Sequence record: PQ826432.1
Direction: 5' to 3' (one strand)
Length of the DNA stretch: 61,452 nucleotides
DNA from: a phage
Position numbers and translations under genes: made by a program. A model generated the notes under the pieces. The model was not told the DNA's origin, did not search any database, and worked only from the letters and a program-made list of their open reading frames with translations. Below are positions 1 through 61,452 of the stretch, one piece after another (position 1 is the stretch's first letter; each line of letters begins with the position of its first letter).

Positions 1-77
1 CCACTTCATACGGTTGAATATACGCACGGCTATCCCGAAGATGGAAATCCCCTACCCCGTAATTCATTACCCCGTTC
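1..77. repeat. 77-nt terminal overlap, identical to 61376..61452 (circular-permutation or assembly junction)
   Basis: exact identity of window start and end read directly. Confidence 0.9.
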
Positions 78-301
78 ATTGTTGGACCAACTGTACCTGT
101 GTTAATCAGGTTCTCTACCCAACGTTTAGTTGTCGCATCATAATCGCTAACGGGGTCCCCAGCTAAGGGTGTAGACCCAATTGGTCGAACGTTTAACCAC
201 GCAGCAGCACGGTCCGCAAGATCAGATAAGTTATTACTTTTATCCATCTTTTCGGATTTAAGCTTTGTAATGTCCTGAGGGATATTAGTATGAGTAGTCA
301 T
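1..301 (-). CDS. tail fibre protein, N-terminal segment; continues in-frame into 60024..61452 across the junction
   Basis: ATG at 299..301 with GAGGT 6 nt upstream, directly after stop of 312..578; no stop in frame down to codon 65..67, which equals the track start of ORF 60024..61442. Confidence 0.5.
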   Translation of the reverse strand, partial: MTTHTNIPQDITKLKSEKMDKSNNLSDLADRAAAWLNVRPIGSTPLAGDPVSDYDATTKRWVENLINTGTVGPTMNGVMNYGVGDFHLRDSRAYIQPYEV

Positions 302-311
302 TGCTTACCTC

Positions 312-578
312 TTATGCCCATTTACGTACACAAGGATTCTTAATAATAAATTGTTCAAGATCTGACAAGTCCACATTGTCCCCTATTATTCTTATGTTTA
401 TATAATAACCCTCTTTACCAATGACAACTGGAGTCTTACTTTTCGGGTCATCTACTATGAGGACAAAACCAATTTCATCTACAAACACTTTACCGTAGTT
501 TGTCTTAAGCCACTCACTATTAATGACAACATCCCGATAATGTTTTTCGTCTTTAAATTGTAAATTAATATCTTTCAT
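312..578 (-). CDS. hypothetical protein (88 aa)
   Basis: ORF track; ATG with GGGAG upstream; stop overlaps SD of next gene. Confidence 0.5.
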   Translation of the reverse strand: MKDINLQFKDEKHYRDVVINSEWLKTNYGKVFVDEIGFVLIVDDPKSKTPVVIGKEGYYINIRIIGDNVDLSDLEQFIIKNPCVRKWA

Positions 579-2684
579 TTAAACTTTCTCCCTCATCTGA
601 CCATCTGTTAATACCCGATTCCATACTCTAAGGTTTCGTATGTGTCCATATAATTTACTTGAATCGGAATGTCTTCCACCTATTTCTACTAGCGAGTCCG
701 AGTCCGTTCCTTTCCATGTAAAACCGTGTGAGGTCCCCCCCTTATTCCCATTAACAAATGAGGTGACATCTCCATTACCACTAAAAATAAAACCAAATAC
801 ATGTGAAGAAAATTGTTTTTCAAATGAATAACCCCTGGACAATATAGATGATCCATCCTCATTTACCACATACACATAAGGTGTAACGGAGGTTCTGTCA
901 AATTCCGCAACAAATGCTTTTCCTCTTACGTAGTATTGGTTATTATCCATTATCATTGGGTATGTATTATCTAATTGAAAGCTATCCCAGTTAACGCTCA
1001 CTTCAGCAAGGAATGAAATATTTGTCCCTGAGAAATTATTTCTTGCAGGTATAGTAACATAATCCACAGCCCTTGTTGCAGGAGTGCTTCCCGTAATAAT
1101 GAAGGAGGATGCACAAAAACCCTTTTCAAATTGCGGAGTACAAAATGATATTGTATCCCCAACTTGCAAGTTATCCCCGTTAGAGCCGCGAGCATAGTTA
1201 ATACTCCCAATCATGGCACCTGCAATATCAGAAAATTTACATGTTATTTCAACTTTCAGCCATCCATTATCTTCTTTGATGATTCTGTGTGTTACAGTTC
1301 CTCTAGCTTCTAGTGTATATGTCACCTCCCCTGTGTCGCATGACACTATAGATCTTGCAACAAGAATAAGGGCATTATCTTCCCCTAACGCATAGAATTG
1401 AGGAATTATGGAAATATTAGTTGCTTTCACTCTAATAGATAAGGTTGCGTATTCGTTCTGTTCACAATATATGTTGTTATTGTATTCGCAATAAAATAGT
1501 GATGGTGTATCACCTTGACCGTTTTCATTTGCGGTTGCGGTAGTATATGTAAATCCATATTTATCAACGCCGTAGGTAACGTCGCTACGATACTTATCAC
1601 TATTCAATGAAGATGGGTCATTGCTGTAAGTTATGTGGTTTGTCCTCTGCCCTTCAATTAAGAGTCCTTGCTTTTCAAATCTAGGTTCATCTATACCGGC
1701 AATACAAAACTCACCGTGCTTATTTATGTATGTTGCATTTGATGCACGCGAGAAGCTAACAACCTTATCAGAAGGCATTGTAATAACATCTTCACCAACT
1801 GTTATTTTCTTATAGCCTGGCGAGTAACCTGCAAGCATATCAAGCGAGTCATTAAATGGGATCCACACGTCAGGGAAAGGTTGAAGATCCGGAGCCCTGT
1901 TAGCTGCAACTTCCGCACGGTCTGCTTCTGCCTTTGCACGATCCGCGTCGTTTTTAGCTGCGGTTGCGCTTGTACCTGCGTTGCTTGCTTGTTTTCCAGC
2001 TTCGGTGGCGCTATTGCTTGCTTGTGTAGCAGACGCGGCAGCGGCGTCTTTTAGCGCGGTAGTTTCCGTTACTGCACTGTCCTTAATACCCTGTGTGTCT
2101 GCTTTTAACTGCTCAACGTCAGATTTTAGACCTTGAATTGTGGTCACAGCTTGTGATGCAGTATTAGCGGAACCAGCAGCGCCAGCCTGTGCTTGTTTAG
2201 CAGCGTCTTCGCTAGCTTTAGCATCATTTTTATAGACAAGTGCATCCGAAGCAGATTGAGCAGCCGAAGCCTTACTATTGCGAGCGTCCGTAGCATCTGC
2301 GTTTGCCGCCGCAGCAGAGCGACCAGCTTGCAAAGCATATTCTTCAGAGTTAGCTACAAGTTGTTGGACTTGTTTAATAACGTCCGGAGTTAATTCTTCT
2401 GGTGCCCAGTTAATTAAATAACCGTTCAGCGAACCTTCAGGGCTGTCGGAATAAATGACGATCTCACCAGCTTTATAAGGCTCAAGACCCTGCGGCCCAA
2501 TGATTACTTTGTAATGCCCCGCTTGTACAGTTACATTATAAGCACCTTCTCCATCTGTACGAAATACAGCCTCGCTACCATTAAGAACGGTAATTGTGTT
2601 CCCTTTTGCTAAAAGAGCAACGGTAGCGTTAACAATCGGTTTATTTAAACCATCTGTCAAAATACCATATAAACGAGTTGCCAT
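579..2684 (-). CDS. tail fibre protein (Ala-rich coiled-coil shaft, beta-rich C-terminal domain)
   Basis: ORF track 579..2714; start moved to ATG at 2684 (AGAGG SD; track start is TTG); composition typical of phage fibres. Confidence 0.65.
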   Translation of the reverse strand: MATRLYGILTDGLNKPIVNATVALLAKGNTITVLNGSEAVFRTDGEGAYNVTVQAGHYKVIIGPQGLEPYKAGEIVIYSDSPEGSLNGYLINWAPEELTPDVIKQVQQLVANSEEYALQAGRSAAAANADATDARNSKASAAQSASDALVYKNDAKASEDAAKQAQAGAAGSANTASQAVTTIQGLKSDVEQLKADTQGIKDSAVTETTALKDAAAASATQASNSATEAGKQASNAGTSATAAKNDADRAKAEADRAEVAANRAPDLQPFPDVWIPFNDSLDMLAGYSPGYKKITVGEDVITMPSDKVVSFSRASNATYINKHGEFCIAGIDEPRFEKQGLLIEGQRTNHITYSNDPSSLNSDKYRSDVTYGVDKYGFTYTTATANENGQGDTPSLFYCEYNNNIYCEQNEYATLSIRVKATNISIIPQFYALGEDNALILVARSIVSCDTGEVTYTLEARGTVTHRIIKEDNGWLKVEITCKFSDIAGAMIGSINYARGSNGDNLQVGDTISFCTPQFEKGFCASSFIITGSTPATRAVDYVTIPARNNFSGTNISFLAEVSVNWDSFQLDNTYPMIMDNNQYYVRGKAFVAEFDRTSVTPYVYVVNEDGSSILSRGYSFEKQFSSHVFGFIFSGNGDVTSFVNGNKGGTSHGFTWKGTDSDSLVEIGGRHSDSSKLYGHIRNLRVWNRVLTDGQMREKV

Positions 2685-2808
2685 TTTTACCTCTTGTTTC
2701 GCAGAGTTGATCAATTAATGGATGCACTATGGCATACAAATATGGTAAATTAAATTAGAATATAAAACAATATTGTCTATCATCTTTAACCACATTGTTG
2801 GAGTAATT

Positions 2809-3774
2809 ATGCCAGAGGGTATTTATATAAACTACAATGACGGCAGGCCTGCAATGCAGATAACAGCAGGATTACGCGCCCCGTCTTTTTGCGCCAACTT
2901 CAATCAACGCTGTCAATCCGATAAAACTCTAACCATCAATACACCTTTAACGCCGGGATCGCAGCTTATCGTTGTTATGACTAACCCCGTTGAAGTATTA
3001 GAAGTATTTGATCAGACGCTAGTTATCCCTGATCCAATGTATGTAACGTCTGTAACTCGAAACGGTGACGGTGGGGTGACGTTGCGAGGCGCGGATGGAC
3101 TTGGCGCTTATAGTGGATTGCCGCAATGGGCAGGGGTAATTATGGAAGTGTTACCTGTAGGAACGCGAAACGAGGGTCTATTTGTAGCTAACTCCACGGA
3201 CTTCACAGCAATATCCAACGCAGCCTTTCTCATGACTTGTCAGTATTCCCAGTACGTATGGGTTAACGGCAGTATGCCATTACCTGTCGGTGGTGTTCCG
3301 TTTGCTCGCTGGAACGACCCTAACGTATCAGTAGGTTTTGATGGTTCGAATATTATCGTTCGCAACGCAGCATATGGTGGAATTGATGACGTATCAGCTT
3401 CTGTTGGGATGGAATTAGTAATATTTAATAACACTCCCCCACAGCCTGGTGATGGTATTACCATGACGAACAGCGCGGGGCAGGTTACGTTCTCCACGGT
3501 TAAGAAGCCTTTTGTATTCAACGGAACAGTAGATCTTAGCGCGGGCTGGCAAAATATTGGTAACAGCTTAATACAACTTGCATACACAGGCACGCTTATT
3601 GAGAACAACGGGGGTTATAATCACATTCGCATGAACGGGATTCGTATGGCGGATAATGTGGTAGGTGCTGCAAGAAACCGCGTGGTAGGCAACTACTCGC
3701 GACAACAATTCCAAATGCCCGGTCGTAACGTGGTAATCTCAACACCGCTCATAGCTATACCAAATATGTATTAA
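2809..3774 (+). CDS. hypothetical protein, opposite-strand gene inside the tail module
   Basis: ORF track 2773..3774; ATG at 2809 with GGAG SD; own terminator downstream. Confidence 0.5.
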   Translation: MPEGIYINYNDGRPAMQITAGLRAPSFCANFNQRCQSDKTLTINTPLTPGSQLIVVMTNPVEVLEVFDQTLVIPDPMYVTSVTRNGDGGVTLRGADGLGAYSGLPQWAGVIMEVLPVGTRNEGLFVANSTDFTAISNAAFLMTCQYSQYVWVNGSMPLPVGGVPFARWNDPNVSVGFDGSNIIVRNAAYGGIDDVSASVGMELVIFNNTPPQPGDGITMTNSAGQVTFSTVKKPFVFNGTVDLSAGWQNIGNSLIQLAYTGTLIENNGGYNHIRMNGIRMADNVVGAARNRVVGNYSRQQFQMPGRNVVISTPLIAIPNMY

Positions 3775-3775
3775 T

Positions 3776-3797
3776 AAACGGGGCATGCGCCCCGTTT
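3776..3797. terminator. bidirectional stem-loop between convergent genes
   Basis: 9-bp stem AAACGGGGC/GCCCCGTTT, 4-nt loop, A/T-rich flanks on both strands. Confidence 0.6.
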
Positions 3798-3806
3798 ATT
3801 ATTTAA

Positions 3807-6458
3807 TCACCAGCGTCCTACTATGACAACCCCCCCACCGGATAACGGAACGCGAATACCATTACTATCAATTGTAATACCTCCATTTCCGTTGAAACCA
3901 AATTGACCAGCGTTAGCAATGACCGTCCCTCTGACGGTAACGTTATTAAATACGCAATAACCGTCTTTTGTAATTGCCCAACCTTGATCGTTACCATTCC
4001 AGTTATTGGACTGAATAACATTACCAATCTTGGCGTTGGTGATTGAGCCATTCTCAATAAAGGCTTCTTGTAAGAAACTTTGACCGTTTTTAATAGCAAA
4101 AGCAAGCTGTGCTGCTCCCGCTACAGGATTATAAATAGCGAAGTTGTCCGCACTCACCATGAAGTAAGACTGGAATTGACCTCCGCTACCTTCTATACCT
4201 AACTGCATACCGGCGACATATTTATTACCGTTACTATCAATCTGAACTTTTTGTCCCCATTGGGCAGAGAGTTTACCATTAAGATCTGCTAATGCTTGGG
4301 ATTGTTGTTGAACTGTGACTACAACATCCCCGACACTTGTCTGAACAGAATCTATCTTGGAAGCTTGACCTTCTACCACTTTGGATAATTCTGTTACACC
4401 GTCATCAACCTTTTGCACAGTCTCCATGAGGTTTTTGAAAGTCTCAGTTTCTTGAAACTCTTTATCCATGATTTCTATAATCTGTGCGGTTTCTGCCCAT
4501 ACACGAGCTTCAACTTCCACAAACTCGGACGAGCCAAAGGCGTTGATAGTTCTTATATACCAGTAATAAGTGTGGTCATTGAGTAAGTTATTTTTCTGCC
4601 ATATAGTTCCCATACCTTCACGGGTAGCATCACGCTCAACAACATCTGTATTAGCAGATGCCAGTTTTGTTTCACCAGACGTCCAGAAATCAAATTGCGT
4701 GCTAACACTAGTCAGCTCTGCAATCTTTGGTATAAGAGTTAAAGAAAAATAACCGTTCTGTATCTCGACAGATGAAGGCGGCGGTGGAGCTTGAATATTA
4801 AACTCCAGATAAGCTTCCGGTGATATTGCACCGCTGTGAGATACAGCTTGAACGTGCGCAGTATACGCCCCACGAAGCAGCCCAGTAACACGAACGCTTT
4901 GGCCAGGGACTTGTGCGGTCCAAATAGTAACGCCTCCCTGTCGCACAGCTACGCGGTTATATGCGACTTGCCCCATGTTTGTCCAGGATAATACCCCCTG
5001 TACCACATCACTGATTTGCAATATCTGGTATTGAAGATTTTGAGGTTGAGCAACACCACCACTTGGCAAGTCTACAAGATCCGGTCTGTCCATAGGTTTA
5101 CCAATTGCATCGTCCCACATTTCCAGGAAATCTTGACGTAATGTAAGGTTAACACCACCTTTAGGGTTAAAAGACCATTTGGTAACGCGCATTTCAACAT
5201 TCTTCATGCCAATCTGCGTGATGGTAACTTTTACATACATTCCTGGACGGAACTTATAACCCTTCATGTTACAAGGGATTTCAATTGTACGTCCAACACG
5301 TTTACGACGTAGAATAATATTAGACAAACGTTGTGCCTGATATTCACTAGTTACAAAACGAAAATCCATGTCCTGAGTTATTTCCCCGCCATCCTTTTCC
5401 ACCCATTCCTTAACCACAACTGGAGGGAAGTCTGCTTCAACGTAGTTCTGCTTCGGATCAATAAATGTCCCTGTGATGGTGTTTGTGCGCTCCTTATAAG
5501 AAGTCTCTGGAACAATCTTAATATCCCCAGCAATACAACTTTCGTCCAGCGTCATTGTTGCTGGACCGTAATATGCGCCAACCAGAAGACCGTGTTTACC
5601 CGCCACATACGTTAGCTCGCCGCCACAAGCTTGCAACATAGCATCCAGAATTTTGGAGGGGGCTTCATCTACTTCAAATTCACCGTTAATTTTATAACGG
5701 CGCTCTGTAGAACCATCAGCGTTATTGACGTATTCATCACAGATGTTAGCAGCTTCTTTGAACTGGTCCCAGTTAATATCTTCATCTTTTCGCTTTAAAT
5801 ACGTGCGGAAGTAATCAAGTATTACTAAAGCTGCATTATCGCTAAATATGGTATAGCCAGAACGAGGATCATATACACGGCGTCCTCTTTTAAGAAGCTT
5901 AATGTTTGGCAAACCAGAAGGGAATTTTTCTGCATTAAATTTAAAGCTAATGCGAAGCCATGCAATCCCTTTCCCAATCATATCCTCTTTCCAGGAAGGG
6001 CAATTGCTTAACATGAATGGATCTACAGTCTGACGGTCGTTATGAAATTCCCAAGTAACATACTGTTCGAAAGTCTGTACAAGATCATCCCCAAGCCAAA
6101 TATCACCAATCCCCTCCAATGGATGTGAAGCTACAACAAGCGCCATATGCAGGAGTTCGTCTTCGTCTTGATCACCAGGCTGCTCCTCGGCAAACGTCAT
6201 AACACCGGAAGCAACCGTTGTCCCGTATACTACTGTTCGGGACGCTGCGGCTGCTCGTAAAACCTGCTTACGCTCTTGTTGGCCTTTATAAGCATTAAAG
6301 TTCATATTAGGTGTCTTAGTTAAAAGAGCACCTGCCGCAGTTGCAGCCATACCAATAGCCAAAGCTACGCCCGTAGCAATCCACCCCGCCGCAGCGGCAG
6401 CGGAAGCACCTAAAGCTATTGCTGCTCCAATTATTGCTGGTGGCATTAGACCCTCCAA
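3807..6458 (-). CDS. tail tip / host specificity protein, lambda J-like
   Basis: 883 aa; segments YYWYIRTINAFGSSEFVEVEA and FNIQAPPPPSSVEIQNGYF recall lambda gpJ by memory; position after minor tail genes; true start uncertain. Confidence 0.75.
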   Translation of the reverse strand: MEGLMPPAIIGAAIALGASAAAAAGWIATGVALAIGMAATAAGALLTKTPNMNFNAYKGQQERKQVLRAAAASRTVVYGTTVASGVMTFAEEQPGDQDEDELLHMALVVASHPLEGIGDIWLGDDLVQTFEQYVTWEFHNDRQTVDPFMLSNCPSWKEDMIGKGIAWLRISFKFNAEKFPSGLPNIKLLKRGRRVYDPRSGYTIFSDNAALVILDYFRTYLKRKDEDINWDQFKEAANICDEYVNNADGSTERRYKINGEFEVDEAPSKILDAMLQACGGELTYVAGKHGLLVGAYYGPATMTLDESCIAGDIKIVPETSYKERTNTITGTFIDPKQNYVEADFPPVVVKEWVEKDGGEITQDMDFRFVTSEYQAQRLSNIILRRKRVGRTIEIPCNMKGYKFRPGMYVKVTITQIGMKNVEMRVTKWSFNPKGGVNLTLRQDFLEMWDDAIGKPMDRPDLVDLPSGGVAQPQNLQYQILQISDVVQGVLSWTNMGQVAYNRVAVRQGGVTIWTAQVPGQSVRVTGLLRGAYTAHVQAVSHSGAISPEAYLEFNIQAPPPPSSVEIQNGYFSLTLIPKIAELTSVSTQFDFWTSGETKLASANTDVVERDATREGMGTIWQKNNLLNDHTYYWYIRTINAFGSSEFVEVEARVWAETAQIIEIMDKEFQETETFKNLMETVQKVDDGVTELSKVVEGQASKIDSVQTSVGDVVVTVQQQSQALADLNGKLSAQWGQKVQIDSNGNKYVAGMQLGIEGSGGQFQSYFMVSADNFAIYNPVAGAAQLAFAIKNGQSFLQEAFIENGSITNAKIGNVIQSNNWNGNDQGWAITKDGYCVFNNVTVRGTVIANAGQFGFNGNGGITIDSNGIRVPLSGGGVVIVGRW

Positions 6459-6880
6459 ATATCCGTGATTTTGATCTTATTAAGCGGGAATGTTTCCACA
6501 CCGTTCGGGCCCATAGCCCATACATATCCCGTCCATAATATGCCAGCAGTTAAGCCCAATGCTCCCTCAAATGTAACCACATCTCCTCTTTGTGCAAAGT
6601 TCTTATCAACACGCTCACTCAGGTAAGCATCCAGCAAGGTTGGAAGATAAGCTGTTCCGACTTTTTCAATTGAAAATCGCTTGCTTCCAAGCTCTGTGCT
6701 ATATTTACCTGCTATCTGATTATAAATATTTGTGTTGTATTGTGCATCAACACATTTAGCGGCAAACGTACAGCAATCGTTTTCGCCCCAAGAAAAAGGA
6801 GTCGATGCTAACTCCTTTACTGTGGTTAATAAACGTGTCTGCCATCCTGGCATTTTACTCATACGTGAATCCTGGCGCAT
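6446..6880 (-). CDS. tail assembly protein, K-like (possible NlpC/P60-type Cys)
   Basis: ORF track 6446..7030; start moved to ATG 6880 with GGGGGAG SD; position between L-like and J-like. Confidence 0.4.
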   Translation of the reverse strand: MRQDSRMSKMPGWQTRLLTTVKELASTPFSWGENDCCTFAAKCVDAQYNTNIYNQIAGKYSTELGSKRFSIEKVGTAYLPTLLDAYLSERVDKNFAQRGDVVTFEGALGLTAGILWTGYVWAMGPNGVETFPLNKIKITDIWRV

Positions 6881-7439
6881 CTTTTTTACTCCCCCAAAAG
6901 ATTGAACGTTCAGCCATTTGCGCAACATATCTAAAGAACCGATCACCCGGATGTAAACGTTGCTGACTTTCATCCGTATAGCGATCCGGTAAACCCTGCG
7001 ACCAACGCTCAAAGACATTGGCAATAACATAACTCAACGCATTCTGTTGACCTGCTTGTAAAGCAGTGTCTGTGATAAACCCTTCAAATAATACGTTTGC
7101 ACCAGTGACAACGCCTTGATCGTTCATAACCGCAAGATAGCAAATAACATTGCGGCCAATAACTTCTTCGTTTAACGTTTCTCCTACAAGACTCATATCC
7201 AGACCGCTAAGTGCCATGGACATAGTGCTTGAGCTTGTGCTGTTTTCTTCTGTAACCGATCCAACATCCCCTAGAGTGCCTACACCAAGAAAAGTCTGAC
7301 CATTGATAATAACAGTTCCTGTTCCAGTATGAACGCGGGTTATACCGGAAGGGAAGTCTATTTCCGCTGCCAACACTAGCGCAACGTTTGGTTGCTCCAT
7401 TGCGCTAAGAAGGCTGTCGCTAAACGGACTGAATAACAT
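6855..7439 (-). CDS. minor tail protein (L-like position)
   Basis: ORF track; gene order in tail module. Confidence 0.45.
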   Translation of the reverse strand: MLFSPFSDSLLSAMEQPNVALVLAAEIDFPSGITRVHTGTGTVIINGQTFLGVGTLGDVGSVTEENSTSSSTMSMALSGLDMSLVGETLNEEVIGRNVICYLAVMNDQGVVTGANVLFEGFITDTALQAGQQNALSYVIANVFERWSQGLPDRYTDESQQRLHPGDRFFRYVAQMAERSIFWGSKKDAPGFTYE

Positions 7440-8023
7440 TAAAATGCCTCCGAGAATTTTAAAGTAAAGGAGTTATTAAAAGCAGGCTGACGTTTAACTC
7501 CATTTGTGTTTTCGGCTAAACGGAAAGATCCTTGTGGTTTCTGAGTTTCAATCTTTGCACCGTTTGGAGGGATGCTTCTTAACATCGGGGCAATATTTAA
7601 AATCACGTTACCAGAAGAATCACTCCAAGCATCTTCTGTTATTAATTTTAATTCATTGTTCACTGCGATGTAGTCCCCTTCCCATAATACCTTACGGTCA
7701 GGAGTCCAGCCCTTAGTTGACAAAGTTGTCCCAGTGTTATTTGCCCCATTGACCACAGGTGATCCCATTGGAGGCCGACCCCAGCGACCAAAATCCTGAA
7801 GCATAATGCGACCAGCTTTGCCATCAAGTTTAGCTAACGTTGATTCAAGCTTTCTGGATTGCCAGTCATTTAAGTTGCTAAATGTCAGTGTCGCTTCCCA
7901 TCGTGATCCAGGATAGGACACAGTTTGGGAAGCCCCATTGAAGGGGCTTGTAAATTCTACAGCGTTTGAGACTAGATACCATTCCATTTCCGATGGTCTA
8001 AGCTCTTCGGGCCAAGTGAGCAT
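7439..8023 (-). CDS. minor tail protein (M-like position)
   Basis: ORF track; directly downstream of tape measure. Confidence 0.45.
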   Translation of the reverse strand: MLTWPEELRPSEMEWYLVSNAVEFTSPFNGASQTVSYPGSRWEATLTFSNLNDWQSRKLESTLAKLDGKAGRIMLQDFGRWGRPPMGSPVVNGANNTGTTLSTKGWTPDRKVLWEGDYIAVNNELKLITEDAWSDSSGNVILNIAPMLRSIPPNGAKIETQKPQGSFRLAENTNGVKRQPAFNNSFTLKFSEAF

Positions 8024-8026
8024 ATA

Positions 8027-11000
8027 TTACCCCATTGCAGTTCTACGAATTGTTCCTCGGGATGCAAAGTCAGTAAGAACTTTATTATATCCCTGCTCCG
8101 CACCATCACGAGCTGCTTGCTGCATGGCTTGCGTGAGCGCAGCATCGCCATTTCCTTGCACCGTGATATACTGAACAATGCTAACACCACCGGACATATT
8201 CACGCCACCTTGTTGTGAAGCTTGACTATCCAGGAAGCGATTTAACTTGTCATTAGACGGAGCATTGAGTACACGTTCCCCTTTATCCAGCAACCATGTA
8301 CCTTCGCGCGGAACATTATCAATACCGTCGTGTGCCATGCCGGCAATTGCTAAGCCACCCACAGTAGCAGCCGACGCATAACCCATAGCTTTTACTATAC
8401 CAGCCATAGCTGCGCCCATTGTAGCACCGCCTTGCTGTGTACCCCACGCAAGCGCCGCAGATGCCGCTGTTTCCGTGTTAGAAAGAATTGAGGGAATTTG
8501 CATTGCTTTCTGTGCTGCAAACATTGCTTTATAAATAAAGTTCTGTTTACTAACACCTTCTTCCAGACCTGACAATATAACACCCAACGATTCTTGAGAA
8601 AAGGATATCATCCTGTTCATAAGAACTTTATCCAGGTTTTCCCTTTCCATACTTGCTTTCTTCAGGACTTGTGTTTTAGCATCTTCGTAAAGCTGATAGT
8701 AAGCTAAATCATCCGCTCGCTGTTTTGCATTAAGCTCTGCAATCTTTGTATTTTGCTCGTACGCAATTTTTTCATAGTCTGTCATACCTTCATCTAACAG
8801 ACCCTGAGCAAACTTACGGTTCTTCTTACGCTCGTCCAGTTTCTTTTGAGCTTCTTCTGCATCGTAGATTGCAGCAGCAAGTCTAACAACTTCCTCTTTT
8901 TCCGCAGCCGTTGCAGACGAATTGAGCTTATTAAGTGCCACCGCTTGCGCTTTAGCTTTAGCGTTTTCCTTAACCCCTGTGGTTACTTCGTTAAGCTTGT
9001 TTCGTAAATCGTCAATAACCTTAGCGTTTTGTTGATCTGCCTTAATAGCGTCTTTTGTAGCTTTAGTCCGGTTTCTCTCTGCTTCTTCAAGATCGTAGTT
9101 TTTGCCAAGAGCTTGGGCCAAATCTTGAGCGTATTTAACAAGCTCTTTAGCGGATTCGCTTGTTGCCTCTGAGCTAACGTCCTGACCCATAGCCACTTTG
9201 CGAATAAGACTTCCGTATGTATCCGCATCCTTGCCCAGCGTCTGGTACAGTCCACTAAGGATTGCAGCTTGGCGAGCATTACCAGCGCCCTTAACCGTGT
9301 TAACATCAATCTCACGGTTAACGTCCCCGAGTTGACCTTTAAAGCGATCCAATACTTTTTCGTCAATTAACGGACCGGATTTAATGCTAAGGACAGCCTT
9401 CATATCCGCAGCAAGCTGACGTGCTAGAGGGATTATTTTCTCTATAGCGGGGCTTGTCATTTCAAGCACATTGTTATATCGACGTTGTGCGTCTTCCGCG
9501 CGTTCAGCAGCTAGCTTGACGTTATCCGTAGCAATCTGTAAGTTCTTTTCCGCACTAGCAGTATCTCGACCGGATGCAGCTCGACGTTTTAATTGTGCTT
9601 CGTAGAACTTCTGCGTTTCCGTTGCAGATTTTAGAGCGGTCTGTTCCCGCTTCATTTGCTCTTCAAGCTCAGGAAGGATTGCTCTAGCTTTGACCGCGTT
9701 AGCTGCCAACTGAGCTTCTGTCATTTGCATCAGTTTTTCGCGTACACTGTCAACACTATCTGCAAACTGATTGTTTTCCGCACGACCCGCTTCCAGCGAC
9801 GCTTTATAGGAGTAAATTGCACCCGCTGCCAGCATTGCTACACCAACAGGACCGCCAATCAACCCCATAGCACCGCGTAGCACGCTCATTGCTGTAGCGG
9901 CTCGGCTTGCGGCTGGTACGGTTGCATTGAGCGCAGCATTGAGCGCTTGCCGCGCTTGTACGTCCGCCATAATTGCCGCAGAATGCGCACGGGTAGCGTT
10001 AATAAGAGCAAGACGTGCGCCTGCTTCCGCTGCCGTACCTTTAGCAACTGCTAATGCACCGCGTGCCACCTGCAACGATGCAAGCGAAGCAGCACGATCC
10101 GCAGCCGCTTTCTGTGCGGTAACGCCAATAGAGCTTTGCATCACCGCAGTAGTTGCCGCCGTTTGTGCAGCTTCCATCCGTGATGCTTTTGCAGCAGCTA
10201 TAGACGCTTTAGTCTTGGCCAACATTGCCGTGATGATACGGGCGGTAATCACTGTGGCTAAAGCTGAACCAACCGTTACAACCGTTCCTAAGTTTTCGGA
10301 TAATGCAACAAACGTCTGTCCCAATGCAGCAACAGCACCTTGAGTCTTTTGGGATTCGCCCATAAACTTAGTCAGGTTGTTTGTTGCAACTGTCCATTGC
10401 TGGTTGAACGTTGGCATAGTGCGGCTAAATTCTTTATCAATTGTATCCGCAGCACCAGACAACGATTTGATAACCACATCGGCTGTTAACTTGCCGCTGT
10501 ACGCCAGCTCACGCAATTGTCCAATAGTAACGCCTAACGAATCGGACATGATTTGAGTTAAGCGCGGCGCTTGTTCTGCAACAGAGCGGAATTCATCCCC
10601 ACGCAGAACACCGGATGCCATTGCTTGCGAAAACTGAATAAGGGCAGCACTTGCTTCATGGGATGTTGCACCGGAAACAATCATTGCTTTGTTAATTGTT
10701 TCCGTGATACGTCCAAGCTCCATACCAGTCATACCAGTATTCTTCATCGCACGCTGGAGACGGGAGTACAGAGTTGCAGTTGCTTCCAAGCTTGTACGTG
10801 ACCGCTGGGCAATATCAAACACGCGTTGCTGCGCATCCGCAACGGTTTCATTACCCGTACGAGCCAGTTCAAGTTTGTTGGTGAGGATAGTCCAGGAGTC
10901 CGATAGCGAAATAACACGGCTAATGGTGTCGACGCTAATCATTCCTACAATTGCAGCATCTAAACGACTTGTGACAGTTGCAAGTTCGTTAGATGTGTTA

Positions 11001-11143
11001 GACAATGTTTTATAGCTGGAGGTAACACGTTGAGCAGACCGCTCCGCTGTGTCACCTGTACGCGCTAAGTTCCGCAACATAGAGTCCGCGGTACTAATCC
11101 CTCTCGCGTCAACTCTGATTACTAGCGAAGCGGTTTCGGCCAT
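8027..11143 (-). CDS. tail tape measure protein
   Basis: 1038 aa, Ala-rich alpha-helical, follows chaperone pair; GGAG SD before ATG. Confidence 0.85.
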   Translation of the reverse strand: MAETASLVIRVDARGISTADSMLRNLARTGDTAERSAQRVTSSYKTLSNTSNELATVTSRLDAAIVGMISVDTISRVISLSDSWTILTNKLELARTGNETVADAQQRVFDIAQRSRTSLEATATLYSRLQRAMKNTGMTGMELGRITETINKAMIVSGATSHEASAALIQFSQAMASGVLRGDEFRSVAEQAPRLTQIMSDSLGVTIGQLRELAYSGKLTADVVIKSLSGAADTIDKEFSRTMPTFNQQWTVATNNLTKFMGESQKTQGAVAALGQTFVALSENLGTVVTVGSALATVITARIITAMLAKTKASIAAAKASRMEAAQTAATTAVMQSSIGVTAQKAAADRAASLASLQVARGALAVAKGTAAEAGARLALINATRAHSAAIMADVQARQALNAALNATVPAASRAATAMSVLRGAMGLIGGPVGVAMLAAGAIYSYKASLEAGRAENNQFADSVDSVREKLMQMTEAQLAANAVKARAILPELEEQMKREQTALKSATETQKFYEAQLKRRAASGRDTASAEKNLQIATDNVKLAAERAEDAQRRYNNVLEMTSPAIEKIIPLARQLAADMKAVLSIKSGPLIDEKVLDRFKGQLGDVNREIDVNTVKGAGNARQAAILSGLYQTLGKDADTYGSLIRKVAMGQDVSSEATSESAKELVKYAQDLAQALGKNYDLEEAERNRTKATKDAIKADQQNAKVIDDLRNKLNEVTTGVKENAKAKAQAVALNKLNSSATAAEKEEVVRLAAAIYDAEEAQKKLDERKKNRKFAQGLLDEGMTDYEKIAYEQNTKIAELNAKQRADDLAYYQLYEDAKTQVLKKASMERENLDKVLMNRMISFSQESLGVILSGLEEGVSKQNFIYKAMFAAQKAMQIPSILSNTETAASAALAWGTQQGGATMGAAMAGIVKAMGYASAATVGGLAIAGMAHDGIDNVPREGTWLLDKGERVLNAPSNDKLNRFLDSQASQQGGVNMSGGVSIVQYITVQGNGDAALTQAMQQAARDGAEQGYNKVLTDFASRGTIRRTAMG

Positions 11144-11550
11144 TATCTTCTCCTTTTTCTTCTACCTTTATTTTGATTTTGCATTTGACTTTCCATGAGT
11201 TTAGCATTTTGTTCAGCTTCTGACACGCGCTTTTCAAGCCATAGCTGCCGCAGTATTTCGCATTCGTACGGTTGAAGATGTAAGCCCATTGTCACTTGAT
11301 AGCTGTGCAATTCTGTATAACTAAAATCCCCTCCAGTGTAAATATCATCAAATAAAGTAGATAGATATTCGAAGCAAAGCGGTATTTCCTTTTCCCGATA
11401 TTCTTTAAGCTTAGGTGGCGTCTTACCAGACTGTTCCTCAACCTTTTGCAGTTGCGATAATAAAGAAGATCCCCCGCCGGGGACTTTACTATTTAGTTCC
11501 CATTGGAGGATCTTCTTATCAATTAACTGTCTGCGCGCTTTTAGAAAAAA
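11143..11550 (-). CDS. tail assembly chaperone extension reached by -1 programmed frameshift (G-T type fusion)
   Basis: slippery T_TTT_TTC at 11544..11550 (minus strand) two codons before stop of 11541..11948; -1 frame open ~134 codons with no own start; stop overlaps tape measure ATG. Confidence 0.6.
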   Translation of the reverse strand, partial: FFLKARRQLIDKKILQWELNSKVPGGGSSLLSQLQKVEEQSGKTPPKLKEYREKEIPLCFEYLSTLFDDIYTGGDFSYTELHSYQVTMGLHLQPYECEILRQLWLEKRVSEAEQNAKLMESQMQNQNKGRRKRRR

Positions 11551-11948
11551 TTACTATCTTTAGCGGCAAACACGTTAAGGTCTTCTCGAACAGTTGGGTT
11601 CTCCGTTAAGAACTCAAACACGTTGTCAACGGTTGGAGGCTCATCAAAGGTCCAACCTGCTACAAGATTACACAGTGAACGGGTAAGGATGTCTTCCTTC
11701 ATAGCATCCGTTACTTCACCGTCTTTACCCTGCATAAGCGCCAACAGTTGACGTTGTGCTTTCAATTCTGCGTCACGATACTCTGTGCAGTAACGGCTAC
11801 GAATGTAGAGTTTTTCGCCAGTGTCGCCTACACCAGGAATAACCACATTCATAGGCTTAGTGTTTGCCGGATCATTTGCCCGGCTCACAGTTTTAAAATC
11901 ACGGAAGCTTTTAGCTACTGCAACTTTGGCTTTTTTGGTGTCGGTCAT
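11541..11948 (-). CDS. tail assembly chaperone (G-like)
   Basis: 135-aa ORF between major tail protein and tape measure; carries slippery site at 3' end. Confidence 0.6.
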   Translation of the reverse strand: MTDTKKAKVAVAKSFRDFKTVSRANDPANTKPMNVVIPGVGDTGEKLYIRSRYCTEYRDAELKAQRQLLALMQGKDGEVTDAMKEDILTRSLCNLVAGWTFDEPPTVDNVFEFLTENPTVREDLNVFAAKDSNFF

Positions 11949-11957
11949 TTCTTATCC

Positions 11958-12881
11958 TTATGCTCCCGCTAAAACGCGGGTAATTTTGATGGAACTTGCG
12001 GTTGTTGGGTCCAGCAATCCGCGGTAGCCCATATTAAGCATGATATCGCCTTCACCGTCAATAGGACGCGGAGCCTCTGTGAATTTCACGCGAGGGATTT
12101 CCACAGTGTATTTTTGTTGCGGATTGCTTGGGTCAATCAGATCAAACTTGATTGAAGTTTCCACTTCATCCAGATACTTCTTACGCAGTTTGTTATCCAG
12201 GAAGTAAACGTTAGCTGTACCAGTTACAGCACGGCGACCAGCAGACGGTTCAATGGAGAACTTCGAGCCAACAACGAAGCGCGGGGAGATATCGTTTTCA
12301 ACGGTAAGACCGATTTCCGTAATAACGCTAATCTCCTGACCGCCTTCCAGCAAGCGGCCGGAGAAACCATCCATCGGTGAAGAAGTTGTACGAGGTTTAA
12401 TGGAAGCACCAGCAGGAAGTGATTCAGCAATTTCCATGGAACGACCAACAATACCAAACTCTACTGTGGTCATGTTTTCAGCTGACAATGAGAAAGTCAT
12501 GCTGTTAACTTCACAACCGCGATAGATTGTGTATTTACCTGATGGCAGATCTGCGTTATAGTCTACAAAAGTAAATGACTGGCGAACAATACCACCTTTA
12601 AGGACGTTCTCCTGCCATTCACCGCGCAGCGCTGCCGCAATGAGGTCGTCAAACGTACCGAAGGACATTTCGCCCGTTACCGTACCTTCAACGCTTCGAG
12701 CGCCAAGACGAAAGTCTGCGGTTTCTGCGTCATCACGCAGTTCTTCAGACTCCAGCGTCGCAATGTTAATATCCAGACCGGAACTCGTTACACGAAACGG
12801 GGTAAACTTCGCGCTTGCTGGAGTTGTGTTGCTCACATCTTCTTTGACGTAATAACACGAATAACGTGAACCTGTAGCCAT
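11958..12881 (-). CDS. major tail (tube) protein
   Basis: 307 aa, position upstream of chaperone and tape measure. Confidence 0.7.
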   Translation of the reverse strand: MATGSRYSCYYVKEDVSNTTPASAKFTPFRVTSSGLDINIATLESEELRDDAETADFRLGARSVEGTVTGEMSFGTFDDLIAAALRGEWQENVLKGGIVRQSFTFVDYNADLPSGKYTIYRGCEVNSMTFSLSAENMTTVEFGIVGRSMEIAESLPAGASIKPRTTSSPMDGFSGRLLEGGQEISVITEIGLTVENDISPRFVVGSKFSIEPSAGRRAVTGTANVYFLDNKLRKKYLDEVETSIKFDLIDPSNPQQKYTVEIPRVKFTEAPRPIDGEGDIMLNMGYRGLLDPTTASSIKITRVLAGA

Positions 12882-12895
12882 ATTTAGATCCTCTC

Positions 12896-13345
12896 TTACC
12901 TCGGCTCACGAGCCGACCAATAGATTGTAATAAAGTTAACGTCCCAGTTGTCTTCAACCCCGCCTCTGGTAAAATCATTCAGCGAAGTTTGTCCACCCTG
13001 CGAAAAGTCTAAGCTGACAATTCGTATCGTGTGGTCATCCGGGCACGGGATACGCAAGCCCAGTTTAAACTTTTTCCGAATGGAATCCAAGATTTGATTC
13101 TGTTTAGACGTTCCAGTGTTTAACGGACTGTACACTGTAACTTGATAGAATCCTGGAATTTCATTCAGACCGTTGTCACCTAACGTTGCCGCGTATGTAG
13201 ATGCAGGTGCATTGATTGCCTTTAACCACATCTGATTCGCTTTAGGTGTAAACTTCTTGTTCTTCCACGCTATACCTATATCCGGTCCAACGGCTTCGCG
13301 TAGCATCTTATTAAATGCGTCATTGATAAAATCGTATCCCAGCAT
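12896..13345 (-). CDS. tail terminator / tail completion protein (by position)
   Basis: ORF track; gene order. Confidence 0.35.
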   Translation of the reverse strand: MLGYDFINDAFNKMLREAVGPDIGIAWKNKKFTPKANQMWLKAINAPASTYAATLGDNGLNEIPGFYQVTVYSPLNTGTSKQNQILDSIRKKFKLGLRIPCPDDHTIRIVSLDFSQGGQTSLNDFTRGGVEDNWDVNFITIYWSAREPR

Positions 13346-13752
13346 TATAGTTTTCCTTCTACAATAGCTTGGCGTATCAACATTGGTAGCTTCGCTACGT
13401 TAATACGCACCATGCCATTTGGCGCTTGCTGCGACCAACCAAGATATTCAAGTTTCGGAGCATACGGGGTTAAGTTGCTAAAGTAGAAAGTCCAGTCTTT
13501 ATCATCTGGCAACTGTCTTACGATAACCCTAGCTTCCGCTTTAGCTAATTCCCCAGTAGGATCGAGGCGGATAGTTTCCGTCGCATATGGTGCACCAATG
13601 GATGAACGCCAACCGCCTTTTGTACGTCCGGTCTTAACAGGAGTATCCTGAATTACATTCTCCGTGAACTTGACAACAACCTTTTTGGCTTGCTCCCCAG
13701 TCTGGACAAGCACCTTTTGACTTGCACGCCGTATATCCGCCCCGAATCCCAT
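13345..13752 (-). CDS. head-tail joining protein (HK97 gp10-like by position)
   Basis: ORF track; gene order. Confidence 0.35.
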   Translation of the reverse strand: MGFGADIRRASQKVLVQTGEQAKKVVVKFTENVIQDTPVKTGRTKGGWRSSIGAPYATETIRLDPTGELAKAEARVIVRQLPDDKDWTFYFSNLTPYAPKLEYLGWSQQAPNGMVRINVAKLPMLIRQAIVEGKL

Positions 13753-14132
13753 TATCGCGTCACCTTGAAAGTATAAAGAACAGAAACATTAGCAGGTCTT
13801 GTATCAACGAACTCGTTAATTGTCCATACTTCCAACTCACCATCAGGAGACATACGCTCAATGCGTGCAGTCATTGCTTTATCCCGTGTCAATGGTGGAG
13901 TCATTGGATAGGTTAAGACTTTCAATTCGCCAGTAGCAACAAGGCTCCCACCGATCATTTTTTCCTTCGGAGAAAGAAAAGCTCCGATAAATGGGTAGCG
14001 TTTTTCAACACTAGGATCGTCCCACTCATCTTGGCCTTCACCTTTTTCCATGACCACAAGGGTACAGTTCACGCCAGCGTCGTTGATCATTTGCTTTGCA
14101 GCTTCAACTAACTGCTCATAAGGAAAGCTCAT
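13752..14132 (-). CDS. head closure / head-tail joining protein
   Basis: ORF track; gene order. Confidence 0.35.
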   Translation of the reverse strand: MSFPYEQLVEAAKQMINDAGVNCTLVVMEKGEGQDEWDDPSVEKRYPFIGAFLSPKEKMIGGSLVATGELKVLTYPMTPPLTRDKAMTARIERMSPDGELEVWTINEFVDTRPANVSVLYTFKVTR

Positions 14133-14135
14133 AAA

Positions 14136-14642
14136 TCACCGTATTAATCTGTTACCCATTTGATAACCCAGCAAAGGTGATAAAAACGTCATAGCTTTAT
14201 CATATGTTTTTGCTGGACCTGACTGTGCTGTGCTACCAGTTGCATATTCAATCTCAAGACCTTCTACTTTAGTTCTTTTGACTGCATATGCAGTAGTTTT
14301 CCCATTAAGAGGACCGCCAGTAGCTGAGTCCGCTGTAAGCTGGCAAACAGCGTTTATAAGTGCCTTTGGTAAGGGGCTTTGGGGTAGCTCGAACCCATCC
14401 ACAAACACCCCGTAGCGTGGCCAATTTAGCGGTTGCTGTGGGTCCATTTTATAACCCTTAAACCGTTGACCGTACCCTTCCACAAAATCCATAGCGTCGA
14501 AGATCTTTGTCTTTAGATCTTCATCATCACTTGGAAGAACAATACCTCGCATTGCGGCATACATGCGGACTTGTTCAATGGTCACATAACTGTTGGCGTC
14601 CGATACACCAGTACCATCTTCAACTATCAGTGGAATCTCCAT
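14136..14642 (-). CDS. head-tail connector / adaptor protein
   Basis: ORF track; gene order. Confidence 0.4.
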   Translation of the reverse strand: MEIPLIVEDGTGVSDANSYVTIEQVRMYAAMRGIVLPSDDEDLKTKIFDAMDFVEGYGQRFKGYKMDPQQPLNWPRYGVFVDGFELPQSPLPKALINAVCQLTADSATGGPLNGKTTAYAVKRTKVEGLEIEYATGSTAQSGPAKTYDKAMTFLSPLLGYQMGNRLIR

Positions 14643-14780
14643 CTTTCTTCCTCATTGCGATGGTTGTAGGGATAAGTGGCGGGAGCTCTTCTTCAGGAAC
14701 AGAAACGGCGTCTTCTTGACGCCGTTTTCTATTACGTCGGAGGAGCCACAACACATATTGTCTATGGCTCATTTCCATGG

Positions 14781-15434
14781 TTAACCTCGACGCATCATAT
14801 TACGTGCAACCATACGGGCGACCGGATCGTCAATAGGGTTCTGGAAGCGATGGTCAGAAAGCATGTCTTCAGGTTTACGTTTTTTCTGCGCTTCAAGATA
14901 CATCTGAGTTGCAGTAAGACCGGACTTAGGACGACGACTTTCCTGCTCAACGATAATCTTATCCAGATCCGCTTGAACGTCGGAAATAGCAAGCTCCAGC
15001 GCGTGCTTAGTGTGGGCAATTTCTTTAACCACATTGCTAAGCTTTTCACGCTTCGCTTTCAGCTCTTCATCGCTTAGGCTGGAAGTGTCACCGATTTTTT
15101 CCGGCTCCAGAAGAGCACGCAGTGCTTCGCTAATCTTAACTTCGATTTGCATCGTTGCAACCGCGACTTTCTTTTGTTCTTCATGAGCTTTCTCCTGTTT
15201 GACAGCTTCATGTAAAACTGGATCAGCAGATTTAACAGGTTCCACTGGCTCGGGCTCTTCCAGCACGCGGTTATCGCGGGTAAACAGCGGAGCAGCAGTT
15301 GTAATATCGTCGCGGGTTAAAGACGGGTTAGCGGTAGCGAAACGCAGAGCATCAACTTTAGGTAAGCCATCGCTGGTCCAATGATTCGGGTTCTCCGGAT
15401 CAAGTTCTAACAATGCTTCAATTAATGTCTTCAT
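14781..15434 (-). CDS. hypothetical structural protein
   Basis: ORF track; between capsid and connector genes. Confidence 0.4.
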   Translation of the reverse strand: MKTLIEALLELDPENPNHWTSDGLPKVDALRFATANPSLTRDDITTAAPLFTRDNRVLEEPEPVEPVKSADPVLHEAVKQEKAHEEQKKVAVATMQIEVKISEALRALLEPEKIGDTSSLSDEELKAKREKLSNVVKEIAHTKHALELAISDVQADLDKIIVEQESRRPKSGLTATQMYLEAQKKRKPEDMLSDHRFQNPIDDPVARMVARNMMRRG

Positions 15435-15451
15435 TGTTTAATCCTTATTTT

Positions 15452-15775
15452 TTAGGTCACATTAATAACACATGTACCAGTAACACTATCCTTTGCCTTG
15501 GACGTTACTGTCAAGTTTGAAGTACCACTGCTTTCGGTTGTGGTCACAGTAATTGTACCGTCCCCGTTGTCTTTAATTGTAGCAGAGGAACCGTCAACTG
15601 ACGCGCTATACGCTTTGTTTGTAGTTCCGCCTGGGACAAAGTTTATTTTAACAGTAACCGTTTTTACTTCTGAAGTTGTGGTGTCAATCTTAGCAGGATC
15701 AAGAGTAATCGAAATTGGCTCCACCTGCAACGATTTTTCCATCAAGTCATGTCGTTCATAACGTTGATAACGCAT
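15452..15775 (-). CDS. Ig-like domain protein, possible capsid decoration
   Basis: 107 aa, Thr/Ser-rich beta pattern; directly downstream of major capsid gene. Confidence 0.45.
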   Translation of the reverse strand: MRYQRYERHDLMEKSLQVEPISITLDPAKIDTTTSEVKTVTVKINFVPGGTTNKAYSASVDGSSATIKDNGDGTITVTTTESSGTSNLTVTSKAKDSVTGTCVINVT

Positions 15776-15844
15776 GGTTGTTCTCCTAAAAAAGAGGGGA
15801 CATAAATGTCCCCAAAATACTACAGCGCGGCGTTGAGTGAAGCC

Positions 15845-16906
15845 TTAGGAACCCTGATACTCACGAGTGATCAGGCGTGCGACTTTAAGCTGCTTGCGCT
15901 CAGGGAACGCACGACGCCAGGAATCTTCATGGGCCAGGTTGTTAGTGGTTGCAGCGTTAGACGGACCACCTTTAGCAGTTTGAGCAGCAGCCCAAGCATG
16001 ACCGACCGGATGCAGAATCCATTCAACACGGTTGTGAAGAACTTCTTCACCAGCGCCATTGTTAGCAGCTTCATCACGAACCACAGCAGTCGGAACTTTT
16101 GGTGAACCAGCACCCATTGCGGTAGCGCCCGGGCCGAACAGCCAGCTTTCAAAGATACCAGTAGACGGATCGTGCGGCATGGAGTCGTCTTCGATAATAC
16201 GCAGACCCTGATAATACTCAAACTGAGTTTCACCGCGAGCATCCGGAATGAAGTCGATCAGGTTCAACTGACGCATACGGTTACGAACGGTAGAGTGTAC
16301 CATAATCATGGTCAGACCGCGAGCAGCATCACCCATCGTTGCAGTTGCGTTGATGAAGTTAGACGCGGTAAAGTTGGTCTGGTTGTTTACAAATGAAGAA
16401 CCGGAAATATCGAACGTCAGATCGTCCGAATGGGATTTCTTGGCATTAGCAAACACACCTTTCCATGTTGCAATATAAGCAGCCTGAAGACGGCGAACCC
16501 ACCATGCAGAAACGCGGTTGCCAATAGCGGTCATTGGGTCGTTACCGATCAAAGCTGATACCAGATCCGCAGAACCCCAGGATTTCGAACGACTCATACG
16601 AACCTGAACTTCAGATCCGGTAGTGATGTTTGACGGTTTGGACGGAGCACCTTTATCGATCGCAATATCTTCGTCTTCGTCTTTCAGGTCATTATAGAAC
16701 GGCTCGTTAAAAGTCAAACCTGCACCAGCAAGGTTAGCAGATAAACGCTCGTCCATTACAACCGCACCGGATTGGATCAGGGCAGAAAGTTCAGCGGTCT
16801 GCGTCTGCACATAACCAGTGAAGATCTCAGGGACAATGACATCCTTCAAACGAGTCAGGTCAGTTTCACCACGACCAAATGGTAGAATAATTTTAGATTT
16901 AGACAT
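15845..16906 (-). CDS. major capsid protein
   Basis: 353 aa after scaffold gene; GGAG SD. Confidence 0.75.
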   Translation of the reverse strand: MSKSKIILPFGRGETDLTRLKDVIVPEIFTGYVQTQTAELSALIQSGAVVMDERLSANLAGAGLTFNEPFYNDLKDEDEDIAIDKGAPSKPSNITTGSEVQVRMSRSKSWGSADLVSALIGNDPMTAIGNRVSAWWVRRLQAAYIATWKGVFANAKKSHSDDLTFDISGSSFVNNQTNFTASNFINATATMGDAARGLTMIMVHSTVRNRMRQLNLIDFIPDARGETQFEYYQGLRIIEDDSMPHDPSTGIFESWLFGPGATAMGAGSPKVPTAVVRDEAANNGAGEEVLHNRVEWILHPVGHAWAAAQTAKGGPSNAATTNNLAHEDSWRRAFPERKQLKVARLITREYQGS

Positions 16907-16946
16907 ACTTGTCTCCAGGAAAAGGATTGATTTGTTTACTGTTGGT

Positions 16947-17014
16947 AGCCTTTCCCCGTGGAAGGCTGTTTAGGAACCCGTGTCCCTGATGTGTTGAAAC
17001 TTAACATCAGGGAC
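16947..17014 (-). promoter_or_regulatory. two stem-loops in the scaffold-capsid intergenic region of the late transcript
   Basis: AGCCTT/AAGGCT stem near 16947..16967 and 11-bp stem GTCCCTGATGT/ACATCAGGGAC near 16982..17014; no U-run. Confidence 0.4.
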
Positions 17015-17028
17015 GTCGGGATGTCAAC

Positions 17029-17901
17029 TTATTTCTTAGCAGGACGTACAGGCTTCAACGGATCTACGCCATTCTTTTCAGCTAAGCGTTTAGCTAAAGA
17101 TTGATTAGTTTTCCAGAGATTCATCTGCTTAGAAATGTTCCAGCCGTCGTGACTGTATGGGTCTTCACCGTGATGGCCGCCAGCGCCAGGACCAGATGCA
17201 CCGCCACCAGCAGATCCTTCGACCCAGTGCGGACGTTTCGGAAGGATTTCGTTCAGCCAGTCAGCCGGAGTTAGATACGGGGTAACACCAGCACCATCTT
17301 TCGTAACCACGTTGCCGTTCTCGTCGACGGTCATCTGCAACTGTGCATAAGTTACAGCGTCTTCGATAGCAGATGGACGCAATTTAGCACCAGAAGCAGC
17401 GGCAATAACTGCATCTTTAATCTTCGCTTTAGTTTCGCGAGCGCGGTAGCCTTCAATTTCCTGCTTAACCGTGTCACGCTCGGTGATAACAGTTTGCAAT
17501 TGGCGCTCAAGCGGAGCAAGACGGGCTTTGACCATCTTCTCAATGTCTTCCGGATTACCTTTACCGCTAGCAGCAGCTTCCAGCTCAGGAATACGATCCA
17601 AATCCGCCAGGACTTCTTCAACCGGACGCCCCAGTGCGCTAATTTGTTGTTTCACCTGACGATGATCGTTACGCTCTTTTGCTAACGCACTTTCCAGACG
17701 ACGAACGCTATCAGCAGGTGCTACACCTTTGACTTTTGCAAGAACGTATTTACCACCCTGCTCTGCGTAAAGAGTTGCAAATTCCGCTGGGATTTCTTCC
17801 GCAGATGCATACTCGTATTGCAATTCCACATCACCTTCACCGCGAGCGCGTGGATTAATTAGAGCAAAACCAACACTAATAGCTACAGAACTCTTTTTCA
17901 T
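17029..17901 (-). CDS. scaffolding protein
   Basis: 290 aa helical, charged; between portal and capsid. Confidence 0.55.
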   Translation of the reverse strand: MKKSSVAISVGFALINPRARGEGDVELQYEYASAEEIPAEFATLYAEQGGKYVLAKVKGVAPADSVRRLESALAKERNDHRQVKQQISALGRPVEEVLADLDRIPELEAAASGKGNPEDIEKMVKARLAPLERQLQTVITERDTVKQEIEGYRARETKAKIKDAVIAAASGAKLRPSAIEDAVTYAQLQMTVDENGNVVTKDGAGVTPYLTPADWLNEILPKRPHWVEGSAGGGASGPGAGGHHGEDPYSHDGWNISKQMNLWKTNQSLAKRLAEKNGVDPLKPVRPAKK

Positions 17902-17936
17902 TTCTTATCTCCGTTGTCACCCGTGTGACGTTTTTG

Positions 17937-17956
17937 GGGCTGAGCCGTCCCAGCCC
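17937..17956 (-). promoter_or_regulatory. stem-loop in portal-scaffold intergenic region
   Basis: GGGCTG/CAGCCC stem with 8-nt loop. Confidence 0.3.
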
Positions 17957-17995
17957 GTGTTTGTTAATATAAACCAATCAATTTGGAAGTTGCAA

Positions 17996-19492
17996 CTATT
18001 CTTTATCGGAAGCGTCGTCTTCCTTAGGATCTTTGTTTACTTGCTGCTCTGCGTTTAAATCAGCTTTAGCATCATCGGGCAGAGGCCACTTCTTAAGCTC
18101 TTCTTCAAGAATTGCCATTTCTTCTTCAAAGCTTAGTGTGGTTAAGCCCTGATCAACAAGCCAGCCATGAATAGACTGCAAGCTGATCGGAGCCTTAAGG
18201 TTGCGTGCAGTAATAATTTGAACAAAGTCCTGACCGTTAAACATGCTCTTGGTAAATTCAAGATTAGGCTTAACCACAACTTTCTCTGGATCAGCACCCA
18301 TCCATTTAGCGCAGACCTTCAGCAAGTTTTCCAAACCTGCCGCACCAGTATACGCGATTCGAATCAGGCTAGCGGTACGCGCAGCGATACGCGTTTTCAT
18401 AGCTTCGCCTGATTCCTGCGTGCTCTTGGTGTTGTTTACCATCTGCCCAGCTTTAATCTGAGCTTCCTGCTTATCCGCTGCTAGGGCAAGGCGTTGCTCG
18501 GACAAACCGTCACCGCTAACGCCTACATATTTAGCGTCACCCCCAATAGCAACGTTAATGACCGCTCCAGGACCGATACGCTGAGGGGCTTTATCTCCAT
18601 TCTCCCCAGTACCACCAACGACAACTAATGTGTCCTGTCCCTGCATATGCAGACTCTGACGGTAATCCGCATCACTTCGGTACATGCTTAGGCAGATGTT
18701 AGCTAACCCCAGCAATGGAGGCGCTTCCGGTGCTGGAGTAATATCCGTTGTATTAACAAACTGGAAAGGTATTTCGTCCAGCGTATTACCTTTATAATAA
18801 GGAGCAATCATTTGCCCTTCATCATAATTGGTATTGTTGATAAATAGATGCTGGGAGTAAACCGCACCACCTGCAACTTCATCTGTGTCCATTGGACCTA
18901 ATTGCAGAACGCGATAACGCTTCTCTTCTTTCCAGTCAAACTGATTGACACGTACAGGACCGCTTTCATCCAGAACAACCATGTTCAAGTTGATATTGCC
19001 TAATTCATCTTTACCATCATCCCAGTTGATAATGGATAAAGCATCATAAACGCTAATATAAGGTCTGTTATTTACATCCTCACCTTTCGGCAAGTCCAGA
19101 AGCAGGCCCAAACGTCCATTTTTTAACTGCATTTCGTTGATGCGACGTAGCAGAGCAACAATGTCTTCACCATCCGCAGTGCACAGCTCCCGCATGTATT
19201 CCATTTCAGGAGGAAGCTGGATTGTAGGTGGCTTCTGGTGCAACAGACCTAAATTGTTTGTGACAGCACTTGAATAATCGTCAGGGAAGTTAGCACGCAG
19301 ACGATAAGCGAGCCAACGTTGAAAGCCCAAATCATTAGGGTTATTCATCCCATCGATAATCATGGAAGCTAAAGGTGGTAGATATTTAACACCTTCTTCC
19401 TTAATTTTATCTTCACCCTCATAGCAGTCGTTGCACTTAACCCATGCATTCTTCCACTTGTCATATAGCGGGTGAGTTGCATCAATACCCAT
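17996..19492 (-). CDS. portal protein
   Basis: 498 aa directly downstream of large terminase. Confidence 0.7.
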   Translation of the reverse strand: MGIDATHPLYDKWKNAWVKCNDCYEGEDKIKEEGVKYLPPLASMIIDGMNNPNDLGFQRWLAYRLRANFPDDYSSAVTNNLGLLHQKPPTIQLPPEMEYMRELCTADGEDIVALLRRINEMQLKNGRLGLLLDLPKGEDVNNRPYISVYDALSIINWDDGKDELGNINLNMVVLDESGPVRVNQFDWKEEKRYRVLQLGPMDTDEVAGGAVYSQHLFINNTNYDEGQMIAPYYKGNTLDEIPFQFVNTTDITPAPEAPPLLGLANICLSMYRSDADYRQSLHMQGQDTLVVVGGTGENGDKAPQRIGPGAVINVAIGGDAKYVGVSGDGLSEQRLALAADKQEAQIKAGQMVNNTKSTQESGEAMKTRIAARTASLIRIAYTGAAGLENLLKVCAKWMGADPEKVVVKPNLEFTKSMFNGQDFVQIITARNLKAPISLQSIHGWLVDQGLTTLSFEEEMAILEEELKKWPLPDDAKADLNAEQQVNKDPKEDDASDKE

Positions 19493-19503
19493 ATACCCTC
19501 CAG

Positions 19504-21063
19504 TTAAATACCGATAGTTTTACCAACACCTGTATAAACAGCTTGATCCAGAACCATATAACGTACTTCATCGCCCATATGGTCTTCACATTCCGTATCA
19601 ACGTCGTCCTGATCTACTTCATCGCGCGGAAGACTTGGAACCAGTTCAAAGAAATAATTGCAGTTATCGAAAACATACATTGCTGGATTTTCACGTGGTC
19701 CCGGCAAAGGTTTACCGTTTGCATCTTCCCGCAATGCAGCTTTAAGAAACTCACGCATTTTCTGCCATCCACGTTTACGTGACCCAGCAGATTTATCACT
19801 TCTCTTCCAATGGATACCGTTATACAGCTTGCCGTTAAGACGGATTTTCTTCGCCATTGTTGCGGCGGTAGAGTTATTGTTCTCCAGATCCCAAATAGAG
19901 TTATCCGCAGGTCCAGGAACTACACGGTCGTGTATACCCCAGGCCAATTCCCGCTCCAGTATACCGCTTGCAATCTCTGAGTCCAGCAAATGTAGGCCTT
20001 CGTTTGTTTTACCGTTAGTGCCGTACCATTCGTTAATACGGAACAAGTCACCGCGAACAGTAGAGAAGGTAGTACCATCTTCACGTACAACATCCGAACC
20101 GTCACTAATAGCCCACCAGCCAACGGAGAATGGTTTTGAAGAACCCCAGTCGAAAGAACGTGTGATCTTCCAGCTTGATGGGATTGGGAATGGGCGTATT
20201 TTATGAACAGTGCTACGCCACAGATCATCGAACATACCGCCGGAGGTGATATCCCAGCTACCGCCTAACCATGCGGCGCGTTTATTGGGGTCTGTGATAG
20301 ACATAAGTTCTGCAATATATTTCGGGCTCAGGTTTTTGTTCTCGCGGTAAGATCCGAAGATATGACATTGCGTCGTAACCACATCTTCCTCTTTCTGCGT
20401 CCGCGGGTTAAACACTCGCGTAGTTTTCCTGAGTATCTTACCCATCGGTGCGGCGTCAATGAAGCGTTTCTTAACCCAGTTATGCCCAGCACCAAACGGG
20501 TTACTAGTGGCAAACACTTCCAGAGGAATGTCTGGTAAATATGTGACAGTACCGTCCGGATTGATAATTGGATTATCTTCGGGCAGGAATGATGAACGGT
20601 TACAGGACATCATTGCTTCAAACAAACGCCCGTCCGGATACTTTGTTAATTCGTTCCATCCGATAAACGGGTATTCGTGACCATGATAAGACCAATAATC
20701 CTTTTCTTTGCAAGCAACACGGAACAGCAATTCTTCCCCAGTGGGCCAAACCCATTTATAATCAGACTTCGAGCTAAGGAATTTAGCACCATCTTTAAAT
20801 TCAGGGAACCAACGCTGTGATTTGGTTACAAGGTCATCAAGGTTTTTATATTCACGGTCGAATATAATACCTTTCCAGAATTTACCGTACCCTACGCCAA
20901 CATTTTTACGGAAACGCATAAGCTGGCAGTCTGTTTTTCCAGGACCGCGAGTTCCGTGGTATAAGATGATATCAGCAGGGCAGGATAGAGCGAGTGTCTG
21001 TGAACCTGGATGTGGTTTCCAGACTACTCGCGGCATGTTATCAGGTTGTTGGTTTAGCTCCAT
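19504..21063 (-). CDS. terminase large subunit
   Basis: 519 aa; Walker A-like GTRGPGKT near N-terminus. Confidence 0.8.
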   Translation of the reverse strand: MELNQQPDNMPRVVWKPHPGSQTLALSCPADIILYHGTRGPGKTDCQLMRFRKNVGVGYGKFWKGIIFDREYKNLDDLVTKSQRWFPEFKDGAKFLSSKSDYKWVWPTGEELLFRVACKEKDYWSYHGHEYPFIGWNELTKYPDGRLFEAMMSCNRSSFLPEDNPIINPDGTVTYLPDIPLEVFATSNPFGAGHNWVKKRFIDAAPMGKILRKTTRVFNPRTQKEEDVVTTQCHIFGSYRENKNLSPKYIAELMSITDPNKRAAWLGGSWDITSGGMFDDLWRSTVHKIRPFPIPSSWKITRSFDWGSSKPFSVGWWAISDGSDVVREDGTTFSTVRGDLFRINEWYGTNGKTNEGLHLLDSEIASGILERELAWGIHDRVVPGPADNSIWDLENNNSTAATMAKKIRLNGKLYNGIHWKRSDKSAGSRKRGWQKMREFLKAALREDANGKPLPGPRENPAMYVFDNCNYFFELVPSLPRDEVDQDDVDTECEDHMGDEVRYMVLDQAVYTGVGKTIGI

Positions 21064-21598
21064 CTTCAGTCTCTTTAACTAGTCGTTGTTGAGACTCGGA
21101 TGCAGTTTTTTCCCATTCGTCAATATTTGCTACAGCAGGGACTATCATTACGCCGCCTCTGTTAGTAACATCAATTTTAGCCTTCTTGGGCGCATCCAAA
21201 TCATAAATTTGTGCAAGCTTGCCCAATGCAGCCACTCTAGCAGCTTGAGAAGATCCCGGTCCTGTATAATGAGCTTCACGTTTTAATGCTTCAATGATAT
21301 GCTGACGCTCTAGGTCTGCTTCAATGTTAGCTTGCTCAGAAGTACGTTGAACACGGGATCTTTCAATCTCCTTGAGCTTCCATCGAACATAACAGTCCGT
21401 GGCAAAGCGTTGGCCAAGCTCCTGTGCAAACATAGCATTGAACCCGCATCTCATGCAAGCGTTAGTCCAATTGTAGTCGAACATATACTCAGCAACAACT
21501 TTGTCACGTATTGCCATCTCGTCAGCGGACAAGCTATTTGCATACTGGATATAATTCGTCCAGTCACGATCATATTGCTCTTGACTTGCCCCGTTCAT
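21041..21598 (-). CDS. terminase small subunit (by position)
   Basis: 185 aa immediately upstream of and overlapping terL. Confidence 0.45.
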   Translation of the reverse strand: MNGASQEQYDRDWTNYIQYANSLSADEMAIRDKVVAEYMFDYNWTNACMRCGFNAMFAQELGQRFATDCYVRWKLKEIERSRVQRTSEQANIEADLERQHIIEALKREAHYTGPGSSQAARVAALGKLAQIYDLDAPKKAKIDVTNRGGVMIVPAVANIDEWEKTASESQQRLVKETEDGAKPTT

Positions 21599-21618
21599 GG
21601 AAGCCCCCTTTCTTATTG

Positions 21619-21924
21619 CTATTTAGGCTGAATATAATTGCTTGATCCTACAAAATCAAGCGAAACATTTTCAGCTTCATAGCGTATGATTTCCTTAACC
21701 CTTAGCTTACATTCAGTCAGAGCAGTTTCTGTATCCTGTAAACGTCGGATAATATCTCTTGTGTAAACCAAAGGAATTTTCTCAACTTCCCGACATTCTA
21801 CCAACAGATGAGCTGGAAGTTTTATCTTCACTATCTGTGGAGCTGGGGGAGGTTGAGTCTGCGTCGAGCAACCTGCGCAAATCATCAGGAATACGCTCGT
21901 TAAGATAAGCTTTGACGTCAGCAT
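21619..21924 (-). CDS. o-spanin (Rz1-like lipoprotein), overlapping i-spanin
   Basis: internal ATG; hydrophobic signal ending in Cys (LMICAGC), Pro-rich segment; out of frame with i-spanin 3' end. Confidence 0.45.
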   Translation of the reverse strand: MLTSKLILTSVFLMICAGCSTQTQPPPAPQIVKIKLPAHLLVECREVEKIPLVYTRDIIRRLQDTETALTECKLRVKEIIRYEAENVSLDFVGSSNYIQPK

Positions 21925-22258
21925 TGCTTTTCTCCAGTGTCCGCAACTTGTCCTGAAGCAACTTGTGGTTATGTTGTTCATCTTGAATTGCAGAAGTTAG
22001 TTTCTTGAAAGAGTCCGTGTCCTTCTCCCTTTGTGCAGCAAGAAATACAACAGCCTCGCCCAGCTTTGCATTGTCTTTCTCCACAACGGTTAAACGTTCT
22101 TCAGCCAAACTTAAATTTGATTTGTTAAGCTCGTTCTGTGACCACAGGTGGGCAGCCACCCCGCATAAAAACACCACCGCGCCAATCATCAGGTACTCGA
22201 TAAATAGACGCGGTTTAGCTTTTATAAAACTGAAGAAGTTATTTAGAATCATTTTCAT
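21782..22258 (-). CDS. i-spanin (Rz-like)
   Basis: N-terminal TM helix then coiled coil; follows holin. Confidence 0.55.
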   Translation of the reverse strand: MKMILNNFFSFIKAKPRLFIEYLMIGAVVFLCGVAAHLWSQNELNKSNLSLAEERLTVVEKDNAKLGEAVVFLAAQREKDTDSFKKLTSAIQDEQHNHKLLQDKLRTLEKSNADVKAYLNERIPDDLRRLLDADSTSPSSTDSEDKTSSSSVGRMSGS

Positions 22259-22583
22259 GTTTGCAGTCCTCTGAGTCGAGTTTGATCCCTGTCCGCAATG
22301 CTAGAAGCGACTTTAGAGCTTTTAGCGTAGCACGTGAACCCGCCCAAGCGAATAGGCCAGCAAGGCCAAAAGCGAACCAAAGGCTGATATTAAACTCCCT
22401 GTAGATCGCGTACATTATAACGCCAAAGAACGCGGCGGATAAACCTTCAAGACATGCAATGCTTATCCGTACCTTCTTACCAGCGTCAATTGTACGCATG
22501 ACGTAACCGAGAGCTCCCCCAATGAGGGAAATCAGAGCAAACCCCGCTAGAACTGCCCAATGTTCGTTCGATGAGTTGAACAT
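22239..22583 (-). CDS. holin
   Basis: ORF track 22239..22616; start moved to ATG 22583 with GGAGGG SD; about three hydrophobic helices. Confidence 0.55.
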   Translation of the reverse strand: MFNSSNEHWAVLAGFALISLIGGALGYVMRTIDAGKKVRISIACLEGLSAAFFGVIMYAIYREFNISLWFAFGLAGLFAWAGSRATLKALKSLLALRTGIKLDSEDCKHENDSK

Positions 22584-22600
22584 GTTCCCTCCAATAAAAA

Positions 22601-22614
22601 GGGGCTGACGCCCC
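22601..22614 (-). terminator. short hairpin plus U-run between endolysin and holin (possible attenuator)
   Basis: minus strand GGGGC-GTCA-GCCCC followed by TTTTT, then holin SD. Confidence 0.3.
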
Positions 22615-22619
22615 ATCAG

Positions 22620-23057
22620 TTAAATTACCATTGCAATAGCGCGGTCGATCACGTCATCAGTATAAGGCATCATGCCATTTTCATGACGAATGATTGCTTT
22701 CACCAAACCTGACATTATTGTCTTGTCGAAGACATTAATTGGATCGTTAGGTTGAACACCAATTGCTTTGGCAACAGAACGAATATACGCTTCCGTATCG
22801 TTTTCATTAGGTGGAGCCCAGCGAGCGATAATTTCACGTACAGTGTCGATGTTTTTCTTACCCACATTGGGCAAGCCTTCACGTTTGGTGTAGTTTGTCA
22901 GGATTTTCGCTAGTGCACGAATGCCGTAAATCGGTTGCGTGAATTGAGCAAAAGATTTATCGGTCCGCTTATCAGCAGGAACTAAGCCCTGCCAATTGTC
23001 ACCCCAGCGAATATTACCTGGATTGTTATTACGAATACCACGAGGTTGAAGCGCCAT
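22620..23057 (-). CDS. putative endolysin
   Basis: ORF track 22620..23327; start moved to ATG 23057 with GGAGGA SD; position next to holin/spanins; catalytic class not determined. Confidence 0.45.
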   Translation of the reverse strand: MALQPRGIRNNNPGNIRWGDNWQGLVPADKRTDKSFAQFTQPIYGIRALAKILTNYTKREGLPNVGKKNIDTVREIIARWAPPNENDTEAYIRSVAKAIGVQPNDPINVFDKTIMSGLVKAIIRHENGMMPYTDDVIDRAIAMVI

Positions 23058-23139
23058 ATCGAGTTCCTCCGCTTGACATGAACCACTGAAGGGTAACAGA
23101 GAAACTTGATACGGCGCAAGAAGAATTGATCTAAGGAGA

Positions 23140-23400
23140 TTACCCGTCAAACCACTCGCTAATGTACCAGCTAACAAGACCTTTTCCACCTTCATCAACC
23201 CCGTAGCTGGAGTAAAAAGTGAAGTTATCGGGTTCGTGTTGCAGGATAACCATAAAGTCATGCTGAGTGCTGTCAATAATTGCAATGGCGATTTCCTCGT
23301 TATCCGTGATAAAGATTTCGCCACCAATTACAACATGCGTCCCGTGGTCAACTACCTTGCTGTGATAAGCAGGTGGGATCAGGTAACTGAATGTAGTCAT
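23140..23400 (-). CDS. hypothetical protein (86 aa)
   Basis: ORF track. Confidence 0.4.
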   Translation of the reverse strand: MTTFSYLIPPAYHSKVVDHGTHVVIGGEIFITDNEEIAIAIIDSTQHDFMVILQHEPDNFTFYSSYGVDEGGKGLVSWYISEWFDG

Positions 23401-23865
23401 TTAAAAACCCTCAAACGATATTGTATCAACGCCAAGAAATGCACATGTGGTATGCTTGATTGCTAGCTCGATAGCTTCGCGTGCGCTTGCACCAGCAGCT
23501 AGAGCACCCGCAGCAAACACGCAGCCACTGCCATCCGACCCCCATCCATCTAGCATGGGTTCGCTCAAAGTACCATCATTATAAATAAAATGGCAAGTAC
23601 CTTCCGGAGTAACAGCAAGACCGCAAGTTTGCCCATAATCGTCATCTTTGCTGTAAACTTTAATATCTGGGAACTTAACAGGCTCAGGACTATTAAAATA
23701 ACGCAGCACTTGGTCAGTGAATGCAGTCAAACCGCACAAGCCCAGCAAGAAGCGTCCACGATGTCCATTTACGCTGTGAACTTTCTTATAAGCAGTCACA
23801 GCTTCCCCGCGCATAACTCCACGGTCCGCAGCTAATACTTTTCCATCGTAAGCAATGGTTGTCAT
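23401..23865 (-). CDS. HslV-like Ntn-hydrolase peptidase (proteasome beta-type)
   Basis: N-terminus MTTIAYDG with Thr2; GLCGLTAF and GSDGSGCVFAAGALAAG align by eye to HslV GFAGGTADAF and GSGGPYAQAAARAL. Confidence 0.55.
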   Translation of the reverse strand: MTTIAYDGKVLAADRGVMRGEAVTAYKKVHSVNGHRGRFLLGLCGLTAFTDQVLRYFNSPEPVKFPDIKVYSKDDDYGQTCGLAVTPEGTCHFIYNDGTLSEPMLDGWGSDGSGCVFAAGALAAGASAREAIELAIKHTTCAFLGVDTISFEGF

Positions 23866-24047
23866 TTAATTTTCCTTTGGTCTTGAATAATAACAATACA
23901 TAAGACAAATAGAATAAGACAGATGCACAGCCCTGTACTGGCAAAGATTCGAATAACCGTGGAAGGTTGTTCGACTACTGTATAGGTATAAAGCCCAGCG
24001 AACATTAACGTCGCAAATAAAAACAATCCGGCGTATAGTTTGGTCAT
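23862..24047 (-). CDS. small membrane protein (61 aa)
   Basis: ORF track; two hydrophobic segments. Confidence 0.4.
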   Translation of the reverse strand: MTKLYAGLFLFATLMFAGLYTYTVVEQPSTVIRIFASTGLCICLILFVLCIVIIQDQRKIK

Positions 24048-24109
24048 TGTGTACCCCTCTTATTCGATGGGTACACAATACAATGAAGGGTTATCTGATA
24101 GCAAGGTTT

Positions 24110-24532
24110 TTAATTAAGCACAATCTCAACGTCTTTAACCCAAGTATGAATGATAAATGCTCCTGGCTGTTCAGGATCTTGATCCGGGCCAACGTAGAAC
24201 TTTTTACCTTCCCAACCTTTAATCGGGTCATGTACAATAAACTTGTGATTAGTTGTATCGATCACAACCTGATGCAGTGCTCCAGGAACATTGAGACTTG
24301 GGACAGTGCACAAAAACAAACCACCCATGCATATAGTTTCACGCCCACCGCCTACAGAACAGATGTGGTCAACATTATTTTGTACTAGATATTCGGAAAT
24401 TGTTATTTCCCAGTTGTTATAATAACGACTATGAAATTCCGCAATTACTTCTTCTACAGGTCTATTAAGGATCATTGCCAAACACGCAGAAACGCATGTA
24501 TTTAAAGTTGGCTGTTTGACATGTTTAATCAT
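24110..24532 (-). CDS. putative papain-like cysteine peptidase (C39-like)
   Basis: QPTLNTCVSACLAMIL resembles the C39 Cys motif; downstream His (HQVVID). Confidence 0.4.
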   Translation of the reverse strand: MIKHVKQPTLNTCVSACLAMILNRPVEEVIAEFHSRYYNNWEITISEYLVQNNVDHICSVGGGRETICMGGLFLCTVPSLNVPGALHQVVIDTTNHKFIVHDPIKGWEGKKFYVGPDQDPEQPGAFIIHTWVKDVEIVLN

Positions 24533-24533
24533 C

Positions 24534-25004
24534 TTATGCCTCGTATATGACTTCCGGCTCGTTATTATAAGGACGCAGCAGCAAACGCGCTACCATCGCC
24601 GTACGCCCGCTTAACCCTTGTAGATGCACAAACCCAACAAACTGGTAGTGACAACCGCGCAGGTGATGCAAGCTCTTAGCGCAATGGCACGCTTCTAAAC
24701 GAAGTGTCTCGCCCGTCTGCCATTTAACCACAATGGTAGAGCTCGCGGTCATGTTAATTTCTACATCACCGATTTCAACCTGAAGACGCAGAACATCTTC
24801 TACAACATTACGGACATAGACAAGGATCTGTGATGTGGGCATAACAATGAGCCCATTCCAGTCCTTCCCGCGACCCAATCCGCAATAACGCGCAAAGTTG
24901 GCTATCAACTGCGTTTCTGTAACCTGTTTTACTTCAAACGACTTCTTCAGTTGGCAGTCTTTGGATTCGTCCATTGCATCAACAATAGTTTTAACGTCAG
25001 CCAT
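24534..25004 (-). CDS. hypothetical protein (156 aa)
   Basis: ORF track. Confidence 0.45.
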   Translation of the reverse strand: MADVKTIVDAMDESKDCQLKKSFEVKQVTETQLIANFARYCGLGRGKDWNGLIVMPTSQILVYVRNVVEDVLRLQVEIGDVEINMTASSTIVVKWQTGETLRLEACHCAKSLHHLRGCHYQFVGFVHLQGLSGRTAMVARLLLRPYNNEPEVIYEA

Positions 25005-25007
25005 TAT

Positions 25008-25400
25008 TTACTCCGCTAATGTGTAAGAAATACCGGATGCTTTAATCCGTCTGTACATATCCATAGTACCAGCTCCGCCCGGAAACACAATAGCGTGATC
25101 TGGTTTAGGATCAGTATCCAGCATTAATTGATTACGGTAAGCGCCCGCTTGGGCATTATAAGCACCTCTGGCGTTATACCGTATCTTAGTATTTGGAAGC
25201 GAAAGATTGTCCCACGGTGCAGGAAACGCCTCCGTCTTAATACCGTTCCGCTCCGCCCAATGTGCGCAAATGCGGTCAACACCGTCAGCGTCACCGTGGC
25301 GAAGTGTGGTTATCCTTCTTTGCATATGCAGCTTATCCAACTGAGCGTAAATATACTCCACATGCTTAAAATCTCGACCTCCGGTGACGACTAATAGCAT
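25008..25400 (-). CDS. SLOG-family protein (DUF2493 / YspA-like)
   Basis: motifs VVTGGRDF, HGDADGVD, FPGGAGT typical of the family. Confidence 0.55.
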   Translation of the reverse strand: MLLVVTGGRDFKHVEYIYAQLDKLHMQRRITTLRHGDADGVDRICAHWAERNGIKTEAFPAPWDNLSLPNTKIRYNARGAYNAQAGAYRNQLMLDTDPKPDHAIVFPGGAGTMDMYRRIKASGISYTLAE

Positions 25401-25467
25401 TATTTCTTCTCCATCGGTTTCAGCATTTCGTCAATAAAACCTTTCCAATATTTGATATTTTCTTCAA

Positions 25468-25737
25468 TCACCATGCCACCTCAGTACGCTCGTTATCCCG
25501 TTGGTCCATTGAAGGATAGTATAGGACAGTAAAACCAGAATCAGCTAACCATTTAGCAATCTTCATAGTGGTTGGGTCTTGAGTGTCGGGATTACCAACA
25601 GCTCCGTATTTAGTTACCAGTGATACTTTATTGTATCCCTTTGTAGCAGCTACGCGAATGCTATCACTGATAAATTCAATATCCTCGCTAATATCCAGCT
25701 TATCACTTAATTCACGAGCTTCTTGAGCGGTAATCAT
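25468..25737 (-). CDS. hypothetical protein (89 aa)
   Basis: ORF track. Confidence 0.4.
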   Translation of the reverse strand: MITAQEARELSDKLDISEDIEFISDSIRVAATKGYNKVSLVTKYGAVGNPDTQDPTTMKIAKWLADSGFTVLYYPSMDQRDNERTEVAW

Positions 25738-25937
25738 TTCACAATCTCCTTAAAACGGTTATACAAATCACGATAGAACAAAGGACCGTTAGCGTTGCGA
25801 CGCAGGAAGTCCTTTGCTACAGCACGAAGTTCCTTTACTTCTTGTGCCAACGACATAACTTCGTCATTGCTTGCACAGTCATATTCCGCAAGCTTAGCAA
25901 CACGCTCATCTGTCAGTCTATGCATTATTATCTCCAC
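25734..25937 (-). CDS. hypothetical protein (67 aa)
   Basis: ORF track; overlapping start/stop. Confidence 0.4.
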   Translation of the reverse strand: MEIIMHRLTDERVAKLAEYDCASNDEVMSLAQEVKELRAVAKDFLRRNANGPLFYRDLYNRFKEIVK

Positions 25938-26152
25938 CTGTTACGGTCATTACATTTATATTCATACTCAGTAATAACCTGAGGATACATTGACATTACA
26001 TTACCTTTTGCATCGTAAATATATTGCCAAATAATATCCTCCCGGCTGTTACCAGTACGTTGGCAGTTTTGCCGCTCCATTTCTTTAGAGTCTACGATTG
26101 CAAATACAACGAAAGCGGCAATTATAGCGCCTAATATCATGAATATTTTCAT
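25928..26152 (-). CDS. small membrane protein (74 aa)
   Basis: ORF track; N-terminal TM helix. Confidence 0.4.
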   Translation of the reverse strand: MKIFMILGAIIAAFVVFAIVDSKEMERQNCQRTGNSREDIIWQYIYDAKGNVMSMYPQVITEYEYKCNDRNRWR

Positions 26153-26451
26153 GGGTTAAGCCTATATTCTTTAATTTCCATTAGCGTATTGCGCCAGTCC
26201 ACACCTTCAATGTCAACTTCACCGCAGTAGCGACTCTTATGACCATCATGCAACCATTCTTTAAGTTGTTCATATGCTTTAGGCTTACTATTATAACAGT
26301 GGACAACACCGTTAGCGTCCACTGCAATGTGAGTAGCCCAAGGCGCCACAGGGATCTCCTGACCAAAAAACAGGACTTTGATTGCAGTTTTAAAATCGAC
26401 CGCAGGGATATCCGGTTTTTCTCGATTTAAATCCATTCCTAAATACAGCAT
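26149..26451 (-). CDS. hypothetical protein (100 aa)
   Basis: ORF track. Confidence 0.4.
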   Translation of the reverse strand: MLYLGMDLNREKPDIPAVDFKTAIKVLFFGQEIPVAPWATHIAVDANGVVHCYNSKPKAYEQLKEWLHDGHKSRYCGEVDIEGVDWRNTLMEIKEYRLNP

Positions 26452-26502
26452 AACAATCTCCAGATAATTAAGGGCTCCGTAGAGCCCATTATAGATTGAT
26501 AA

Positions 26503-26781
26503 TTACACTTCCTCCAGGAAATTGGGGCTTACAAGACCAGTATAACTGATTTCGTAAGCATCCTCTTCTTCATCGTATTCATCGCTACCCTGGCTAACAA
26601 TTACAGTATGGTTCCACTGCCCGAAAAGGATATGCAGATCAAACACCACCTTATTAACAGTAACAATAGAACCAGCTTTCAGTTCCCGAAACTCAACACC
26701 ATCGCCCGGAGTATAGCCTACAGCGCCAATATCTGTGGTTAAACGATACTCTTTACCTTCAACAATATCTTCTACACGCAT
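26503..26781 (-). CDS. hypothetical protein (92 aa)
   Basis: ORF track. Confidence 0.4.
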   Translation of the reverse strand: MRVEDIVEGKEYRLTTDIGAVGYTPGDGVEFRELKAGSIVTVNKVVFDLHILFGQWNHTVIVSQGSDEYDEEEDAYEISYTGLVSPNFLEEV

Positions 26782-27023
26782 TCTTCTTGCTCCTCTACAT
26801 ATTTAGTGACACATTTTTGAAAATTAAGAACGATATTTTTCTCTTTTACGGAGTGAAATTTAACACGTTCCGGACAGATAATCCAGCCTTCAAAACGTTG
26901 AGTAGCGTCATTCCATGCAGCACGACCATAATAGCCGCGATATGGACCTAATCGCATTGCATTTACCTCTGTAACCACATTGCTGGAGGTGCTGGGTGTA
27001 GCGCTTGCACTGGAGTCGCACAT
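26772..27023 (-). CDS. hypothetical protein (83 aa), first gene of minus-strand block
   Basis: ORF track; AGGAGG SD. Confidence 0.45.
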   Translation of the reverse strand: MCDSSASATPSTSSNVVTEVNAMRLGPYRGYYGRAAWNDATQRFEGWIICPERVKFHSVKEKNIVLNFQKCVTKYVEEQEECV

Positions 27024-27369
27024 AAATACCTCCTTGATGCTCTAAAACTGGTAAGAATTGATAGAAATTGGTTGCATCCGCTTAAAGATGGTAGCTATGG
27101 AGCAGCTACAAGACGAATTATACGTTGACGACTCAGAATTTACTACCAAAATCCATATATTTAGAAAGGATGAGCGCAATATATTCAAAAAGAAGGTAGG
27201 TGGGGTCATGTATGTAGGTGGATAGGCTATGTGATGGGTGTGTATGTCGGCAACAACATAGTTGACGAGTTAGATTTTCAAACAAGGATACTATCAGGAT
27301 GGACAGGGCACGCCCCAGCGATCCAAGTACCTGGAAAAGGATGGGTGGGGTCGCGCGGCTGGGCCTGTG

Positions 27370-27481
27370 TGGGTCGGTGTGCGCTGTGCGAGCTGTGCGC
27401 GACGCTGTGCGCCTGTTTCGCTCGAGCTAATGCATTACCATTGCCTATGTACATTAGCTCGCTAGCGTGGCGCTGTGTGCG
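27370..27481. repeat. GC/GT-rich direct repeats (GCTGTGCG-type) and a 10-bp inverted repeat
   Basis: CTGTGCG recurs at least 4 times; CGAGCTAATG at 27423 pairs with CATTAGCTCG at 27452. Confidence 0.5.
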
Positions 27482-27640
27482 TTATAGCGCCGCTCCTCTT
27501 TTGCGGGCTTTACGTGCCACATAACGCTGTTCCATTACTTCGTTGTATTGTCGATCCCATTTAGCATCCATTACTTCGGTTACGATCAGTGCTACCAGTG
27601 GAGATACTACTGCGACGACCATCATGATTAAGATTAACAT
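27482..27640 (-). CDS. small membrane protein (52 aa)
   Basis: ORF track 27482..27706; start moved to ATG 27640 with GGAG SD; track N-terminus overlaps a conserved leader. Confidence 0.4.
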   Translation of the reverse strand: MLILIMMVVAVVSPLVALIVTEVMDAKWDRQYNEVMEQRYVARKARKRGAAL

Positions 27641-27722
27641 TTTGTTTTCTCCGTTGTTTGGTTGATGTGTGTAGTATCCACCAGACCGATCATGTTGTCT
27701 AGGCATTTTGTGCTATTAATTG
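27641..27722 (-). promoter_or_regulatory. conserved early promoter/leader module, copy 1
   Basis: minus strand ATAGCACAA...TAGACA-17 nt-GATACTACACACATC..SD..ATG; shares a 15-mer with copy 2. Confidence 0.35.
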
Positions 27723-27843
27723 CGCGTAGAACTCGCGCCCTGTCTGCATGGCTTGGGACCAGTTGGTTTCCTCCCACTCCATGCGCATAACCTGCAATAA
27801 TAACGCGTGCTGTGCGCGTGTAAGCGTGTATTTGCGTGACATA

Positions 27844-27996
27844 TTATTTCACCTGAACTAAATCATATTGTTCGTAGATTTCGCTAATGTACATATCGAA
27901 CTGGCCCATTAAGAAGATTTCGGCCTCCTCCCAGCTTGGGGCAGATACATAACCAGCGATTTTGAGCGTTTCTTTTTCGATCAGTTTAAAGTGCAT
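27844..27996 (-). CDS. small protein (50 aa), not in ORF track
   Basis: ATG with GAGGAA SD preceded by same leader module as 27482..27640. Confidence 0.35.
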   Translation of the reverse strand: MHFKLIEKETLKIAGYVSAPSWEEAEIFLMGQFDMYISEIYEQYDLVQVK

Positions 27997-28080
27997 TTTG
28001 TGTTCCTCAGTATTGTTTCGATGTGTGTAGTATCAGGCATCCAAGCGAAGTTGATTAGGCCAATTGTGCTATCTTTGATA
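27997..28080 (-). promoter_or_regulatory. conserved early promoter/leader module, copy 2
   Basis: minus strand ATAGCACAA...GATACTACACACATC..SD..ATG. Confidence 0.35.
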
Positions 28081-28139
28081 TGGCGAACATCCTTTATATA
28101 CGCGTGTGCGCGTAATACACCAATCACATCAAACCGCAT

Positions 28140-28165
28140 TAGGCAGAATGTGCTATTACATGATT
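28140..28165. promoter_or_regulatory. third copy of TGTGCTAT-containing motif
   Basis: AGGCAGAATGTGCTATTACATG resembles motifs at 27700 and 28057. Confidence 0.3.
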
Positions 28166-28270
28166 TAAATCAATATCAATTATGCCACTTTTGGCCTATT
28201 CAATATCACGATGCAAGGCTATTATTACTTCAACAAAGCAATACTGCTTAACCACATTAAGGGTTAGACC

Positions 28271-28420
28271 ATGTACGAAGTTATTAACAAATACGGTGTT
28301 ATCGTCGCGTTCATTGAAGCCAACAATTTCGTTGAAGCTGAAGCGGCTGCAATTGACCAATTGGGCATTAGTCCGGCAGAATTTGATGCTGACTACTGTG
28401 TAGATAAAATTACAAATTAA
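28271..28420 (+). CDS. small protein (49 aa), not in ORF track
   Basis: ATG with AAGGG upstream; first ORF of plus-strand block. Confidence 0.3.
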   Translation: MYEVINKYGVIVAFIEANNFVEAEAAAIDQLGISPAEFDADYCVDKITN

Positions 28421-28492
28421 GTGATTTATATCTTGCCTGGTTGATCTGACTGGGCAATAATAAGTCAACTTAAACAAAACGAGGATTACATC

Positions 28493-28741
28493 ATGGCTAC
28501 TTCTATCGTCACTAAATTTTTGGCACCAACTAACACCAAAGGCGCACGCATTGCAGTTAAAGGTTTTGGCAAGCGCAAAGTCTATAGCTGGGACTATGCA
28601 CTCGACGTAACGCTTAACCATAAAGCAGCAGTACAGCAGTTCCTCAAAGCGTTTAACGCCGAAAACGACACCGACTATAGCATCGTTGCTTTCGCAAGCA
28701 TGGATATCGCAACCGTCGATTTCGTAGCAATCGTGCAATAA
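28493..28741 (+). CDS. hypothetical protein (82 aa)
   Basis: ORF track; GAGG SD. Confidence 0.5.
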   Translation: MATSIVTKFLAPTNTKGARIAVKGFGKRKVYSWDYALDVTLNHKAAVQQFLKAFNAENDTDYSIVAFASMDIATVDFVAIVQ

Positions 28742-28814
28742 GTTTTCTTATACACTGCTCATCATTACGGTGGGCAGTAATAAGCAAACTAACATTAACG
28801 AAAGGAGCTATACC

Positions 28815-29429
28815 ATGTCTAAAGTAACTCACCGCGAACAGGACAAAATGCGCTACACCATGAAAACGAATGCACGCCGCGCTCTGAAGACCCGCTGGGG
28901 TCAGGTTGCACGCGACGCACACGAACAGTTAATCCATCAGGACGATATTGGTTTTTACATCATCGAAAAGGAAGTCCTTCAGGTTCTGCGCGAGCACGAA
29001 AAAGCGCAACAGCCCGAGCAGAAAGTCCCAGCACCGACCGCCGCGCCAGCTGCTAGCGTCTCGGTACTGCGCCCGATGGTAAATCCGGAAATTGTCAAAA
29101 GCTGCCTCGAATCTCTGGAGCAGGAGGAAGAGAAAGATATGAAACACGCAAAAGCTGCCACGCAGGTTTCTGAAATCAAAATTGAAGAGCCAAAAGCTGC
29201 CTTGCCAAAACAAGATGCAAAAGCTGCTCGCTGCGATTTCAAAAATGGCGCTCGCAAGCCGCTCAAAGGAAAAACTGCCGAAGTGTGGGCAATGGGTGAC
29301 AAGCTTCTGAAGGAACTGGGCCGCACGCCGGAGCTGAAAGAGATGAAAGCTGCAATGCCTTCTTACAACGGGACGACGGTAGCCATTCAGTTCTACGCCT
29401 GGCGCAAATATAACGGCCTGGACGCATAA
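28815..29429 (+). CDS. hypothetical protein (about 204 aa)
   Basis: ORF track 28770..29429; ATG 28815 with AAAGGAG SD. Confidence 0.5.
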   Translation: MSKVTHREQDKMRYTMKTNARRALKTRWGQVARDAHEQLIHQDDIGFYIIEKEVLQVLREHEKAQQPEQKVPAPTAAPAASVSVLRPMVNPEIVKSCLESLEQEEEKDMKHAKAATQVSEIKIEEPKAALPKQDAKAARCDFKNGARKPLKGKTAEVWAMGDKLLKELGRTPELKEMKAAMPSYNGTTVAIQFYAWRKYNGLDA

Positions 29430-29485
29430 TCTATAACCACACTGTTCAACTGACGGGCTTCTGCGGGAGCCCTAAGGATAAGAAG

Positions 29486-29662
29486 ATGCAATTAGATAGC
29501 TTCGCGACTCAATACCTAAAAGACCTTCAGCGCCGTGTAAATGAAGCTCGCGCCAAAGAAGGCCTCAAGCCTCTAAACCAGTCCCAGCTTGTTGGCGAAT
29601 TAATCGAGCAAGCTGCTACTCAGTCAACATTATTTGTCGGCTCTGTGTTCGTAAGGAAATAA
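29486..29662 (+). CDS. small protein (58 aa), not in ORF track
   Basis: ATG with AAGGA SD, stop 2 nt before next gene. Confidence 0.35.
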   Translation: MQLDSFATQYLKDLQRRVNEARAKEGLKPLNQSQLVGELIEQAATQSTLFVGSVFVRK

Positions 29663-29664
29663 AT

Positions 29665-29991
29665 ATGAAAAAGTTCATCCGCTCTTACACTGACATCCGG
29701 GGCTTGCGAAAAGGAACGGTTTATGAAGTCGCCGATTTCGGAAATAAAATATTGATCCCTTATTACAATAAGGACGAAAAGCCGGTTCCAATGACCAGCG
29801 TATGCTTCACCCGCCTTATTCAGGACAAGTTCCTTGCAGAAGTGCAACCGATGCGCAAAGAAGGCACATCCGAAATCTGGTTTGTGCACCGCCAGGAACC
29901 GGATAGTATTTGGTCCGAATGGGTAAGCGAAAAACTGTCGGGTATTATGTCCGACGATACGCTAGCCCACTTCACACCTGTACAGCTCTAA
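29665..29991 (+). CDS. hypothetical protein (108 aa)
   Basis: ORF track; AGGA SD. Confidence 0.5.
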   Translation: MKKFIRSYTDIRGLRKGTVYEVADFGNKILIPYYNKDEKPVPMTSVCFTRLIQDKFLAEVQPMRKEGTSEIWFVHRQEPDSIWSEWVSEKLSGIMSDDTLAHFTPVQL

Positions 29992-29998
29992 ACTACTT

Positions 29999-30024
29999 CC
30001 GGACCAGTCCTCCTACTGGTCCGG
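29999..30024 (+). terminator. stem-loop after 29665..29991
   Basis: 10-bp stem CCGGACCAGT/ACTGGTCCGG with 6-nt loop; weak U-run. Confidence 0.45.
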
Positions 30025-30162
30025 TTAACCGCGCAATAAAGTCCTCCTCCAATATCCCGCGATTAAGCGCATTATAGCTTGATATACCTTCCGATCACAA
30101 TAGTTCAATAAATTTCCCTCAAAAGCACTTGACTTCTCACTTTTGATCTGCATCCGTTCAGG

Positions 30163-30191
30163 TTTATGAAAATTTATAGAGTTTATATAAT
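30163..30191 (+). promoter_or_regulatory. candidate sigma70-type promoter
   Basis: TTTATG, 17-nt spacer, TATAAT at 30186..30191. Confidence 0.3.
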
Positions 30192-30312
30192 GACCATAAA
30201 CTCGTCAAATAATACCAATAGGTACTATATACATTAATAATAAATCCTTATTTTATATATATTTATAGTTATTATTAATATTAGTTTAATTTGGTTTATT
30301 TTAGTTAGTTGA

Positions 30313-30595
30313 CTGAAAGTTTATAAGTTTATAGGGGGGTATACCCTACCAAATGTTAGAGAATTAATAGTATAGTAGTGATAGTGGCATTTACACGTTT
30401 TCACTACTACTACTAATTCTTAGATTTACATAAGGTGTTAAGGGAGCAAACATAAACTTATAAACTTTGCTCTGTGTCAAAAATAAAAATTAGTGAATAG
30501 TGGAATAGTGGTTTATAGTGGCAAACTTTTACAAAGCCAGTAACGGCGTACTATACGCAAATTTTCCACTATGTACGCCACTAAGCACTATATTA
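30313..30595. repeat. iteron-like array and 16-bp inverted repeats in AT-rich region (candidate origin or operator)
   Basis: ATAGTGG at 30381, 30497, 30505, 30515; inverted CCACTAT/GCACTAT at 30566, 30585; AAGTTTATAAGTTTAT (30317..30332) matches reverse complement at 30452..30467. Confidence 0.55.
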
Positions 30596-30660
30596 AAACA
30601 ATCCTTGCAAATAGCTAATGTCTGTTTTATAGTAACATTACCAGTTCACTAGGAGGATTT

Positions 30661-31389
30661 ATGAGCGAAGAAACTATTACGTCTAAAACTGTGGTTAAAG
30701 ACCTGTGCTATGTTGCATGGGTTGCCCAAGCTTGCTCGCAGTTGCGCGGTGCGCCAACCAAATCACAGGCGCTTGCTATGGTGGAGGATTACTTCAACGA
30801 TGATGTGGAACAGCCTGTTAAAAAAGCCGTAAGACAAAAAGCGGGAAAGCTGGATGCAGAACGAGCGGCTTTTCTTGCATGGGTTAGTGATAAGCTGGGT
30901 CATGAACTGGATGCCAAAGAGCTTCGCAGCTATACGGGCAAATTCAATTACCACATGGGCAAGGGTAACGACCCATATGAAGAAGCATTTAAGGTAAAAG
31001 AAGATAAGGGTAAGGCAGGGCGCAAGGAAAACGTCGAGCTTAAAGCATGGATAGAGCGCCAGGCTTTACTCAAAGGGGATGCTCTGACAGATAAGGAAGT
31101 TAATTCTTTAACGCAACGCTGGTACAGGATGCGCCGGAGCGGCGATATCCAGGACTGGGATAATCGCGGTCGCTGGCCTACGTGTTCTCTGCACCATTAC
31201 GAAACCGCTACCGCTATCCGCGTCAAGCTTGGTACTCATTGGGTAGACCTTGCAATATACAAGGATGCAGAGCAGGCTAAAAATATTCTTCCTAACATTG
31301 ATAATTGGCTTATTAGCTTAAGACAGGGAAGGGAGCCGCAGGACGTTATGTTAGAAGTTGGTAACAATATTATCACAACTCCGCAATAA
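30661..31389 (+). CDS. hypothetical protein (242 aa) downstream of iteron region
   Basis: ORF track; strong SD AGGAGG. Confidence 0.55.
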   Translation: MSEETITSKTVVKDLCYVAWVAQACSQLRGAPTKSQALAMVEDYFNDDVEQPVKKAVRQKAGKLDAERAAFLAWVSDKLGHELDAKELRSYTGKFNYHMGKGNDPYEEAFKVKEDKGKAGRKENVELKAWIERQALLKGDALTDKEVNSLTQRWYRMRRSGDIQDWDNRGRWPTCSLHHYETATAIRVKLGTHWVDLAIYKDAEQAKNILPNIDNWLISLRQGREPQDVMLEVGNNIITTPQ

Positions 31390-31454
31390 TGCAAAAATAG
31401 TTGCAAAGTAAAGCGTTACTGTGTATTGTGTGGACGGTTGTAACGGAGGGTATT

Positions 31455-31658
31455 ATGGATCACGAATCGGAATTTGATTTGAACTACATAACGGCGGCAG
31501 AAATCGAAGACCGTTATGGCATATCTAAGTTTAAGATGTCGCGCATACGTGACAGCATCCCGGGCGCTATCAGAATTGCTAACCAGTACATCTACAAACG
31601 CTCCTTAGCAGTGCCCGTTCTGGAAAAGATGCAAGGCGATAAGCGTCGGAGGTCATGA
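31455..31658 (+). CDS. hypothetical protein (67 aa)
   Basis: ORF track 31401..31658 starts TTG; ATG 31455 has GGAGGG SD. Confidence 0.45.
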   Translation: MDHESEFDLNYITAAEIEDRYGISKFKMSRIRDSIPGAIRIANQYIYKRSLAVPVLEKMQGDKRRRS

Positions 31659-31870
31659 TGGTACTTTATGAATTTGGTCAAACTAAGCTTCGGGAACAGG
31701 GTTGGTTTATTGGGCATTACATGCATTACCGCACAGCTTATATTATGGTTGCAGGCGCTATCGTTTACCTTGGACATTATGAGAGCTATCTGGATGCTGA
31801 GAAAGCCATTAACAAGACTAAGGAATGTTTATTAGCTGCGGTTGGTCGTGCAATGGTTGGTTCTCTGTAA
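31655..31870 (+). CDS. hypothetical protein (71 aa)
   Basis: ORF track; start overlaps upstream stop. Confidence 0.45.
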   Translation: MMVLYEFGQTKLREQGWFIGHYMHYRTAYIMVAGAIVYLGHYESYLDAEKAINKTKECLLAAVGRAMVGSL

Positions 31871-31881
31871 AAGGATAAGTC

Positions 31882-34224
31882 ATGGAACTGTTTCCCGCTG
31901 AAATTAAAGCTTTCCCACAATGGGCTGTCGCCGATGCGGATAAAAAGCCGCTTGTATGGGACAACGATATCGGACGTTTGATGGCGGCGGACGTTACCGA
32001 TCCGGATATGCTAATGACATTTGAAGCTGCCAAAGGTTGCGCCGCTCATTTCAATAAACCTTATATCGGATTCGTGCTTACTGCGCAAGACCCGTTCACC
32101 TGCATCGACCTGGATGTGAAGAACGCAACCAATGAACCGGATCCCAAGAAGCACACGACGCCGGAACAGTTGCGTCGCTTCGAACAGATCATGACTGCGT
32201 TTGATACTTACACCGAAGTAAGTCGCTCAGGCTTGGGCGTCCACCTGTGGTTAAGAGGTAACATCGGTAAAGGTCGTCGACGTGATGGTGTCGAAGTTTA
32301 TAGTCAGGAGCGTTTTATTATCTGCACGGGCAATCCTGTCTATAACAAACCAGTTGCAGAACGTGATCATTATCTTACTATGCTTGTGAATGAGATTGAT
32401 CTTCAGCGCAAGACATATGAAATTGAACTGGTAGAAAAAGATCCGGTAGAAGACGATGCAACTATTCACCAGCGCGCACTTGAAGCGGACAACGGAGATA
32501 AGTATGCACGCCTATTCAATGGCGAATGGGTTGAAATGGGATTCCCTTCCCAGTCTGAAGCAGATCTTGCCCTTATTTCCATGTATGCATTCTACACAGA
32601 AAGTAATGAGCAATGTCGCCGTCTGTTCCGTTACAGTGCACTGGGCAAACGTGAGAAGGCTAATAAGAACAATGTTCATATTGACCGTTGTTTGCGTATG
32701 TGTCGCGGTCGCATGGAGCGTGAACGCATTGCCCAGGAAAACGTAGCGGCGCTGGCGCGGGATTACGCTGCCCGTATGCAAGCTGCACACAGTGCAATGC
32801 AGCAGGTAACGGAAATGCCTGTAACCGTCGAAACAACACAGGGGCAGACAGTAGTTGCAGAAAGCACATCCGTTGATGCAACAGCTATTGAATGGCCGCC
32901 GGGACTTGCTGGTGAGCTTGCAAAGTATATCTACAAAGCATCCGTCAGACCAGTGAAAGAAATCTCTATTGTTACCTCGCTCGGATTTATGGCTGGGGTA
33001 TGCGGGAAAGTATGGCAGATCCCGCAATCCGGTCTTAATGGTTATTTTGTCTTAATTGCTCGTTCTGGTGTTGGTAAAGAGACGTTGAACAGCGGGCTGT
33101 CTAATATAGTTAGCCAGATTCAGGACCAGTTTCCGCAGATTCATAGCTTTGTATCTTTTGATAGATGCGCTTCTGGATCTGCACTGCGTAAATCTTTTGC
33201 AGACAAACAATCTTTTATCAACCTGAATGGTGAGTTCGGTAAGATTATCAAAGCAATGGCAACGGCTCCAGCAGGCTCGCCGATGCAAAGTTTCAAGAAT
33301 GACCTTACCGATGTTTATCAAAAGTCCGGTCAGATGTCTATTGTTGGTGGTATGTCTTATTCTGATAAGGCTAATAATACTGAAGCTCAACAAGGTGTGG
33401 CATATAGCATCATGGGCGAAACAACACCGGACACATTCTTTGAAGCGTTAACCCGTGAAATGATGGAGGATGGATTCTTATCCCGTTTCCATGTTGTACG
33501 CTATGAAGGTGATCGACCACCTTTAAACAAAAATCAGCAGACTACAATGGATCAGCAGTTGAAAGACATGGTGTGCCATCTTGTTAACCACACTTTAGTA
33601 ACAATGGCAAAGCATCAGAGTATTGAAGTACAGTTTAGCCCGGATGCGGAAGCATTATGTGATCAGTTTAACGATGAATGTGATCGCAATATTAACGCAA
33701 CCAAAGACGAAGCAATCCGTCAGCCGTGGAACCGTGCTCACCTGAAGGTCTTGCGACTTTCTGCCTTGTTAGCTGTGGGTGAGAACTGGATCAATCCGGT
33801 GGTACAAACCTATCATGTGCAATGGGCTTTGGACTTTGTGCGACATGGACAGGACATTATTATGAAGGAATGGCATAGCGGTGGTATCGGGACTAACGAT
33901 GAAGCTCGTATCCGTACTATGTGTCAGGTCTGTGTGAATTATCTAACTAAAGACTGGGTGAAAGTTAAACGTGTAGATTTGCGCAAAGAAGGTATTATCA
34001 CGCGGGGTGATATTACTACGCGTCTTGCAAGTAAGTCCGCGTTTAAAAACTATCATCACGGATTATCCGCTGCAATCGAGTCTACAATCAAGGAGATGGT
34101 TGCTATGGGTGCACTTGTTCCGGTAACACGGGAGGAGACTATTAAACTGGGATTTACTGGGGCAGCTTGGCGCATTACGCAAGATGTTGAAGGAATTATG
34201 GCAAACTTAGGTGAAGAGGAATAA
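31882..34224 (+). CDS. DNA primase-helicase (primase-polymerase-like N-terminal domain plus P-loop helicase-like C-terminal domain)
   Basis: 780 aa; IDLDV and SRSGLGVHLW motifs; SGVGKET P-loop-like segment. Confidence 0.6.
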   Translation: MELFPAEIKAFPQWAVADADKKPLVWDNDIGRLMAADVTDPDMLMTFEAAKGCAAHFNKPYIGFVLTAQDPFTCIDLDVKNATNEPDPKKHTTPEQLRRFEQIMTAFDTYTEVSRSGLGVHLWLRGNIGKGRRRDGVEVYSQERFIICTGNPVYNKPVAERDHYLTMLVNEIDLQRKTYEIELVEKDPVEDDATIHQRALEADNGDKYARLFNGEWVEMGFPSQSEADLALISMYAFYTESNEQCRRLFRYSALGKREKANKNNVHIDRCLRMCRGRMERERIAQENVAALARDYAARMQAAHSAMQQVTEMPVTVETTQGQTVVAESTSVDATAIEWPPGLAGELAKYIYKASVRPVKEISIVTSLGFMAGVCGKVWQIPQSGLNGYFVLIARSGVGKETLNSGLSNIVSQIQDQFPQIHSFVSFDRCASGSALRKSFADKQSFINLNGEFGKIIKAMATAPAGSPMQSFKNDLTDVYQKSGQMSIVGGMSYSDKANNTEAQQGVAYSIMGETTPDTFFEALTREMMEDGFLSRFHVVRYEGDRPPLNKNQQTTMDQQLKDMVCHLVNHTLVTMAKHQSIEVQFSPDAEALCDQFNDECDRNINATKDEAIRQPWNRAHLKVLRLSALLAVGENWINPVVQTYHVQWALDFVRHGQDIIMKEWHSGGIGTNDEARIRTMCQVCVNYLTKDWVKVKRVDLRKEGIITRGDITTRLASKSAFKNYHHGLSAAIESTIKEMVAMGALVPVTREETIKLGFTGAAWRITQDVEGIMANLGEEE

Positions 34225-34227
34225 ATA

Positions 34228-34247
34228 AAGGGCCTTTCGGCCCTTTA
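34228..34247. terminator. bidirectional terminator
   Basis: 8-bp stem AAAGGGCC/GGCCCTTT, loop TTTC, A/T flanks on both strands. Confidence 0.6.
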
Positions 34248-34250
34248 TTG

Positions 34251-34475
34251 TTAGTTGAGATAGTAATCATCGACGTCGTACCTTGCCATAATTTCGGATG
34301 CTTCCGCTGCACTTTCCGCTTCTTCATAAGCTTGCTCAGCGTCGTCATAAGTACCGTAATACATCCAACCTTCACCCATTGGGCGGATATATGCTTCAAA
34401 TTTACCAGTACGCTGGTGACGTACAACTTTATAATCCACGCCCATTGTGCTATATACTTTATTCAGCATGACCAT
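34251..34475 (-). CDS. hypothetical acidic protein (74 aa), antisense to the surrounding block
   Basis: ORF track; strong SD GGAGGA 8 nt upstream; convergent with primase gene. Confidence 0.45.
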   Translation of the reverse strand: MVMLNKVYSTMGVDYKVVRHQRTGKFEAYIRPMGEGWMYYGTYDDAEQAYEEAESAAEASEIMARYDVDDYYLN

Positions 34476-34632
34476 TTTGTAATCCTCCGCTCTGTTTATG
34501 GGTTAATAGTACAGTTAGACTGATCAGATGTAAAGGCAAATCGTGCTTTTTATAAATGCATTTCAATTCTAAAGTTGTTGCATACATCGCAAGTCCTGCT
34601 ATACTTACAGCATAAAGTTAACGGATGGAACA

Positions 34633-34707
34633 ATGTTCGAGCTTTTAAAATTATTTGCGGGTGCTATTTTCGTAGCTGGTTATTTCTGGTTTATGTATAT
34701 TCTGTGA
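34633..34707 (+). CDS. tiny hydrophobic peptide (24 aa), candidate leader or small membrane peptide
   Basis: ATG..TGA read directly; stop overlaps SD of 34715 gene; very low confidence. Confidence 0.2.
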   Translation: MFELLKLFAGAIFVAGYFWFMYIL

Positions 34708-34714
34708 GGTATAA

Positions 34715-34972
34715 ATGAACATTAAAGATTTTCCTGTGTGGCCTACCTTCATACCGCCTCTGTCTGCTACTGGGTCTTATTTTAGAATTGGGTTTGTCAT
34801 AGAGTATCAATTAAATCTTTTGTCATATTTAAGAAAAGAATTAGACAAACTGAACATTAATAATATTGGTCAATTGCGAAAAAGGCTCAAAATTAAACGG
34901 CGTATCACGGAATTAGATAAGGTTGTTACACAACTTCTTAGATACCAGAGAGTAGTTAAGTCTAAGTTGTAA
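34715..34972 (+). CDS. hypothetical protein (85 aa)
   Basis: ORF track; GAGGT SD. Confidence 0.45.
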   Translation: MNIKDFPVWPTFIPPLSATGSYFRIGFVIEYQLNLLSYLRKELDKLNINNIGQLRKRLKIKRRITELDKVVTQLLRYQRVVKSKL

Positions 34973-34992
34973 CTTTTGTGAGGGTGATAAAG

Positions 34993-35319
34993 ATGACCGA
35001 TAACGTTCTAAGATTACGCGCTTATGGATTAGCAAGTAAATTTGGTTTCGGGGACGGAGATATTATTGATGGTTTTTGTGAAGACAATAATATTGATTTG
35101 CAGGAAAGAGATCAACATGATGTCTTGATCAAGCTGGTAAGGACTTATCTTTTACCGCTCATCCCTCATGTTCAAGTGTATGAAATTGGATCGCTTCATA
35201 ATCCAATTCGCTGTGAGGATGAGTTTATAAAAGAGCTTGAGCAGAGCGAGATTTACGTTGATGTAAGTATTGATCAACTTGTACAATGTATTAACGAAAC
35301 AGAAAAGGCGGACTGGTGA
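34993..35319 (+). CDS. hypothetical protein (about 108 aa)
   Basis: ORF track 34978..35319; ATG 34993 has GAGGGTGA SD. Confidence 0.45.
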   Translation: MTDNVLRLRAYGLASKFGFGDGDIIDGFCEDNNIDLQERDQHDVLIKLVRTYLLPLIPHVQVYEIGSLHNPIRCEDEFIKELEQSEIYVDVSIDQLVQCINETEKADW

Positions 35320-35624
35320 TGGGAATTGTAAATACTATCTGTGAAGCGATTTATGCGGAACTTATCCGCGAAAACGTAAATAATGAGGACAATAACCAAA
35401 TCCAAAAGATTTTGGTTGATCATAAAACTTATGCAGACATTCGTCACGACAATGCATTTCCTCATTGGTGTCATATTTATTATCCGCGTCGGGAGGATGA
35501 ATCCATTGTACTTACAATTATGGGATATGCTATTGTACCAACTTATGAAGTAGAAGGTTTTCAAATACTTTTGAAAGGCGGTATTTTAGCACCAAAAGCG
35601 GCAAAGGGAACCGCGCAAAATTGA
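35316..35624 (+). CDS. hypothetical protein (102 aa)
   Basis: ORF track. Confidence 0.45.
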   Translation: MMGIVNTICEAIYAELIRENVNNEDNNQIQKILVDHKTYADIRHDNAFPHWCHIYYPRREDESIVLTIMGYAIVPTYEVEGFQILLKGGILAPKAAKGTAQN

Positions 35625-35935
35625 AGCTTGCCATTCAAGACTGCATCCTTTAAGATAACCACAGTTAACGAGGTTTAACAATTTAACAACATTAACTTAG
35701 TGAACGATGCTTAACTCAAGCCTTTGAAAGCGGTAGCTGTACCTCCTTACAGCAACTACTTTCGCTAGGCTTCCTGGAGCGGACAGGATAAACCCGCAAA
35801 CAGATTAACGATGTGAACGATGTTTAACGCGACGGCGCCAGATGTACCAAACCGTCACCAGCCTTTGGCGAGGCTGTACAAGTAGGCCAGGATAGACGAA
35901 GACGGCAGTCAAAGTAAGCTATCCGACAATCAAGA

Positions 35936-35966
35936 GAGCCCAGGAATCCTTATGCCTGGGCTTTTT
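35936..35966 (+). terminator. rho-independent terminator
   Basis: AGCCCAGG...CCTGGGCT stem followed by TTTTTT. Confidence 0.65.
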
Positions 35967-36041
35967 TGTTCCTTGAGATCAACAGAACTTCAATATAAAA
36001 TTCTTTATGAAGTGTTTTACATTAAAGTTATGGAGACAAAC

Positions 36042-36509
36042 ATGGCAGTAAATATTCGCGCTAAAGGTCAACGCGGTGAGCGGGAAGTATGCGATTTCTT
36101 TAATGCAATTTATGCTGAAATCTACGCAGAGCTGGGGATGCAGTTACCGGAAAAACCTATTGCTCAGCGTAACCAGAATCAAAGTGCGGTCGGTGGTTGC
36201 GACATTAGCAATACGTGCCACCATGCGGTTGAAGTAAAAAACCACGCTACGCCACAAGTAAACACATGGTGGAAGCAGACTGTCCAATCCGCTAAAGAAC
36301 TTGGAAGATATCCAGTTCTGATGTATAAAATAGAACGTAAAGGATGGAAGGTTGTTCTACCGCTTAATCCAGTTGTCTTCAGTAACGGTGAGTGGAAATG
36401 GTATGAAGTTAAAGACTCCATCCGCGCGGAAATTAGTCTTGATGACTATCGCATTATTTTTAAAGCGCACGCGAAACAATGGTTAATTGATCGCGGTTCA
36501 ATTCAATAA
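36042..36509 (+). CDS. PD-(D/E)XK-type nuclease, possible Holliday-junction resolvase-like
   Basis: ORF track 35952..36509; ATG 36042 with GGAG SD; Glu, Asp and EVK residues spaced as in the fold. Confidence 0.35.
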   Translation: MAVNIRAKGQRGEREVCDFFNAIYAEIYAELGMQLPEKPIAQRNQNQSAVGGCDISNTCHHAVEVKNHATPQVNTWWKQTVQSAKELGRYPVLMYKIERKGWKVVLPLNPVVFSNGEWKWYEVKDSIRAEISLDDYRIIFKAHAKQWLIDRGSIQ

Positions 36510-36518
36510 GGTGAAATT

Positions 36519-37112
36519 ATGACTGACGTATTAAATAACATGCACACTATTTCTATAACTGATTCTAGCGTAACTGCTACATCCTTTGCGCCAACTCTTC
36601 TCGGGGTGAAGCGGTTAACTGATACGGCAATTCTACCAGCGTTCGCTACTGCTGGGGCAGCTTGCTTTGACCTGCACGCGGATCTCAAAAGTGAAGACGG
36701 TTGTGAACAAATCATTTTCTCATACGAGCACGTATTCCGTACAGGGTTAGCATTTGATATCCCTAAAGGATATGCGCTTATGGTCTACTCCCGGAGTGGG
36801 CACGGATTCAAAAATGACGTGCGTTTGGCAAACTGCGTGGGTGTTATTGACAGCGATTACACTGGGGAAGTTAAGGTTAAGCTTACTATTGATAATGATG
36901 GTGGTTTTGTAGTCAGTCATGGCGACCGTATTGCGCAAGCTATGCTTATTAAGGTGCCTTGCGTGCAACTGGTAGAAGTAGACAAGCTCAAAACTACTGA
37001 GCGCGGTGCTAATGGTTTCGGATCAACTGGCACGTCTGCCAATGTGGTTACAGCAGAGGAAGAAGCTGCTACGCATCCGATCATGACTTCACGTCATTTA
37101 GATAAAAAATAA
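36519..37112 (+). CDS. dut: dUTP diphosphatase
   Basis: motifs AGAACFDL, YSRSG, GVIDSDYTGE, GDRIAQ, RGANGFGSTG. Confidence 0.8.
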   Translation: MTDVLNNMHTISITDSSVTATSFAPTLLGVKRLTDTAILPAFATAGAACFDLHADLKSEDGCEQIIFSYEHVFRTGLAFDIPKGYALMVYSRSGHGFKNDVRLANCVGVIDSDYTGEVKVKLTIDNDGGFVVSHGDRIAQAMLIKVPCVQLVEVDKLKTTERGANGFGSTGTSANVVTAEEEAATHPIMTSRHLDKK

Positions 37113-37175
37113 GTCTTGACCTGTCACATGGATGTGCTACTATACATACATCGAAACACAACAGAGGACAGAAAA

Positions 37176-37586
37176 ATGTTCGACGCGGATAAAGCTGTAC
37201 AAGCAACAGAAGCAGATGTAATTGAATGGTATAAAACTAAAGCGGAATTGCAGAAGCTGCAAGCTCGTGAGCGAGCACTCCGTGATAAGATTATTAAGTC
37301 CTATTTCCCAGCGCCGTCTGAGGGGACTAATAAAGTTGAAATTACTGGCGGGGTTATGAAAATGACTCACAAGATTGATCGTAAGATTGATCTTCAAAGC
37401 CTTAACGGAATCCTGGGCGATCTGATTAAAGTTGGTGTTGACGTTGATCAGCTTGTGGAAAATAAACCTGTATTGAAAGTTGCGGCTTGGCGTAAACTTA
37501 CAGCGGAGCAAGCCGCAGTCTTCAACCAGTGCGTTGAATCTAAAGTTGGTTCCGCGTCTCTGGAAATTGTTCCAAATAAAGCTTAA
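37176..37586 (+). CDS. hypothetical protein (136 aa)
   Basis: ORF track 37116..37586; ATG 37176 with AGAGGA SD. Confidence 0.45.
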   Translation: MFDADKAVQATEADVIEWYKTKAELQKLQARERALRDKIIKSYFPAPSEGTNKVEITGGVMKMTHKIDRKIDLQSLNGILGDLIKVGVDVDQLVENKPVLKVAAWRKLTAEQAAVFNQCVESKVGSASLEIVPNKA

Positions 37587-37627
37587 CCACATTAACGGGC
37601 GGTCAATCCGCCCAAGAGGAAACTAAA

Positions 37628-38419
37628 ATGCGTAAAGAATTTCAGAAAGCTTACCATGCCCTGCTGAAAGGTGTTGTAACTGTCAAAGTTAAGTTTGAAG
37701 CAGGTGTTCGTCTTTATACCTACCGTGCCCTGGAAAGCGACGAATTGCAGCCGGGCGATACAGTTGTTATTCAATATAACGGCAAGTTCTTTACTACGGA
37801 AGTAGTAGAAGTGGATCAATATCCGGACTTCAGTAAGGATGTTGAATACAAATGGATTGTCTGTAAAGTGGATGAAGAGCGCTATGCTCACTTCCTGGAA
37901 CAGGAACACATGTTCGAACAACAGATGTTGGCTTTGTCCGCAAACAAAGAAGCAGAAGCGACCAAGAAAGAATTGATCGAGTTGTACGGTGAAGAAAATG
38001 TCGGTTATTTGGCAGGTATTGCTCAGGGTAAAGTAATGGCCCCGACATTGAATGACGTTATTGACACTCTGTTGCAAAACTTTGCAGATGGTGCAGATCT
38101 TAACGGTAGTGTTGTTGAGTTTAAAACCGGATCTTATAATGGCGAAGCTGTACAACGTCAGAAAGATTTATATGTACAGGTGCTTGGGCGCGGTTTACGC
38201 AAGATGGAAGGTCCGCGTCTGGACTGGGAAAGTCGTTACAATAAACACATCGCTAAGATGCATAACCTGAACGGTTTTACATGGCGTGATTTTATGGCGC
38301 CTGGTGCAAGTAAAGAGAGCGACGAAGACGTAGAATCTGCTAAAATCTTGTTTGATCGTTTCAAGCGCAAGCAGTATCCGATCGAGCAATATATCGAAGA
38401 GTTCAAAGACAAACTGTAA
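37628..38419 (+). CDS. hypothetical protein (263 aa)
   Basis: ORF track; AAGAGGA SD. Confidence 0.5.
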   Translation: MRKEFQKAYHALLKGVVTVKVKFEAGVRLYTYRALESDELQPGDTVVIQYNGKFFTTEVVEVDQYPDFSKDVEYKWIVCKVDEERYAHFLEQEHMFEQQMLALSANKEAEATKKELIELYGEENVGYLAGIAQGKVMAPTLNDVIDTLLQNFADGADLNGSVVEFKTGSYNGEAVQRQKDLYVQVLGRGLRKMEGPRLDWESRYNKHIAKMHNLNGFTWRDFMAPGASKESDEDVESAKILFDRFKRKQYPIEQYIEEFKDKL

Positions 38420-38430
38420 ACGGGGGAATA

Positions 38431-38661
38431 ATGGCTGTAAGAAAGATCAAAGCGACCGATGCGCTTCCTGGAATGATTTACCGTGACTTTTACGGTAACG
38501 AAATGAAAGTAGAAAGTATCTGTCATTACGAGCAGGATAATACGATAGCCCTTACCTTTGCTTTCGGGCGCCCAGGAGATGGTTTCCGTCTAACCTTCCA
38601 AAATGAAGAAGAGATTGAAATCGTGATCCCTGAAGAACCGGAAGAATCTATTCCTGCATAA
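38431..38661 (+). CDS. hypothetical protein (76 aa)
   Basis: ORF track. Confidence 0.45.
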   Translation: MAVRKIKATDALPGMIYRDFYGNEMKVESICHYEQDNTIALTFAFGRPGDGFRLTFQNEEEIEIVIPEEPEESIPA

Positions 38662-38667
38662 CTTACA

Positions 38668-38694
38668 AGGGGGTCTTTCGACCCCCTTTTTATT
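38668..38694 (+). terminator. rho-independent terminator
   Basis: 9-bp stem AAGGGGGTC/GACCCCCTT, loop TTTC, then TTTTATT. Confidence 0.7.
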
Positions 38695-38706
38695 AAGGAA
38701 AAAACA

Positions 38707-39330
38707 ATGAGAGTAACAATTATTTCTGATGCAAGTTTTTGCCCAAATACAAAAGCCGCAGGCTATGGTGGATGGGTAGTTTGTAACCGTGGAAATAATG
38801 CTAACGGTGGTCCATTACGCGGTGCTCCGGATAACAATGCAGCCGAAACAATGGCAATTTGTAATGTCATTTGGGAAGGATTGAAAGCTAATTTGATTCA
38901 ATCGGGGGATCATCTAATCGTCCAAACAGATTGTTCAACTGCTATTAAAGTGTATAAAGAGGCAAGCTGGAAAAGCGAACAGGAAGGTACAGCTTTCAAA
39001 TGGTTGAACGATCAACTTCGTAAATATAACCTTACTATTGAGTTTCGCCACGTTAAAGGTCATACAAGTAATCAGGACCAGCGTAGCAAAGCTCAAAGAT
39101 TTTGTGATGAACGTGCGCGTTCTGCTATGCGGTTGGAAAGAAGCAAAATTCGTTTGCAGGAATGCAAAGATCTTATTTCCGAAGCAAAGAAAAAGGAAAA
39201 CAGACCTAAAAAGGGTAGCGGACATTTACGCCGTAATACCCGTATGAAAGAGAAAGCTCAAAAAGCTGCAATACTTTTAGAACGTTGCGGTATACGCAGC
39301 AGTTCCCATCAACATGATTATTATGAATGA
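38707..39330 (+). CDS. ribonuclease H-like protein
   Basis: IISDASF..GYGGW start, acidic residues and VKGH spaced as in RNase H. Confidence 0.55.
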   Translation: MRVTIISDASFCPNTKAAGYGGWVVCNRGNNANGGPLRGAPDNNAAETMAICNVIWEGLKANLIQSGDHLIVQTDCSTAIKVYKEASWKSEQEGTAFKWLNDQLRKYNLTIEFRHVKGHTSNQDQRSKAQRFCDERARSAMRLERSKIRLQECKDLISEAKKKENRPKKGSGHLRRNTRMKEKAQKAAILLERCGIRSSSHQHDYYE

Positions 39331-39338
39331 GGTTAACA

Positions 39339-40253
39339 ATGGCATTCAAACCACATTTAGCGACTGACGCGGTTGAAGAAAAGATTAAGTTTCCGTGCTG
39401 CATACTGCCTAAAATTGACGGTGTGCGCGGTTTAAATCCGGACGGGCAAATAGTAGGGCGAAGCTTAAAGCTGTTTAAAAACCGCCATACAAGCGCAATT
39501 TTCAGCGGTCCTCAATACATGGGCTATGACGGTGAGCTTGCGGCAGGGGTGGAGACAGATCCGGACCTGTGCCGTAAAACAACAAGTGCGGTAAACACAA
39601 TTGAAGGTGAACCGTTCCTGAAATGGCACATTTTTGATCTGTGCGCGGAAAGTGTTGCAGAGCTGGGCTATGAAGCACGCTACAACATGATGAAAGACTT
39701 CATAACCACACAGCACGCCAAAGGTGAACTGCTCGACCTGCAAGTTGTGCCAATGTATGTGGTTAAGTCTTTGCAAGAGCTGCTCTACTGGGAAAACATC
39801 TGGCTTGATATGGGTTATGAAGGTATTATTATCCGCGATCCTGAAAAGCCTTATAAGCATGGGCGAGGTACAGTTCGCGAAGGTGGATATCTTCGTATTA
39901 AACGCTTTATTCAGGAAGACGCTATTGTCCTCGATATTATTGAGGGTGAAACTAATCTTAATGAAGCTACCGTTAACGAGCTGGGAAGGACTACACGATC
40001 TTCACATCAGGAAAATAAAGTTCCTAACGGTATGATCGGGACGCTTGTTTGTAAAGACGTTAAGACGGGCAATACAATCAACGTTAGTCCTGGTAAACTA
40101 ACGCAAGAGGATAAGATTTATTATTGGAATAACCCTGACAAGATTAAAGGTCGGACTATTTCATATAAACACTTTCCTCATGGTGTTAAAGATAAACCGC
40201 GTTTTGCTAACTTTATGCATTTCCGCGATGAAAGTGATCAGGCTTTAGATTAA
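39339..40253 (+). CDS. ATP-dependent DNA ligase
   Basis: adenylation motif KIDGVRG; start moved to ATG 39339 with GAGG SD. Confidence 0.7.
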   Translation: MAFKPHLATDAVEEKIKFPCCILPKIDGVRGLNPDGQIVGRSLKLFKNRHTSAIFSGPQYMGYDGELAAGVETDPDLCRKTTSAVNTIEGEPFLKWHIFDLCAESVAELGYEARYNMMKDFITTQHAKGELLDLQVVPMYVVKSLQELLYWENIWLDMGYEGIIIRDPEKPYKHGRGTVREGGYLRIKRFIQEDAIVLDIIEGETNLNEATVNELGRTTRSSHQENKVPNGMIGTLVCKDVKTGNTINVSPGKLTQEDKIYYWNNPDKIKGRTISYKHFPHGVKDKPRFANFMHFRDESDQALD

Positions 40254-40318
40254 AAAGTAATTGAGGGTTCAAAGTATATTACGTTACAATGAGCACGAAC
40301 TTAAAAGAGAGGCGTTAA

Positions 40319-41047
40319 ATGGCCATTGAAATTAAAATGTCTTCACAAGTAGTGCAAGACACAGGCGTTAAAATTCTGGTTTACGGTGAAGCGGGTATGG
40401 GTAAAACCAGCCTTGTAGCTACGCTACCTAAACCAATTTTGATCAGCGCAGAGTCCGGTCTGTTATCTATTGCAGCGGAAAACCTTAATCGCGTTTATGG
40501 TAACATGGGATTGCCGATCGTTTATGATATCCCAGTTATTGAAGTTAAATGTCTGGAGGACGTTGAAGCTGCTTATCAGTGGTGTGTAACTCCAGCTAAC
40601 CAGCAGTATTTCGATTCTATTGCGCTTGACAGCTTGAGCGAAATTGCTGAACAATGTTTAAACAATGCGAAAAAAGGAACAAAAGATCCTCGTCAAGCTT
40701 ATGGTACTTTGCTTGAAAAGATGCAAGATCTGATCCGTAAATTTCGCGATATTCCTGGCAAACATGTTTATATGTCTGCTAAAATGGGCAAAGACAAAGA
40801 TGAAGTCTCCGGTGTTACCGCGTATGCTCCATCTATGCCTGGGTCCAAATTGGGGCAAATGCTCCCTTACTTCTTCGACGAAGTGTTTCGTCTGAATGTA
40901 AATAAGGATCAGCAAGGTAACTCATATCGTTACTTGCAAACTCAACCGGACTTTAATACAATCGCTAAGGATCGTTCGGGACGTTTAGATGCGGTTGAAG
41001 TCCCACACTTAGGTTCTGTTATCAACAAAATGAAAGGTATCAACTAA
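40319..41047 (+). CDS. RecA-like AAA ATPase (Sak4-like)
   Basis: Walker A GEAGMGKTS near N-terminus; followed by SSB-like and nuclease genes. Confidence 0.5.
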   Translation: MAIEIKMSSQVVQDTGVKILVYGEAGMGKTSLVATLPKPILISAESGLLSIAAENLNRVYGNMGLPIVYDIPVIEVKCLEDVEAAYQWCVTPANQQYFDSIALDSLSEIAEQCLNNAKKGTKDPRQAYGTLLEKMQDLIRKFRDIPGKHVYMSAKMGKDKDEVSGVTAYAPSMPGSKLGQMLPYFFDEVFRLNVNKDQQGNSYRYLQTQPDFNTIAKDRSGRLDAVEVPHLGSVINKMKGIN

Positions 41048-41916
41048 TGACTATGCCAACTAATTTCCACTTTGACGCGAGCAGCTATCAAGCACCTTCT
41101 TACGGCGCATTGCCGAAAGGTTGGTATAAAGCAGTAATTGAAGCATCTGAATTTAAACCGACCAAAAATGGCGGTATGGCAATCCAGGTAACGTTTAGCA
41201 TCATTGACGGTTTTGCTAAAGGTCGCAAAATCTTCGCTCGTTATAACGTTATTAACGACAACGAAGATACTGTGCGTATCGCTTACGAGCAACTGGGAGC
41301 TCTTTCCCACGCTGTAGGTGTAATTCGCTGGGATACTCCTGCGCAACTGCATAACATTCCGCTGAACCTGCGTCTGAAAGTTCGTTCTCAGGAAGGTTAT
41401 GAAGACAGCAACGAGCCGAACGGTTACGCTAACATCAACGATCCGGTTAAATATGCAGAAAAAGCAGCAGAGGCTCCATCAATGGGTGCTCCAGCAGTAG
41501 CTAACCCGTTTGGTGCAGGTGCGCCAGCACAGCAGCCAACTTTCCCGGGCGCAGCGCCACAGCAGCCAGCAGCTAACCCGTTTGCTCAGCAACAGCAAGC
41601 ACCTGTACAGCAGCAAGCTCCGGTACAGCAACAGCAGCCTGTTCAGCAACCAGCACCGCAGCAGGGCGCAGCAGCTCAACCGTGGCAGAATGCCGCACCG
41701 CAGCCGTGGGATAACCCTGCTCAAAACGCAGCGCCACAGCAGCCAGTTCAGCAAGCTCCGGTACAACAGCCAGTAGCACCGGAAGCAGCTCAGCAGCCGT
41801 GGGCGCAGCAGGTAGCACAGCCGGGTCAGGCAGCAGCACCGCAGCAGCAAGCGCAGCCACAGCAGCAAGCTGAACCGCATCCGGCACAAGCAGCAGTCCC
41901 GCCGTGGCAGCAGTAA
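41047..41916 (+). CDS. single-stranded DNA-binding-like protein with Pro/Gln/Ala-rich C-terminal tail
   Basis: position after Sak4-like ATPase; low-complexity C-terminus. Confidence 0.4.
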   Translation: MTMPTNFHFDASSYQAPSYGALPKGWYKAVIEASEFKPTKNGGMAIQVTFSIIDGFAKGRKIFARYNVINDNEDTVRIAYEQLGALSHAVGVIRWDTPAQLHNIPLNLRLKVRSQEGYEDSNEPNGYANINDPVKYAEKAAEAPSMGAPAVANPFGAGAPAQQPTFPGAAPQQPAANPFAQQQQAPVQQQAPVQQQQPVQQPAPQQGAAAQPWQNAAPQPWDNPAQNAAPQQPVQQAPVQQPVAPEAAQQPWAQQVAQPGQAAAPQQQAQPQQQAEPHPAQAAVPPWQQ

Positions 41917-41981
41917 GTTAACCCTCCCTCTGTAGTGTCCCTAAGCCGTCTTTCGACGGCTTATTTTTCTAAGGTACTCCA

Positions 41982-42890
41982 ATGGCTATTTATATTGCAG
42001 AAAAAACACTTCAAGCAATCAATGACGGTGTGCAAAAAGATCAGGGTGGGACTTACCGTAAGTATCTTGGCGTAGTCATTCCCACAATTGAAGACGCATA
42101 TCGCCCCGAAAGCGGCAACCGCAGTCACTTAGGTGCTTCCCTTATTGGACAACAATGTGCTCGCAAGCTGTTCTACGGATATCGCTGGGCTACTCGTAAA
42201 GAATTTGATGGACGCCAGCTCCGCCTATTTAACCGCGGACATCTGGAAGAAGCGCGTTTCATTGCTATGCTTCTTGCGGCAGGTATGCAGGTCTACCAGC
42301 AGGATGAAAACGGACACCAGTTCCGTATCAGCGAAGCTGGCGGACACTTTGGCGGTTCCTGCGATGGTGTGGTTATAGGTTGTCCGGACGTTCAGCCTGG
42401 AATGCCCGTGCTTACTGAAATGAAGACTCACAACGATAAGTCGTTCAAGAAGCTGAAAGCTAAAGGTGTCAAAGAAGCTAAACCTGAGCACTATGTACAG
42501 ATGAACGTGTACATGCGCAAGCTTGGACTTGGCGCAGCGTTATATCTTGCGGTAAACAAGAACGATGATGAAGTTTACGCAGAAATTATTCCGTTTGATC
42601 CGGTCACTGCGGACATGTATATTGATCGTGGTGTGCAGATTGCTATTGCTACGGATATTCCTGACCGTGCATTCAAAGACTCTACCTTCTTCGAATGCAA
42701 ATGGTGCGACCATTCCTCATTGTGCTGGCGTAAAACTATGCCGGAGGTAAACTGCCGCACATGTCAATTTCTTGAGCCAAAAGATGATGGAACATGGTAT
42801 TGCAATTTCCATTCCGTTGCAGTAGATACTCAGGGTCAAAAAGTTGGTTGTCAAAACTATCAAGTAGCTAACTATTACGGGAAAGATTGA
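41982..42890 (+). CDS. Cas4/RecB-like PD-(D/E)XK exonuclease with C-terminal Cys cluster
   Basis: CDGVV...EMKT and QMNVY motifs; Cys-rich C-terminus. Confidence 0.45.
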   Translation: MAIYIAEKTLQAINDGVQKDQGGTYRKYLGVVIPTIEDAYRPESGNRSHLGASLIGQQCARKLFYGYRWATRKEFDGRQLRLFNRGHLEEARFIAMLLAAGMQVYQQDENGHQFRISEAGGHFGGSCDGVVIGCPDVQPGMPVLTEMKTHNDKSFKKLKAKGVKEAKPEHYVQMNVYMRKLGLGAALYLAVNKNDDEVYAEIIPFDPVTADMYIDRGVQIAIATDIPDRAFKDSTFFECKWCDHSSLCWRKTMPEVNCRTCQFLEPKDDGTWYCNFHSVAVDTQGQKVGCQNYQVANYYGKD

Positions 42891-42892
42891 TT

Positions 42893-43399
42893 ATGAAAAG
42901 GTTGCCGTTACCGACGCAAGAAGAACTCAATAGGATTTTTAGCTATAGCGAAGATAGCGGTAACTTATTCTGGAACCATAACGGCCAGATCGCAGGGAGT
43001 GAAGTTACTTTTAGTCATGGTAAAACCTATATTATGGTTTTTATGAACGGTCTTAATTATTACGCACACCGTATAATCTGGAAAATGCTCTATAACGAAG
43101 AACCCGAATATATTGATCATGATGATGGTGACGGTACGCATAATTGGAAAACTAATCTAAATAAAAGTGATAAATACCATAACAACCATAATAGAAAACT
43201 ACCATCGAATAATAAGAGCGGTTGTCCTGGAGTAACATGGGCTAAGGCAAACAAGAAATGGAAAGCTCAAATTGATGTATACGGTATTCGGCTACATCTT
43301 GGTTATTTTGAAAGTCTACAAGACGCAATAAAGACAAGAAAAGAGGCTGAAATTACATACGGGTTTAACAAGAATCATGGAACAGTGAGACCTTTATGA
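42893..43399 (+). CDS. HNH homing endonuclease with AP2-like DNA-binding domain
   Basis: AHRIIW...IDHDDGDGTHNWKTNL and GVTWAKANKKWKAQI. Confidence 0.65.
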   Translation: MKRLPLPTQEELNRIFSYSEDSGNLFWNHNGQIAGSEVTFSHGKTYIMVFMNGLNYYAHRIIWKMLYNEEPEYIDHDDGDGTHNWKTNLNKSDKYHNNHNRKLPSNNKSGCPGVTWAKANKKWKAQIDVYGIRLHLGYFESLQDAIKTRKEAEITYGFNKNHGTVRPL

Positions 43400-45372
43400 A
43401 ATTAAGAGATTATCAACAGGAAGCAGTTTATAGCGTATTCCGCTATTTTGATGCTGAAAAGGGTAACGCGGGGAACCCTTTGATCCTGTTACCAACAGGG
43501 ACAGGAAAATCGCTCGTTATCGCGGGGTTCCTCGATCTGCTTTATAAATGGTATCCAAACCAGCGCGTAATGATGTTAACTCACGTCAAAGAGTTGATCG
43601 CGCAAAACTATGATAAATTAATGAAAGTCTGGCCTGAAGCGCCAGCAGGTATTTACAGCGCAGGTTTGAAGCGTAAAGAAGTTTATAATCTTATCACATT
43701 TGCGGGGATTGCATCCGTTGCTAAGCATCCTAAAAAGTTCGGCAAGGTTGATCTAATCTTTGTAGACGAAGCGCACCTTATTAGTCCGCGTGATGCAACA
43801 ATGTATAAGAAGTTCTTTGCAGCATTGCGTGAAGTTAACCCGTATTTAAAAATTATCGGTCTTACCGCTACACCTTACCGACTGGGTTACGGCTCAATTG
43901 TTAAGGAAAACGAAGACGATGATGCTTTATTCGATAAAGTAACGTTTGATGCAACTACCCCTGAAGCCTTTAACTGGTTCCTGGAGCAAGGTTATCTTCT
44001 TCCGGTTGTGCCAAAGCGTACTAAGATGGAGCTGGACCTCAACGGGGTAGGTAAACGCGGCGGTGAGTTTATCCAGAGTGAGCTGCAAAGCGCGGTGAAC
44101 CGCGACGATGCAACACTCCGCGCGCTTGAGGAAGCCATTGAATGTGGTGAAGACCGCCAAAGCTGGCTTATATTTTGTTCTGGTATTGAACACGCTAAAG
44201 ATGCGTGTGATATGCTGAACGATATGGGTATTAGTTGCGGATGTATCCATTCAAAACTTGATGCAAAAGAGCGTGACGAAATTATTGAAAAGTTCAAGCG
44301 TGGAGAGTTTCGAGCGTTAACGAACAACAACGTCTTAACCACAGGTTTTGACCATCCGATGCTCGATCTAATTATCATGCTTCGCCCCACTGCGTCGGCG
44401 GTGCTATGGGTTCAGATGCTTGGTCGTGGTACGCGTCCGGTATACGCGGAAGGCTTTGATCTTTCCACGCAGGAAGGCCGCTTGCAAGCTATTGCAGCAA
44501 GCCCTAAGCAAAACTGCCTTGTACTGGATTTCAGCGGTAATACGCGCCGTTTGGGCCCTATTAACGACCCTGTTAAACCCAAGCGCCCGGGCGAAAAAGG
44601 TGCTGGTACTGCTCCGGTTAAAGAATGCGATGTGTGCGGGTCGTATAATCATGCATCTGCTCGCTATTGCGGTGGCTTTGCACCAATTCCTATGGACAGC
44701 GTTACACAGGAACAAGCTCAACAATTATATTTGAAGGGATTCAGACTACGTGGAACGGATTATGTTAAAGAAGGATTTTGCGGTCATGAGTTTAAGTTCC
44801 AGACGAAACTTAAAAAGGCAGCAAGTACCGAAGCACTCATCAAACAGGACATTCCGGTAGTTGAAGACTTTAAAGTTACGCATGTCACTTATGCAAAGCA
44901 CACTAAACGCAATGACAGCTCCAAACCTCCAACAATGAAGGTGACTTATTATTGCGGTAGTAAAATATTCAGCGAATGGGTAGCTTTGCTTCATGGCGAC
45001 TGGGCTGGTCGTAAAGCTGTTGCATGGTGGAAGAAAAGGACGCATCTTCCTTTACCACAAACTATTGAAGAAGCTCTTGATGTTGCTGCAATGCTTAAAA
45101 CACCGAAATACATCAAAGTTCATACCAATAAGAAATGGCCTGAGATATTGAACTACGATTATGATGGTACGTGTTTCGGTAAGTTTGAAGCTCCACAGGA
45201 CGATGAATCTATTCAAGTTAAAGTATACGGGCAAGATGGAACAACCGAAGGTCCGAGCTATAACGATGATGTGAGCTGGGATGATATTGTTTCGCAGAAT
45301 ACGCAAGGTATAACAGTGAACAATGTGGTTAATCCTGTACAAGTAGATGATCCAGATTACGTTCCGTTCTAA
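43396..45372 (+). CDS. SF2 DNA helicase (DEAH-type)
   Basis: Walker A PTGTGKS and Walker B FVDEAH. Confidence 0.7.
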   Translation: MKLRDYQQEAVYSVFRYFDAEKGNAGNPLILLPTGTGKSLVIAGFLDLLYKWYPNQRVMMLTHVKELIAQNYDKLMKVWPEAPAGIYSAGLKRKEVYNLITFAGIASVAKHPKKFGKVDLIFVDEAHLISPRDATMYKKFFAALREVNPYLKIIGLTATPYRLGYGSIVKENEDDDALFDKVTFDATTPEAFNWFLEQGYLLPVVPKRTKMELDLNGVGKRGGEFIQSELQSAVNRDDATLRALEEAIECGEDRQSWLIFCSGIEHAKDACDMLNDMGISCGCIHSKLDAKERDEIIEKFKRGEFRALTNNNVLTTGFDHPMLDLIIMLRPTASAVLWVQMLGRGTRPVYAEGFDLSTQEGRLQAIAASPKQNCLVLDFSGNTRRLGPINDPVKPKRPGEKGAGTAPVKECDVCGSYNHASARYCGGFAPIPMDSVTQEQAQQLYLKGFRLRGTDYVKEGFCGHEFKFQTKLKKAASTEALIKQDIPVVEDFKVTHVTYAKHTKRNDSSKPPTMKVTYYCGSKIFSEWVALLHGDWAGRKAVAWWKKRTHLPLPQTIEEALDVAAMLKTPKYIKVHTNKKWPEILNYDYDGTCFGKFEAPQDDESIQVKVYGQDGTTEGPSYNDDVSWDDIVSQNTQGITVNNVVNPVQVDDPDYVPF

Positions 45373-45431
45373 TTGACTTCAACATCTAATGCCCCTACTA
45401 TTGGGGCATTACTTATTTATAGGGGATTGCA

Positions 45432-45926
45432 ATGTACGTCCTGATTGATACAGATAAATTTGAACTCTTGGCAAAGCATCCCAATTGGCTGACACTACAC
45501 CAACTTGGAATTATTTGTTGCCCTGAGTCAACACTGGTGACACCAGTAGACGATTTACATGATCTTGAAGATGTTGATCTTCAAATGCTTTATATTAACT
45601 TGACAGAAAACTTAGGAGCTGCACCTTATGAACGGGAAATCGTTGAGCGCATTTTGTTTGATTACTTTACGCAACTTCCAGAAAAAATCCTGGATCACGC
45701 CCAAATCAGCGCACAAGCCGAATTCTGTGTGGAATACGATATCCAAGGCTTTTGCTCACCTCAAATTGGGCAATACGTTCCGTCAATGGATGAAGGACTT
45801 TGGAAACCTGCCCGTGTCAAATACGATGCTGAACGGGAGGGTGGTATTATTTCCGGTGCCAGGGTCGTTTGTGAGCAACCCGCATTGCAAGCCGCATGGA
45901 CACCGGGCAGAGGGGCAAAGAGTTAG
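45432..45926 (+). CDS. hypothetical protein (164 aa)
   Basis: ORF track; AGGGGA SD. Confidence 0.45.
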   Translation: MYVLIDTDKFELLAKHPNWLTLHQLGIICCPESTLVTPVDDLHDLEDVDLQMLYINLTENLGAAPYEREIVERILFDYFTQLPEKILDHAQISAQAEFCVEYDIQGFCSPQIGQYVPSMDEGLWKPARVKYDAEREGGIISGARVVCEQPALQAAWTPGRGAKS

Positions 45927-46053
45927 TAAGTTCTAAGCTTGATCAAAAATATTTTTAAAAATATTCAGATAAGGGGTTGCGTGTCACAAAATCCTTTGGT
46001 ACATTTAACCCCGTTGGTAACAAACGAACCCATAACAATTCGGAGTGAAGAGA

Positions 46054-46857
46054 ATGAGCAACATTGAAGACAAAAAAGCTGCTGCCGCAGCCGCTGCTGC
46101 CGCCGCTGCAAAATCTGCTAAACCTGCAAAGAAAGAAGCTACTGTGAATGATACAGAAGCTAAGAAAGCCGCAGCCGCTGAAGCTGCACGCGTAGCAAAA
46201 GAGAAAAAAGAAGCAGAGAAAAAAGCTGCCGCTGAAAAGAAACAAGCTGAAATCCGCACTGAAGCGGAAAACAAATTCAATGCGATTGCTAACGCTGCTG
46301 AAATCCTGAAAAACTCTTTGGCTACCGTCACCGACGAAAGCACTGTTGAACAGATCACGGAAGCAGAAACTCAGGGATCTGCAAACCTGAAGACCATTAA
46401 AGAAGCTCTGAAAGAGCTGAAAGCTGTCGTTAAGAAGTCTAAAGGTGAAGACCTGTCCGGTGCTGTAACTTCTGCCCAGGGTCTGGTGGATGGTCTGGAA
46501 GCTACTATTAAAGGCTTCAAAGACAAGATCCGTGCTGCAAAACAGGCAGAAAAAGAAGCGGAAAAAGCACGCGCTAAAGAGCTCCGCGAGAAAGAAAAAG
46601 AAGCTAATCGTATGCCTGAACAGAACGGTGTTCGCCGTCCGCAACCGGAAACTTCCTGCGGTCGTGCCTGGGCTCTGATGGACCAGATTAGCGCTACGCT
46701 GGGTCAGCCTGCTCCAATCTCTTATGTTCTGAACCTGGCTGGTCGACATGGTCTGAACGAAGATACCGTTAAAACCCAGTATGCACGCTGGAAGAAATTT
46801 AATGGTGTGACTGGTCGCGTACCTGTACCAGTACCGGAAGCCCTGAACGGCTTGTAA
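46054..46857 (+). CDS. Lys/Ala/Glu-rich coiled-coil protein with poly-Ala tract, histone H1-like composition
   Basis: ORF track 46045..46857; ATG 46054 with GGAG SD; 11-Ala run and AKK/EKK repeats. Confidence 0.4.
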   Translation: MSNIEDKKAAAAAAAAAAAKSAKPAKKEATVNDTEAKKAAAAEAARVAKEKKEAEKKAAAEKKQAEIRTEAENKFNAIANAAEILKNSLATVTDESTVEQITEAETQGSANLKTIKEALKELKAVVKKSKGEDLSGAVTSAQGLVDGLEATIKGFKDKIRAAKQAEKEAEKARAKELREKEKEANRMPEQNGVRRPQPETSCGRAWALMDQISATLGQPAPISYVLNLAGRHGLNEDTVKTQYARWKKFNGVTGRVPVPVPEALNGL

Positions 46858-46883
46858 TATCAAAACATATCACGTTATAATGA

Positions 46884-46910
46884 AGGCGCCCAATGAGGCG
46901 CTTTCTTTTT
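46884..46910 (+). terminator. weak stem-loop plus U-run
   Basis: GCGCC/GGCGC stem then TTTCTTTTT. Confidence 0.35.
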
Positions 46911-46926
46911 CACTAGAGGAGTTAAG

Positions 46927-47634
46927 ATGAATATTAATCAACAAGCTCCCGAGTCTCGTTCTAAAGAAAACGATATGTATTTAGACGTGCATTCGGTATT
47001 CTCTACCATTCAGGGTGAAGGGCCATTCTGCGGCCAACCTGCTGTATTTGTGCGACTTGCTGGGTGTAACCTGCAATGTCCGGGCTGTGATACTGACTAT
47101 ACTGTAGGTCGTTCTCTTTATCACATTGTTGATATCGTGCGTTTAATCGAAAGCCGTAAGCTGGAATCAGGCAATAGCACCTCACTTGTGGTTATTACTG
47201 GGGGTGAACCGTTCCGTCAGCAAATTAACCCGTTTATTGAACAACTGTTATCGCGGGGCTATTTGGTGCAAATCGAAACTAATGGGTCTATGCCTTTACC
47301 TAAGAACTTTTCCCAGTTGCCTGTGATTGTATGTAGTCCCAAGACCTCAAAGATTCATCCTTCTGTGCTGTACCGCGCTAATGCATTTAAATATGTACTT
47401 AAAGCGTGCTGTGTAAATGTGGAAGACGGTTTACCGCTTCAGGCATTGGATCATCAAGCTACGCCATTTATCGCTAGACCTCCGAAGGGTTTCAAGGGTA
47501 AGATATATTTACAGCCAATGGACGAGCAGGATGAAGACCTTAACCACAGTAATATCCAAGCGGTTGTCCAAAGCTGTATGAAACACGGGTACACGTTGCA
47601 GCTTCAGGTCCACAAATATATCGGGGTGGAATAA
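46927..47634 (+). CDS. queE: 7-carboxy-7-deazaguanine synthase (radical SAM)
   Basis: CNLQCPGC cluster, ITGGEP motif; strong SD GAGGAG. Confidence 0.75.
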   Translation: MNINQQAPESRSKENDMYLDVHSVFSTIQGEGPFCGQPAVFVRLAGCNLQCPGCDTDYTVGRSLYHIVDIVRLIESRKLESGNSTSLVVITGGEPFRQQINPFIEQLLSRGYLVQIETNGSMPLPKNFSQLPVIVCSPKTSKIHPSVLYRANAFKYVLKACCVNVEDGLPLQALDHQATPFIARPPKGFKGKIYLQPMDEQDEDLNHSNIQAVVQSCMKHGYTLQLQVHKYIGVE

Positions 47635-47933
47635 TGCGTGTATTAAGTCAGGTTGTGCATACTAAAGAAGTTGAATACTTTGGTAATAAGCTTGATGTCC
47701 CTGAATGGGTACGGTGGCTGGCTACGGATCAAGACGGTACAGTTTACGGATTCGAGTATGAGCCAACGTTGATGGACATTGAAACTAAATGGACATCATA
47801 CTGGGAAGATGATAACTTTTGTGAAATGGCAGAAGTTGACCTCGAAGGTATGGATTATAGACAAACATTAGTGAAGGTGAAAAGAAATGATCACTTTGGA
47901 AGAAGCGAAACAGCATCAGGAAATGATTACTGA
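47634..47933 (+). CDS. hypothetical protein (99 aa)
   Basis: ORF track. Confidence 0.4.
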   Translation: MRVLSQVVHTKEVEYFGNKLDVPEWVRWLATDQDGTVYGFEYEPTLMDIETKWTSYWEDDNFCEMAEVDLEGMDYRQTLVKVKRNDHFGRSETASGNDY

Positions 47934-48099
47934 GCTGGTAGAAAAACTTAATTCTTCAATTGCTCACGCTACTATGCAAGGTGTGCATGTAGAATTAGAT
48001 ATTAATCACGTTAGCACAATTGGAGCTCGCAATCATCCAATTGTAATGTCTAACGTAACAATCAACCCTTGTAATATTAAAGGTGAAGTAAATGAATGA
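47887..48099 (+). CDS. hypothetical protein (70 aa)
   Basis: ORF track; overlaps upstream ORF end. Confidence 0.3.
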   Translation: MITLEEAKQHQEMITELVEKLNSSIAHATMQGVHVELDINHVSTIGARNHPIVMSNVTINPCNIKGEVNE

Positions 48100-48280
48100 A
48101 GAAACTGTAATCCTTATGCAGAAAATTCAACGTTTACAAGACGAGTTGAATGACGCTATTTGTCGTGCTGCATCCAAGAAAATACATTCGGAGCTTGAGA
48201 TACACCAGCGTCAGGTAACCTCTGAAGCTGTAGTTGAACAAGTAGTCATTAACCTTAATATTAGCCTTAAAGGTTTCTAA
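48092..48280 (+). CDS. hypothetical protein (62 aa)
   Basis: ORF track. Confidence 0.3.
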   Translation: MNEETVILMQKIQRLQDELNDAICRAASKKIHSELEIHQRQVTSEAVVEQVVINLNISLKGF

Positions 48281-48281
48281 A

Positions 48282-48989
48282 ATGAATAAATTAGATAAAC
48301 TGGTATTCCCTGTAAAAAATCATAACTCCGCCGTTGTGGTCCTGTCTGGCGGCCAGGACAGCGTGACCTGTTTAGGTCTTGCACTTAATAACTATGATAA
48401 GGTTTACGCTATTGGTTTTGCATACGGTCAACGTCACACTGTGGAATTGGCTTGCGCTGAACAGATATGTAAAGAGCACGATGTCCCATTTGTTGTCTTT
48501 GAATTACCTGCTTTGAAACAGATTGGTAATAGTGCTTTAATCGGGAACGAAGGTGATGTTAACGAACATCACGAACAGCACAACAACCTTCCGGCAAGCT
48601 TTGTGCCAAACCGTAATGCGCTTTTCCTGACTACCGCGCACGCCTACGCGCAGAAAGTTGGCGCCAGATATGTGGTTACAGGCGTTTGTGAAACAGACTA
48701 TAGCGGTTATCCGGATTGCCGCCAGCAGTTTGTAGACCTGCTTGAAGCTACATTAAACGTTGGATATGAAACAGATATTCATTTCGTTACCCCGCTTATG
48801 CGTTTAAATAAAGCAGAAACGTTTGAGCTGGCGGATAAGGTTGGTTTCTTAACCACAGTGATTGAGCAGTCCCATACTTGCTATAATGGCGTCCGTCGTA
48901 CTCTGCATGACTGGGGATATGGTTGCGGTGAATGTCCTGCGTGCAAACTGCGTGCTAAAGGGTACAGCGAATTTATTAGCAAAGCTTGA
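48282..48989 (+). CDS. queC: 7-cyano-7-deazaguanine synthase
   Basis: PP-loop SGGQDS; C-terminal Cys4; no amidotransferase domain. Confidence 0.8.
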   Translation: MNKLDKLVFPVKNHNSAVVVLSGGQDSVTCLGLALNNYDKVYAIGFAYGQRHTVELACAEQICKEHDVPFVVFELPALKQIGNSALIGNEGDVNEHHEQHNNLPASFVPNRNALFLTTAHAYAQKVGARYVVTGVCETDYSGYPDCRQQFVDLLEATLNVGYETDIHFVTPLMRLNKAETFELADKVGFLTTVIEQSHTCYNGVRRTLHDWGYGCGECPACKLRAKGYSEFISKA

Positions 48990-49109
48990 TCTTACAGCGA
49001 AAACCGCACCGCTAGCGCATTGTTTAGGGTGCGGGAACCCAACTATACTACTAAAGCTTTTAAACCCAACAACCAGCGAATAACGCTGTTAAAACTGGAG
49101 AACAAAAGT

Positions 49110-49589
49110 ATGAAATTTATCGTCGCTTATCTGGCTGCAATTACATTCGTAAACCTGGGCTTTTCCTACCTTCCAATGCTTAATACGCCGCTTGGCGTGG
49201 TCCCGATGATGGCTTTCTTTGTAGGTATTATCTTTGTGTTGCGTGACTACGCACAGCGTAACGCTGGCAAAGGCGTTATCCCTGCAATGATTGTGGGTTG
49301 CATTCTTAGCTGGGTATTTGGAGATCCTGCTGTTGTAGTTGCATCCGTTGCATCCTTTGCTCTTAGCGAGTTTGCGGACTATGCGGTATACACGATTACT
49401 AAGAAGCCATTTCATCAACGTGTATTTATTAGCTCTTTGGTAGCTGTACCAATTGACTCCATTGTGTTCTTAAGTATTATAGGTATTGTTAATCCGGGAT
49501 CAATGGTAGCAATGAGCTTAAGTAAGTTCACAGCATCTGCCATCCTTTGGGTTGTTTATGAAGTTCATTCACGTACAGCGAGAGCGTAA
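49110..49589 (+). CDS. membrane protein, possible YhhQ-like queuosine-precursor transporter
   Basis: ORF track 49020..49589; ATG 49110 with GGAG SD; multi-TM with SEFADYAVYT; location inside que cluster. Confidence 0.4.
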   Translation: MKFIVAYLAAITFVNLGFSYLPMLNTPLGVVPMMAFFVGIIFVLRDYAQRNAGKGVIPAMIVGCILSWVFGDPAVVVASVASFALSEFADYAVYTITKKPFHQRVFISSLVAVPIDSIVFLSIIGIVNPGSMVAMSLSKFTASAILWVVYEVHSRTARA

Positions 49590-49591
49590 AA

Positions 49592-50182
49592 ATGAAAGAT
49601 AATCTTAATAAAATTTGGCACCAGCACGATGGGAAAGGAATGCCAATCTTTCTTCGCAATGAAAAGTTTGAAGTTCGTTTGCGCAACGGCACACACGTTA
49701 AGAATCTATTACATGGATGGGACTGGGCTATAGAAGGGCGTTCGGCTATGGATGAGAATAGCCCTTATAAAATTCAAGATATTATAGCCTGGCGATATAT
49801 CGTTGCGGATGATTACGTCAAACAAGCCCAGGAAAATACTCGCTCCGGAGTGTATCATCACCCTTCTAGTGAAATAAGCATAAGTAATACATTTAATGGT
49901 GCAGTTTTTACGAAATATGAACCATCTAAAATTCCCATGAATAAATATCAGAGAATTATTTATGGTAAAGATCAAAACGGTAATGTTGTAAAATGCATCG
50001 TGGACGTGTATGATGTCTTGGAAGCTTGGAAAACAACTAACCCAGCTTTACAACATTTGATTAAAAAGGCGTTGCAGCCTGGCGAACGCGGTCATAAAAG
50101 TCTGGTAGAAGACTTGAAAGATATTATTGCATCCGCACAGCGTGCGTTAGAAATTGAACAGTCTAAAGAGGTATTAAAATGA
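49592..50182 (+). CDS. hypothetical protein (196 aa)
   Basis: ORF track. Confidence 0.45.
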   Translation: MKDNLNKIWHQHDGKGMPIFLRNEKFEVRLRNGTHVKNLLHGWDWAIEGRSAMDENSPYKIQDIIAWRYIVADDYVKQAQENTRSGVYHHPSSEISISNTFNGAVFTKYEPSKIPMNKYQRIIYGKDQNGNVVKCIVDVYDVLEAWKTTNPALQHLIKKALQPGERGHKSLVEDLKDIIASAQRALEIEQSKEVLK

Positions 50183-50703
50183 GCTATACAGTAATTCGTT
50201 CACATGAAATTTGCGCAGGACATCGTGTTGTAGGCCACGAAAGCAAATGTCGCCACCTGCACGGTCACAACTATAAGTTTCACTTTAAGGTTGCACCGAA
50301 ACATGGATGCGGAAAAGTAGTGACACGAGGAAAGCTGGTTGAGGACGGACTGGACAACGTTGGGCGCGTGATAGACTTTAGTGTGGTTAAAACTACGCTG
50401 TGTCAGTGGTTGGAAGATAATTGGGATCATAAGTTCCTGCATTGGGAACATGACAGCGTAATTAATTCACTTATTGTTGTTGCATCAACTGAGTTCGCAC
50501 GTGAAAATAATCTAGTAAAGGATGAAGATTATGATCCTTTCGTTGATTCACTGGTAGCTCTACCATTCAACCCAACTGCGGAAAACTTAGCTGCATATAT
50601 GGTTGACGTGATTGGTCCTCAATTACTTGACCAGTATGGTGTTGAACTTGTAGAATGCACCATTGAAGAAACGTCCAAATGCCATGTTAACTATTGCAAA
50701 TGA
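50179..50703 (+). CDS. queD: 6-carboxy-5,6,7,8-tetrahydropterin synthase
   Basis: CRHLHGHNY motif (Cys-x3-HGH). Confidence 0.75.
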   Translation: MSYTVIRSHEICAGHRVVGHESKCRHLHGHNYKFHFKVAPKHGCGKVVTRGKLVEDGLDNVGRVIDFSVVKTTLCQWLEDNWDHKFLHWEHDSVINSLIVVASTEFARENNLVKDEDYDPFVDSLVALPFNPTAENLAAYMVDVIGPQLLDQYGVELVECTIEETSKCHVNYCK

Positions 50704-50729
50704 TTGACCACACAAGGAAACTGCAAACC

Positions 50730-51338
50730 ATGTCTAAATATAGTATTAATAGTGAAGGTGTTCAATTCCGTATTGCTAACGCTGTGCGTACTTTACTATC
50801 CCAAATTGAAGTTAGCGCGGTTCTGCGCCCAGGGCTGGAGGAGACTCCAGATCGTGTAGCTAAAGCTTATGCTACATGGTTTAGCGGTTACGATGTAGAT
50901 ATTGCTGGTCTGTTTAAAACCTTTGAGGATGGGGCGGAAAACACCAATGAAATGGTCATAGTCCGTGATATTCCTGTATACAGTCATTGTGAGCATCACA
51001 TGGCCCCTATCATCGGTCATGCTGTTGTGGGTTATGTCCCCAATGGGAAGATCGTTGGGCTCAGTAAGCTGTCTCGCGTTGTGGATGCTTTTAGTCGTCG
51101 CTTGCAAGTTCAGGAACGTCTTACTAATCAGATTGCAGACGCTATTGAAGAGCATTTAAATCCGAAAGCTGTATGCGTTTATATTGACGCCAAACATATG
51201 TGCATGGAGTCGCGCGGTGTTAAGCAGGTATGCGGCAGCTCTACTATTACCAAAGCGTTCCGGGGCGCTACAGAACTGTGGCATGGTAGCGATATTGGCA
51301 AAGAATGGCGCCGGGAGTTTCTCGAAGCTTGTAAATAA
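50730..51338 (+). CDS. folE: GTP cyclohydrolase I
   Basis: ETPDRVAKAY, SHCEHH, GLSKLSR, QVQERLT motifs; start moved to ATG 50730. Confidence 0.85.
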   Translation: MSKYSINSEGVQFRIANAVRTLLSQIEVSAVLRPGLEETPDRVAKAYATWFSGYDVDIAGLFKTFEDGAENTNEMVIVRDIPVYSHCEHHMAPIIGHAVVGYVPNGKIVGLSKLSRVVDAFSRRLQVQERLTNQIADAIEEHLNPKAVCVYIDAKHMCMESRGVKQVCGSSTITKAFRGATELWHGSDIGKEWRREFLEACK

Positions 51339-51408
51339 TAGATAGCTTTACAGATCAAGCCCATATTGGTCATAATACTGATATGGGCTTTTTAGTTGGT
51401 ATAAGACA

Positions 51409-51966
51409 ATGGAAATTATCACAAGAGCTGAAGCAAAAGAAAGAGGTTTGAAATATTATTTTACTGGTAAGCCTTGTGCGAAAGGTCATGTTTCTGAAAG
51501 AAAGACTGTAGATGGATATTGTATTACTTGTGACAGAGAAGCACGAAAGAAAAGAATGCGTATTTACAATAAAACAGAAGCTGCAAGGAATGCTGTTAAG
51601 AGATACCATAAGTCACAGAAAGGAAAAGAAGCCCTCCAACGTTCAAAAGCTGCTTATGATTCTACTGAGAAAGGTAAAGAACAAAATAAAGAAAGGCTGA
51701 AACGCTGGGCTAAGACAGATTACGGTAAAGCTAGATCAAGGTTACATTCCCTTGAAGTGCATAAGAAAAGGTCTTTAAGAATCCCTGCGTGGTCTGAAAA
51801 AGAACAAATTGAATTGTTCTACGCTAACTGCCCGGATGGGATGGAGGTTGATCATATTATACCTCTTTGCGGTAAAAGAGTCAGTGGACTTCACGTCCTT
51901 AGTAACCTACAATACTTATCTATTGAAGAAAACAGATCTAAGCGTAATAAATTTGAGGTGGAATAA
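51409..51966 (+). CDS. HNH endonuclease inserted between folE and dpdA-like gene
   Basis: Cys-rich N-terminus; DHIIPL...GLHVLSNLQYL...N HNH motif. Confidence 0.6.
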   Translation: MEIITRAEAKERGLKYYFTGKPCAKGHVSERKTVDGYCITCDREARKKRMRIYNKTEAARNAVKRYHKSQKGKEALQRSKAAYDSTEKGKEQNKERLKRWAKTDYGKARSRLHSLEVHKKRSLRIPAWSEKEQIELFYANCPDGMEVDHIIPLCGKRVSGLHVLSNLQYLSIEENRSKRNKFEVE

Positions 51967-52886
51967 TGCATCTGTTTGTCGCTGCGGTATATACCAACGG
52001 CTATAAAGCTGGTCAACAACGATATGAAAAGTTAAACGATCGGGAAAAAGACATTGTTAATAGCCTTCCAAATATTTTGGAATCATACCACTACGTTGGG
52101 CGTCAGAAGTATGTTGATCAGATGCGTGCGGATGGGGCTAAAGTGTTTCTCGACTCCGGTGCATTCTCTGCGCACTCTTTGGGTGCTCACATTGATATTG
52201 TTGAATACTGCGAATACATTAAGCGCAACAAAGACATCCTTCGCGTAGAAGATGGTGCAGTAATGGCGTCGGTGCTCGATGGTATCGGTGATCCGTTGCA
52301 GACCTACCGTAACCAGCTTGAAATGGAAGCACGCGGTGCTAAACCGTTACCTTGCTTTCACTTTGGGGAGGACTTCCGCTATCTCGAATATTACATGAAG
52401 AACTACGAATATATCACCATCGGGGGTATGGTAGGGCGTTCTACGGACACGCTAAAGACTTGGCTTGACCGCATGTGGGACAAATACATTTGCGATGGTA
52501 GCGGTCGCCCTAAGATTAAGCTTCATGCGTTTGGTATTACGTCAACAACCATTATGGAGCGTTATCCGTGGTATAGCTGTGACTCATCCTCCTGGATTCA
52601 AGCAGCAGCGTTTGGAAGTGTGGTTACTCCTCCGTGGGGACCAATGCGCGTATCAGATAAGTCACCGGACCGCCATCATTTTGGTAAGCATGTTTCAACA
52701 TTAACTGAAATTGAACAAGACGCTGTCCTTAAATACCTTGAGCAAAACGGTTTCACTTACGAACGTTTATCAACAATCTATGAATCACGTGCTGCCTTCA
52801 ACTTATGGGCGTATGGTGTAATTGCTGCAAATATCAACGCTACCCATGACGGCACATTCCGTGATCGTGTAATGGAGTTGTTCTGA
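51966..52886 (+). CDS. dpdA: DpdA-like 7-deazaguanine DNA transglycosylase (TGT-like)
   Basis: FLDSGAFS and HAFGI resemble TGT motifs; size and location in deazaguanine cluster. Confidence 0.55.
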   Translation: MHLFVAAVYTNGYKAGQQRYEKLNDREKDIVNSLPNILESYHYVGRQKYVDQMRADGAKVFLDSGAFSAHSLGAHIDIVEYCEYIKRNKDILRVEDGAVMASVLDGIGDPLQTYRNQLEMEARGAKPLPCFHFGEDFRYLEYYMKNYEYITIGGMVGRSTDTLKTWLDRMWDKYICDGSGRPKIKLHAFGITSTTIMERYPWYSCDSSSWIQAAAFGSVVTPPWGPMRVSDKSPDRHHFGKHVSTLTEIEQDAVLKYLEQNGFTYERLSTIYESRAAFNLWAYGVIAANINATHDGTFRDRVMELF

Positions 52887-53113
52887 TGGCTAACTTAAGA
52901 AGACCAAAAAGTAAACGTAAATATACTCACACAGGCGTAAGAATTAATTATTACGGTGAAAACAGAGTAGTATTTCTCCACAAGACACCTAAGCAGTGGC
53001 AGGATCCGTCAGGCACATGGTTTAATGCACAAGGAAAACAAATGGGACTTTATGGATACCCTCCAACCTGTGAATTAGATTTAACCACAATTAGAGCAAT
53101 CGAGGATCGCTAA
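52886..53113 (+). CDS. hypothetical protein (75 aa)
   Basis: ORF track. Confidence 0.4.
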   Translation: MANLRRPKSKRKYTHTGVRINYYGENRVVFLHKTPKQWQDPSGTWFNAQGKQMGLYGYPPTCELDLTTIRAIEDR

Positions 53114-54066
53114 TGTTAGACGCTCTTAAATTTGTTCAAGGTTCCGTCGCTAAAAAGGAACTGGTAGAAGGGCTTACCAGCTTTCTTATTCGTGACGGAC
53201 AGGTTCAAGGCTTTAATGGTGTTATTGCACTGGGTAGCCCTATTGAGCTGGATATTGATTGCAAGCCCGAAGCTGGGCCTATGATTAAAGCTATTTCGAA
53301 CTGCGATGAAACAGTGCAGCTAACAATGATGGCTAACGGTAAGCTGAATATCAAGTCAGGGCCGTTTCGTGTTGCTATACGCTGCATTGATAAAGAAACA
53401 CCACACGTATTTCCTGAAGGTGATTTGTACGAAATAGACGGTGCTCGCTTCGTGCATGGCGTGAAGTCAGTTGCTCCATTTGTGGGGTCGGATGCTTCCC
53501 GTCCGTGGGCTTGCGGCATTCTGATCAATAACGGTAGTTTGTTTGCTACAAATAACGTCACTATTGCGGAATACTGGTTTGGCAATCAGTTCCCTATTGA
53601 CTGCATAATACCGTCTGTTGCTATCAAAGAAATACTTCGCATTAAAGCTAACCCGACACATATTCAGGTCAGTAAAAATAACGTAACGTTCCATTATCCG
53701 GAAGGTCGCTGGTTGCGGACACAGCTTATTGATGCAGAGTGGCCCGATATACGTCGTATTTTAAATGTTCCATGCAATGCACATCCTGTTGATCCAGGTC
53801 TTTTTGAAGGCTTGCATAAAATTAAACCGTTCGCAGAAGACCGACCGCGTGTATATATTGAAAACGGTCTGGCCCGTACTCATTACGACGATGCAGAAGG
53901 TGCAAGCTTCGTATTACAAGACCGAACAATAACGGGAGTGTACAATATTGATATCCTGCTATTGCTTGAAAATGTGGTTAAGACTGCGGACTTTAGTTTG
54001 TATCCGCAACCTTGCGCATTCTTTGGGGAAAATCTTCGCGGTGTATTAATTGGAGAACGTGTCTAA
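53113..54066 (+). CDS. DnaN-like sliding clamp
   Basis: DAEWPDIRRILN resembles E. coli DnaN DGRFPDYRRVLP; ATN(N)...A segment resembles VATDGHRLA; precedes DNA polymerase. Confidence 0.45.
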   Translation: MLDALKFVQGSVAKKELVEGLTSFLIRDGQVQGFNGVIALGSPIELDIDCKPEAGPMIKAISNCDETVQLTMMANGKLNIKSGPFRVAIRCIDKETPHVFPEGDLYEIDGARFVHGVKSVAPFVGSDASRPWACGILINNGSLFATNNVTIAEYWFGNQFPIDCIIPSVAIKEILRIKANPTHIQVSKNNVTFHYPEGRWLRTQLIDAEWPDIRRILNVPCNAHPVDPGLFEGLHKIKPFAEDRPRVYIENGLARTHYDDAEGASFVLQDRTITGVYNIDILLLLENVVKTADFSLYPQPCAFFGENLRGVLIGERV

Positions 54067-56051
54067 TGCGGACAGATGCTATTGGTTTCTTTTGGCAGGA
54101 CTTACCGCCTGAGCCAAAAGCAAAGAAAGAAAAGGTTAAACGTTTACCGCCGGAGCGCACTTGGGAGCGCCCGGAATATTTGCCCAATCTTGAGGAAGCG
54201 CGGAACTTCCAATACAACCTGTACACACAGGACGAACTTATTCAAGCATGGATTAACCGCGAACCGCTTGTATACGATATTGAATGTTATCCAAACTATT
54301 TCTTGATTGCATTTCGCGGAGTACGAACTAAGAAAGTTGTTTACTTTGAAATGTATCACGGTTGTAGTTTGAATTGCTTGTTACTTAACTGGGTAATGAC
54401 AAACTTCCTTATCGTAAGCTTTAACGGTAACGGGTACGATATGCCCATTGCTACGCTTGCTCTTAACGGCTGCTCTAATGCTCAGCTTAAAGATGCAACC
54501 GATAAGATAATCGTGGAAGACTGGCGTCCTTCCGATGTGTTGAAGAGTTACCGCCTTAAGCGTATGCAGAACGTTAACCACATTGATATTATGGAAGTTC
54601 TGCCTGGATCTGGTGGTTTGAAACAATATGGCGGACGTGTACATACTCGCCATATGCAGGATTTACCGTTCAAGCCAAATACAATGTTGACGCAGGACCA
54701 GATGTTAATTGTACGCTGGTACTGTATTAACGACCTTGTACAGACGGAAGAATGTTTTATTGCATTACAGGAACCTTTACATCTTCGTGAAATTATGTCG
54801 CAAGAATACGGTGTGGATCTGCGTTCACGTTCTGATGCGCAGATTGCAGAAGACGTGATTAAACACGAAATTCAAGCGTTAACGGGCGTGCGTCCGCAGC
54901 GTCCACAAGTTTATCCTGGAACTAAATATGCATATAACATACCGGACTTTATTCGTTTTCAAACACCTCTGATGAATAGTGTTTTGGATATTGTTCGGGA
55001 CTGCCGCTTTGTTGTTAGCGATAACGGTGGCGTTAGCTTGCCTCCAGCGTTAACAGGTCTTGAGATTAAGATTGCAGACGGTGTTTACCGTATGGGTATT
55101 GGCGGTTTGCACAGCTCTGAAGAATGTGCTGGTCACGGTAAAGAGCCAGGTATTAAGAAGCGGGACATTGACGTAACGTCCTATTACCCTTCAATTATTC
55201 TTAATCAGGGCTTATACCCCGAACAGTTGGGACCAGCTTTCCTTCGTGTTTATAAAAGCATTGTAGACCGTCGTATTGCGGCTAAGCACTCAGGGGACAA
55301 GAACACAGCCAACACGCTGAAGATCGTTATCAACGGATCGTTCGGTAAGTTGGGGTCCATGTGGTCTGTACTGTACGCGCCCCAATTATTGATACAAGTT
55401 ACATTAACCGGACAGCTTTCACTGTTGATGCTTATTGAGGCATTTGAGTTGAATGGTGTTAAAGTAATTTCGGCTAACACGGACGGCATTGTGGTTAAGT
55501 ATCCAGACCACATGCAGGACTTCGTTGATAATATGATCAAGTGGTGGGAATCCGTAACAGGTTTTGAAATGGAATCCAACTACTATGACAAGCTGTACAG
55601 TGCTAACGTCAATAACTATGTTGCAGTAAAAGAACCTGACGAGGAAGGAAATGTTGAAATCAAGCGTAAAGGCTGGTTCGCAAAGACAGGTCTTCAAAAG
55701 AACTGTACTGGTGAAATTATTATGGAAGCTGTATGTGAATGTTTGGCCCACGGTACGCCTGTTTCTCGTACTATACGCAATTGCAACGATATTAGAAAAT
55801 TCATTATCCTACGTGCGGTAAAAGGCGGCGCGGTGTGGAATGGCGAATTTTTGGGTAAGGTTGTACGCTGGTACTTAAGCACTAATGAAGAAACACCTGA
55901 AATAATCTATGCTAACTCGGGCAACCGTGTAGCTGGTAGCGCGGGAGGTGTCCCGATTATGACGCTACCGGATAAAATACCGGACGACATAGATTATGAT
56001 GCTTATATAGCTAAAGCAGAGAAGTATCTCGAAGACATGGGATACGCCTAA
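54066..56051 (+). CDS. DNA polymerase (family B-like motifs, with 3'-5' exonuclease DxE)
   Basis: YDIE exo motif; DVTSYYPSII, KIVINGSFGK, NTDG; start at ATG 54066 overlapping upstream stop. Confidence 0.65.
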   Translation: MRTDAIGFFWQDLPPEPKAKKEKVKRLPPERTWERPEYLPNLEEARNFQYNLYTQDELIQAWINREPLVYDIECYPNYFLIAFRGVRTKKVVYFEMYHGCSLNCLLLNWVMTNFLIVSFNGNGYDMPIATLALNGCSNAQLKDATDKIIVEDWRPSDVLKSYRLKRMQNVNHIDIMEVLPGSGGLKQYGGRVHTRHMQDLPFKPNTMLTQDQMLIVRWYCINDLVQTEECFIALQEPLHLREIMSQEYGVDLRSRSDAQIAEDVIKHEIQALTGVRPQRPQVYPGTKYAYNIPDFIRFQTPLMNSVLDIVRDCRFVVSDNGGVSLPPALTGLEIKIADGVYRMGIGGLHSSEECAGHGKEPGIKKRDIDVTSYYPSIILNQGLYPEQLGPAFLRVYKSIVDRRIAAKHSGDKNTANTLKIVINGSFGKLGSMWSVLYAPQLLIQVTLTGQLSLLMLIEAFELNGVKVISANTDGIVVKYPDHMQDFVDNMIKWWESVTGFEMESNYYDKLYSANVNNYVAVKEPDEEGNVEIKRKGWFAKTGLQKNCTGEIIMEAVCECLAHGTPVSRTIRNCNDIRKFIILRAVKGGAVWNGEFLGKVVRWYLSTNEETPEIIYANSGNRVAGSAGGVPIMTLPDKIPDDIDYDAYIAKAEKYLEDMGYA

Positions 56052-56115
56052 ATTCTACTTGCAGACCCTTCGCGGGTCTGTTTTAATATATGCATACAAC
56101 AAGAGGAGATACAAA

Positions 56116-56400
56116 ATGAGCTTAGTAGACGATTACAATAAAGGTAAAATCGACGCGGTAGAACTTAACCGTCAGCTTAATAAACAAAATGAAGAACGCA
56201 AACAAGGTAAGTACCTTACAATGATTGTTGCGCTTATCTTCACTCTTATTGGTGGATGTGTTTACGGCTACATTAACCACACTGTTGAAGTCGGCAACGA
56301 ATGTCGCGCTAAATATCCAATTCACGTTGGTGTAACTCCACAGGAAGACATTGATGCGCTTCTGGAACTTCAAGCCTTATGTCGTAAAGGGAAAGCATAA
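56116..56400 (+). CDS. small membrane protein
   Basis: ORF track 56059..56400; ATG 56116 with AAGAGGAG SD; one TM helix. Confidence 0.4.
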   Translation: MSLVDDYNKGKIDAVELNRQLNKQNEERKQGKYLTMIVALIFTLIGGCVYGYINHTVEVGNECRAKYPIHVGVTPQEDIDALLELQALCRKGKA

Positions 56401-56693
56401 TGAAACGTTTATTACTCGTAACTTTGCTGATAGCGCCTGGTGTCCAAGCTGTGGATTTAAAAGATGCAGCAAAGAAACTATGCCAAGACCATCCTATTAA
56501 GTTACAATGTGAAGACCTTGTATCCAGCATGTTAACTCATTCTTACGTGATGGGACAAACGCAGCTTGGATGTGAGTTAGGTATTATTGATGCGTGCAAA
56601 GCAGCTCGTACCAATAAACATTTTGAAAAGAACGCACGTTGGCTGGAGCAGCGCATTAGAACCCTTGATCATAGGGGTACTTTTGGGGGCTAG
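56400..56693 (+). CDS. predicted secreted protein with signal peptide
   Basis: N-terminus MKRLLLVTLLIAPGVQA; four Cys. Confidence 0.4.
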   Translation: MKRLLLVTLLIAPGVQAVDLKDAAKKLCQDHPIKLQCEDLVSSMLTHSYVMGQTQLGCELGIIDACKAARTNKHFEKNARWLEQRIRTLDHRGTFGG

Positions 56694-56725
56694 CTGCGTG
56701 TAAAACCTTAAAGGGGTATATTAGC

Positions 56726-56932
56726 ATGGCTGGTAAAGAAAAGAGCGTAGCAAGCGATTTAGGTGTGGATGTAGTAAGTCGCGAACCGTGGCAACATGGG
56801 GATAAACCAGTAGTTTACATTCACGTCTATTACTGGAATAATATGACCGCTGAGCAACAAGAAGCGTTAAAGGTTTTAGCTGACGTTATTGTTGTTCCAG
56901 ATGAGCCAACTTCGGAATCACCGGAAGCGTAA
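56726..56932 (+). CDS. hypothetical protein (68 aa)
   Basis: ORF track. Confidence 0.4.
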   Translation: MAGKEKSVASDLGVDVVSREPWQHGDKPVVYIHVYYWNNMTAEQQEALKVLADVIVVPDEPTSESPEA

Positions 56933-56940
56933 TAAAATAA

Positions 56941-56964
56941 TACCCGCGTTCGCGCGGGTATTTT
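56941..56964 (+). terminator. rho-independent terminator
   Basis: TACCCGCG/CGCGGGTA stem, loop TTCG, then TTTT. Confidence 0.6.
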
Positions 56965-56975
56965 AAGGAGTGAAT

Positions 56976-57161
56976 ATGGCTAGAGCAGCAAAAGGTTACA
57001 GACAGACTTTTAAGCTAATTGGCGGTCCGTGGGACGGGCAAAAGGTGCAACTATATAGCGCGGGAACGCTGGAATTTTCAGTGAAAAGCTTCGACTCACG
57101 TCCAGGGCGCTATGTACCAGCGGGCAATAATTATAATCTAATCTGGGAGTTTGCTAAATGA
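56976..57161 (+). CDS. hypothetical protein (about 61 aa)
   Basis: ORF track 56970..57161 (GTG); ATG 56976 with AAGGAG SD. Confidence 0.4.
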   Translation: MARAAKGYRQTFKLIGGPWDGQKVQLYSAGTLEFSVKSFDSRPGRYVPAGNNYNLIWEFAK

Positions 57162-57364
57162 ATGTATATGTGGTTATGTATTTTGTAATTGGTGCAATCA
57201 TTGCGGCAATGACTTATTTCTTTTGTTGGGATAACTATGATTATGCGCTAGCCCATAAGAAACGTTGGGAGAAGATTGTGAGTCTTCTATGTATACTCGC
57301 TTGCTGGCCAGTCACTATTATTGCGACTACTTATGATCAATACATGTACAGGAGAAGACGTTGA
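57158..57364 (+). CDS. small membrane protein
   Basis: ORF track; two hydrophobic helices. Confidence 0.4.
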   Translation: MNVYVVMYFVIGAIIAAMTYFFCWDNYDYALAHKKRWEKIVSLLCILACWPVTIIATTYDQYMYRRRR

Positions 57365-57642
57365 TGGAATACCTGCTAGTAATTGTTGCGCTGTTTCTTA
57401 TTATTGTGGTTATAATGACCGGAGACAGTAACGAGAAAGGTTTCACAGCAATGAGCAGGGCGTTATTACGCGCCCTTGCTGTCGCACTGCTTGGAACCAG
57501 CTTTGCTATAGCGTTTGGGATTGTGGAGATCCCTAGCACCTATTACGGTTTTGTTAAAGTTCAACATCAACTCACTTATGCTACCGTCGTCGGATTGGGT
57601 GCTGTAACACTTGCAATCCTGTCAGCTTTTCATAAGCGTTAA
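57361..57642 (+). CDS. small membrane protein
   Basis: ORF track; hydrophobic helices. Confidence 0.4.
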   Translation: MMEYLLVIVALFLIIVVIMTGDSNEKGFTAMSRALLRALAVALLGTSFAIAFGIVEIPSTYYGFVKVQHQLTYATVVGLGAVTLAILSAFHKR

Positions 57643-57644
57643 AG

Positions 57645-57664
57645 AAAGGGGCGTTTGCCCCTTT
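57645..57664. terminator. bidirectional terminator at convergence of plus and minus blocks
   Basis: AAAGGGGC/GCCCCTTT stem, loop GTTT. Confidence 0.55.
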
Positions 57665-57671
57665 TCTCTTC

Positions 57672-57875
57672 TTAGAATATAGGAAAGAAAGCACCGTATG
57701 GGTATACGCTAAAAGTATTGAAAACAGGCGGTGCAAAAGCATTCACAAACACCGGAGTTGGCGCTACTGGTTGAAACGTCTTGCAATTACACGCTGCTTG
57801 AGCCAATTGCCCCTGAAGTATACCTGCTTGTGTTGCGGGACTGCCTAAACAGCAACGGTTAGTATTACCACACAT
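57672..57875 (-). CDS. small Cys-rich protein (67 aa)
   Basis: ORF track; five Cys in first 31 residues, Pro/Phe-rich C-terminus. Confidence 0.4.
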   Translation of the reverse strand: MCGNTNRCCLGSPATQAGILQGQLAQAACNCKTFQPVAPTPVFVNAFAPPVFNTFSVYPYGAFFPIF

Positions 57876-57886
57876 AGTAGACCTCC

Positions 57887-58171
57887 TTAAAGGTCGCTTT
57901 CGTTATCCTGCTTGGAACTGGGCTTTTCGGCTTCAATTATCCCAAGTACCGCAATAACTTTAACAGCAATACGCTGAGCTAGACTGATTTGCTGCTGGGT
58001 TAATTTTCCGGTCGACACCACCGTCATTAACCCGCTTAAGTTTCCAAGCGACTTGAAATCGCTGAATGCGGATTTCATAATAGTAAGTTGATCATGACCT
58101 TCATCTGCTATAACATGAGCGCGAATAGAAAGCCCTTCAACAACTTTATCAATACCTTCATTCTTCGTCAT
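57887..58171 (-). CDS. hypothetical protein (94 aa)
   Basis: ORF track. Confidence 0.4.
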   Translation of the reverse strand: MTKNEGIDKVVEGLSIRAHVIADEGHDQLTIMKSAFSDFKSLGNLSGLMTVVSTGKLTQQQISLAQRIAVKVIAVLGIIEAEKPSSKQDNESDL

Positions 58172-58688
58172 TTGGTTTTACCTTCTGCTCCGGTTTCTGA
58201 GGGGCCGTTTGAGCGGTCTTCGGCTGCAACACTTCCTGATCAATCATTGGTGGCCACGGACTAATATGTTCCCGGGCTTCTACAGGTTGCTCCGGTTGCA
58301 CGCCAAGAAACTTATTAATAAAATCACCTGCAAAGTCTGTACCATCGCTGACGTAAACGTGCATACGATCAAGATCAGACTGACTAATGGAGTTTGGAGC
58401 GATCGTGATTTTAAACTGGTGGAAGCCGACATACATCACATTCACGGGTCGTTCGATAGTGCCCGGCGTAGGCGGTATCACTCCCATAATCCAACAGTAA
58501 TGAACCCTTCCATCACCCATAGGTTCACAGCCAGCATTAAGCCAGCTCACCTTCTGGTGTGGGAACATGGTAGTTGAATCGGTAGCGTCCCGACGTAACG
58601 TCCAATCAACACCGCCCATGTTGATGGAGTTTTTCGGTTTCATCCCGTTGAACTGGGTTACGCCCATTCCTGCGTTTACGTTTTGCAT
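58158..58688 (-). CDS. hypothetical protein (176 aa)
   Basis: ORF track. Confidence 0.45.
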   Translation of the reverse strand: MQNVNAGMGVTQFNGMKPKNSINMGGVDWTLRRDATDSTTMFPHQKVSWLNAGCEPMGDGRVHYCWIMGVIPPTPGTIERPVNVMYVGFHQFKITIAPNSISQSDLDRMHVYVSDGTDFAGDFINKFLGVQPEQPVEAREHISPWPPMIDQEVLQPKTAQTAPQKPEQKVKPNDEE

Positions 58689-58703
58689 GTCGGCTTCCTA
58701 TTC

Positions 58704-59072
58704 TTACATATCTTTCATTTTTTGAAGAGCGCAAGTACAAGCTGCGGCAAGATCAGTCAACTCTTTCATGATCCCTGCGCGGTCGCCTTCTTTCTTACAC
58801 TCCATTAATTCGCGGTATTCCATTTCAACAATGGACATCATACCGCCGGGCTTGTCGTGGTACGCCGCCCACGTATGCGGAGGTTCTTCCATCCGGTCAA
58901 GAACATCTGACATAGCTGCCATATGTTCATGATCTCGAGCATAAGAGTGAGCATGTTTATATTCCTCTTTCTCATGTTCATGGTGGTGCTCGCCTACGCT
59001 AATGCGAGGTAAAGCAACCTTAGGCAATTTGACCCGTGGCATTCCCATCGTTGCGATTTTAATGTGGCTCAT
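58704..59072 (-). CDS. His-rich protein (122 aa), possible metal-binding or MazG-like helical domain
   Basis: HHHEHEKEEYKHAH segment; C-terminal E..E..KEGD..KEL pattern. Confidence 0.35.
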   Translation of the reverse strand: MSHIKIATMGMPRVKLPKVALPRISVGEHHHEHEKEEYKHAHSYARDHEHMAAMSDVLDRMEEPPHTWAAYHDKPGGMMSIVEMEYRELMECKKEGDRAGIMKELTDLAAACTCALQKMKDM

Positions 59073-59143
59073 GATAGTACCTCTGTTAAAAGCGCCCCAA
59101 GCGGAGGAGCGAAAGGCGCTTTAGTTTAACCACACTTCAACGA

Positions 59144-59851
59144 TTAGCAGCAGCCAGTCGGAGGAGTTGGAGGAGTTGGCAGTTTAAAGTTAACTAACTG
59201 CTCAACCTGATTGATCTTACAAGTAAGACCAGCCGTTTGTGCCAACTGAGAGTTCGCAAAGCGAGCTTCCTGCAACTGGGACTTCAGGTCGCAGATCAGA
59301 ACAGCTTGCGCCTGTGCGTGTTGATCACGGATCAGTGCACGGGTAGCTTCAGCTTGACGCTCGATGTTCAGGTTGGTTTCGCAGCAACACTTCTCGGCTG
59401 CTAACTGTGCCTGGAAAGAACGGGTAATGTTAGCTGCCTCGTTGCTACACAGAGCCGCGAGCACTTGGCTGGTGCCGCCCTGGATTTGCGTGTTCAGACC
59501 AGCAAATCCCTGAACGGAAGCCAGCATATTCTGAGTGTTCTGCTGAGTGATGCCGTTATAGGTAGAAGCAGCAGAGCGCTCAACAGTCAGGTTAGTACCG
59601 TTCTGCCCCTGAATGGTCTGAAGAGTACCGTTGTTAATGGCTTGCAGAATTGCGTTGGTGTCAACAGAAGCTTGAACTTCCACCGGACCAGCGAAGTTAC
59701 CGCGACCACCCCAACCACCATTGCCACCCCAACCGTTACCGATCCAGGAACCAATCAAACCACCGATTGCACCACCGATACCAGCCGCACCAGCTTCACC
59801 GCCGAAACCGTCGCCACCGAGATTAGTAGGTAAAAGAGTCATGTCAGACAT
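59144..59851 (-). CDS. Gly-rich protein with C-terminal Cys cluster (about 235 aa)
   Basis: ORF track 59144..59980 (TTG); ATG 59851 with GGAG SD; GGDGFGGEAGAAGIGG...GWGGNGGWGG tract; ends PTPPTPPTGCC. Confidence 0.45.
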   Translation of the reverse strand: MSDMTLLPTNLGGDGFGGEAGAAGIGGAIGGLIGSWIGNGWGGNGGWGGRGNFAGPVEVQASVDTNAILQAINNGTLQTIQGQNGTNLTVERSAASTYNGITQQNTQNMLASVQGFAGLNTQIQGGTSQVLAALCSNEAANITRSFQAQLAAEKCCCETNLNIERQAEATRALIRDQHAQAQAVLICDLKSQLQEARFANSQLAQTAGLTCKINQVEQLVNFKLPTPPTPPTGCC

Positions 59852-59986
59852 AGGAAAATCTCCATATATGGATTTGTTAAGCGGATGTAACCAACTGGTT
59901 ACGAAGTAAAGCATACCCCTTAACACGATTTTTACAATCATCCAAATGTAAAGATTTTGTAAATTAGGATTGACAGTCAATAAAAA

Positions 59987-60006
59987 AGCGCGCCCGAAGA
60001 CGCGCT
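59987..60006 (-). terminator. rho-independent terminator after tail fibre gene
   Basis: minus strand AGCGCG-8 nt loop-CGCGCT followed by TTTTTT. Confidence 0.55.
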
Positions 60007-60023
60007 GTTGAAGTTAGATGTGG

Positions 60024-61452
60024 TTATGGAAGGTTAGTTTGTTGTGAACCATTCGCTTCTTTTAATGCAGCAAGTTCTGTTTCCAATTTCTCCACCTTTT
60101 CCATCAAAGCAAGAATTGCTTCATGATGCAAAGCGGCAGCAACACCATAAGTATCTACACCCTTAACGTCGGAGATCACCTCATTACCACGTAAAGTCAT
60201 GGAGCCCGCATTGAAGACAGCATCTGGGAATACTTTCTCCACATCCTGGGCAATGAAGCCATAGTTAACCTTAGAGTTGTCATGCTTGACACGCCACGAT
60301 ACACCCTTAATGGCGCGCATAGCGCCAAGAGGGTTAGGGATACGTGTAATATCTTCCTTGATACGTTCGTCAGAAGAAGTGCTCCACCCACCCGAACATA
60401 CAGCATTACCACCCTTCAAGAACTGGAAATACTTCTGAGTATCAACACCACCAGACGAAGTGGTCATTAAGGTAATATCGCCCTTCCGTTCGGAGTAGAC
60501 TCGCGCATATACTGTATCATCTGGTGAGACGAAGTCCAAAAACCCTTCGATATCACTACCACGACCCACGATACGCATAAAACTACCCCTGGAACGTATG
60601 ATGCCAGGTACATTTAAGTCACCATCATCGCCGAAGTCAAAGTTCTGAGTAGTACCTAGAGTAGCGTTGTACACTGATACACGGGCCGCATACGTAGAAC
60701 CTATCGTACCGACCATACGGAAATCTGCGGAACCATTCAACTGACTACCAACACGGTACTCACTTATAACACGGCCACCAGTAACAAATGTTGTTGCGGG
60801 CGGTAGTGTGGAATCACTGTTTATCACAGACCATGACGTATTCGCGGCAATGAACCCGCCAGATGCACGTATAACCCAGACGCCGACGAAGTTGCGGCCC
60901 ATAATCTCGTCAGTTGATGCTCCGTAAATTGGACTCGAGCGTGAAGCGTTAAAATTACATGTGTTATATCGACCTGCTAGTGCTGTTGCGCCTCCAGGGA
61001 TTGCATCACCAGCACCATCAGGGAATACGCCATTGTTGGAATAAAATGCACCATAAGATGAACCAATAGCTTGCGCGTAACTCCCACCGGAATAAGAGGT
61101 AAAATAACCAGTAATATTAGGTGCGGCGGATTCAAATAGCTGACCATTTGCACTACTATTCCCACCATCACCACGACCATAAAGAGCGCGTATTGACCCT
61201 TCTTGAACACCATTTTTATCGGGGACACGAAAAGTTGTTGCTCCGTCACCCTTAGAATACTTGCCGCGCTGAAATTTATCAGCCAGCCATTCAGAATCAT
61301 CTATAGCACCCACCATTTGAGCGTAATTCCATAATTCAGGCCAGTCAGCACGATTAAGCAATTGACCGTCAGCGACCACTTCATACGGTTGAATATACGC
61401 ACGGCTATCCCGAAGATGGAAATCCCCTACCCCGTAATTCATTACCCCGTTC
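60024..61452 (-). CDS. tail fibre protein with C-terminal intramolecular chaperone (S74-like) domain; 5' part wraps to 1..301
   Basis: ORF track 60024..61442; C-terminus ...SSDERIKEDI...GFIAQDVEKVFPDAV... then coiled coil; frame open beyond track start to window end. Confidence 0.7.
   Translation of the reverse strand, partial: NGVMNYGVGDFHLRDSRAYIQPYEVVADGQLLNRADWPELWNYAQMVGAIDDSEWLADKFQRGKYSKGDGATTFRVPDKNGVQEGSIRALYGRGDGGNSSANGQLFESAAPNITGYFTSYSGGSYAQAIGSSYGAFYSNNGVFPDGAGDAIPGGATALAGRYNTCNFNASRSSPIYGASTDEIMGRNFVGVWVIRASGGFIAANTSWSVINSDSTLPPATTFVTGGRVISEYRVGSQLNGSADFRMVGTIGSTYAARVSVYNATLGTTQNFDFGDDGDLNVPGIIRSRGSFMRIVGRGSDIEGFLDFVSPDDTVYARVYSERKGDITLMTTSSGGVDTQKYFQFLKGGNAVCSGGWSTSSDERIKEDITRIPNPLGAMRAIKGVSWRVKHDNSKVNYGFIAQDVEKVFPDAVFNAGSMTLRGNEVISDVKGVDTYGVAAALHHEAILALMEKVEKLETELAALKEANGSQQTNLP
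61376..61452. repeat. 77-nt terminal overlap, identical to 1..77
   Basis: exact identity read directly. Confidence 0.9.

What the first reader, a model, noticed from the sequence alone, without database searches (positions are those of the whole stretch)
1..301. Window is a circular permutation; a tail-fibre gene spans the junction and the track start is truncated
Seen: 1..77 equals 61376..61452 exactly. On the minus strand an ATG at 299..301 with a GAGGT SD opens a frame with no stop through codon 65..67, which is the track's start codon for ORF 60024..61442. The real gene therefore starts at 301 and continues through the junction, about 550 aa in total. Inference: the 77-nt overlap is an assembly or permutation junction, not a genuine genome end inside a gene.
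Basis: seen in the sequence. Interest (0 to 1): 0.45.

Follow-up and report, generated by a model that had tools for sequence, protein, structure and literature searches.

The report
Assembler end-overlap splitting a tail-fibre gene
The identical 77 bases at both ends of this phage genome are left over from how the assembler writes out a circular sequence; removing one copy restores an ordinary 550-residue lateral tail-fibre gene, so this matters for annotation but is not new biology.

Summary
Window 1..77 equals 61376..61452 exactly. It is the only long exact repeat in the window, and none of 100 shuffles reproduced it.

Removing one copy gives a 61,375-bp unit. On the minus strand, the ATG at 299..301 (GAGGT at 307..311) then opens a 1,653-nt frame that crosses the junction and stops at 60024..60026, giving 550 aa. 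The listed ORF 60024..61442 (472 aa) starts at internal Met79. Keeping both copies breaks the frame, because 77 is not a multiple of 3.

Independent sequences run straight across the junction:
- Logan contigs: 10,887 nt at 93% and 2,912 nt at 96%.
- Seuratvirus phages SA126VB and phiG7.
- Several T5-like phages.

Ten homologues start at the same MTT(Y/H)TNIPQD, and residues 66-101 are invariant in all of them. Both 77-mers map to a single internal locus in phiG7.

77 is a standard SPAdes k value, and a published report describes the same artefact in circularly permuted phage genomes.

The gene encodes the distal lateral tail-fibre subunit of a Seuratvirus (Queuovirinae). It is related to DT57C LtfA and has a C-terminal S74 self-cleaving chaperone domain.

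The result is ordinary and useful only for correcting the annotation. The physical ends cannot be determined without sequencing reads.

The parts
1..77 (.). First copy of the exact 77-nt terminal overlap. On the minus strand it codes for the last base of the Met75 codon, residues 76-100 and the first base of the Val101 codon of the tail-fibre protein.
   Evidence: Maps to one internal locus of phiG7, 19499..19575.
61376..61452 (.). Second, redundant copy of the 77-nt overlap. It should be removed to obtain the 61,375-bp unit genome.
   Evidence: Removal restores the ORF; keeping it gives a frameshift and a stop at aa 104.
1..301 (-). 5' part of the lateral tail-fibre (distal subunit) gene: start ATG at 299..301, residues 1-100 and the first base of codon 101.
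   Evidence: The N-terminus MTTHTNIPQD... aligns from residue 1 with 9 homologues.
60024..61375 (-). 3' part of the same gene: the rest of codon 101 through residue 550, with the stop at 60024..60026. Together with 1..301 this makes 1,653 nt, or 550 aa.
307..311 (-). Shine-Dalgarno GAGGT, 5 nt upstream of the ATG. It overlaps the end of the upstream 88-aa gene (context TAAGAGGTAAGCAATG).
   Evidence: The same 10-nt gap between the 88-aa gene and the fibre gene occurs in SA126VB, L004 and L005.
61440..61442 (-). Internal Met79 codon, identical to the codon at 65..67. It was wrongly taken as the start of the truncated 472-aa ORF 60024..61442.
60027..60374 (-). C-terminal intramolecular chaperone / Peptidase_S74 region, residues 435-550. 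The predicted cleavage Ser435 is at 60372..60374 and Lys440 at 60357..60359.
   Evidence: Pfam PF13884 over aa 435-487, 54.5 bits against a cut-off of 22. S435 and K440 are invariant in alignment A1. PDB 6F45 matches aa 422-540.
59979..60006 (-). Intrinsic-terminator-like hairpin (AGCGCGTCTTCGGGCGCGCT) followed by a T-run, just downstream of the fibre stop codon.
   Evidence: A terminator is annotated at the same place in SA126VB.
312..578 (-). 88-aa gene of unknown function (phrog_1361) that always lies between the two fibre genes.
   Evidence: The same gene is present in SA126VB, phiG7, L004, L005 and L006.
579..2684 (-). Proximal lateral tail-fibre subunit, 701 aa. The likely start is ATG at 2684 with an AAGAGGT ribosome-binding site; the ORF tool lists a TTG at 2714. 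It has an N-terminal phage_tail_N domain and a C-terminal Laminin_G_3 domain.

Best explanation
The window is one complete 61,375-bp genome of a Seuratvirus-like (Queuovirinae) E. coli siphophage that assembled as a circle. A de Bruijn-graph assembler of the SPAdes type, with largest k = 77, wrote the cyclic path out as a linear contig opened at an arbitrary point. The first k bases are therefore repeated at the end.

The opening point fell inside the gene for the distal lateral tail-fibre subunit. As a result, ORF callers see only a 472-aa C-terminal piece that starts at internal Met79. They miss the 5' piece, which runs off the start of the window.

Shown here:
- Removing one copy restores a 550-aa gene with its own ribosome-binding site and terminator.
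- The restored sequence is contiguous in independent assemblies and in related phages.

Inferred:
- Reads closed the circle because virion DNA of this genus is terminally redundant and probably circularly permuted by pac-headful packaging. This mode was inferred from TerL for phage Seurat.
- By homology to DT57C/DT571/2 LtfA, the protein is a trimeric fibre. Its conserved N-terminus (about aa 1-45) docks on the proximal 701-aa subunit.
- Its variable region, from about aa 290 to 434, binds a host surface glycan, most likely O-antigen.
- Its C-terminal S74 chaperone (Ser435/Lys440) assists trimer folding and then cuts itself off.
For: Repeat and reading frame:
- The 77-nt overlap is exact and unique.
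- With one copy, the ORF is intact at 1,653 nt. With both copies, the frame breaks and a stop appears at aa 104.

Contiguity in independent sequences:
- Single-piece blastn alignments cross the rejoined junction in Logan contig L004 (10,887 nt, 93.2%), L005 (2,912 nt, 96.3%) and SA126VB (6,870 nt, 88.6%).
- The same holds for T5-like phages SP15, ESCO40, AKFV33 and NBEco002 at about 80%.
- The whole genome is collinear with phiG7 as a circular permutation, and both 77-mers hit one phiG7 locus.
- Identity to the phiG7 gene falls smoothly through the repeat (93, 85, 85, 80%), so there is no sign of a chimeric join.

Gene model and function:
- Orthologues of 551 and 552 aa share 96% and 91% identity over the full length. 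The 552-aa orthologue (P0002) lies in the interior of a 60.5-kb contig with the same gene order.
- All ten aligned homologues share the start MTT(Y/H)TNIPQD. Residues 66-101 are invariant with no indel.
- PDB 8HQZ (DT57C LtfA) matches at E 1e-129, with the junction peptide identical.
- PHROG 6921 matches at E 9e-210 and Pfam S74 at 54.5 bits.

Literature and genus identity:
- PMC9409062 reports identical 77-bp ends from SPAdes on circularly permuted phage genomes, with genes spanning the contig ends.
- For phage Seurat, TerL comparison suggested pac-headful packaging and the contig was closed by PCR.
- LtfA function and S74 autocleavage are described in PMC4728585.
- Queuovirinae identity is supported by QueC, QueD, FolE and radical-SAM genes, and by about 93-96% nucleotide identity to Seuratvirus genomes over most of the aligned length.
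Against: - No reads or assembler log are available. The assembler identity rests only on the overlap length of 77 and on a published precedent.
- The packaging mode of this phage was not tested here.
- For the sister genus, phage 9g shows a preferred read-start site that other reads cross. This fits a pac site or a terminal repeat elsewhere in the genome, so the virion DNA population may not be fully permuted.
- TerL gave only a weak Pfam match (Terminase_6N, E 5e-6, with no individual stretch passing the threshold) and no PDB relative. It could not be typed here.
- The receptor, trimeric state and autocleavage are inferred from homology only.
Confidence: 0.95

Rival explanations
1. The 77 bp are a genuine short direct terminal repeat. 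Virion DNA would have fixed ends at this site, so the fibre gene is split in the particle and becomes whole only after circularisation or concatemer formation in the cell.
For: - Exact terminal direct repeats are what a phage with direct terminal repeats would show in a linear record.
- Kulikov et al. proposed a terminal repeat of unknown size for the related phage 9g.
Against: - The repeat length equals an assembler k value, and the same 77-bp artefact is documented.
- The repeat lies inside an invariant coding stretch that is also present in T5-like phages, which have quite different genome ends.
- Relatives and raw assemblies are opened elsewhere and carry the 77-mer locus once, internally.
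- The 9g end hot spot lies in the non-coding region between the divergent early and late genes, not in the fibre gene.
- phiG7 shows an analogous 127-nt overlap at a different arbitrary site.
Confidence: 0.02
2. The join is a mis-assembly, either a chimera of two co-occurring phage variants or a false circularisation through a repeated 77-mer. On this view the 550-aa ORF is not a real gene.
For: - Tail-fibre genes are mosaic, and mixed phage populations can collapse in assembly graphs.
- Identity to phiG7 differs on the two sides of the gene: about 93% at the 5' end and below 40% in the distal part.
Against: - The drop in identity is gradual across the repeat. The collapse occurs about 600 nt further on, at roughly CDS nt 900, which is the usual boundary of the receptor-binding region.
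- Two independent assemblies carry the same full-length allele at 96% and 91% identity, and their DNA is contiguous over 2.9-10.9 kb across the junction.
- The 77-mer is otherwise unique in the genome.
- Every genome region is present exactly once relative to phiG7.
Confidence: 0.02
3. The contig is a true linear genome end and the fibre gene is really truncated. The 472-aa product from Met79 would be the real protein, and 1..301 a gene remnant.
For: The mechanical ORF list gives 60024..61442 as a 472-aa ORF starting with ATG.
Against: - Met79 lies in the middle of a 36-residue invariant block and has no ribosome-binding-site context of its own.
- All homologues begin 78 residues upstream at the same MTT... 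start, preceded by a ribosome-binding site.
- The missing N-terminus is the conserved attachment region.
- The two fragments fit in frame with no gap.
Confidence: 0.01

Closest known systems
SPAdes-type k-mer overlap at the ends of circular contigs (77-bp identical ends reported for circularly permuted Salmonella phage genomes, PMC9409062)
   Same: - Exact identity of the two contig ends.
- A length of exactly 77.
- A genome that closes on itself.
- A gene spanning the contig extremities.
- The same fix: delete one copy.
   Different: Nothing detectable. The assembler actually used for this window is not known to me.
Escherichia phage phiG7 (OQ791410, Seuratvirus) and vB_EcoS_SA126VB (OL960573)
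   Same: - Same genome organisation.
- About 93-97% nucleotide identity over most of the genome (phiG7).
- Same five-gene tail-tip and fibre block: J-like gene, DUF6453 gene, proximal fibre, 88-aa gene, distal fibre.
- phiG7 also carries an exact terminal overlap, 127 nt long, at an arbitrary site.
   Different: - Their distal fibre proteins (586 aa) are only about 61-62% identical to this one. The divergence is concentrated after about residue 290 (the receptor-binding part).
- Their records are opened at other positions.
LtfA of T5-like phages DT57C / DT571/2 (PDB 8HQZ chain d; PMC4728585, PMC10713586)
   Same: - Residues 14-366 align with LtfA 526-879 at E 1e-129.
- A C-terminal Peptidase_S74 autocleavable chaperone is present.
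- The experimentally supported role of LtfA is O-antigen recognition, needed to penetrate the O-antigen shield.
   Different: - LtfA is 1,076 aa and attaches directly to the T5-type tail through its own N-terminal domain, with the help of LtfC.
- Here the fibre is split into a 701-aa proximal subunit, with a lambda-Stf-like phage_tail_N domain, and this 550-aa distal subunit.
- The region between about aa 367 and 434 has no counterpart in LtfA.
Genuine direct terminal repeats of T7-, N4- or T5-like phages
   Same: An identical sequence at both ends of a linear record.
   Different: - Genuine terminal repeats mark fixed physical ends and are conserved at the ends of related genomes.
- This repeat sits inside a coding sequence, is single-copy and internal in relatives, and has an assembler k length.

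Membership tests
Assembler k-mer overlap of a circular contig | The two contig ends are exactly identical, with no mismatch | tested here: met
   1..77 equals 61376..61452, with 0 mismatches.
Assembler k-mer overlap of a circular contig | The overlap length equals a k value used by the assembler | tested here: met
   The longest overlap is exactly 77. From my own knowledge, 77 is the top default SPAdes k for reads of about 150 nt. PMC9409062 reports identical 77-bp ends and attributes them to the SPAdes algorithm. The assembler log for this window is not available.
Assembler k-mer overlap of a circular contig | Removing one copy gives a sequence that is contiguous in independent genomes | tested here: met
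   Single alignments cross the junction in L004, L005, SA126VB, phiG7 and T5-like phages.
Assembler k-mer overlap of a circular contig | Reads span the junction at normal depth | not testable with these tools
   No reads are available.
Genuine direct terminal repeat (fixed physical ends) | The repeat is at the termini of related genomes | tested here: not met
   The locus is single-copy and internal in phiG7, SA126VB, L004 and L006. Records of the genus open at many different points.
Genuine direct terminal repeat (fixed physical ends) | Excess read starts at the borders and doubled coverage over the repeat | not testable with these tools
   No reads are available.
Tail fibres with a C-terminal intramolecular chaperone (Peptidase_S74; T5 Ltf/LtfA, endosialidase type) | A Peptidase_S74 domain scoring above Pfam's gathering score | tested here: met
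   PF13884 at 54.5 bits against a cut-off of 22, covering aa 435-487.
Tail fibres with a C-terminal intramolecular chaperone (Peptidase_S74; T5 Ltf/LtfA, endosialidase type) | A conserved Ser...Lys pair at the cleavage motif (S-D-x-R-x-K) | tested here: met
   SDERIK at aa 435-440. S435 and K440 are invariant in 10 homologues.
Tail fibres with a C-terminal intramolecular chaperone (Peptidase_S74; T5 Ltf/LtfA, endosialidase type) | Autoproteolytic release of the chaperone, and a trimeric mature fibre | not testable with these tools
   This needs protein biochemistry. No structure prediction was run.
Genus Seuratvirus (Queuovirinae) | High nucleotide identity over most of the genome to members of the genus | tested here: met
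   Roughly 55 of 61.4 kb aligns to phiG7, most of it at 93-97%. A 25-kb segment aligns at 92-95% with about 76-85% coverage to CSP1, KS_A8, SeppeHuegi and CAjan.
Genus Seuratvirus (Queuovirinae) | A 7-deazaguanine (preQ0) synthesis gene cluster | tested here: met
   QueC (E 8e-75), PTPS/QueD, GTP cyclohydrolase I/FolE and a radical-SAM protein lie at 46.9-51.3 kb. A DpdA homologue is inferred only from alignment to the gene that phiG7 annotates as the '7-deazaguanosine inserting enzyme'.
Headful (pac) packaging with circularly permuted virion DNA | TerL groups with headful terminases, and there are no fixed ends | not tested
   The only support is the published inference for phage Seurat. TerL here gave a weak Terminase_6N match and no PDB relative.

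The most novel reading that the evidence does not exclude
The 77-bp repeat could be a real short terminal redundancy with a fixed terminase cut inside the lateral tail-fibre gene. The virion would then carry a split receptor-binding gene that is rebuilt only after the DNA ends recombine in the cell. The sequence evidence makes this very unlikely, but only read-level data can exclude it formally.
Probability: 0.02. Interest if true: 0.5.

Novelty: already known. Interest (0 to 1): 0.08.

Why it matters
The value is practical. The record should be trimmed to 61,375 bp, treated as circular for gene calling, and ideally reopened at the small terminase gene, as is the convention for this genus. Otherwise the main host-range determinant is annotated as a 472-aa fragment that lacks its attachment domain, and the 77 bp may be mistaken for a direct terminal repeat. 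That error appears to have happened with the 127-nt 'repeat_region' in the public phiG7 record. The restored fibre allele is known so far only from two metagenomic contigs, which makes it of modest interest for host-range prediction.

Tried and rejected
- The truncated 472-aa product is not on record in that index.
- An exact 137-nt junction-spanning pattern found nothing in IMG/VR.
- A protein-guided scan of IMG/VR found no relative. Independent contiguity therefore had to come from GenBank phages and from Logan contigs reached through the protein search.
- Typing the packaging mode from TerL failed: only a weak Terminase_6N match and no PDB relative.
- Literature searches for experimentally mapped Seuratvirus termini found none. 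One search was wasted on pigeon-pea papers.
- A chimeric join was considered and rejected, because the identity profile across the repeat is smooth.
- A tandem 77-nt duplication in a 61,452-bp circle was considered and rejected, because it breaks the frame.
- No structure prediction was run, since it would not bear on the junction question.

Full report
**Observation.** The first 77 bases of the window are identical to the last 77, and 77 is the longest terminal overlap. The 77-mer occurs nowhere else, even with three mismatches allowed, and none of 100 dinucleotide-preserving shuffles gave a match. It is also the only long exact direct repeat in the 61,452 bases.

On the minus strand there is an ATG at 299..301. 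GAGGT lies at 307..311 with a 5-nt spacer, and the TAA stop of an upstream 88-aa gene lies at 312..314. The frame opened by this ATG stays open to position 1. The mechanically listed ORF 60024..61442 (472 aa) starts at the codon 61440..61442. This is the same codon as 65..67, which is Met79 of the longer frame. The description is correct in every detail.

**Re-circularisation.** Deleting one copy gives a 61,375-bp unit. The minus-strand frame then runs from 301 through the junction to a stop at 60024..60026. That is 1,653 nt, or 550 codons plus a single stop. If both copies are kept and the ends are abutted, the frame is lost, because 77 is not a multiple of 3. A stop then appears at residue 104. 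A terminator-like hairpin with a T-run follows the stop codon.

**Is the rejoined sequence real?** Several independent lines of evidence say yes.

- *Whole-genome comparison.* The window is a circular permutation of Seuratvirus phiG7, with every region present once. Window 3..25473 matches phiG7 19501..44974 at 96.5%, and window 60819..61452 matches phiG7 18942..19575. Both 77-mers therefore fall on a single internal phiG7 locus.
- *Contiguity in relatives.* A 4.2-kb piece spanning the junction gives single-piece alignments that cross it in SP15, ESCO40, AKFV33 and NBEco002 at about 80%. It also gives near full-length matches in phiG7 (88%) and SA126VB (83%), and a 77% match in BRET (87.5%).
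- *Closest orthologues.* The protein search found a 551-aa protein at 96% identity and a 552-aa protein at 91% identity, both covering the full length. The 552-aa protein lies in the interior of a 60,521-nt Logan contig with the same neighbours.
- *DNA-level contiguity.* The rejoined region aligns in one piece across the junction to three sequences:

| Target | Aligned length | Identity |
|---|---|---|
| Logan contig L004 | 10,887 nt | 93.2% |
| Logan contig L005 | 2,912 nt | 96.3% |
| SA126VB (L001) | 6,870 nt | 88.6% |

- *Protein alignment.* In an alignment of ten homologues, all start at MTT(Y/H)TNIPQD. Residues 66-101, which include the junction-encoded stretch, are invariant and have no indel.
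- *Solved structure.* The junction peptide MNGVMNYGVGDFHLRDSRAYIQPYEVV is identical in DT57C LtfA, a chain of the solved virion structure 8HQZ.
- *No chimeric break.* Identity to the phiG7 gene declines smoothly through the repeat (93, 85, 85, 80%). It collapses only about 600 nt further on, at the usual boundary of the receptor-binding part.

**Why the repeat is there.** From my own knowledge, 77 is the largest default k of SPAdes for reads of about 150 nt, and such assemblers print a cyclic path with its first k-mer repeated at the end. [quoted passage not shown] The authors saw this with circularly permuted genomes, found some genes spanning the contig extremities, and removed one copy (PMC9409062).

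The public phiG7 record shows the same pattern with a different k. It has an exact 127-nt terminal overlap annotated as 'repeat_region'. This overlap maps to a single-copy site at window 40193..40319, on the boundary between the ligase and ATPase genes. Records and raw contigs of the genus are opened at many different points, as expected for arbitrary linearisation.

**Why the reads closed a circle.** This step is inferred. For phage Seurat, comparison of TerL suggested pac-headful packaging, and the contig was closed by PCR across the ends (PMC4342423). For phage 9g of the sister genus, a read-start hot spot was found in the non-coding region between the divergent early and late genes, and other reads crossed it (PMC4276943). 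Neither observation places an end in the fibre gene.

I could not type the terminase here. It gave only a weak Terminase_6N match and no relative in the PDB. No reads are available, so the physical ends of this phage remain unmeasured.

**What the gene is.** The phage belongs to Seuratvirus (Queuovirinae). Most of its genome is about 93-97% identical to members of the genus. It carries QueC, QueD, FolE and a radical-SAM enzyme, as well as TerL and TerS.

The split gene is the last gene of the tail-tip and fibre block. The block runs as follows, with the same order in SA126VB, phiG7 and the Logan contigs:

1. A J-like protein (883 aa as listed by the ORF tool).
2. A DUF6453 gene on the opposite strand.
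3. A 701-aa proximal fibre subunit with a phage_tail_N domain and a Laminin_G_3 domain.
4. An 88-aa protein of unknown function.
5. The 550-aa distal fibre subunit.

The 550-aa protein matches tail-fibre PHROG 6921 at E 9e-210. It aligns with DT57C LtfA residues 526-879 at E 1e-129. It ends in a Peptidase_S74 intramolecular chaperone domain with the motif SDERIK, and Ser435 and Lys440 are invariant among homologues.

In DT57C and DT571/2, LtfA recognises specific O-antigens and is needed to pass the O-antigen shield. Its S74 domain is predicted to cleave itself (PMC4728585). By homology, I infer the same roles here. The conserved N-terminus would dock on the proximal subunit. The variable region from about aa 290 to 434 would bind glycan. 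The chaperone domain would be released after trimer folding. None of these roles was tested.

**Comparison and verdict.** Both the phenomenon and the gene family are well known. The only mildly new element is the fibre allele itself. It is 61-67% identical to fibres of named phages, and near-identical copies were found only in two metagenomic contigs.

The finding is a correct diagnosis of an assembly artefact and of a truncated gene call. It deserves a low interest score. The action needed is to trim the record to 61,375 bp, call genes on the circle, and not annotate the 77 bp as a terminal repeat.

Noticed in passing
L002 1..127 and L003 29948..30074 (phiG7, OQ791410); corresponds to window 40193..40319: The public phiG7 record carries an exact 127-nt terminal overlap annotated as 'repeat_region'. 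It maps to a single-copy site in this window, on the boundary between the DNA ligase and ATPase genes. It is probably the same kind of assembler artefact (k = 127) left in a GenBank entry.
   Followed up: partly
window 312..2128 plus the first ~850 nt of the fibre gene (301..1 and 61375..~60820): Most of the lateral-fibre cassette is about 77-81% identical at the DNA level to T5-like Markadamsvirinae (SP15, AKFV33, ESCO40, FFH_1, phiAPCEc03), in single or two-piece alignments. The shared part comprises the proximal subunit apart from its N-terminus, the 88-aa gene, and about half of the distal fibre gene. Only the first ~185 aa of the proximal subunit (the phage_tail_N domain) are not shared. 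This suggests module exchange between phage families with a lineage-specific adaptor.
   Followed up: partly
window 60374..~60580 (residues ~367-434 of the fibre): The stretch just before the S74 cleavage site is much shorter than in the 586-aa Seuratvirus alleles. In the ten-sequence alignment it is shared only with the two Logan orthologues P0001 and P0002. It may be a distinct receptor-binding tip.
   Followed up: no
window 41599..41883: Seven imperfect 30-nt direct repeats (CAGCC.G..CAGCA...) form a Q/P/A-rich low-complexity stretch near the C-terminus of ORF 41047..41916.
   Followed up: no
window 27638..27678 and 27994..28034: A 41-nt direct repeat (76% identity) begins with CAT on the + strand, which reads as ATG on the minus strand, at positions where small minus-strand ORFs are listed. 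It lies near the early/late divergence region and may be a repeated translation-initiation or promoter module.
   Followed up: no
window 579..2714: The ORF tool lists a TTG start at 2714 (711 aa). The likely real start of the proximal fibre gene is the ATG at 2684, which has an AAGAGGT ribosome-binding site and gives 701 aa. This is close to the 702-codon gene of SA126VB.
   Followed up: yes
hits H19/H20 and H15-H17: Seuratvirus records of identical length are opened at different points. SLUR25 and SLUR63 are both 58,998 bp, with the same flank at 50.5 kb and 10.1 kb respectively. Some hosts named in related records look odd for close relatives of E. coli phages (Aeromonas SD04, Cronobacter CSP1).
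   Followed up: no

What the first reader, a model, noticed from the sequence alone, without database searches (positions are those of the whole stretch)
2809..3797. Opposite-strand gene with its own terminator inside the tail-fibre module
Seen: 2809..3774 is the only plus-strand gene in about 27 kb of minus-strand structural genes, lying between the J-like gene and a tail fibre, with a GGAG SD and a bidirectional terminator. The protein is Gly/Asn/Thr-rich with no recognised motif and no obvious signal peptide. Inference: moron-like insertion, possibly host-range or exclusion related.
Basis: partly seen in the sequence, partly recalled or inferred. Interest (0 to 1): 0.45.

Follow-up and report, generated by a model that had tools for sequence, protein, structure and literature searches.

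The report
Phage receptor-binding protein gene for LptD
The opposite-strand gene is not a passenger insertion: it encodes the tail-tip protein these small phages use to attach to the bacterial outer-membrane protein LptD, and this gene family and locus have already been described and solved structurally.

Summary
ORF 2809..3774 (+), 321 aa, has a GGAG Shine-Dalgarno sequence and a strong two-way hairpin at 3772..3801. It is the only opposite-strand gene in the ~28 kb minus-strand block.

The "moron" reading does not hold. The protein is a full-length Pfam DUF6453 member. It is 76% identical over 320 residues to the receptor-binding protein (RBP) of phage Oekolampad, which was solved by cryo-EM bound to the LptDE lipopolysaccharide translocon (PDB 9RPT). 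It is 94% identical to the homologue in ChristophMerian, a phage shown experimentally to depend on LptD. The AlphaFold2 model matches 9RPT chain C (TM 0.89 by target length).

The position next to J, convergent with J and sharing one terminator, recurs in Dhillonvirus, Rogunavirus, Nonagvirus, Seuratvirus and phage mEp021. In prophages the gene follows J on the same strand. [quoted passage not shown] 2021.

Close backbone relatives carry a different cassette in this slot: a longer J plus a 77-aa lipoprotein. The exchange unit runs from the last ~30 codons of J through the terminator to the RBP gene.

One small oddity remains. This phage and the other LptD-class Queuovirinae lack the Rtp45-type superinfection-exclusion lipoprotein that precedes the RBP elsewhere.

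Verdict: already known, low interest.

The parts
2809..3774 (+). Receptor-binding protein gene (321 aa; DUF6453 / Rtp44 / RBPOeko family, LptD class)
   Evidence: Pfam PF20051 E 2.6e-131. PDB 9RPT_C by sequence: E 1.3e-163, 76% identity over residues 2-321. AlphaFold2 model (pLDDT 84.7) against 9RPT_C: Foldseek E 2.7e-33, TM 0.89 by target length. 94.1% aa identity to the ChristophMerian homologue.
2800..2803 (+). Shine-Dalgarno GGAG, 5 nt before the ATG
   Evidence: Read directly from the sequence; invariant in five Queuovirinae.
2685..2808 (.). Intergenic region between the divergent lateral tail fibre gene and the RBP gene; presumed divergent promoters, not identified with confidence
   Evidence: Nearly invariant from about 2730 to 2808 in five Queuovirinae whose RBP proteins differ by up to 34%. 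The scan found no sigma-70 match of 9/12 or better inside it. The best candidate by eye is CATACA-N17-TAGAAT at 2733-2761 (8/12), which is inference only.
3772..3801 (.). Hairpin terminator shared by the convergent RBP and J genes (bidirectional)
   Evidence: -20.5 kcal/mol, z -4.9. Terminators are annotated on both strands at the same place in SA126VB, and at the equivalent place in Rogue1 and mEp021.
3807..3899 (-). Last ~30 codons of J: class-specific C-terminal tail co-inherited with the RBP, presumed RBP docking segment
   Evidence: J is 96% identical to Dru_SM1 J up to residue 853 of the 883-aa ORF translation, and the alignment stops there. Nucleotide similarity to Oekolampad runs 2831-3852, i.e. 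across the RBP gene and terminator into the J 3' end. The C-terminal motif FGF.G...I...G..V.L..GG.V.VG.W is shared with Oekolampad and Rogue1 J.
3900..6446 (-). Body of the J-like tail tip protein (879 aa; true start ATG 6446)
   Evidence: Pfam Phage_Tail_Tip, Ig_J_second and Phage-tail_3; phrog_31. The length matches SA126VB_20.
579..2684 (-). Lateral tail fibre gene (true start ATG 2684, not TTG 2714); neighbour of the finding, not part of the RBP cassette
   Evidence: Pfam phage_tail_N covers residues 11-144 of the TTG-started ORF and Laminin_G_3 lies at the C-terminus. The start position matches the SA126VB_22 annotation.

Best explanation
The gene encodes the dedicated receptor-binding protein of the central tail fibre of a Queuovirinae (Seuratvirus/Nonagvirus-type) siphophage.

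The protein is an all-beta, two-sandwich molecule. Its conserved N- and C-terminal 'base' is expected to dock non-covalently on the class-specific C-terminal tail of the J-like tip protein. Its loop-bearing 'tip' is expected to insert into the extracellular opening of the outer-membrane LPS translocon LptDE. By analogy with the solved homologue, that means the open state of LptD, with contacts to extracellular loops EL3-5 and EL11. Binding would give irreversible adsorption and trigger DNA ejection.

The gene lies on the opposite strand, convergent with J, and shares one bidirectional terminator with it. It therefore needs its own promoter in the conserved 124-nt spacer it shares with the divergent lateral tail fibre gene.

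The last ~30 codons of J, the terminator and the RBP gene behave as one exchangeable host-recognition cassette.

Shown here: family membership, fold, synteny, cassette boundaries. Shown by others for close homologues: LptD dependence and the LptDE complex. Inferred: docking on J, presence in the virion, the promoter.
For: Sequence and fold
- Pfam DUF6453 at 437.7 bits.
- 76% identity over the full length to PDB 9RPT chain C, 'LptDE bound by the RBP of Oekolampad phage'.
- AlphaFold2 model with pLDDT 84.7 and pTM 0.85, all-beta, TM 0.89 to 9RPT_C by target length.
- Gln299, which hydrogen-bonds LptD Ser350 in the solved complex, is conserved.

Experimental link to LptD
- 94% aa identity to ChristophMerian bas19_0020 and 66-67% to the FritzHoffmann and VogelGryff homologues. 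All three phages lose infectivity on lptD loop-deletion mutants (PMC8594841).

Synteny
- The J <- | -> RBP arrangement occurs in Oekolampad, Rogue1, mEp021 and the three BASEL Queuovirinae.
- The gene sits 4-14 nt after J on the same strand in 73 of 80 IMG/VR loci and in an E. coli prophage.

Cassette behaviour
- J identity to Dru_SM1 breaks at the last 30 residues.
- SeppeHuegi and Dru_SM1, which are 92-94% identical in the backbone, carry instead a longer J plus a 77-aa lipoprotein.

Docking base
- The invariant columns of the family alignment cluster at residues 1-25 and at the C-terminal P-N-M-Y. This fits the published mapping of conserved residues to the tail-proximal base (PMC13035648).
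Against: - No experiment exists on this particular phage. Receptor use is extrapolated from homologues at 66-94% identity.
- 78 residues differ from RBPOeko. I could not map them onto the interface because the interface residue list sits in a figure I could not read.
- Physical presence in virions and attachment to J have not been shown for any family member in the papers I read. The annotation 'virion structural protein' for mEp021_80 is unverified.
- No convincing promoter was found.
- The partner exclusion lipoprotein usual for this module is missing.
Confidence: 0.92

Rival explanations
1. It is a tail-tip receptor-binding protein of the same family, but it is tuned to a receptor other than LptD, or it needs a second receptor as well. 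Bas01 is an example: it needs both NupG and LptD.
For: The DUF6453 family spans 33-98% identity across phages of Klebsiella, Salmonella, Shigella and Citrobacter prophages, so specificity need not be uniform. 78 substitutions separate this protein from RBPOeko, with lower conservation in residues 41-60, 241-260 and 281-320. Dual-receptor cases are reported (bioRxiv 10.64898/2026.04.02.716166).
Against: The protein is 94% identical to the ChristophMerian protein, and that phage is fully blocked by lptD loop deletions. The preprint reports that within-family identity above 30% tracked LptD use. The dual receptor of Bas01 is attributed to a special J C-terminal domain, not to the RBP.
Confidence: 0.05
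2. It is a moron or accessory membrane protein, as the first reader proposed and as the PHROG/RefSeq label 'membrane protein; moron, auxiliary metabolic gene and host takeover' suggests. On this reading it is expressed independently to exclude other phages or alter the host surface, and it is not part of the virion.
For: It lies on the opposite strand with its own ribosome-binding site and terminator. phrog_1265 is filed under 'moron'. The gene is missing from some close relatives.
Against: It has no signal peptide, lipobox or hydrophobic segment (maximum KD19 1.13). The homologue is a soluble protein that binds LptDE from outside the cell. In most loci the gene is co-transcribed directly after J. 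Its G+C content equals that of its neighbours. Relatives lacking it carry another host-recognition cassette in its place, not an empty site. Exclusion in this module is the task of a separate 6-kDa lipoprotein.
Confidence: 0.02

Closest known systems
RBPOeko (bas18_0025) of Escherichia phage Oekolampad, PDB 9RPT/9RPW/9RQI (Dunbar et al., PNAS 2025, PMC12685063)
   Same: Same length (321 aa), 76% identity end to end, same predicted fold, same position convergent with J across a shared terminator, and a similar J C-terminal tail.
   Different: The host phage is a Queuovirinae rather than a Dhillonvirus. There are 78 substitutions. Oekolampad has the exclusion lipoprotein bas18_0026 directly upstream in the same operon, and this window has none.
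[quoted passage not shown] 2021, PMC8594841; Black et al. 2025, PMC13035648)
   Same: A variable locus next to the gpJ homologue that predicts the terminal receptor. The LptD allele is an ORF of 930-966 bp. The window's gene matches the Rtp-like Rogue1 gp39 (Rtp44 homologue) at 42% identity over the full length.
   Different: Identity to the Drexlerviridae members is only 40-42%. The Rtp45-type lipoprotein is absent here.
Phage T5 pb5 (RBP) and Llp (exclusion lipoprotein) acting on FhuA
   Same: Same logic: a separate monomeric RBP at the tip of the central fibre binds an outer-membrane protein. The tail-proximal part is poorly ordered in both solved complexes.
   Different: Unrelated fold and sequence, and a different receptor. 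T5 keeps its exclusion lipoprotein; this phage has none detectable.
Lambda-type J with a fused C-terminal receptor-binding domain
   Same: This alternative solution occupies the same slot in close relatives. SeppeHuegi (J 1040 aa) and Dru_SM1 (J 983 aa) share the J body with this window (72% and 96% identity).
   Different: Here J is short (879 aa) and receptor binding is delegated to a separate protein. Those relatives also carry a 77-aa opposite-strand lipoprotein.
Phage morons (e.g. lambda lom and bor)
   Same: An independently terminated gene on the other strand inside a late operon.
   Different: It is linked to J in all 90 or so related loci examined, has no compositional anomaly, and has a structural role in adsorption.

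Membership tests
LptD-class RBP of small siphophages (DUF6453 / Rtp44 / RBPOeko) | Sequence membership in Pfam PF20051 over the whole domain | tested here: met
   437.7 bits against a cut-off of 25; residues 4-297 match profile positions 1-290 of 291.
LptD-class RBP of small siphophages (DUF6453 / Rtp44 / RBPOeko) | Full-length homology to the experimentally characterised member | tested here: met
   phmmer against PDB: 9RPT_C, E 1.3e-163, residues 2-321 aligned to 2-321.
LptD-class RBP of small siphophages (DUF6453 / Rtp44 / RBPOeko) | All-beta fold of two lectin-like sandwiches matching the solved RBP | tested here: met
   AlphaFold2 pLDDT 84.7. Foldseek to 9RPT_C: E 2.7e-33, TM 0.72 by query and 0.89 by target, rmsd 2.6 A. 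No other PDB hit below E 0.3.
LptD-class RBP of small siphophages (DUF6453 / Rtp44 / RBPOeko) | Encoded directly next to the gpJ homologue | tested here: met
   32 nt separate the RBP stop from the J stop. The same arrangement occurs in six annotated relatives.
LptD-class RBP of small siphophages (DUF6453 / Rtp44 / RBPOeko) | Cognate class-specific C-terminal tail on J | tested here: met
   The last ~30 residues resemble those of Oekolampad and Rogue1 J and differ from Dru_SM1 and SeppeHuegi.
LptD-class RBP of small siphophages (DUF6453 / Rtp44 / RBPOeko) | Infection depends on LptD, and the protein binds LptDE | not testable with these tools
   Shown for ChristophMerian (94% identical RBP), FritzHoffmann, VogelGryff and Oekolampad (PMC8594841, PMC12685063), but not for this phage.
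LptD-class RBP of small siphophages (DUF6453 / Rtp44 / RBPOeko) | Protein present at the tail tip of virions | not testable with these tools
   Needs virion proteomics or cryo-EM of the tail tip.
Complete RBP + exclusion module (Rtp44 + Rtp45 type) | Small periplasmic lipoprotein gene immediately upstream of the RBP gene | tested here: not met
   tblastn with the SE proteins of Oekolampad and Rogue1 gave nothing better than E about 2 in the whole window, and no credible lipobox ORF was found on either strand. It is also absent from the other LptD-class Queuovirinae.
Moron | Autonomous transcription unit (own promoter and terminator) inside a late operon | tested here: inconclusive
   The terminator is present. 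No consensus promoter was found.
Moron | Function dispensable for the virion and lytic cycle; insertion at an otherwise intact junction in relatives; often deviant composition | tested here: not met
   The homologue is the adsorption protein. Relatives without it have a different recognition cassette and a longer J, not an empty junction. G+C is 0.44-0.47 against 0.41-0.48 in the flanks.

The most novel reading that the evidence does not exclude
All LptD-class Queuovirinae examined, including this window, carry the RBP without the Rtp45/SEOeko-type exclusion lipoprotein that precedes it in Dhillonvirus, Rogunavirinae and mEp021. No lipoprotein-like ORF exists anywhere in the 61-kb window. Either these phages do without receptor masking, perhaps because the RBP binds only a rare open state of LptDE, or they use an unrecognised, non-homologous exclusion factor.
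Probability: 0.35. Interest if true: 0.3.

Novelty: already known. Interest (0 to 1): 0.1.

Why it matters
For this window it mainly corrects an annotation. The 'hypothetical / membrane protein / moron' label should read 'LptD-binding receptor-binding protein'. The phage's terminal receptor can then be predicted as LptD from sequence alone. That is useful for phage-cocktail design and for building resistant production strains, for example with lptD EL11 deletions. It does not open a new question. The missing exclusion lipoprotein in Queuovirinae is a minor loose end.

Tried and rejected
- Exclusion lipoprotein by homology. I searched the whole window with tblastn using Oekolampad bas18_0026 and Rogue1 gp40. 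Nothing scored better than E about 2.
- Exclusion lipoprotein by signal. Two lipobox scans covered all ORFs of 30-200 aa on both strands, including GTG/TTG starts and nested ORFs. The only hits were implausible ones nested inside other genes.
- Promoter. The scan found no sigma-70 match of 9/12 or better in the spacer 2685-2808. Its only plus-strand hit lies inside the coding region and is below chance expectation. I therefore name no promoter.
- Terminator scanner. It missed the real hairpin, which I confirmed by folding instead.
- Composition test for horizontal insertion. No anomaly was found.
- tRNA and Rfam scans of the window. Both were empty.
- Antisense ORF 3240..3608 (122 aa) inside the RBP gene. 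I treated it as spurious because it has no support from any annotation of relatives.
- Literature search for 'DUF6453'. It returned one unrelated mention. The relevant papers were reached through the fold hit and through LptD/RBP search terms.
- J-RBP complex model.

Full report
**What is there**

The window is a Queuovirinae siphophage genome. The region 2500-4000 is 94-96% identical to Escherichia phages phiG7, ECP2304, SA126VB and SA80RD and to 'Aeromonas' phage SD04. The replication half is 92-95% identical to Seuratvirus phages such as KS_A8 and SeppeHuegi.

ORF 2809..3774 on the plus strand encodes 321 aa. The upstream TTG at 2773 is not the start. All 40 aligned homologues and the solved protein begin at the ATG-encoded M-P/G-x-G-I.

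- GGAG lies at 2800-2803, 5 nt before the ATG.
- The stop codon opens a 13-bp hairpin at 3772-3801 with a CGGGGC/GCCCCG core. It folds at -20.5 kcal/mol, z = -4.9, and none of 200 shuffles matches it.
- T-rich runs follow the GC core on both strands. The J stop codon lies 5 nt beyond the hairpin, at 3807-3809.
- The consensus scanner missed this hairpin, probably because the A/T-rich extension of the stem consumes the T tail. The authors of the SA126VB record annotated terminators on both strands at the same spot.

All other credible genes from 312 to about 28.7 kb are on the minus strand. In SA126VB, genes 01-29 of the structural block share one strand, with this gene the sole exception. Its only error is 'no recognised motif': the protein is a textbook member of Pfam DUF6453 (437.7 bits).

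**What it is**

PHROGs files the family (phrog_1265) as 'membrane protein' under 'moron', and several RefSeq records repeat 'membrane protein'. That label is not supported.

- The protein has no signal peptide, no lipobox and no hydrophobic stretch. The maximum 19-residue Kyte-Doolittle mean is 1.13.
- An AlphaFold2 model built on 41 homologues is all-beta, with pLDDT 84.7 and pTM 0.85.
- Foldseek against the PDB returned a single significant hit. It is 9RPT chain C, 'Cryo-EM structure of the open state of Shigella flexneri LptDE bound by the RBP of Oekolampad phage': E 2.7e-33, TM 0.89 normalised to the target, rmsd 2.6 A.
- By sequence the match is E 1.3e-163, with 76% identity from residue 2 to residue 321.

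The paper behind that entry (PMC12685063) shows that RBPOeko inserts deeply into the extracellular mouth of an open LptDE. The interface is about 1,700 A^2 and has 20 hydrogen bonds to LptD, mostly to loops EL3-5 and EL11. LptD point mutations Y671N and D352Y abolish both binding and infection. Gln299 of RBPOeko, named there as a contact to Ser350 of EL4, is conserved in the window's protein.

**Link to receptor use in closer relatives**

Maffei et al. 2021 (PMC8594841) defined a 'bona fide RBP locus' next to the gpJ homologue of small siphoviruses. They showed that seven phages sharing one allele of it are all blocked by lptD loop deletions. The seven include ChristophMerian and FritzHoffmann (Nonagvirus), VogelGryff (Seuratvirus) and Oekolampad (Dhillonvirus).

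The window's protein is 94.1% identical to the ChristophMerian homologue, 98.4% to SA126VB's, 66-67% to those of VogelGryff and FritzHoffmann, 42% to Rogue1 gp39 (the Rtp44 homologue) and 33% to that of mEp021. A 2026 preprint reports that within-family identity above 30% tracked LptD use. Black et al. modelled the same ORF in OzMSK and verified LptD dependence. Phage Msk appears among my tblastn hits at 40% identity.

**Synteny and orientation**

The opposite-strand placement is not peculiar to this genome. The RBP gene is convergent with J, with a terminator between them, in six annotated phages: Oekolampad, Rogue1, mEp021, ChristophMerian, FritzHoffmann and VogelGryff.

A scan of IMG/VR kept 80 loci encoding a relative:

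- In 73 of them, the relative (52-57% identical) starts 4-14 nt after the J stop on the same strand. Most appear to be prophage-derived contigs.
- Five Dhillonvirus-like contigs have the convergent arrangement plus an upstream lipoprotein.
- One 60.7-kb Queuovirinae-like contig has the convergent arrangement without a lipoprotein.
- In one locus the RBP gene is cut by the contig end.

An E. coli chromosomal prophage shows the same co-directional layout. Tight linkage to J in either orientation marks a tail gene, not a passenger. The G+C content of the gene (0.44-0.47) matches its flanks, and only the GC skew flips, as expected for the other coding strand.

**The exchange unit**

The J protein of the window is 96% identical to that of Seuratvirus Dru_SM1 up to residue 853 of the 883-residue ORF translation (849 of the real 879-aa protein). 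The alignment ends there. Dru_SM1 J runs on to 983 aa and SeppeHuegi J to 1040 aa. Both phages carry a 77-aa lipoprotein (MK..L.L.ACG) on the opposite strand in the slot.

Conversely, nucleotide similarity between the window and the otherwise unrelated Oekolampad runs from 2831 to 3852. That covers the RBP gene, the terminator and the last ~15 codons of J. The final ~30 residues of J (FGFNGNGGITIDSNGIRVPLSGGGVVIVGRW) resemble those of Oekolampad and Rogue1.

The cassette is thus J tail + terminator + RBP. The J tail is the obvious candidate for the RBP docking site. The RBP's invariant residues cluster in positions 1-25 and at the C-terminal PNMY. This matches the published observation that conserved residues map to the tail-proximal base. 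The N-terminal 20 residues have low pLDDT in the monomer model, and the tail-proximal part is disordered in the cryo-EM map. Docking on J remains inference.

On the other side, the 124-nt spacer up to the divergent lateral tail fibre gene (true start ATG 2684) is almost invariant from about 2730 to 2808 in five Queuovirinae. Their RBP proteins differ by up to 34%. The spacer presumably holds both promoters and serves as a recombination linker. No sigma-70 match of 9/12 or better lies in it, so the promoter is not identified.

**What is missing**

In Oekolampad, Rogue1/Rtp and mEp021, a 73-81-aa lipoprotein gene sits immediately upstream of the RBP gene in the same orientation. Rtp45 was shown to bind the periplasmic side of LptDE and push EL4 outward, which blocks RBP binding.

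The window has no room for such a gene. It has no tblastn match to either lipoprotein (best E about 2) and no credible lipobox ORF anywhere on either strand. The same holds at this locus for SA126VB, ChristophMerian, FritzHoffmann, VogelGryff and an IMG/VR Queuovirinae contig. I found no comment on this in the papers read. It is a minor loose end rather than a discovery.

**Verdict**

The gene is an LptD-class receptor-binding protein. Its family, locus and mechanism were described in 2021-2025, with a solved complex for a 76% identical homologue. Novelty: already known. Interest: low.

Noticed in passing
window 2685-2808 and the whole window; L004-L006, L019: LptD-class Queuovirinae carry the RBP without the Rtp45/SEOeko-type exclusion lipoprotein found directly upstream in Dhillonvirus, Rogue1 and mEp021. 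No homologue and no credible lipobox ORF exists anywhere in the 61-kb window.
   Followed up: partly
L020-L092 (IMG/VR), L011-L012: In 73 of 80 related viral loci and in an E. coli prophage, the DUF6453 gene lies on the same strand 4-14 nt after the J stop. The inverted, convergent orientation is seen in the virulent small siphophages (Dhillonvirus, Rogunavirus, Queuovirinae) and in mEp021.
   Followed up: partly
window 2730-2808: The spacer upstream of the RBP gene is almost invariant in five Queuovirinae although the adjacent RBP proteins differ by up to 34%. No consensus sigma-70 promoter is detectable, so the reason for the conservation (regulatory element or recombination linker) is open.
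   Followed up: partly
L008 4769-5002; L010 3810-4043: Close backbone relatives Dru_SM1 and SeppeHuegi have, in the same slot and also on the opposite strand, a 77-aa lipoprotein (MK..LAL.L.ACG...) together with a J protein 100-160 residues longer. This is an alternative host-recognition cassette.
   Followed up: partly
window 2809-3774: The PHROG (phrog_1265) and RefSeq label for this family, 'membrane protein / moron', is contradicted by the lack of any hydrophobic segment and by the solved soluble homologue. The annotation is probably propagating in error.
   Followed up: yes
window 2684 vs 2714; 6446 vs 6458: The mechanical ORF starts (TTG) overshoot. The lateral tail fibre most likely starts at ATG 2684 (AGAGG Shine-Dalgarno; the Pfam domain begins at residue 11) and J at ATG 6446, matching the SA126VB annotation.
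   Followed up: yes
window 2809-3774 vs L002, L005, L006: The window's RBP is closer to that of the Dhillonvirus Oekolampad (76%) than to those of the fellow Queuovirinae FritzHoffmann and VogelGryff (66-67%). This indicates exchange of the cassette between phage genera.
   Followed up: partly
window 579-2684 and 312-578: The lateral tail fibre has a concanavalin-A-like lectin C-terminal domain (Laminin_G_3). It is followed by an 88-aa protein of unknown function (phrog_1361) that recurs after the fibre gene in SA126VB and Dru_SM1, and may be a fibre chaperone.
   Followed up: no
window 1-61452: The whole window has no tRNA genes and no Rfam family at gathering threshold.
   Followed up: yes

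What the first reader, a model, noticed from the sequence alone, without database searches (positions are those of the whole stretch)
11143..11550. -1 programmed frameshift in the tail assembly chaperone
Seen: the slippery heptamer T_TTT_TTC sits on the minus strand at 11544..11550, two codons before the stop of 11541..11948. The -1 frame then stays open for about 134 codons with no start of its own and stops in TAATG overlapping the tape measure ATG. Established: siphovirus chaperone genes between major tail and tape measure use this G/G-T arrangement.
Basis: partly seen in the sequence, partly recalled or inferred. Interest (0 to 1): 0.45.

Follow-up and report, generated by a model that had tools for sequence, protein, structure and literature searches.

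The report
Tail chaperone G/G-T −1 frameshift site
This is the ordinary, already annotated programmed −1 ribosomal frameshift that lets a Seurat-like E. coli phage make a short and a long tail-assembly chaperone from one gene; the only fresh detail is a selected RNA hairpin a little downstream whose role is unknown.

Summary
On the minus strand, gene G (11948..11541, 135 aa) ends AAT TTT TTC TAA. The heptamer T_TTT_TTC is at 11550..11544. The −1 frame is closed by TAA directly before the heptamer, then runs 135 codons to a TAATG overlap with the tape measure ATG at 11143.

- gene order tube / G / T / tape measure;
- family hits (PHROG 569 spans G and T as one protein; Pfam Phage_TAC_18 on T);
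- third-position-biased substitutions through the 80 startless −1 codons;
- the same in-phase heptamer in every relative examined, down to 21–27% identity.

In relatives, G homology ends and T homology begins exactly at the two Phe codons. No fusion protein has been demonstrated.

It is already known: GenBank KM236243 (phage Seurat, 97.5% identical here) annotates this join as ribosomal slippage. The two other relatives' records I opened carry only a 48-aa fragment.

Extra finding: a −29 kcal/mol hairpin (11521..11458) starts 22 nt after the heptamer, too far for a canonical stimulator. Protein-preserving codon permutations show excess structure there in about 10 of 13 lineages, but the base pairs are not homologous. 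Its function is open.

The parts
11958..12881 (-). Tail tube (major tail) gene, 307 aa, immediately upstream of G (context)
   Evidence: Pfam PF18906 Phage_tube_2, E 7.7e-44; phrog_290
11955..11959 (-). Shine-Dalgarno-like AAGGA, 6 nt before the G start codon
   Evidence: Read directly from the sequence
11541..11948 (-). Gene G: tail assembly (tape measure) chaperone, 135 aa, 15.2 kDa, product of standard decoding (stop included)
   Evidence: phrog_569 profile positions 11-126 (E 2.8e-26); phrog_313 'Tail assembly chaperone' (E 3.2e-11). 7 of 11 relatives hit Pfam PF08748 Phage_TAC_4 at E<0.01
11551..11553 (-). TAA in the -1 frame that closes that frame immediately 5' of the heptamer
   Evidence: the -1 frame opens exactly at 11550
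11544..11550 (-). Slippery heptamer T_TTT_TTC (P site UUU, A site UUC; both tRNA-Phe can re-pair on UUU UUU)
   Evidence: in phase, and conserved in phase in all relatives examined
11541..11543 (-). 0-frame stop TAA directly 3' of the heptamer
11143..11550 (-). -1 frame 'T' segment: 135 codons from the first T of the heptamer plus stop TAA 11145..11143. The G-T fusion would be 268 aa, 30.9 kDa, with a basic C-terminus KGRRKRRR
   Evidence: phrog_569 positions 129-256 (E 4.4e-47); Pfam PF23812 Phage_TAC_18 at 38.8 bits against a cut-off of 27. Variable sites by -1-frame codon position 1/2/3 = 30/19/71, and 15/6/44 in the startless part. Size and pI
11458..11521 (-). Strong RNA hairpin starting 22 nt 3' of the heptamer; role unproven
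   Evidence: -29 kcal/mol, z -4.8. Rank 50 of 20,461 windows on the minus strand. z -4.6/-5.2 against protein-preserving codon permutations. The inner part, 11484..11469, scores as terminator-like
11150..11155 (-). Shine-Dalgarno AAGGAG of the tape measure gene, inside the 3' end of T
   Evidence: Read directly from the sequence
8027..11143 (-). Tape measure protein gene, 1038 aa; its ATG overlaps the T stop (TAATG)
   Evidence: Pfam PF20155 TMP_3, E 9.9e-60; phrog_339, E 1.4e-177

Best explanation
The window is a Seuratvirus (Queuovirinae) genome. Most ribosomes translating the tail assembly chaperone gene G decode ...AAU UUU UUC and terminate at the adjacent UAA, giving the 135-aa G protein. 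A minority slip one base back while tRNA-Phe occupies both the P site (UUU) and the A site (UUC) of U_UUU_UUC. Both tRNAs re-pair on UUU UUU. Translation then continues with CUA AAA GCG... for 133 more codons, giving a 268-aa G-T fusion that ends at the TAATG overlap with the tape measure gene. By analogy with lambda gpG/gpGT, the G part would coat the tape measure protein and the rare T part would recruit tube subunits, with neither protein ending up in the virion. Shown here: the sequence architecture, family membership, purifying selection on the -1 frame, and conservation of the slip site. Inferred: that slippage occurs on the ribosome, its efficiency, and the function in assembly. A selected downstream RNA structure exists, but it starts too far away (22 nt) to be a canonical stimulator, so it is not part of the committed mechanism.
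For: (1) Architecture: searches show the frames overlap for only 10 nt, the heptamer plus the stop. (2) Gene order is tube / G / T / tape measure, with strong family hits. (3) PHROG 569, a 256-position profile, matches G at positions 11-126 and T at 129-256, so its members are contiguous G-T proteins. (4) T hits Pfam Phage_TAC_18 above the gathering cut-off, as do 11 of 11 relatives. (5) Among 9 Seuratvirus sequences, variable sites fall mainly on third positions of the -1 frame (30/19/71), including the 77 codons after the G stop that precede any start codon (15/6/44). Indels are multiples of three. (6) The heptamer xxT TTT TTC (TTA in the EC151 lineage) is in the same phase in the window and 13 GenBank relatives down to 21-27% protein identity (9g, EC151, Kpn2-P2, Vid5, PSTCR4, K21lambda1, PaMx11, Kokobel2, DoCa5), and in the IMG/VR contigs examined. 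This holds even where the G frame runs 19-55 nt further. (7) G-family conservation stops at FF, and the 0-frame tails beyond it are unconserved. T-family conservation starts at FF. (8) U_UUC is the second most shift-prone A-site motif in E. coli, and the best motifs allow cognate A-site re-pairing (PMC4066793).
Against: There is no direct evidence for the fusion protein in any of these phages. The Seurat, EC151 and Vid5 papers do not discuss the frameshift. No SD-like sequence lies upstream of the heptamer. No conserved structure sits at the canonical 5-9 nt spacing. RNAalifold finds no consensus pairs across lineages. In several relatives a TTG or ATG lies 12-21 codons into T, so some independent initiation there cannot be excluded; this window has no such codon. 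Computation alone cannot separate ribosomal slippage from RNA polymerase slippage on the T6 run.
Confidence: 0.9

Rival explanations
1. RNA polymerase slippage rather than ribosomal slippage. A fraction of transcripts gain one extra U in the U6 run, and standard translation of those mRNAs gives G-T.
For: The site is a homopolymeric T6 run, T7 in 9g-like relatives. Inserting one U would put T in frame. Transcriptional slippage is a documented alternative at homopolymer runs (PMC5009743).
Against: From my own knowledge, bacterial RNA polymerase slippage is usually appreciable only on runs of about 8-9 or more A/T, and this run is 6. What is conserved is the full in-phase heptamer including its last base (C, or A in one lineage), flanked in Seuratvirus by stops in both frames. 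That fits tandem tRNA re-pairing. Phase conservation among homologues is only weak evidence, however.
Confidence: 0.05
2. No recoding. The T region is translated on its own from an internal start. Candidates are TTG 11310 or ATG 11289, the 48-aa ORF that some records annotate as a second chaperone.
For: The BASEL and CSP1C records annotate exactly that 48-aa ORF. Relatives annotate 100-117-aa T ORFs starting at TTG or ATG 12-21 codons after the heptamer. Gene callers produce T-only ORFs of 93-143 aa.
Against: In this window the first possible start is 80 codons into the open frame. Those 80 codons still show third-position-biased substitution (15/6/44) and carry part of the Pfam TAC_18 match (residues 37-106) and family conservation from residue 1. 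I see no SD before ATG 11289. The -1 frame opens exactly at the heptamer.
Confidence: 0.03
3. Artefact or decay. Either an indel in the T run of the assembly splits what is really one continuous 268-aa gene, or T is a decaying remnant.
For: Homopolymer runs are prone to sequencing errors.
Against: All 35 independently sequenced close relatives match this 71-nt region over at least 80% of the query, and the five rows shown are equal-length matches. All 9 Seuratvirus loci analysed show G of 135-136 aa plus T in the -1 frame. All tblastn hits covering both halves come in two frame pieces, across genera with T6 or T7 runs. No ~270-aa in-frame fusion appears in the 1.84-billion-protein representative library. 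T is under purifying selection.
Confidence: 0.01

Closest known systems
Escherichia phage Seurat CPT_Seurat13/14 'tape measure chaperone' (GenBank KM236243.1, joined CDS 9835..10640, note 'ribosomal slippage (10236)')
   Same: Same genus. The region is 97.5% identical in nucleotides and the proteins 99.6% identical. It has the identical heptamer, the same 135-aa G and 268-aa G-T, and the same TAATG overlap with the tape measure gene.
   Different: Nothing of substance differs. The Seurat annotation is itself a prediction, and the genome announcement does not discuss it.
Bacteriophage lambda gpG / gpGT (Levin, Hendrix & Casjens 1993; Xu, Hendrix & Duda 2004, 2013, 2014; reviewed in PMC5009743)
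   Same: Two overlapping ORFs lie between the major tail and tape measure genes. A low-level -1 shift near the 3' end of G yields G and G-T. Here the assumed roles are the lambda ones: G binds the tape measure and T binds the tail tube protein.
   Different: From my own knowledge, the lambda slippery site is G_GGA_AAG, read by tRNA-Lys. Here it is U_UUU_UUC, read by tRNA-Phe. I found no detectable sequence similarity to lambda G or T, and the Pfam families differ (TAC_4-like and TAC_18). In this phage the 0-frame stop directly abuts the heptamer and the frame overlap is only 10 nt.
Phage P2 E / E+E' tail chaperone frameshift (Christie et al. 2002; cited in PMC5009743 as 2- to 3-fold more efficient than lambda)
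   Same: It is a -1 frameshift in the tail chaperone gene upstream of the tape measure gene. From my own memory, not checked here, it occurs on a run of six T (T_TTT_TTG).
   Different: P2 is a myovirus with unrelated proteins. The last base of its heptamer is G rather than C.
IS1 insA-insB' and E. coli dnaX -1 frameshift cassettes
   Same: Both use a homopolymer-type X_XXY_YYZ heptamer decoded by E. coli ribosomes. From my own knowledge, IS1, like this site, has the 0-frame stop close to the slip site and needs no adjacent structure.
   Different: dnaX relies on an upstream SD-like element and a stem-loop 6 nt downstream. Here there is no upstream SD, and the strong hairpin begins 22 nt downstream.

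Membership tests
Lambda-type G/G-T tail assembly chaperone with programmed -1 frameshift (Xu, Hendrix & Duda 2004) | A pair of ORFs located between the major tail (tube) gene and the tape measure gene | tested here: met
   Tube PF18906 at 12881..11958; G at 11948..11541; T at 11550..11143; TMP PF20155 at 11143..8027
Lambda-type G/G-T tail assembly chaperone with programmed -1 frameshift | The second ORF is in the -1 frame relative to the first, overlaps its 3' end, and lacks its own initiation signal | tested here: met
   The -1 frame opens at 11550. The first TTG is 80 codons in and the first ATG 87 codons in. The +1 frame closes after 7 codons
Lambda-type G/G-T tail assembly chaperone with programmed -1 frameshift | A slippery heptamer X_XXY_YYZ in 0-frame phase inside the overlap | tested here: met
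   T_TTT_TTC at 11550..11544 is the whole of the overlap apart from the stop. U_UUC is a proven shift-prone A-site motif in E. coli (PMC4066793)
Lambda-type G/G-T tail assembly chaperone with programmed -1 frameshift | The arrangement and slip site are conserved among relatives despite low protein similarity | tested here: met
   The same in-phase heptamer occurs in Seuratvirus, Nonagvirus, EC151-like, Kpn2-P2-like, Vidquintavirus, Craquatrovirus, K21lambda1, Kokobel2 and Bradleyvirinae phages at 21-79% identity
Lambda-type G/G-T tail assembly chaperone with programmed -1 frameshift | Both G and a minor G-T fusion are made (about 30:1 in lambda), are needed for tail assembly, and are absent from virions | not testable with these tools
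   Needs protein-level experiments. No paper on these phages in the searched library reports it
Pfam PF23812 Phage_TAC_18 (T segment) | Score above the curated gathering threshold | tested here: met
   38.8 bits against a cut-off of 27, E 1e-09, residues 37-106 of the -1 frame product. 11 of 11 relatives match, best E 1.5e-22
Pfam PF08748 Phage_TAC_4 (G segment) | Score above the curated gathering threshold | tested here: inconclusive
   The window's G scores 14.3 bits against a cut-off of 21.1 (E 0.048). 7 of 11 relatives match at E<0.01 (best 1.5e-4). phrog_313 'Tail assembly chaperone' gives E 3.2e-11. The single-sequence AlphaFold model was too poor (pLDDT 43) for a fold test
Canonical bacterial -1 PRF cassette (dnaX / IS3 type) | A stimulatory stem-loop or pseudoknot 5-9 nt downstream of the heptamer, and/or an SD-like element 10-14 nt upstream | tested here: not met
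   I see no SD-like sequence upstream. The strong hairpin starts 22 nt downstream. The closing helix that the MFE predicts at a 5-7 nt spacing has no comparative support. This is not a defining feature of the chaperone class

The most novel reading that the evidence does not exclude
The RNA structure 20-35 nt downstream of the slip site may be a functional element of this chaperone cassette that acts at a non-canonical distance. In the window it is the hairpin at 11521..11458. Codon choice maintains it in most lineages of this chaperone family, while the actual base pairs keep being re-invented. It could tune the G:G-T ratio. Alternatively it could act as an mRNA boundary, through a partial terminator, a processing site or a stability element, that keeps tube and G expression high and T and tape measure expression low.
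Probability: 0.25. Interest if true: 0.45.

Novelty: already known. Interest (0 to 1): 0.15.

Why it matters
The practical value is mostly annotation hygiene. Of the three close relatives' records I opened, only Seurat's carries the joined CDS. The other two, GottfriedDienst and CSP1C, list a meaningless 48-aa fragment. The six more distant records from 9g to PSTCR4 (9g, EC151, Kpn2-P2, Vid5, PSTCR4, STP-SP5) list separate ORFs of about 100-117 aa. A correct 268-aa G-T product matters for proteomics, for engineering these phages, and for studies of which phage proteins bacterial immune sensors recognise.

The comparative data add two small points:
- U_UUU_UUC is a very deeply conserved slip site in this chaperone family, across several phage families and hosts.
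- RNA structure downstream of it is under selection, yet it is not placed where frameshift stimulators normally sit.

Tried and rejected
- **The search for homologous proteins with the 268-aa fusion:** it returned no hit at all, so no alignment was available for structure prediction.
- **AlphaFold2 on G alone:** mean pLDDT was 43, so no fold search was attempted.
- **PDB sequence searches with G and T:** nothing meaningful came back.
- **Rfam:** no family was found at the site or anywhere in the window.
- **The search for related loci with the 11-sequence T alignment:** A narrower alignment worked.
- **RNAalifold on a codon-anchored 12-sequence alignment:** it gave zero consensus pairs. I therefore dropped the idea of one homologous stimulatory hairpin shared by all lineages.
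- **Pair-by-pair comparison within lineages:** it showed a few compensatory changes but also disruptions. Synonymous-site suppression in the stems appeared only within Seuratvirus (p 0.013 and 0.06).
- **The 5-7 nt-spaced long-range closing helix in the MFE fold of the window:** not accepted, because it is not supported in relatives.
- **Hit P0002 in the representative search (2316 aa, 26 stretches):** a low-complexity repeat artefact.
- **+1 frameshifting:** rejected, because that frame closes after 7 codons.

Full report
**What is in the sequence**

On the minus strand, an ATG at 11948, preceded by AAGGA, opens a 135-codon ORF. It ends ...GAT AGT AAT TTT TTC TAA, with the stop at 11543..11541. 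The run T_TTT_TTC occupies 11550..11544 and is in X_XXY_YYZ phase relative to that ORF.

The −1 frame is full of stops throughout gene G and has TAA at 11553..11551, directly before the heptamer. From 11550 it stays open for 135 codons, ending at TAA 11145..11143. That stop overlaps the ATG at 11143 of a 1038-codon ORF as TAATG, and an AAGGAG lies 6 nt upstream of that ATG. The two frames can therefore be joined only within 10 nt: the heptamer plus the stop.

The first ATG/GTG/TTG in the −1 frame is TTG at 11310 (codon 81), and the first ATG is at 11289 (codon 88). The +1 frame closes after 7 codons. TTTTTTC occurs only 7 times on this strand of the 61-kb window.

**What the genes are**

| Gene | Coordinates (minus strand) | Evidence |
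|---|---|---|
| Tail tube protein | 12881..11958 | PF18906, E 8e-44 |
| G | 11948..11541 | phrog_569 positions 11–126; phrog_313 'Tail assembly chaperone', E 3e-11 |
| T (−1 frame) | 11550..11143 | phrog_569 positions 129–256, E 4e-47; Pfam Phage_TAC_18, 38.8 bits against a cut-off of 27 |
| Tape measure protein | 11143..8027 | PF20155, E 1e-59; phrog_339, E 1e-177 |

Two connector genes lie further upstream: a tail terminator (13345..12896) and a tail completion/Neck1 protein (13752..13345). phrog_569 is a 256-position profile, so one profile running through both halves means its members are contiguous G-T proteins. Among relatives, 11 of 11 T segments hit TAC_18, and 7 of 11 G proteins hit Pfam Phage_TAC_4 at E<0.01. 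The window's own G is below threshold for TAC_4.

**Where the window comes from, and what is already annotated**

The region is 95–99% identical to 33 of the 35 matching *Seuratvirus* (Queuovirinae) records in the phage collection, including RCIP0359, CSP1, Seurat, CAjan and the BASEL phages. GenBank KM236243 (phage Seurat) annotates CPT_Seurat13 as 'tape measure chaperone, ribosomal slippage (10236)'. It also annotates CPT_Seurat14 as a two-piece joined CDS, 9835..10640. That is exactly the G and G-T proposed here.

The GottfriedDienst and CSP1C records instead list only a 48-aa ATG ORF, equivalent to 11289..11143. The STP-SP5, 9g, EC151, Kpn2-P2, Vid5 and PSTCR4 records list separate ORFs of about 100–117 aa. 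The Seurat, EC151 and Vid5 papers do not discuss the frameshift.

**Comparative tests**

1. *Coding signal in the −1 frame.* In an alignment of nine Seuratvirus sequences, variable sites fall on codon positions 1/2/3 as follows:

   | Region | Position 1 | Position 2 | Position 3 |
   |---|---|---|---|
   | G, 0 frame | 34 | 19 | 97 |
   | T, −1 frame | 30 | 19 | 71 |
   | Startless part of T | 15 | 6 | 44 |

   The alignment includes STP-SP5 (78% protein identity) and an IMG/VR contig (91%). Indels are multiples of three.

2. *Conservation of the heptamer.* I extracted the G/T junction from relatives found by tblastn and from IMG/VR.
   - The 0-frame reading is xxT TTT TTC in every case (TTA in the EC151 lineage).
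   - The relatives are Seuratvirus, 9g, Kpn2-P2-like, Vid5, PSTCR4, K21lambda1, Kokobel2, PaMx11 and a *Xanthomonas* Bradleyvirinae phage. Protein identity falls to 21–27%.
   - The heptamer is kept even where the G frame continues 19–55 nt beyond it.

3. *Where homology stops and starts.* The G alignment is conserved up to the two Phe residues. The 0-frame tails after them are unconserved, S/T/K-rich and 0–18 aa long. The T alignment is conserved from the same two Phe codons onwards.

4. *No in-frame fusions and no indels.*
   - All tblastn hits that cover both halves come in two frame pieces.
   - All 35 close records match the 71 nt around the site over at least 80% of the query, and the five rows shown are equal-length matches.
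   - The exhaustive representative library holds only T-only ORFs of 93–143 aa plus one repeat artefact. It holds no ~270-aa in-frame fusion.

These results exclude a sequencing indel. They also make independent initiation of T untenable in this phage.

**Mechanism**

The best-supported mechanism is tandem −1 slippage of two tRNA-Phe on U_UUU_UUC. It gives ...DSNFF|LKARRQ... and a 268-aa, 30.9-kDa G-T protein with a basic C-terminal half (pI 9.2), alongside the acidic 15.2-kDa G.

In E. coli, U_UUC ranks second among A-site motifs (A_AAG >> U_UUC > U_UUU ...). [quoted passage not shown] From my own knowledge (Weiss et al. 1987, 'shifty stops'), the UAA immediately 3′ may add a slow-to-decode codon. 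It cannot be essential, however, because many relatives lack an adjacent stop.

RNA polymerase slippage on T6 cannot be excluded computationally, but I consider it unlikely. The functional roles are by analogy with lambda (PMC5009743): G coats the tape measure protein, and T recruits the tube protein.

**A downstream RNA structure**

Folding the RNA after the heptamer gives a long hairpin at 11521..11458.
- Its energy is −29 kcal/mol, with z −4.8 against dinucleotide shuffles.
- It is the best 60-nt window in the surrounding 2.5 kb.
- It ranks 50th of 20,461 70-nt windows on the whole minus strand.
- It starts 22 nt after the heptamer, well beyond the 5–9 nt spacing of known stimulators.
- 0-frame ribosomes terminate before they reach it.

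Other lineages each have their own strong hairpin starting 20–36 nt after the heptamer start: 9g, Kpn2-P2-like, EC151-like and Vid5. The arms lie in different codon columns, and RNAalifold on the codon-anchored alignment finds no consensus pairs. Pairwise comparisons show some compensatory changes but also disruptions.

Permuting synonymous codons within each T gene keeps the protein and codon usage unchanged. Under that test the real +18..+105 segment is much more stable than the permutations in about 10 of 13 lineages (z −2.3 to −5.2). Control segments further into T centre on zero, with a few exceptions.

So RNA structure just downstream of the G stop is selected, but its pairs are re-invented rather than inherited. 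The inner part of the window's hairpin, GTCCCCGGCGGGGGAT followed by CTTCTTTATT, also matches a simple terminator pattern. I do not know what this element does. The options are a modulator of the shift, an mRNA boundary between highly expressed tube and G and weakly expressed tape measure, or a translational pause. Experiments are needed to decide.

**Verdict**

It is a textbook case. The same join is already annotated in a congeneric GenBank record, so the novelty is 'already known' and the interest is low. Two things have some residual value: most relatives' records miss the join, and the downstream structure signal is modest but reproducible.

Noticed in passing
window 11458..11521 (-); relatives L005, L006, L007, L008, L026, L030 at +20..+95 from their heptamers: There is a strong hairpin 22 nt downstream of the slip site (-29 kcal/mol). 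RNA structure recurs at the same place in about 10 of 13 lineages, supported by protein-preserving codon permutations (z -2.3 to -5.2). The base pairs are not column-homologous, and RNAalifold finds no consensus.
   Followed up: partly
window 11469..11484 (-): The inner stem GTCCCCGGCGGGGGAT followed by CTTCTTTATT matches a simple intrinsic-terminator pattern inside the T coding region, about 60 nt after the G stop. The U-rich tail is not present in 9g-like relatives.
   Followed up: partly
L006 (EC151) 957..966 and IMG/VR loci L028-L031 at 701..710: The EC151 lineage reads CTT TTT TTA AAG. This creates two overlapping in-phase heptamers, T_TTT_TTA and T_TTA_AAG, and the second carries the A_AAG motif that is most efficient in E. 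coli. This lineage may therefore shift on a different codon pair.
   Followed up: no
L006 and L008, codon 19 of the T frame (idx 54-56 after the heptamer start): In EC151 and Vid5 an in-frame ATG sits in the loop region of the downstream hairpin. It is TTG in 9g and CTA in this window. Those records use such codons as the start of a separate T gene. Independent initiation there is not excluded for those phages.
   Followed up: no
GenBank records MZ501071.1 and PQ202980.1 (loci L002, L003), equivalent to window 11143..11289: The second 'tape measure chaperone' in these records is a 48-aa ORF starting at the first ATG of the -1 frame. This is a gene-caller fragment of the unannotated G-T frameshift.
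   Followed up: yes
window 10041..10110 (-): This is the most stable 70-nt window on the whole minus strand (-37.4 kcal/mol, z -3.4). It is a long imperfect hairpin inside the tape measure gene.
   Followed up: partly
window 29997..30066 (-): Two adjacent hairpins (-35.9 kcal/mol, z -5.6). The second is a perfect 10-bp stem, CCGGACCAGU...ACUGGUCCGG. Their context and function were not examined.
   Followed up: no
loci L006, L007, L011, L012 at about +405..+432 from the heptamer (start of the tape measure gene): In several relatives the most stable 60-nt window of the locus lies at the very start of the tape measure gene, just after the T stop.
   Followed up: no
Homologous-protein query and representative library: The 5.8-billion-protein word-indexed database returned no hit for the 268-aa fusion, although close relatives are in GenBank. 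The exhaustive library returned only 13 representatives for T. One of them (P0002, 2316 aa) is a low-complexity repeat artefact.
   Followed up: partly
window 6446..8023 (-): Three ORFs of exactly 194 aa are listed downstream of the tape measure gene: 8023..7439, 7439..6855 and 7030..6446. The last two overlap by 176 nt in different frames. This probably reflects a later true start for the third ORF, but I did not check it.
   Followed up: no
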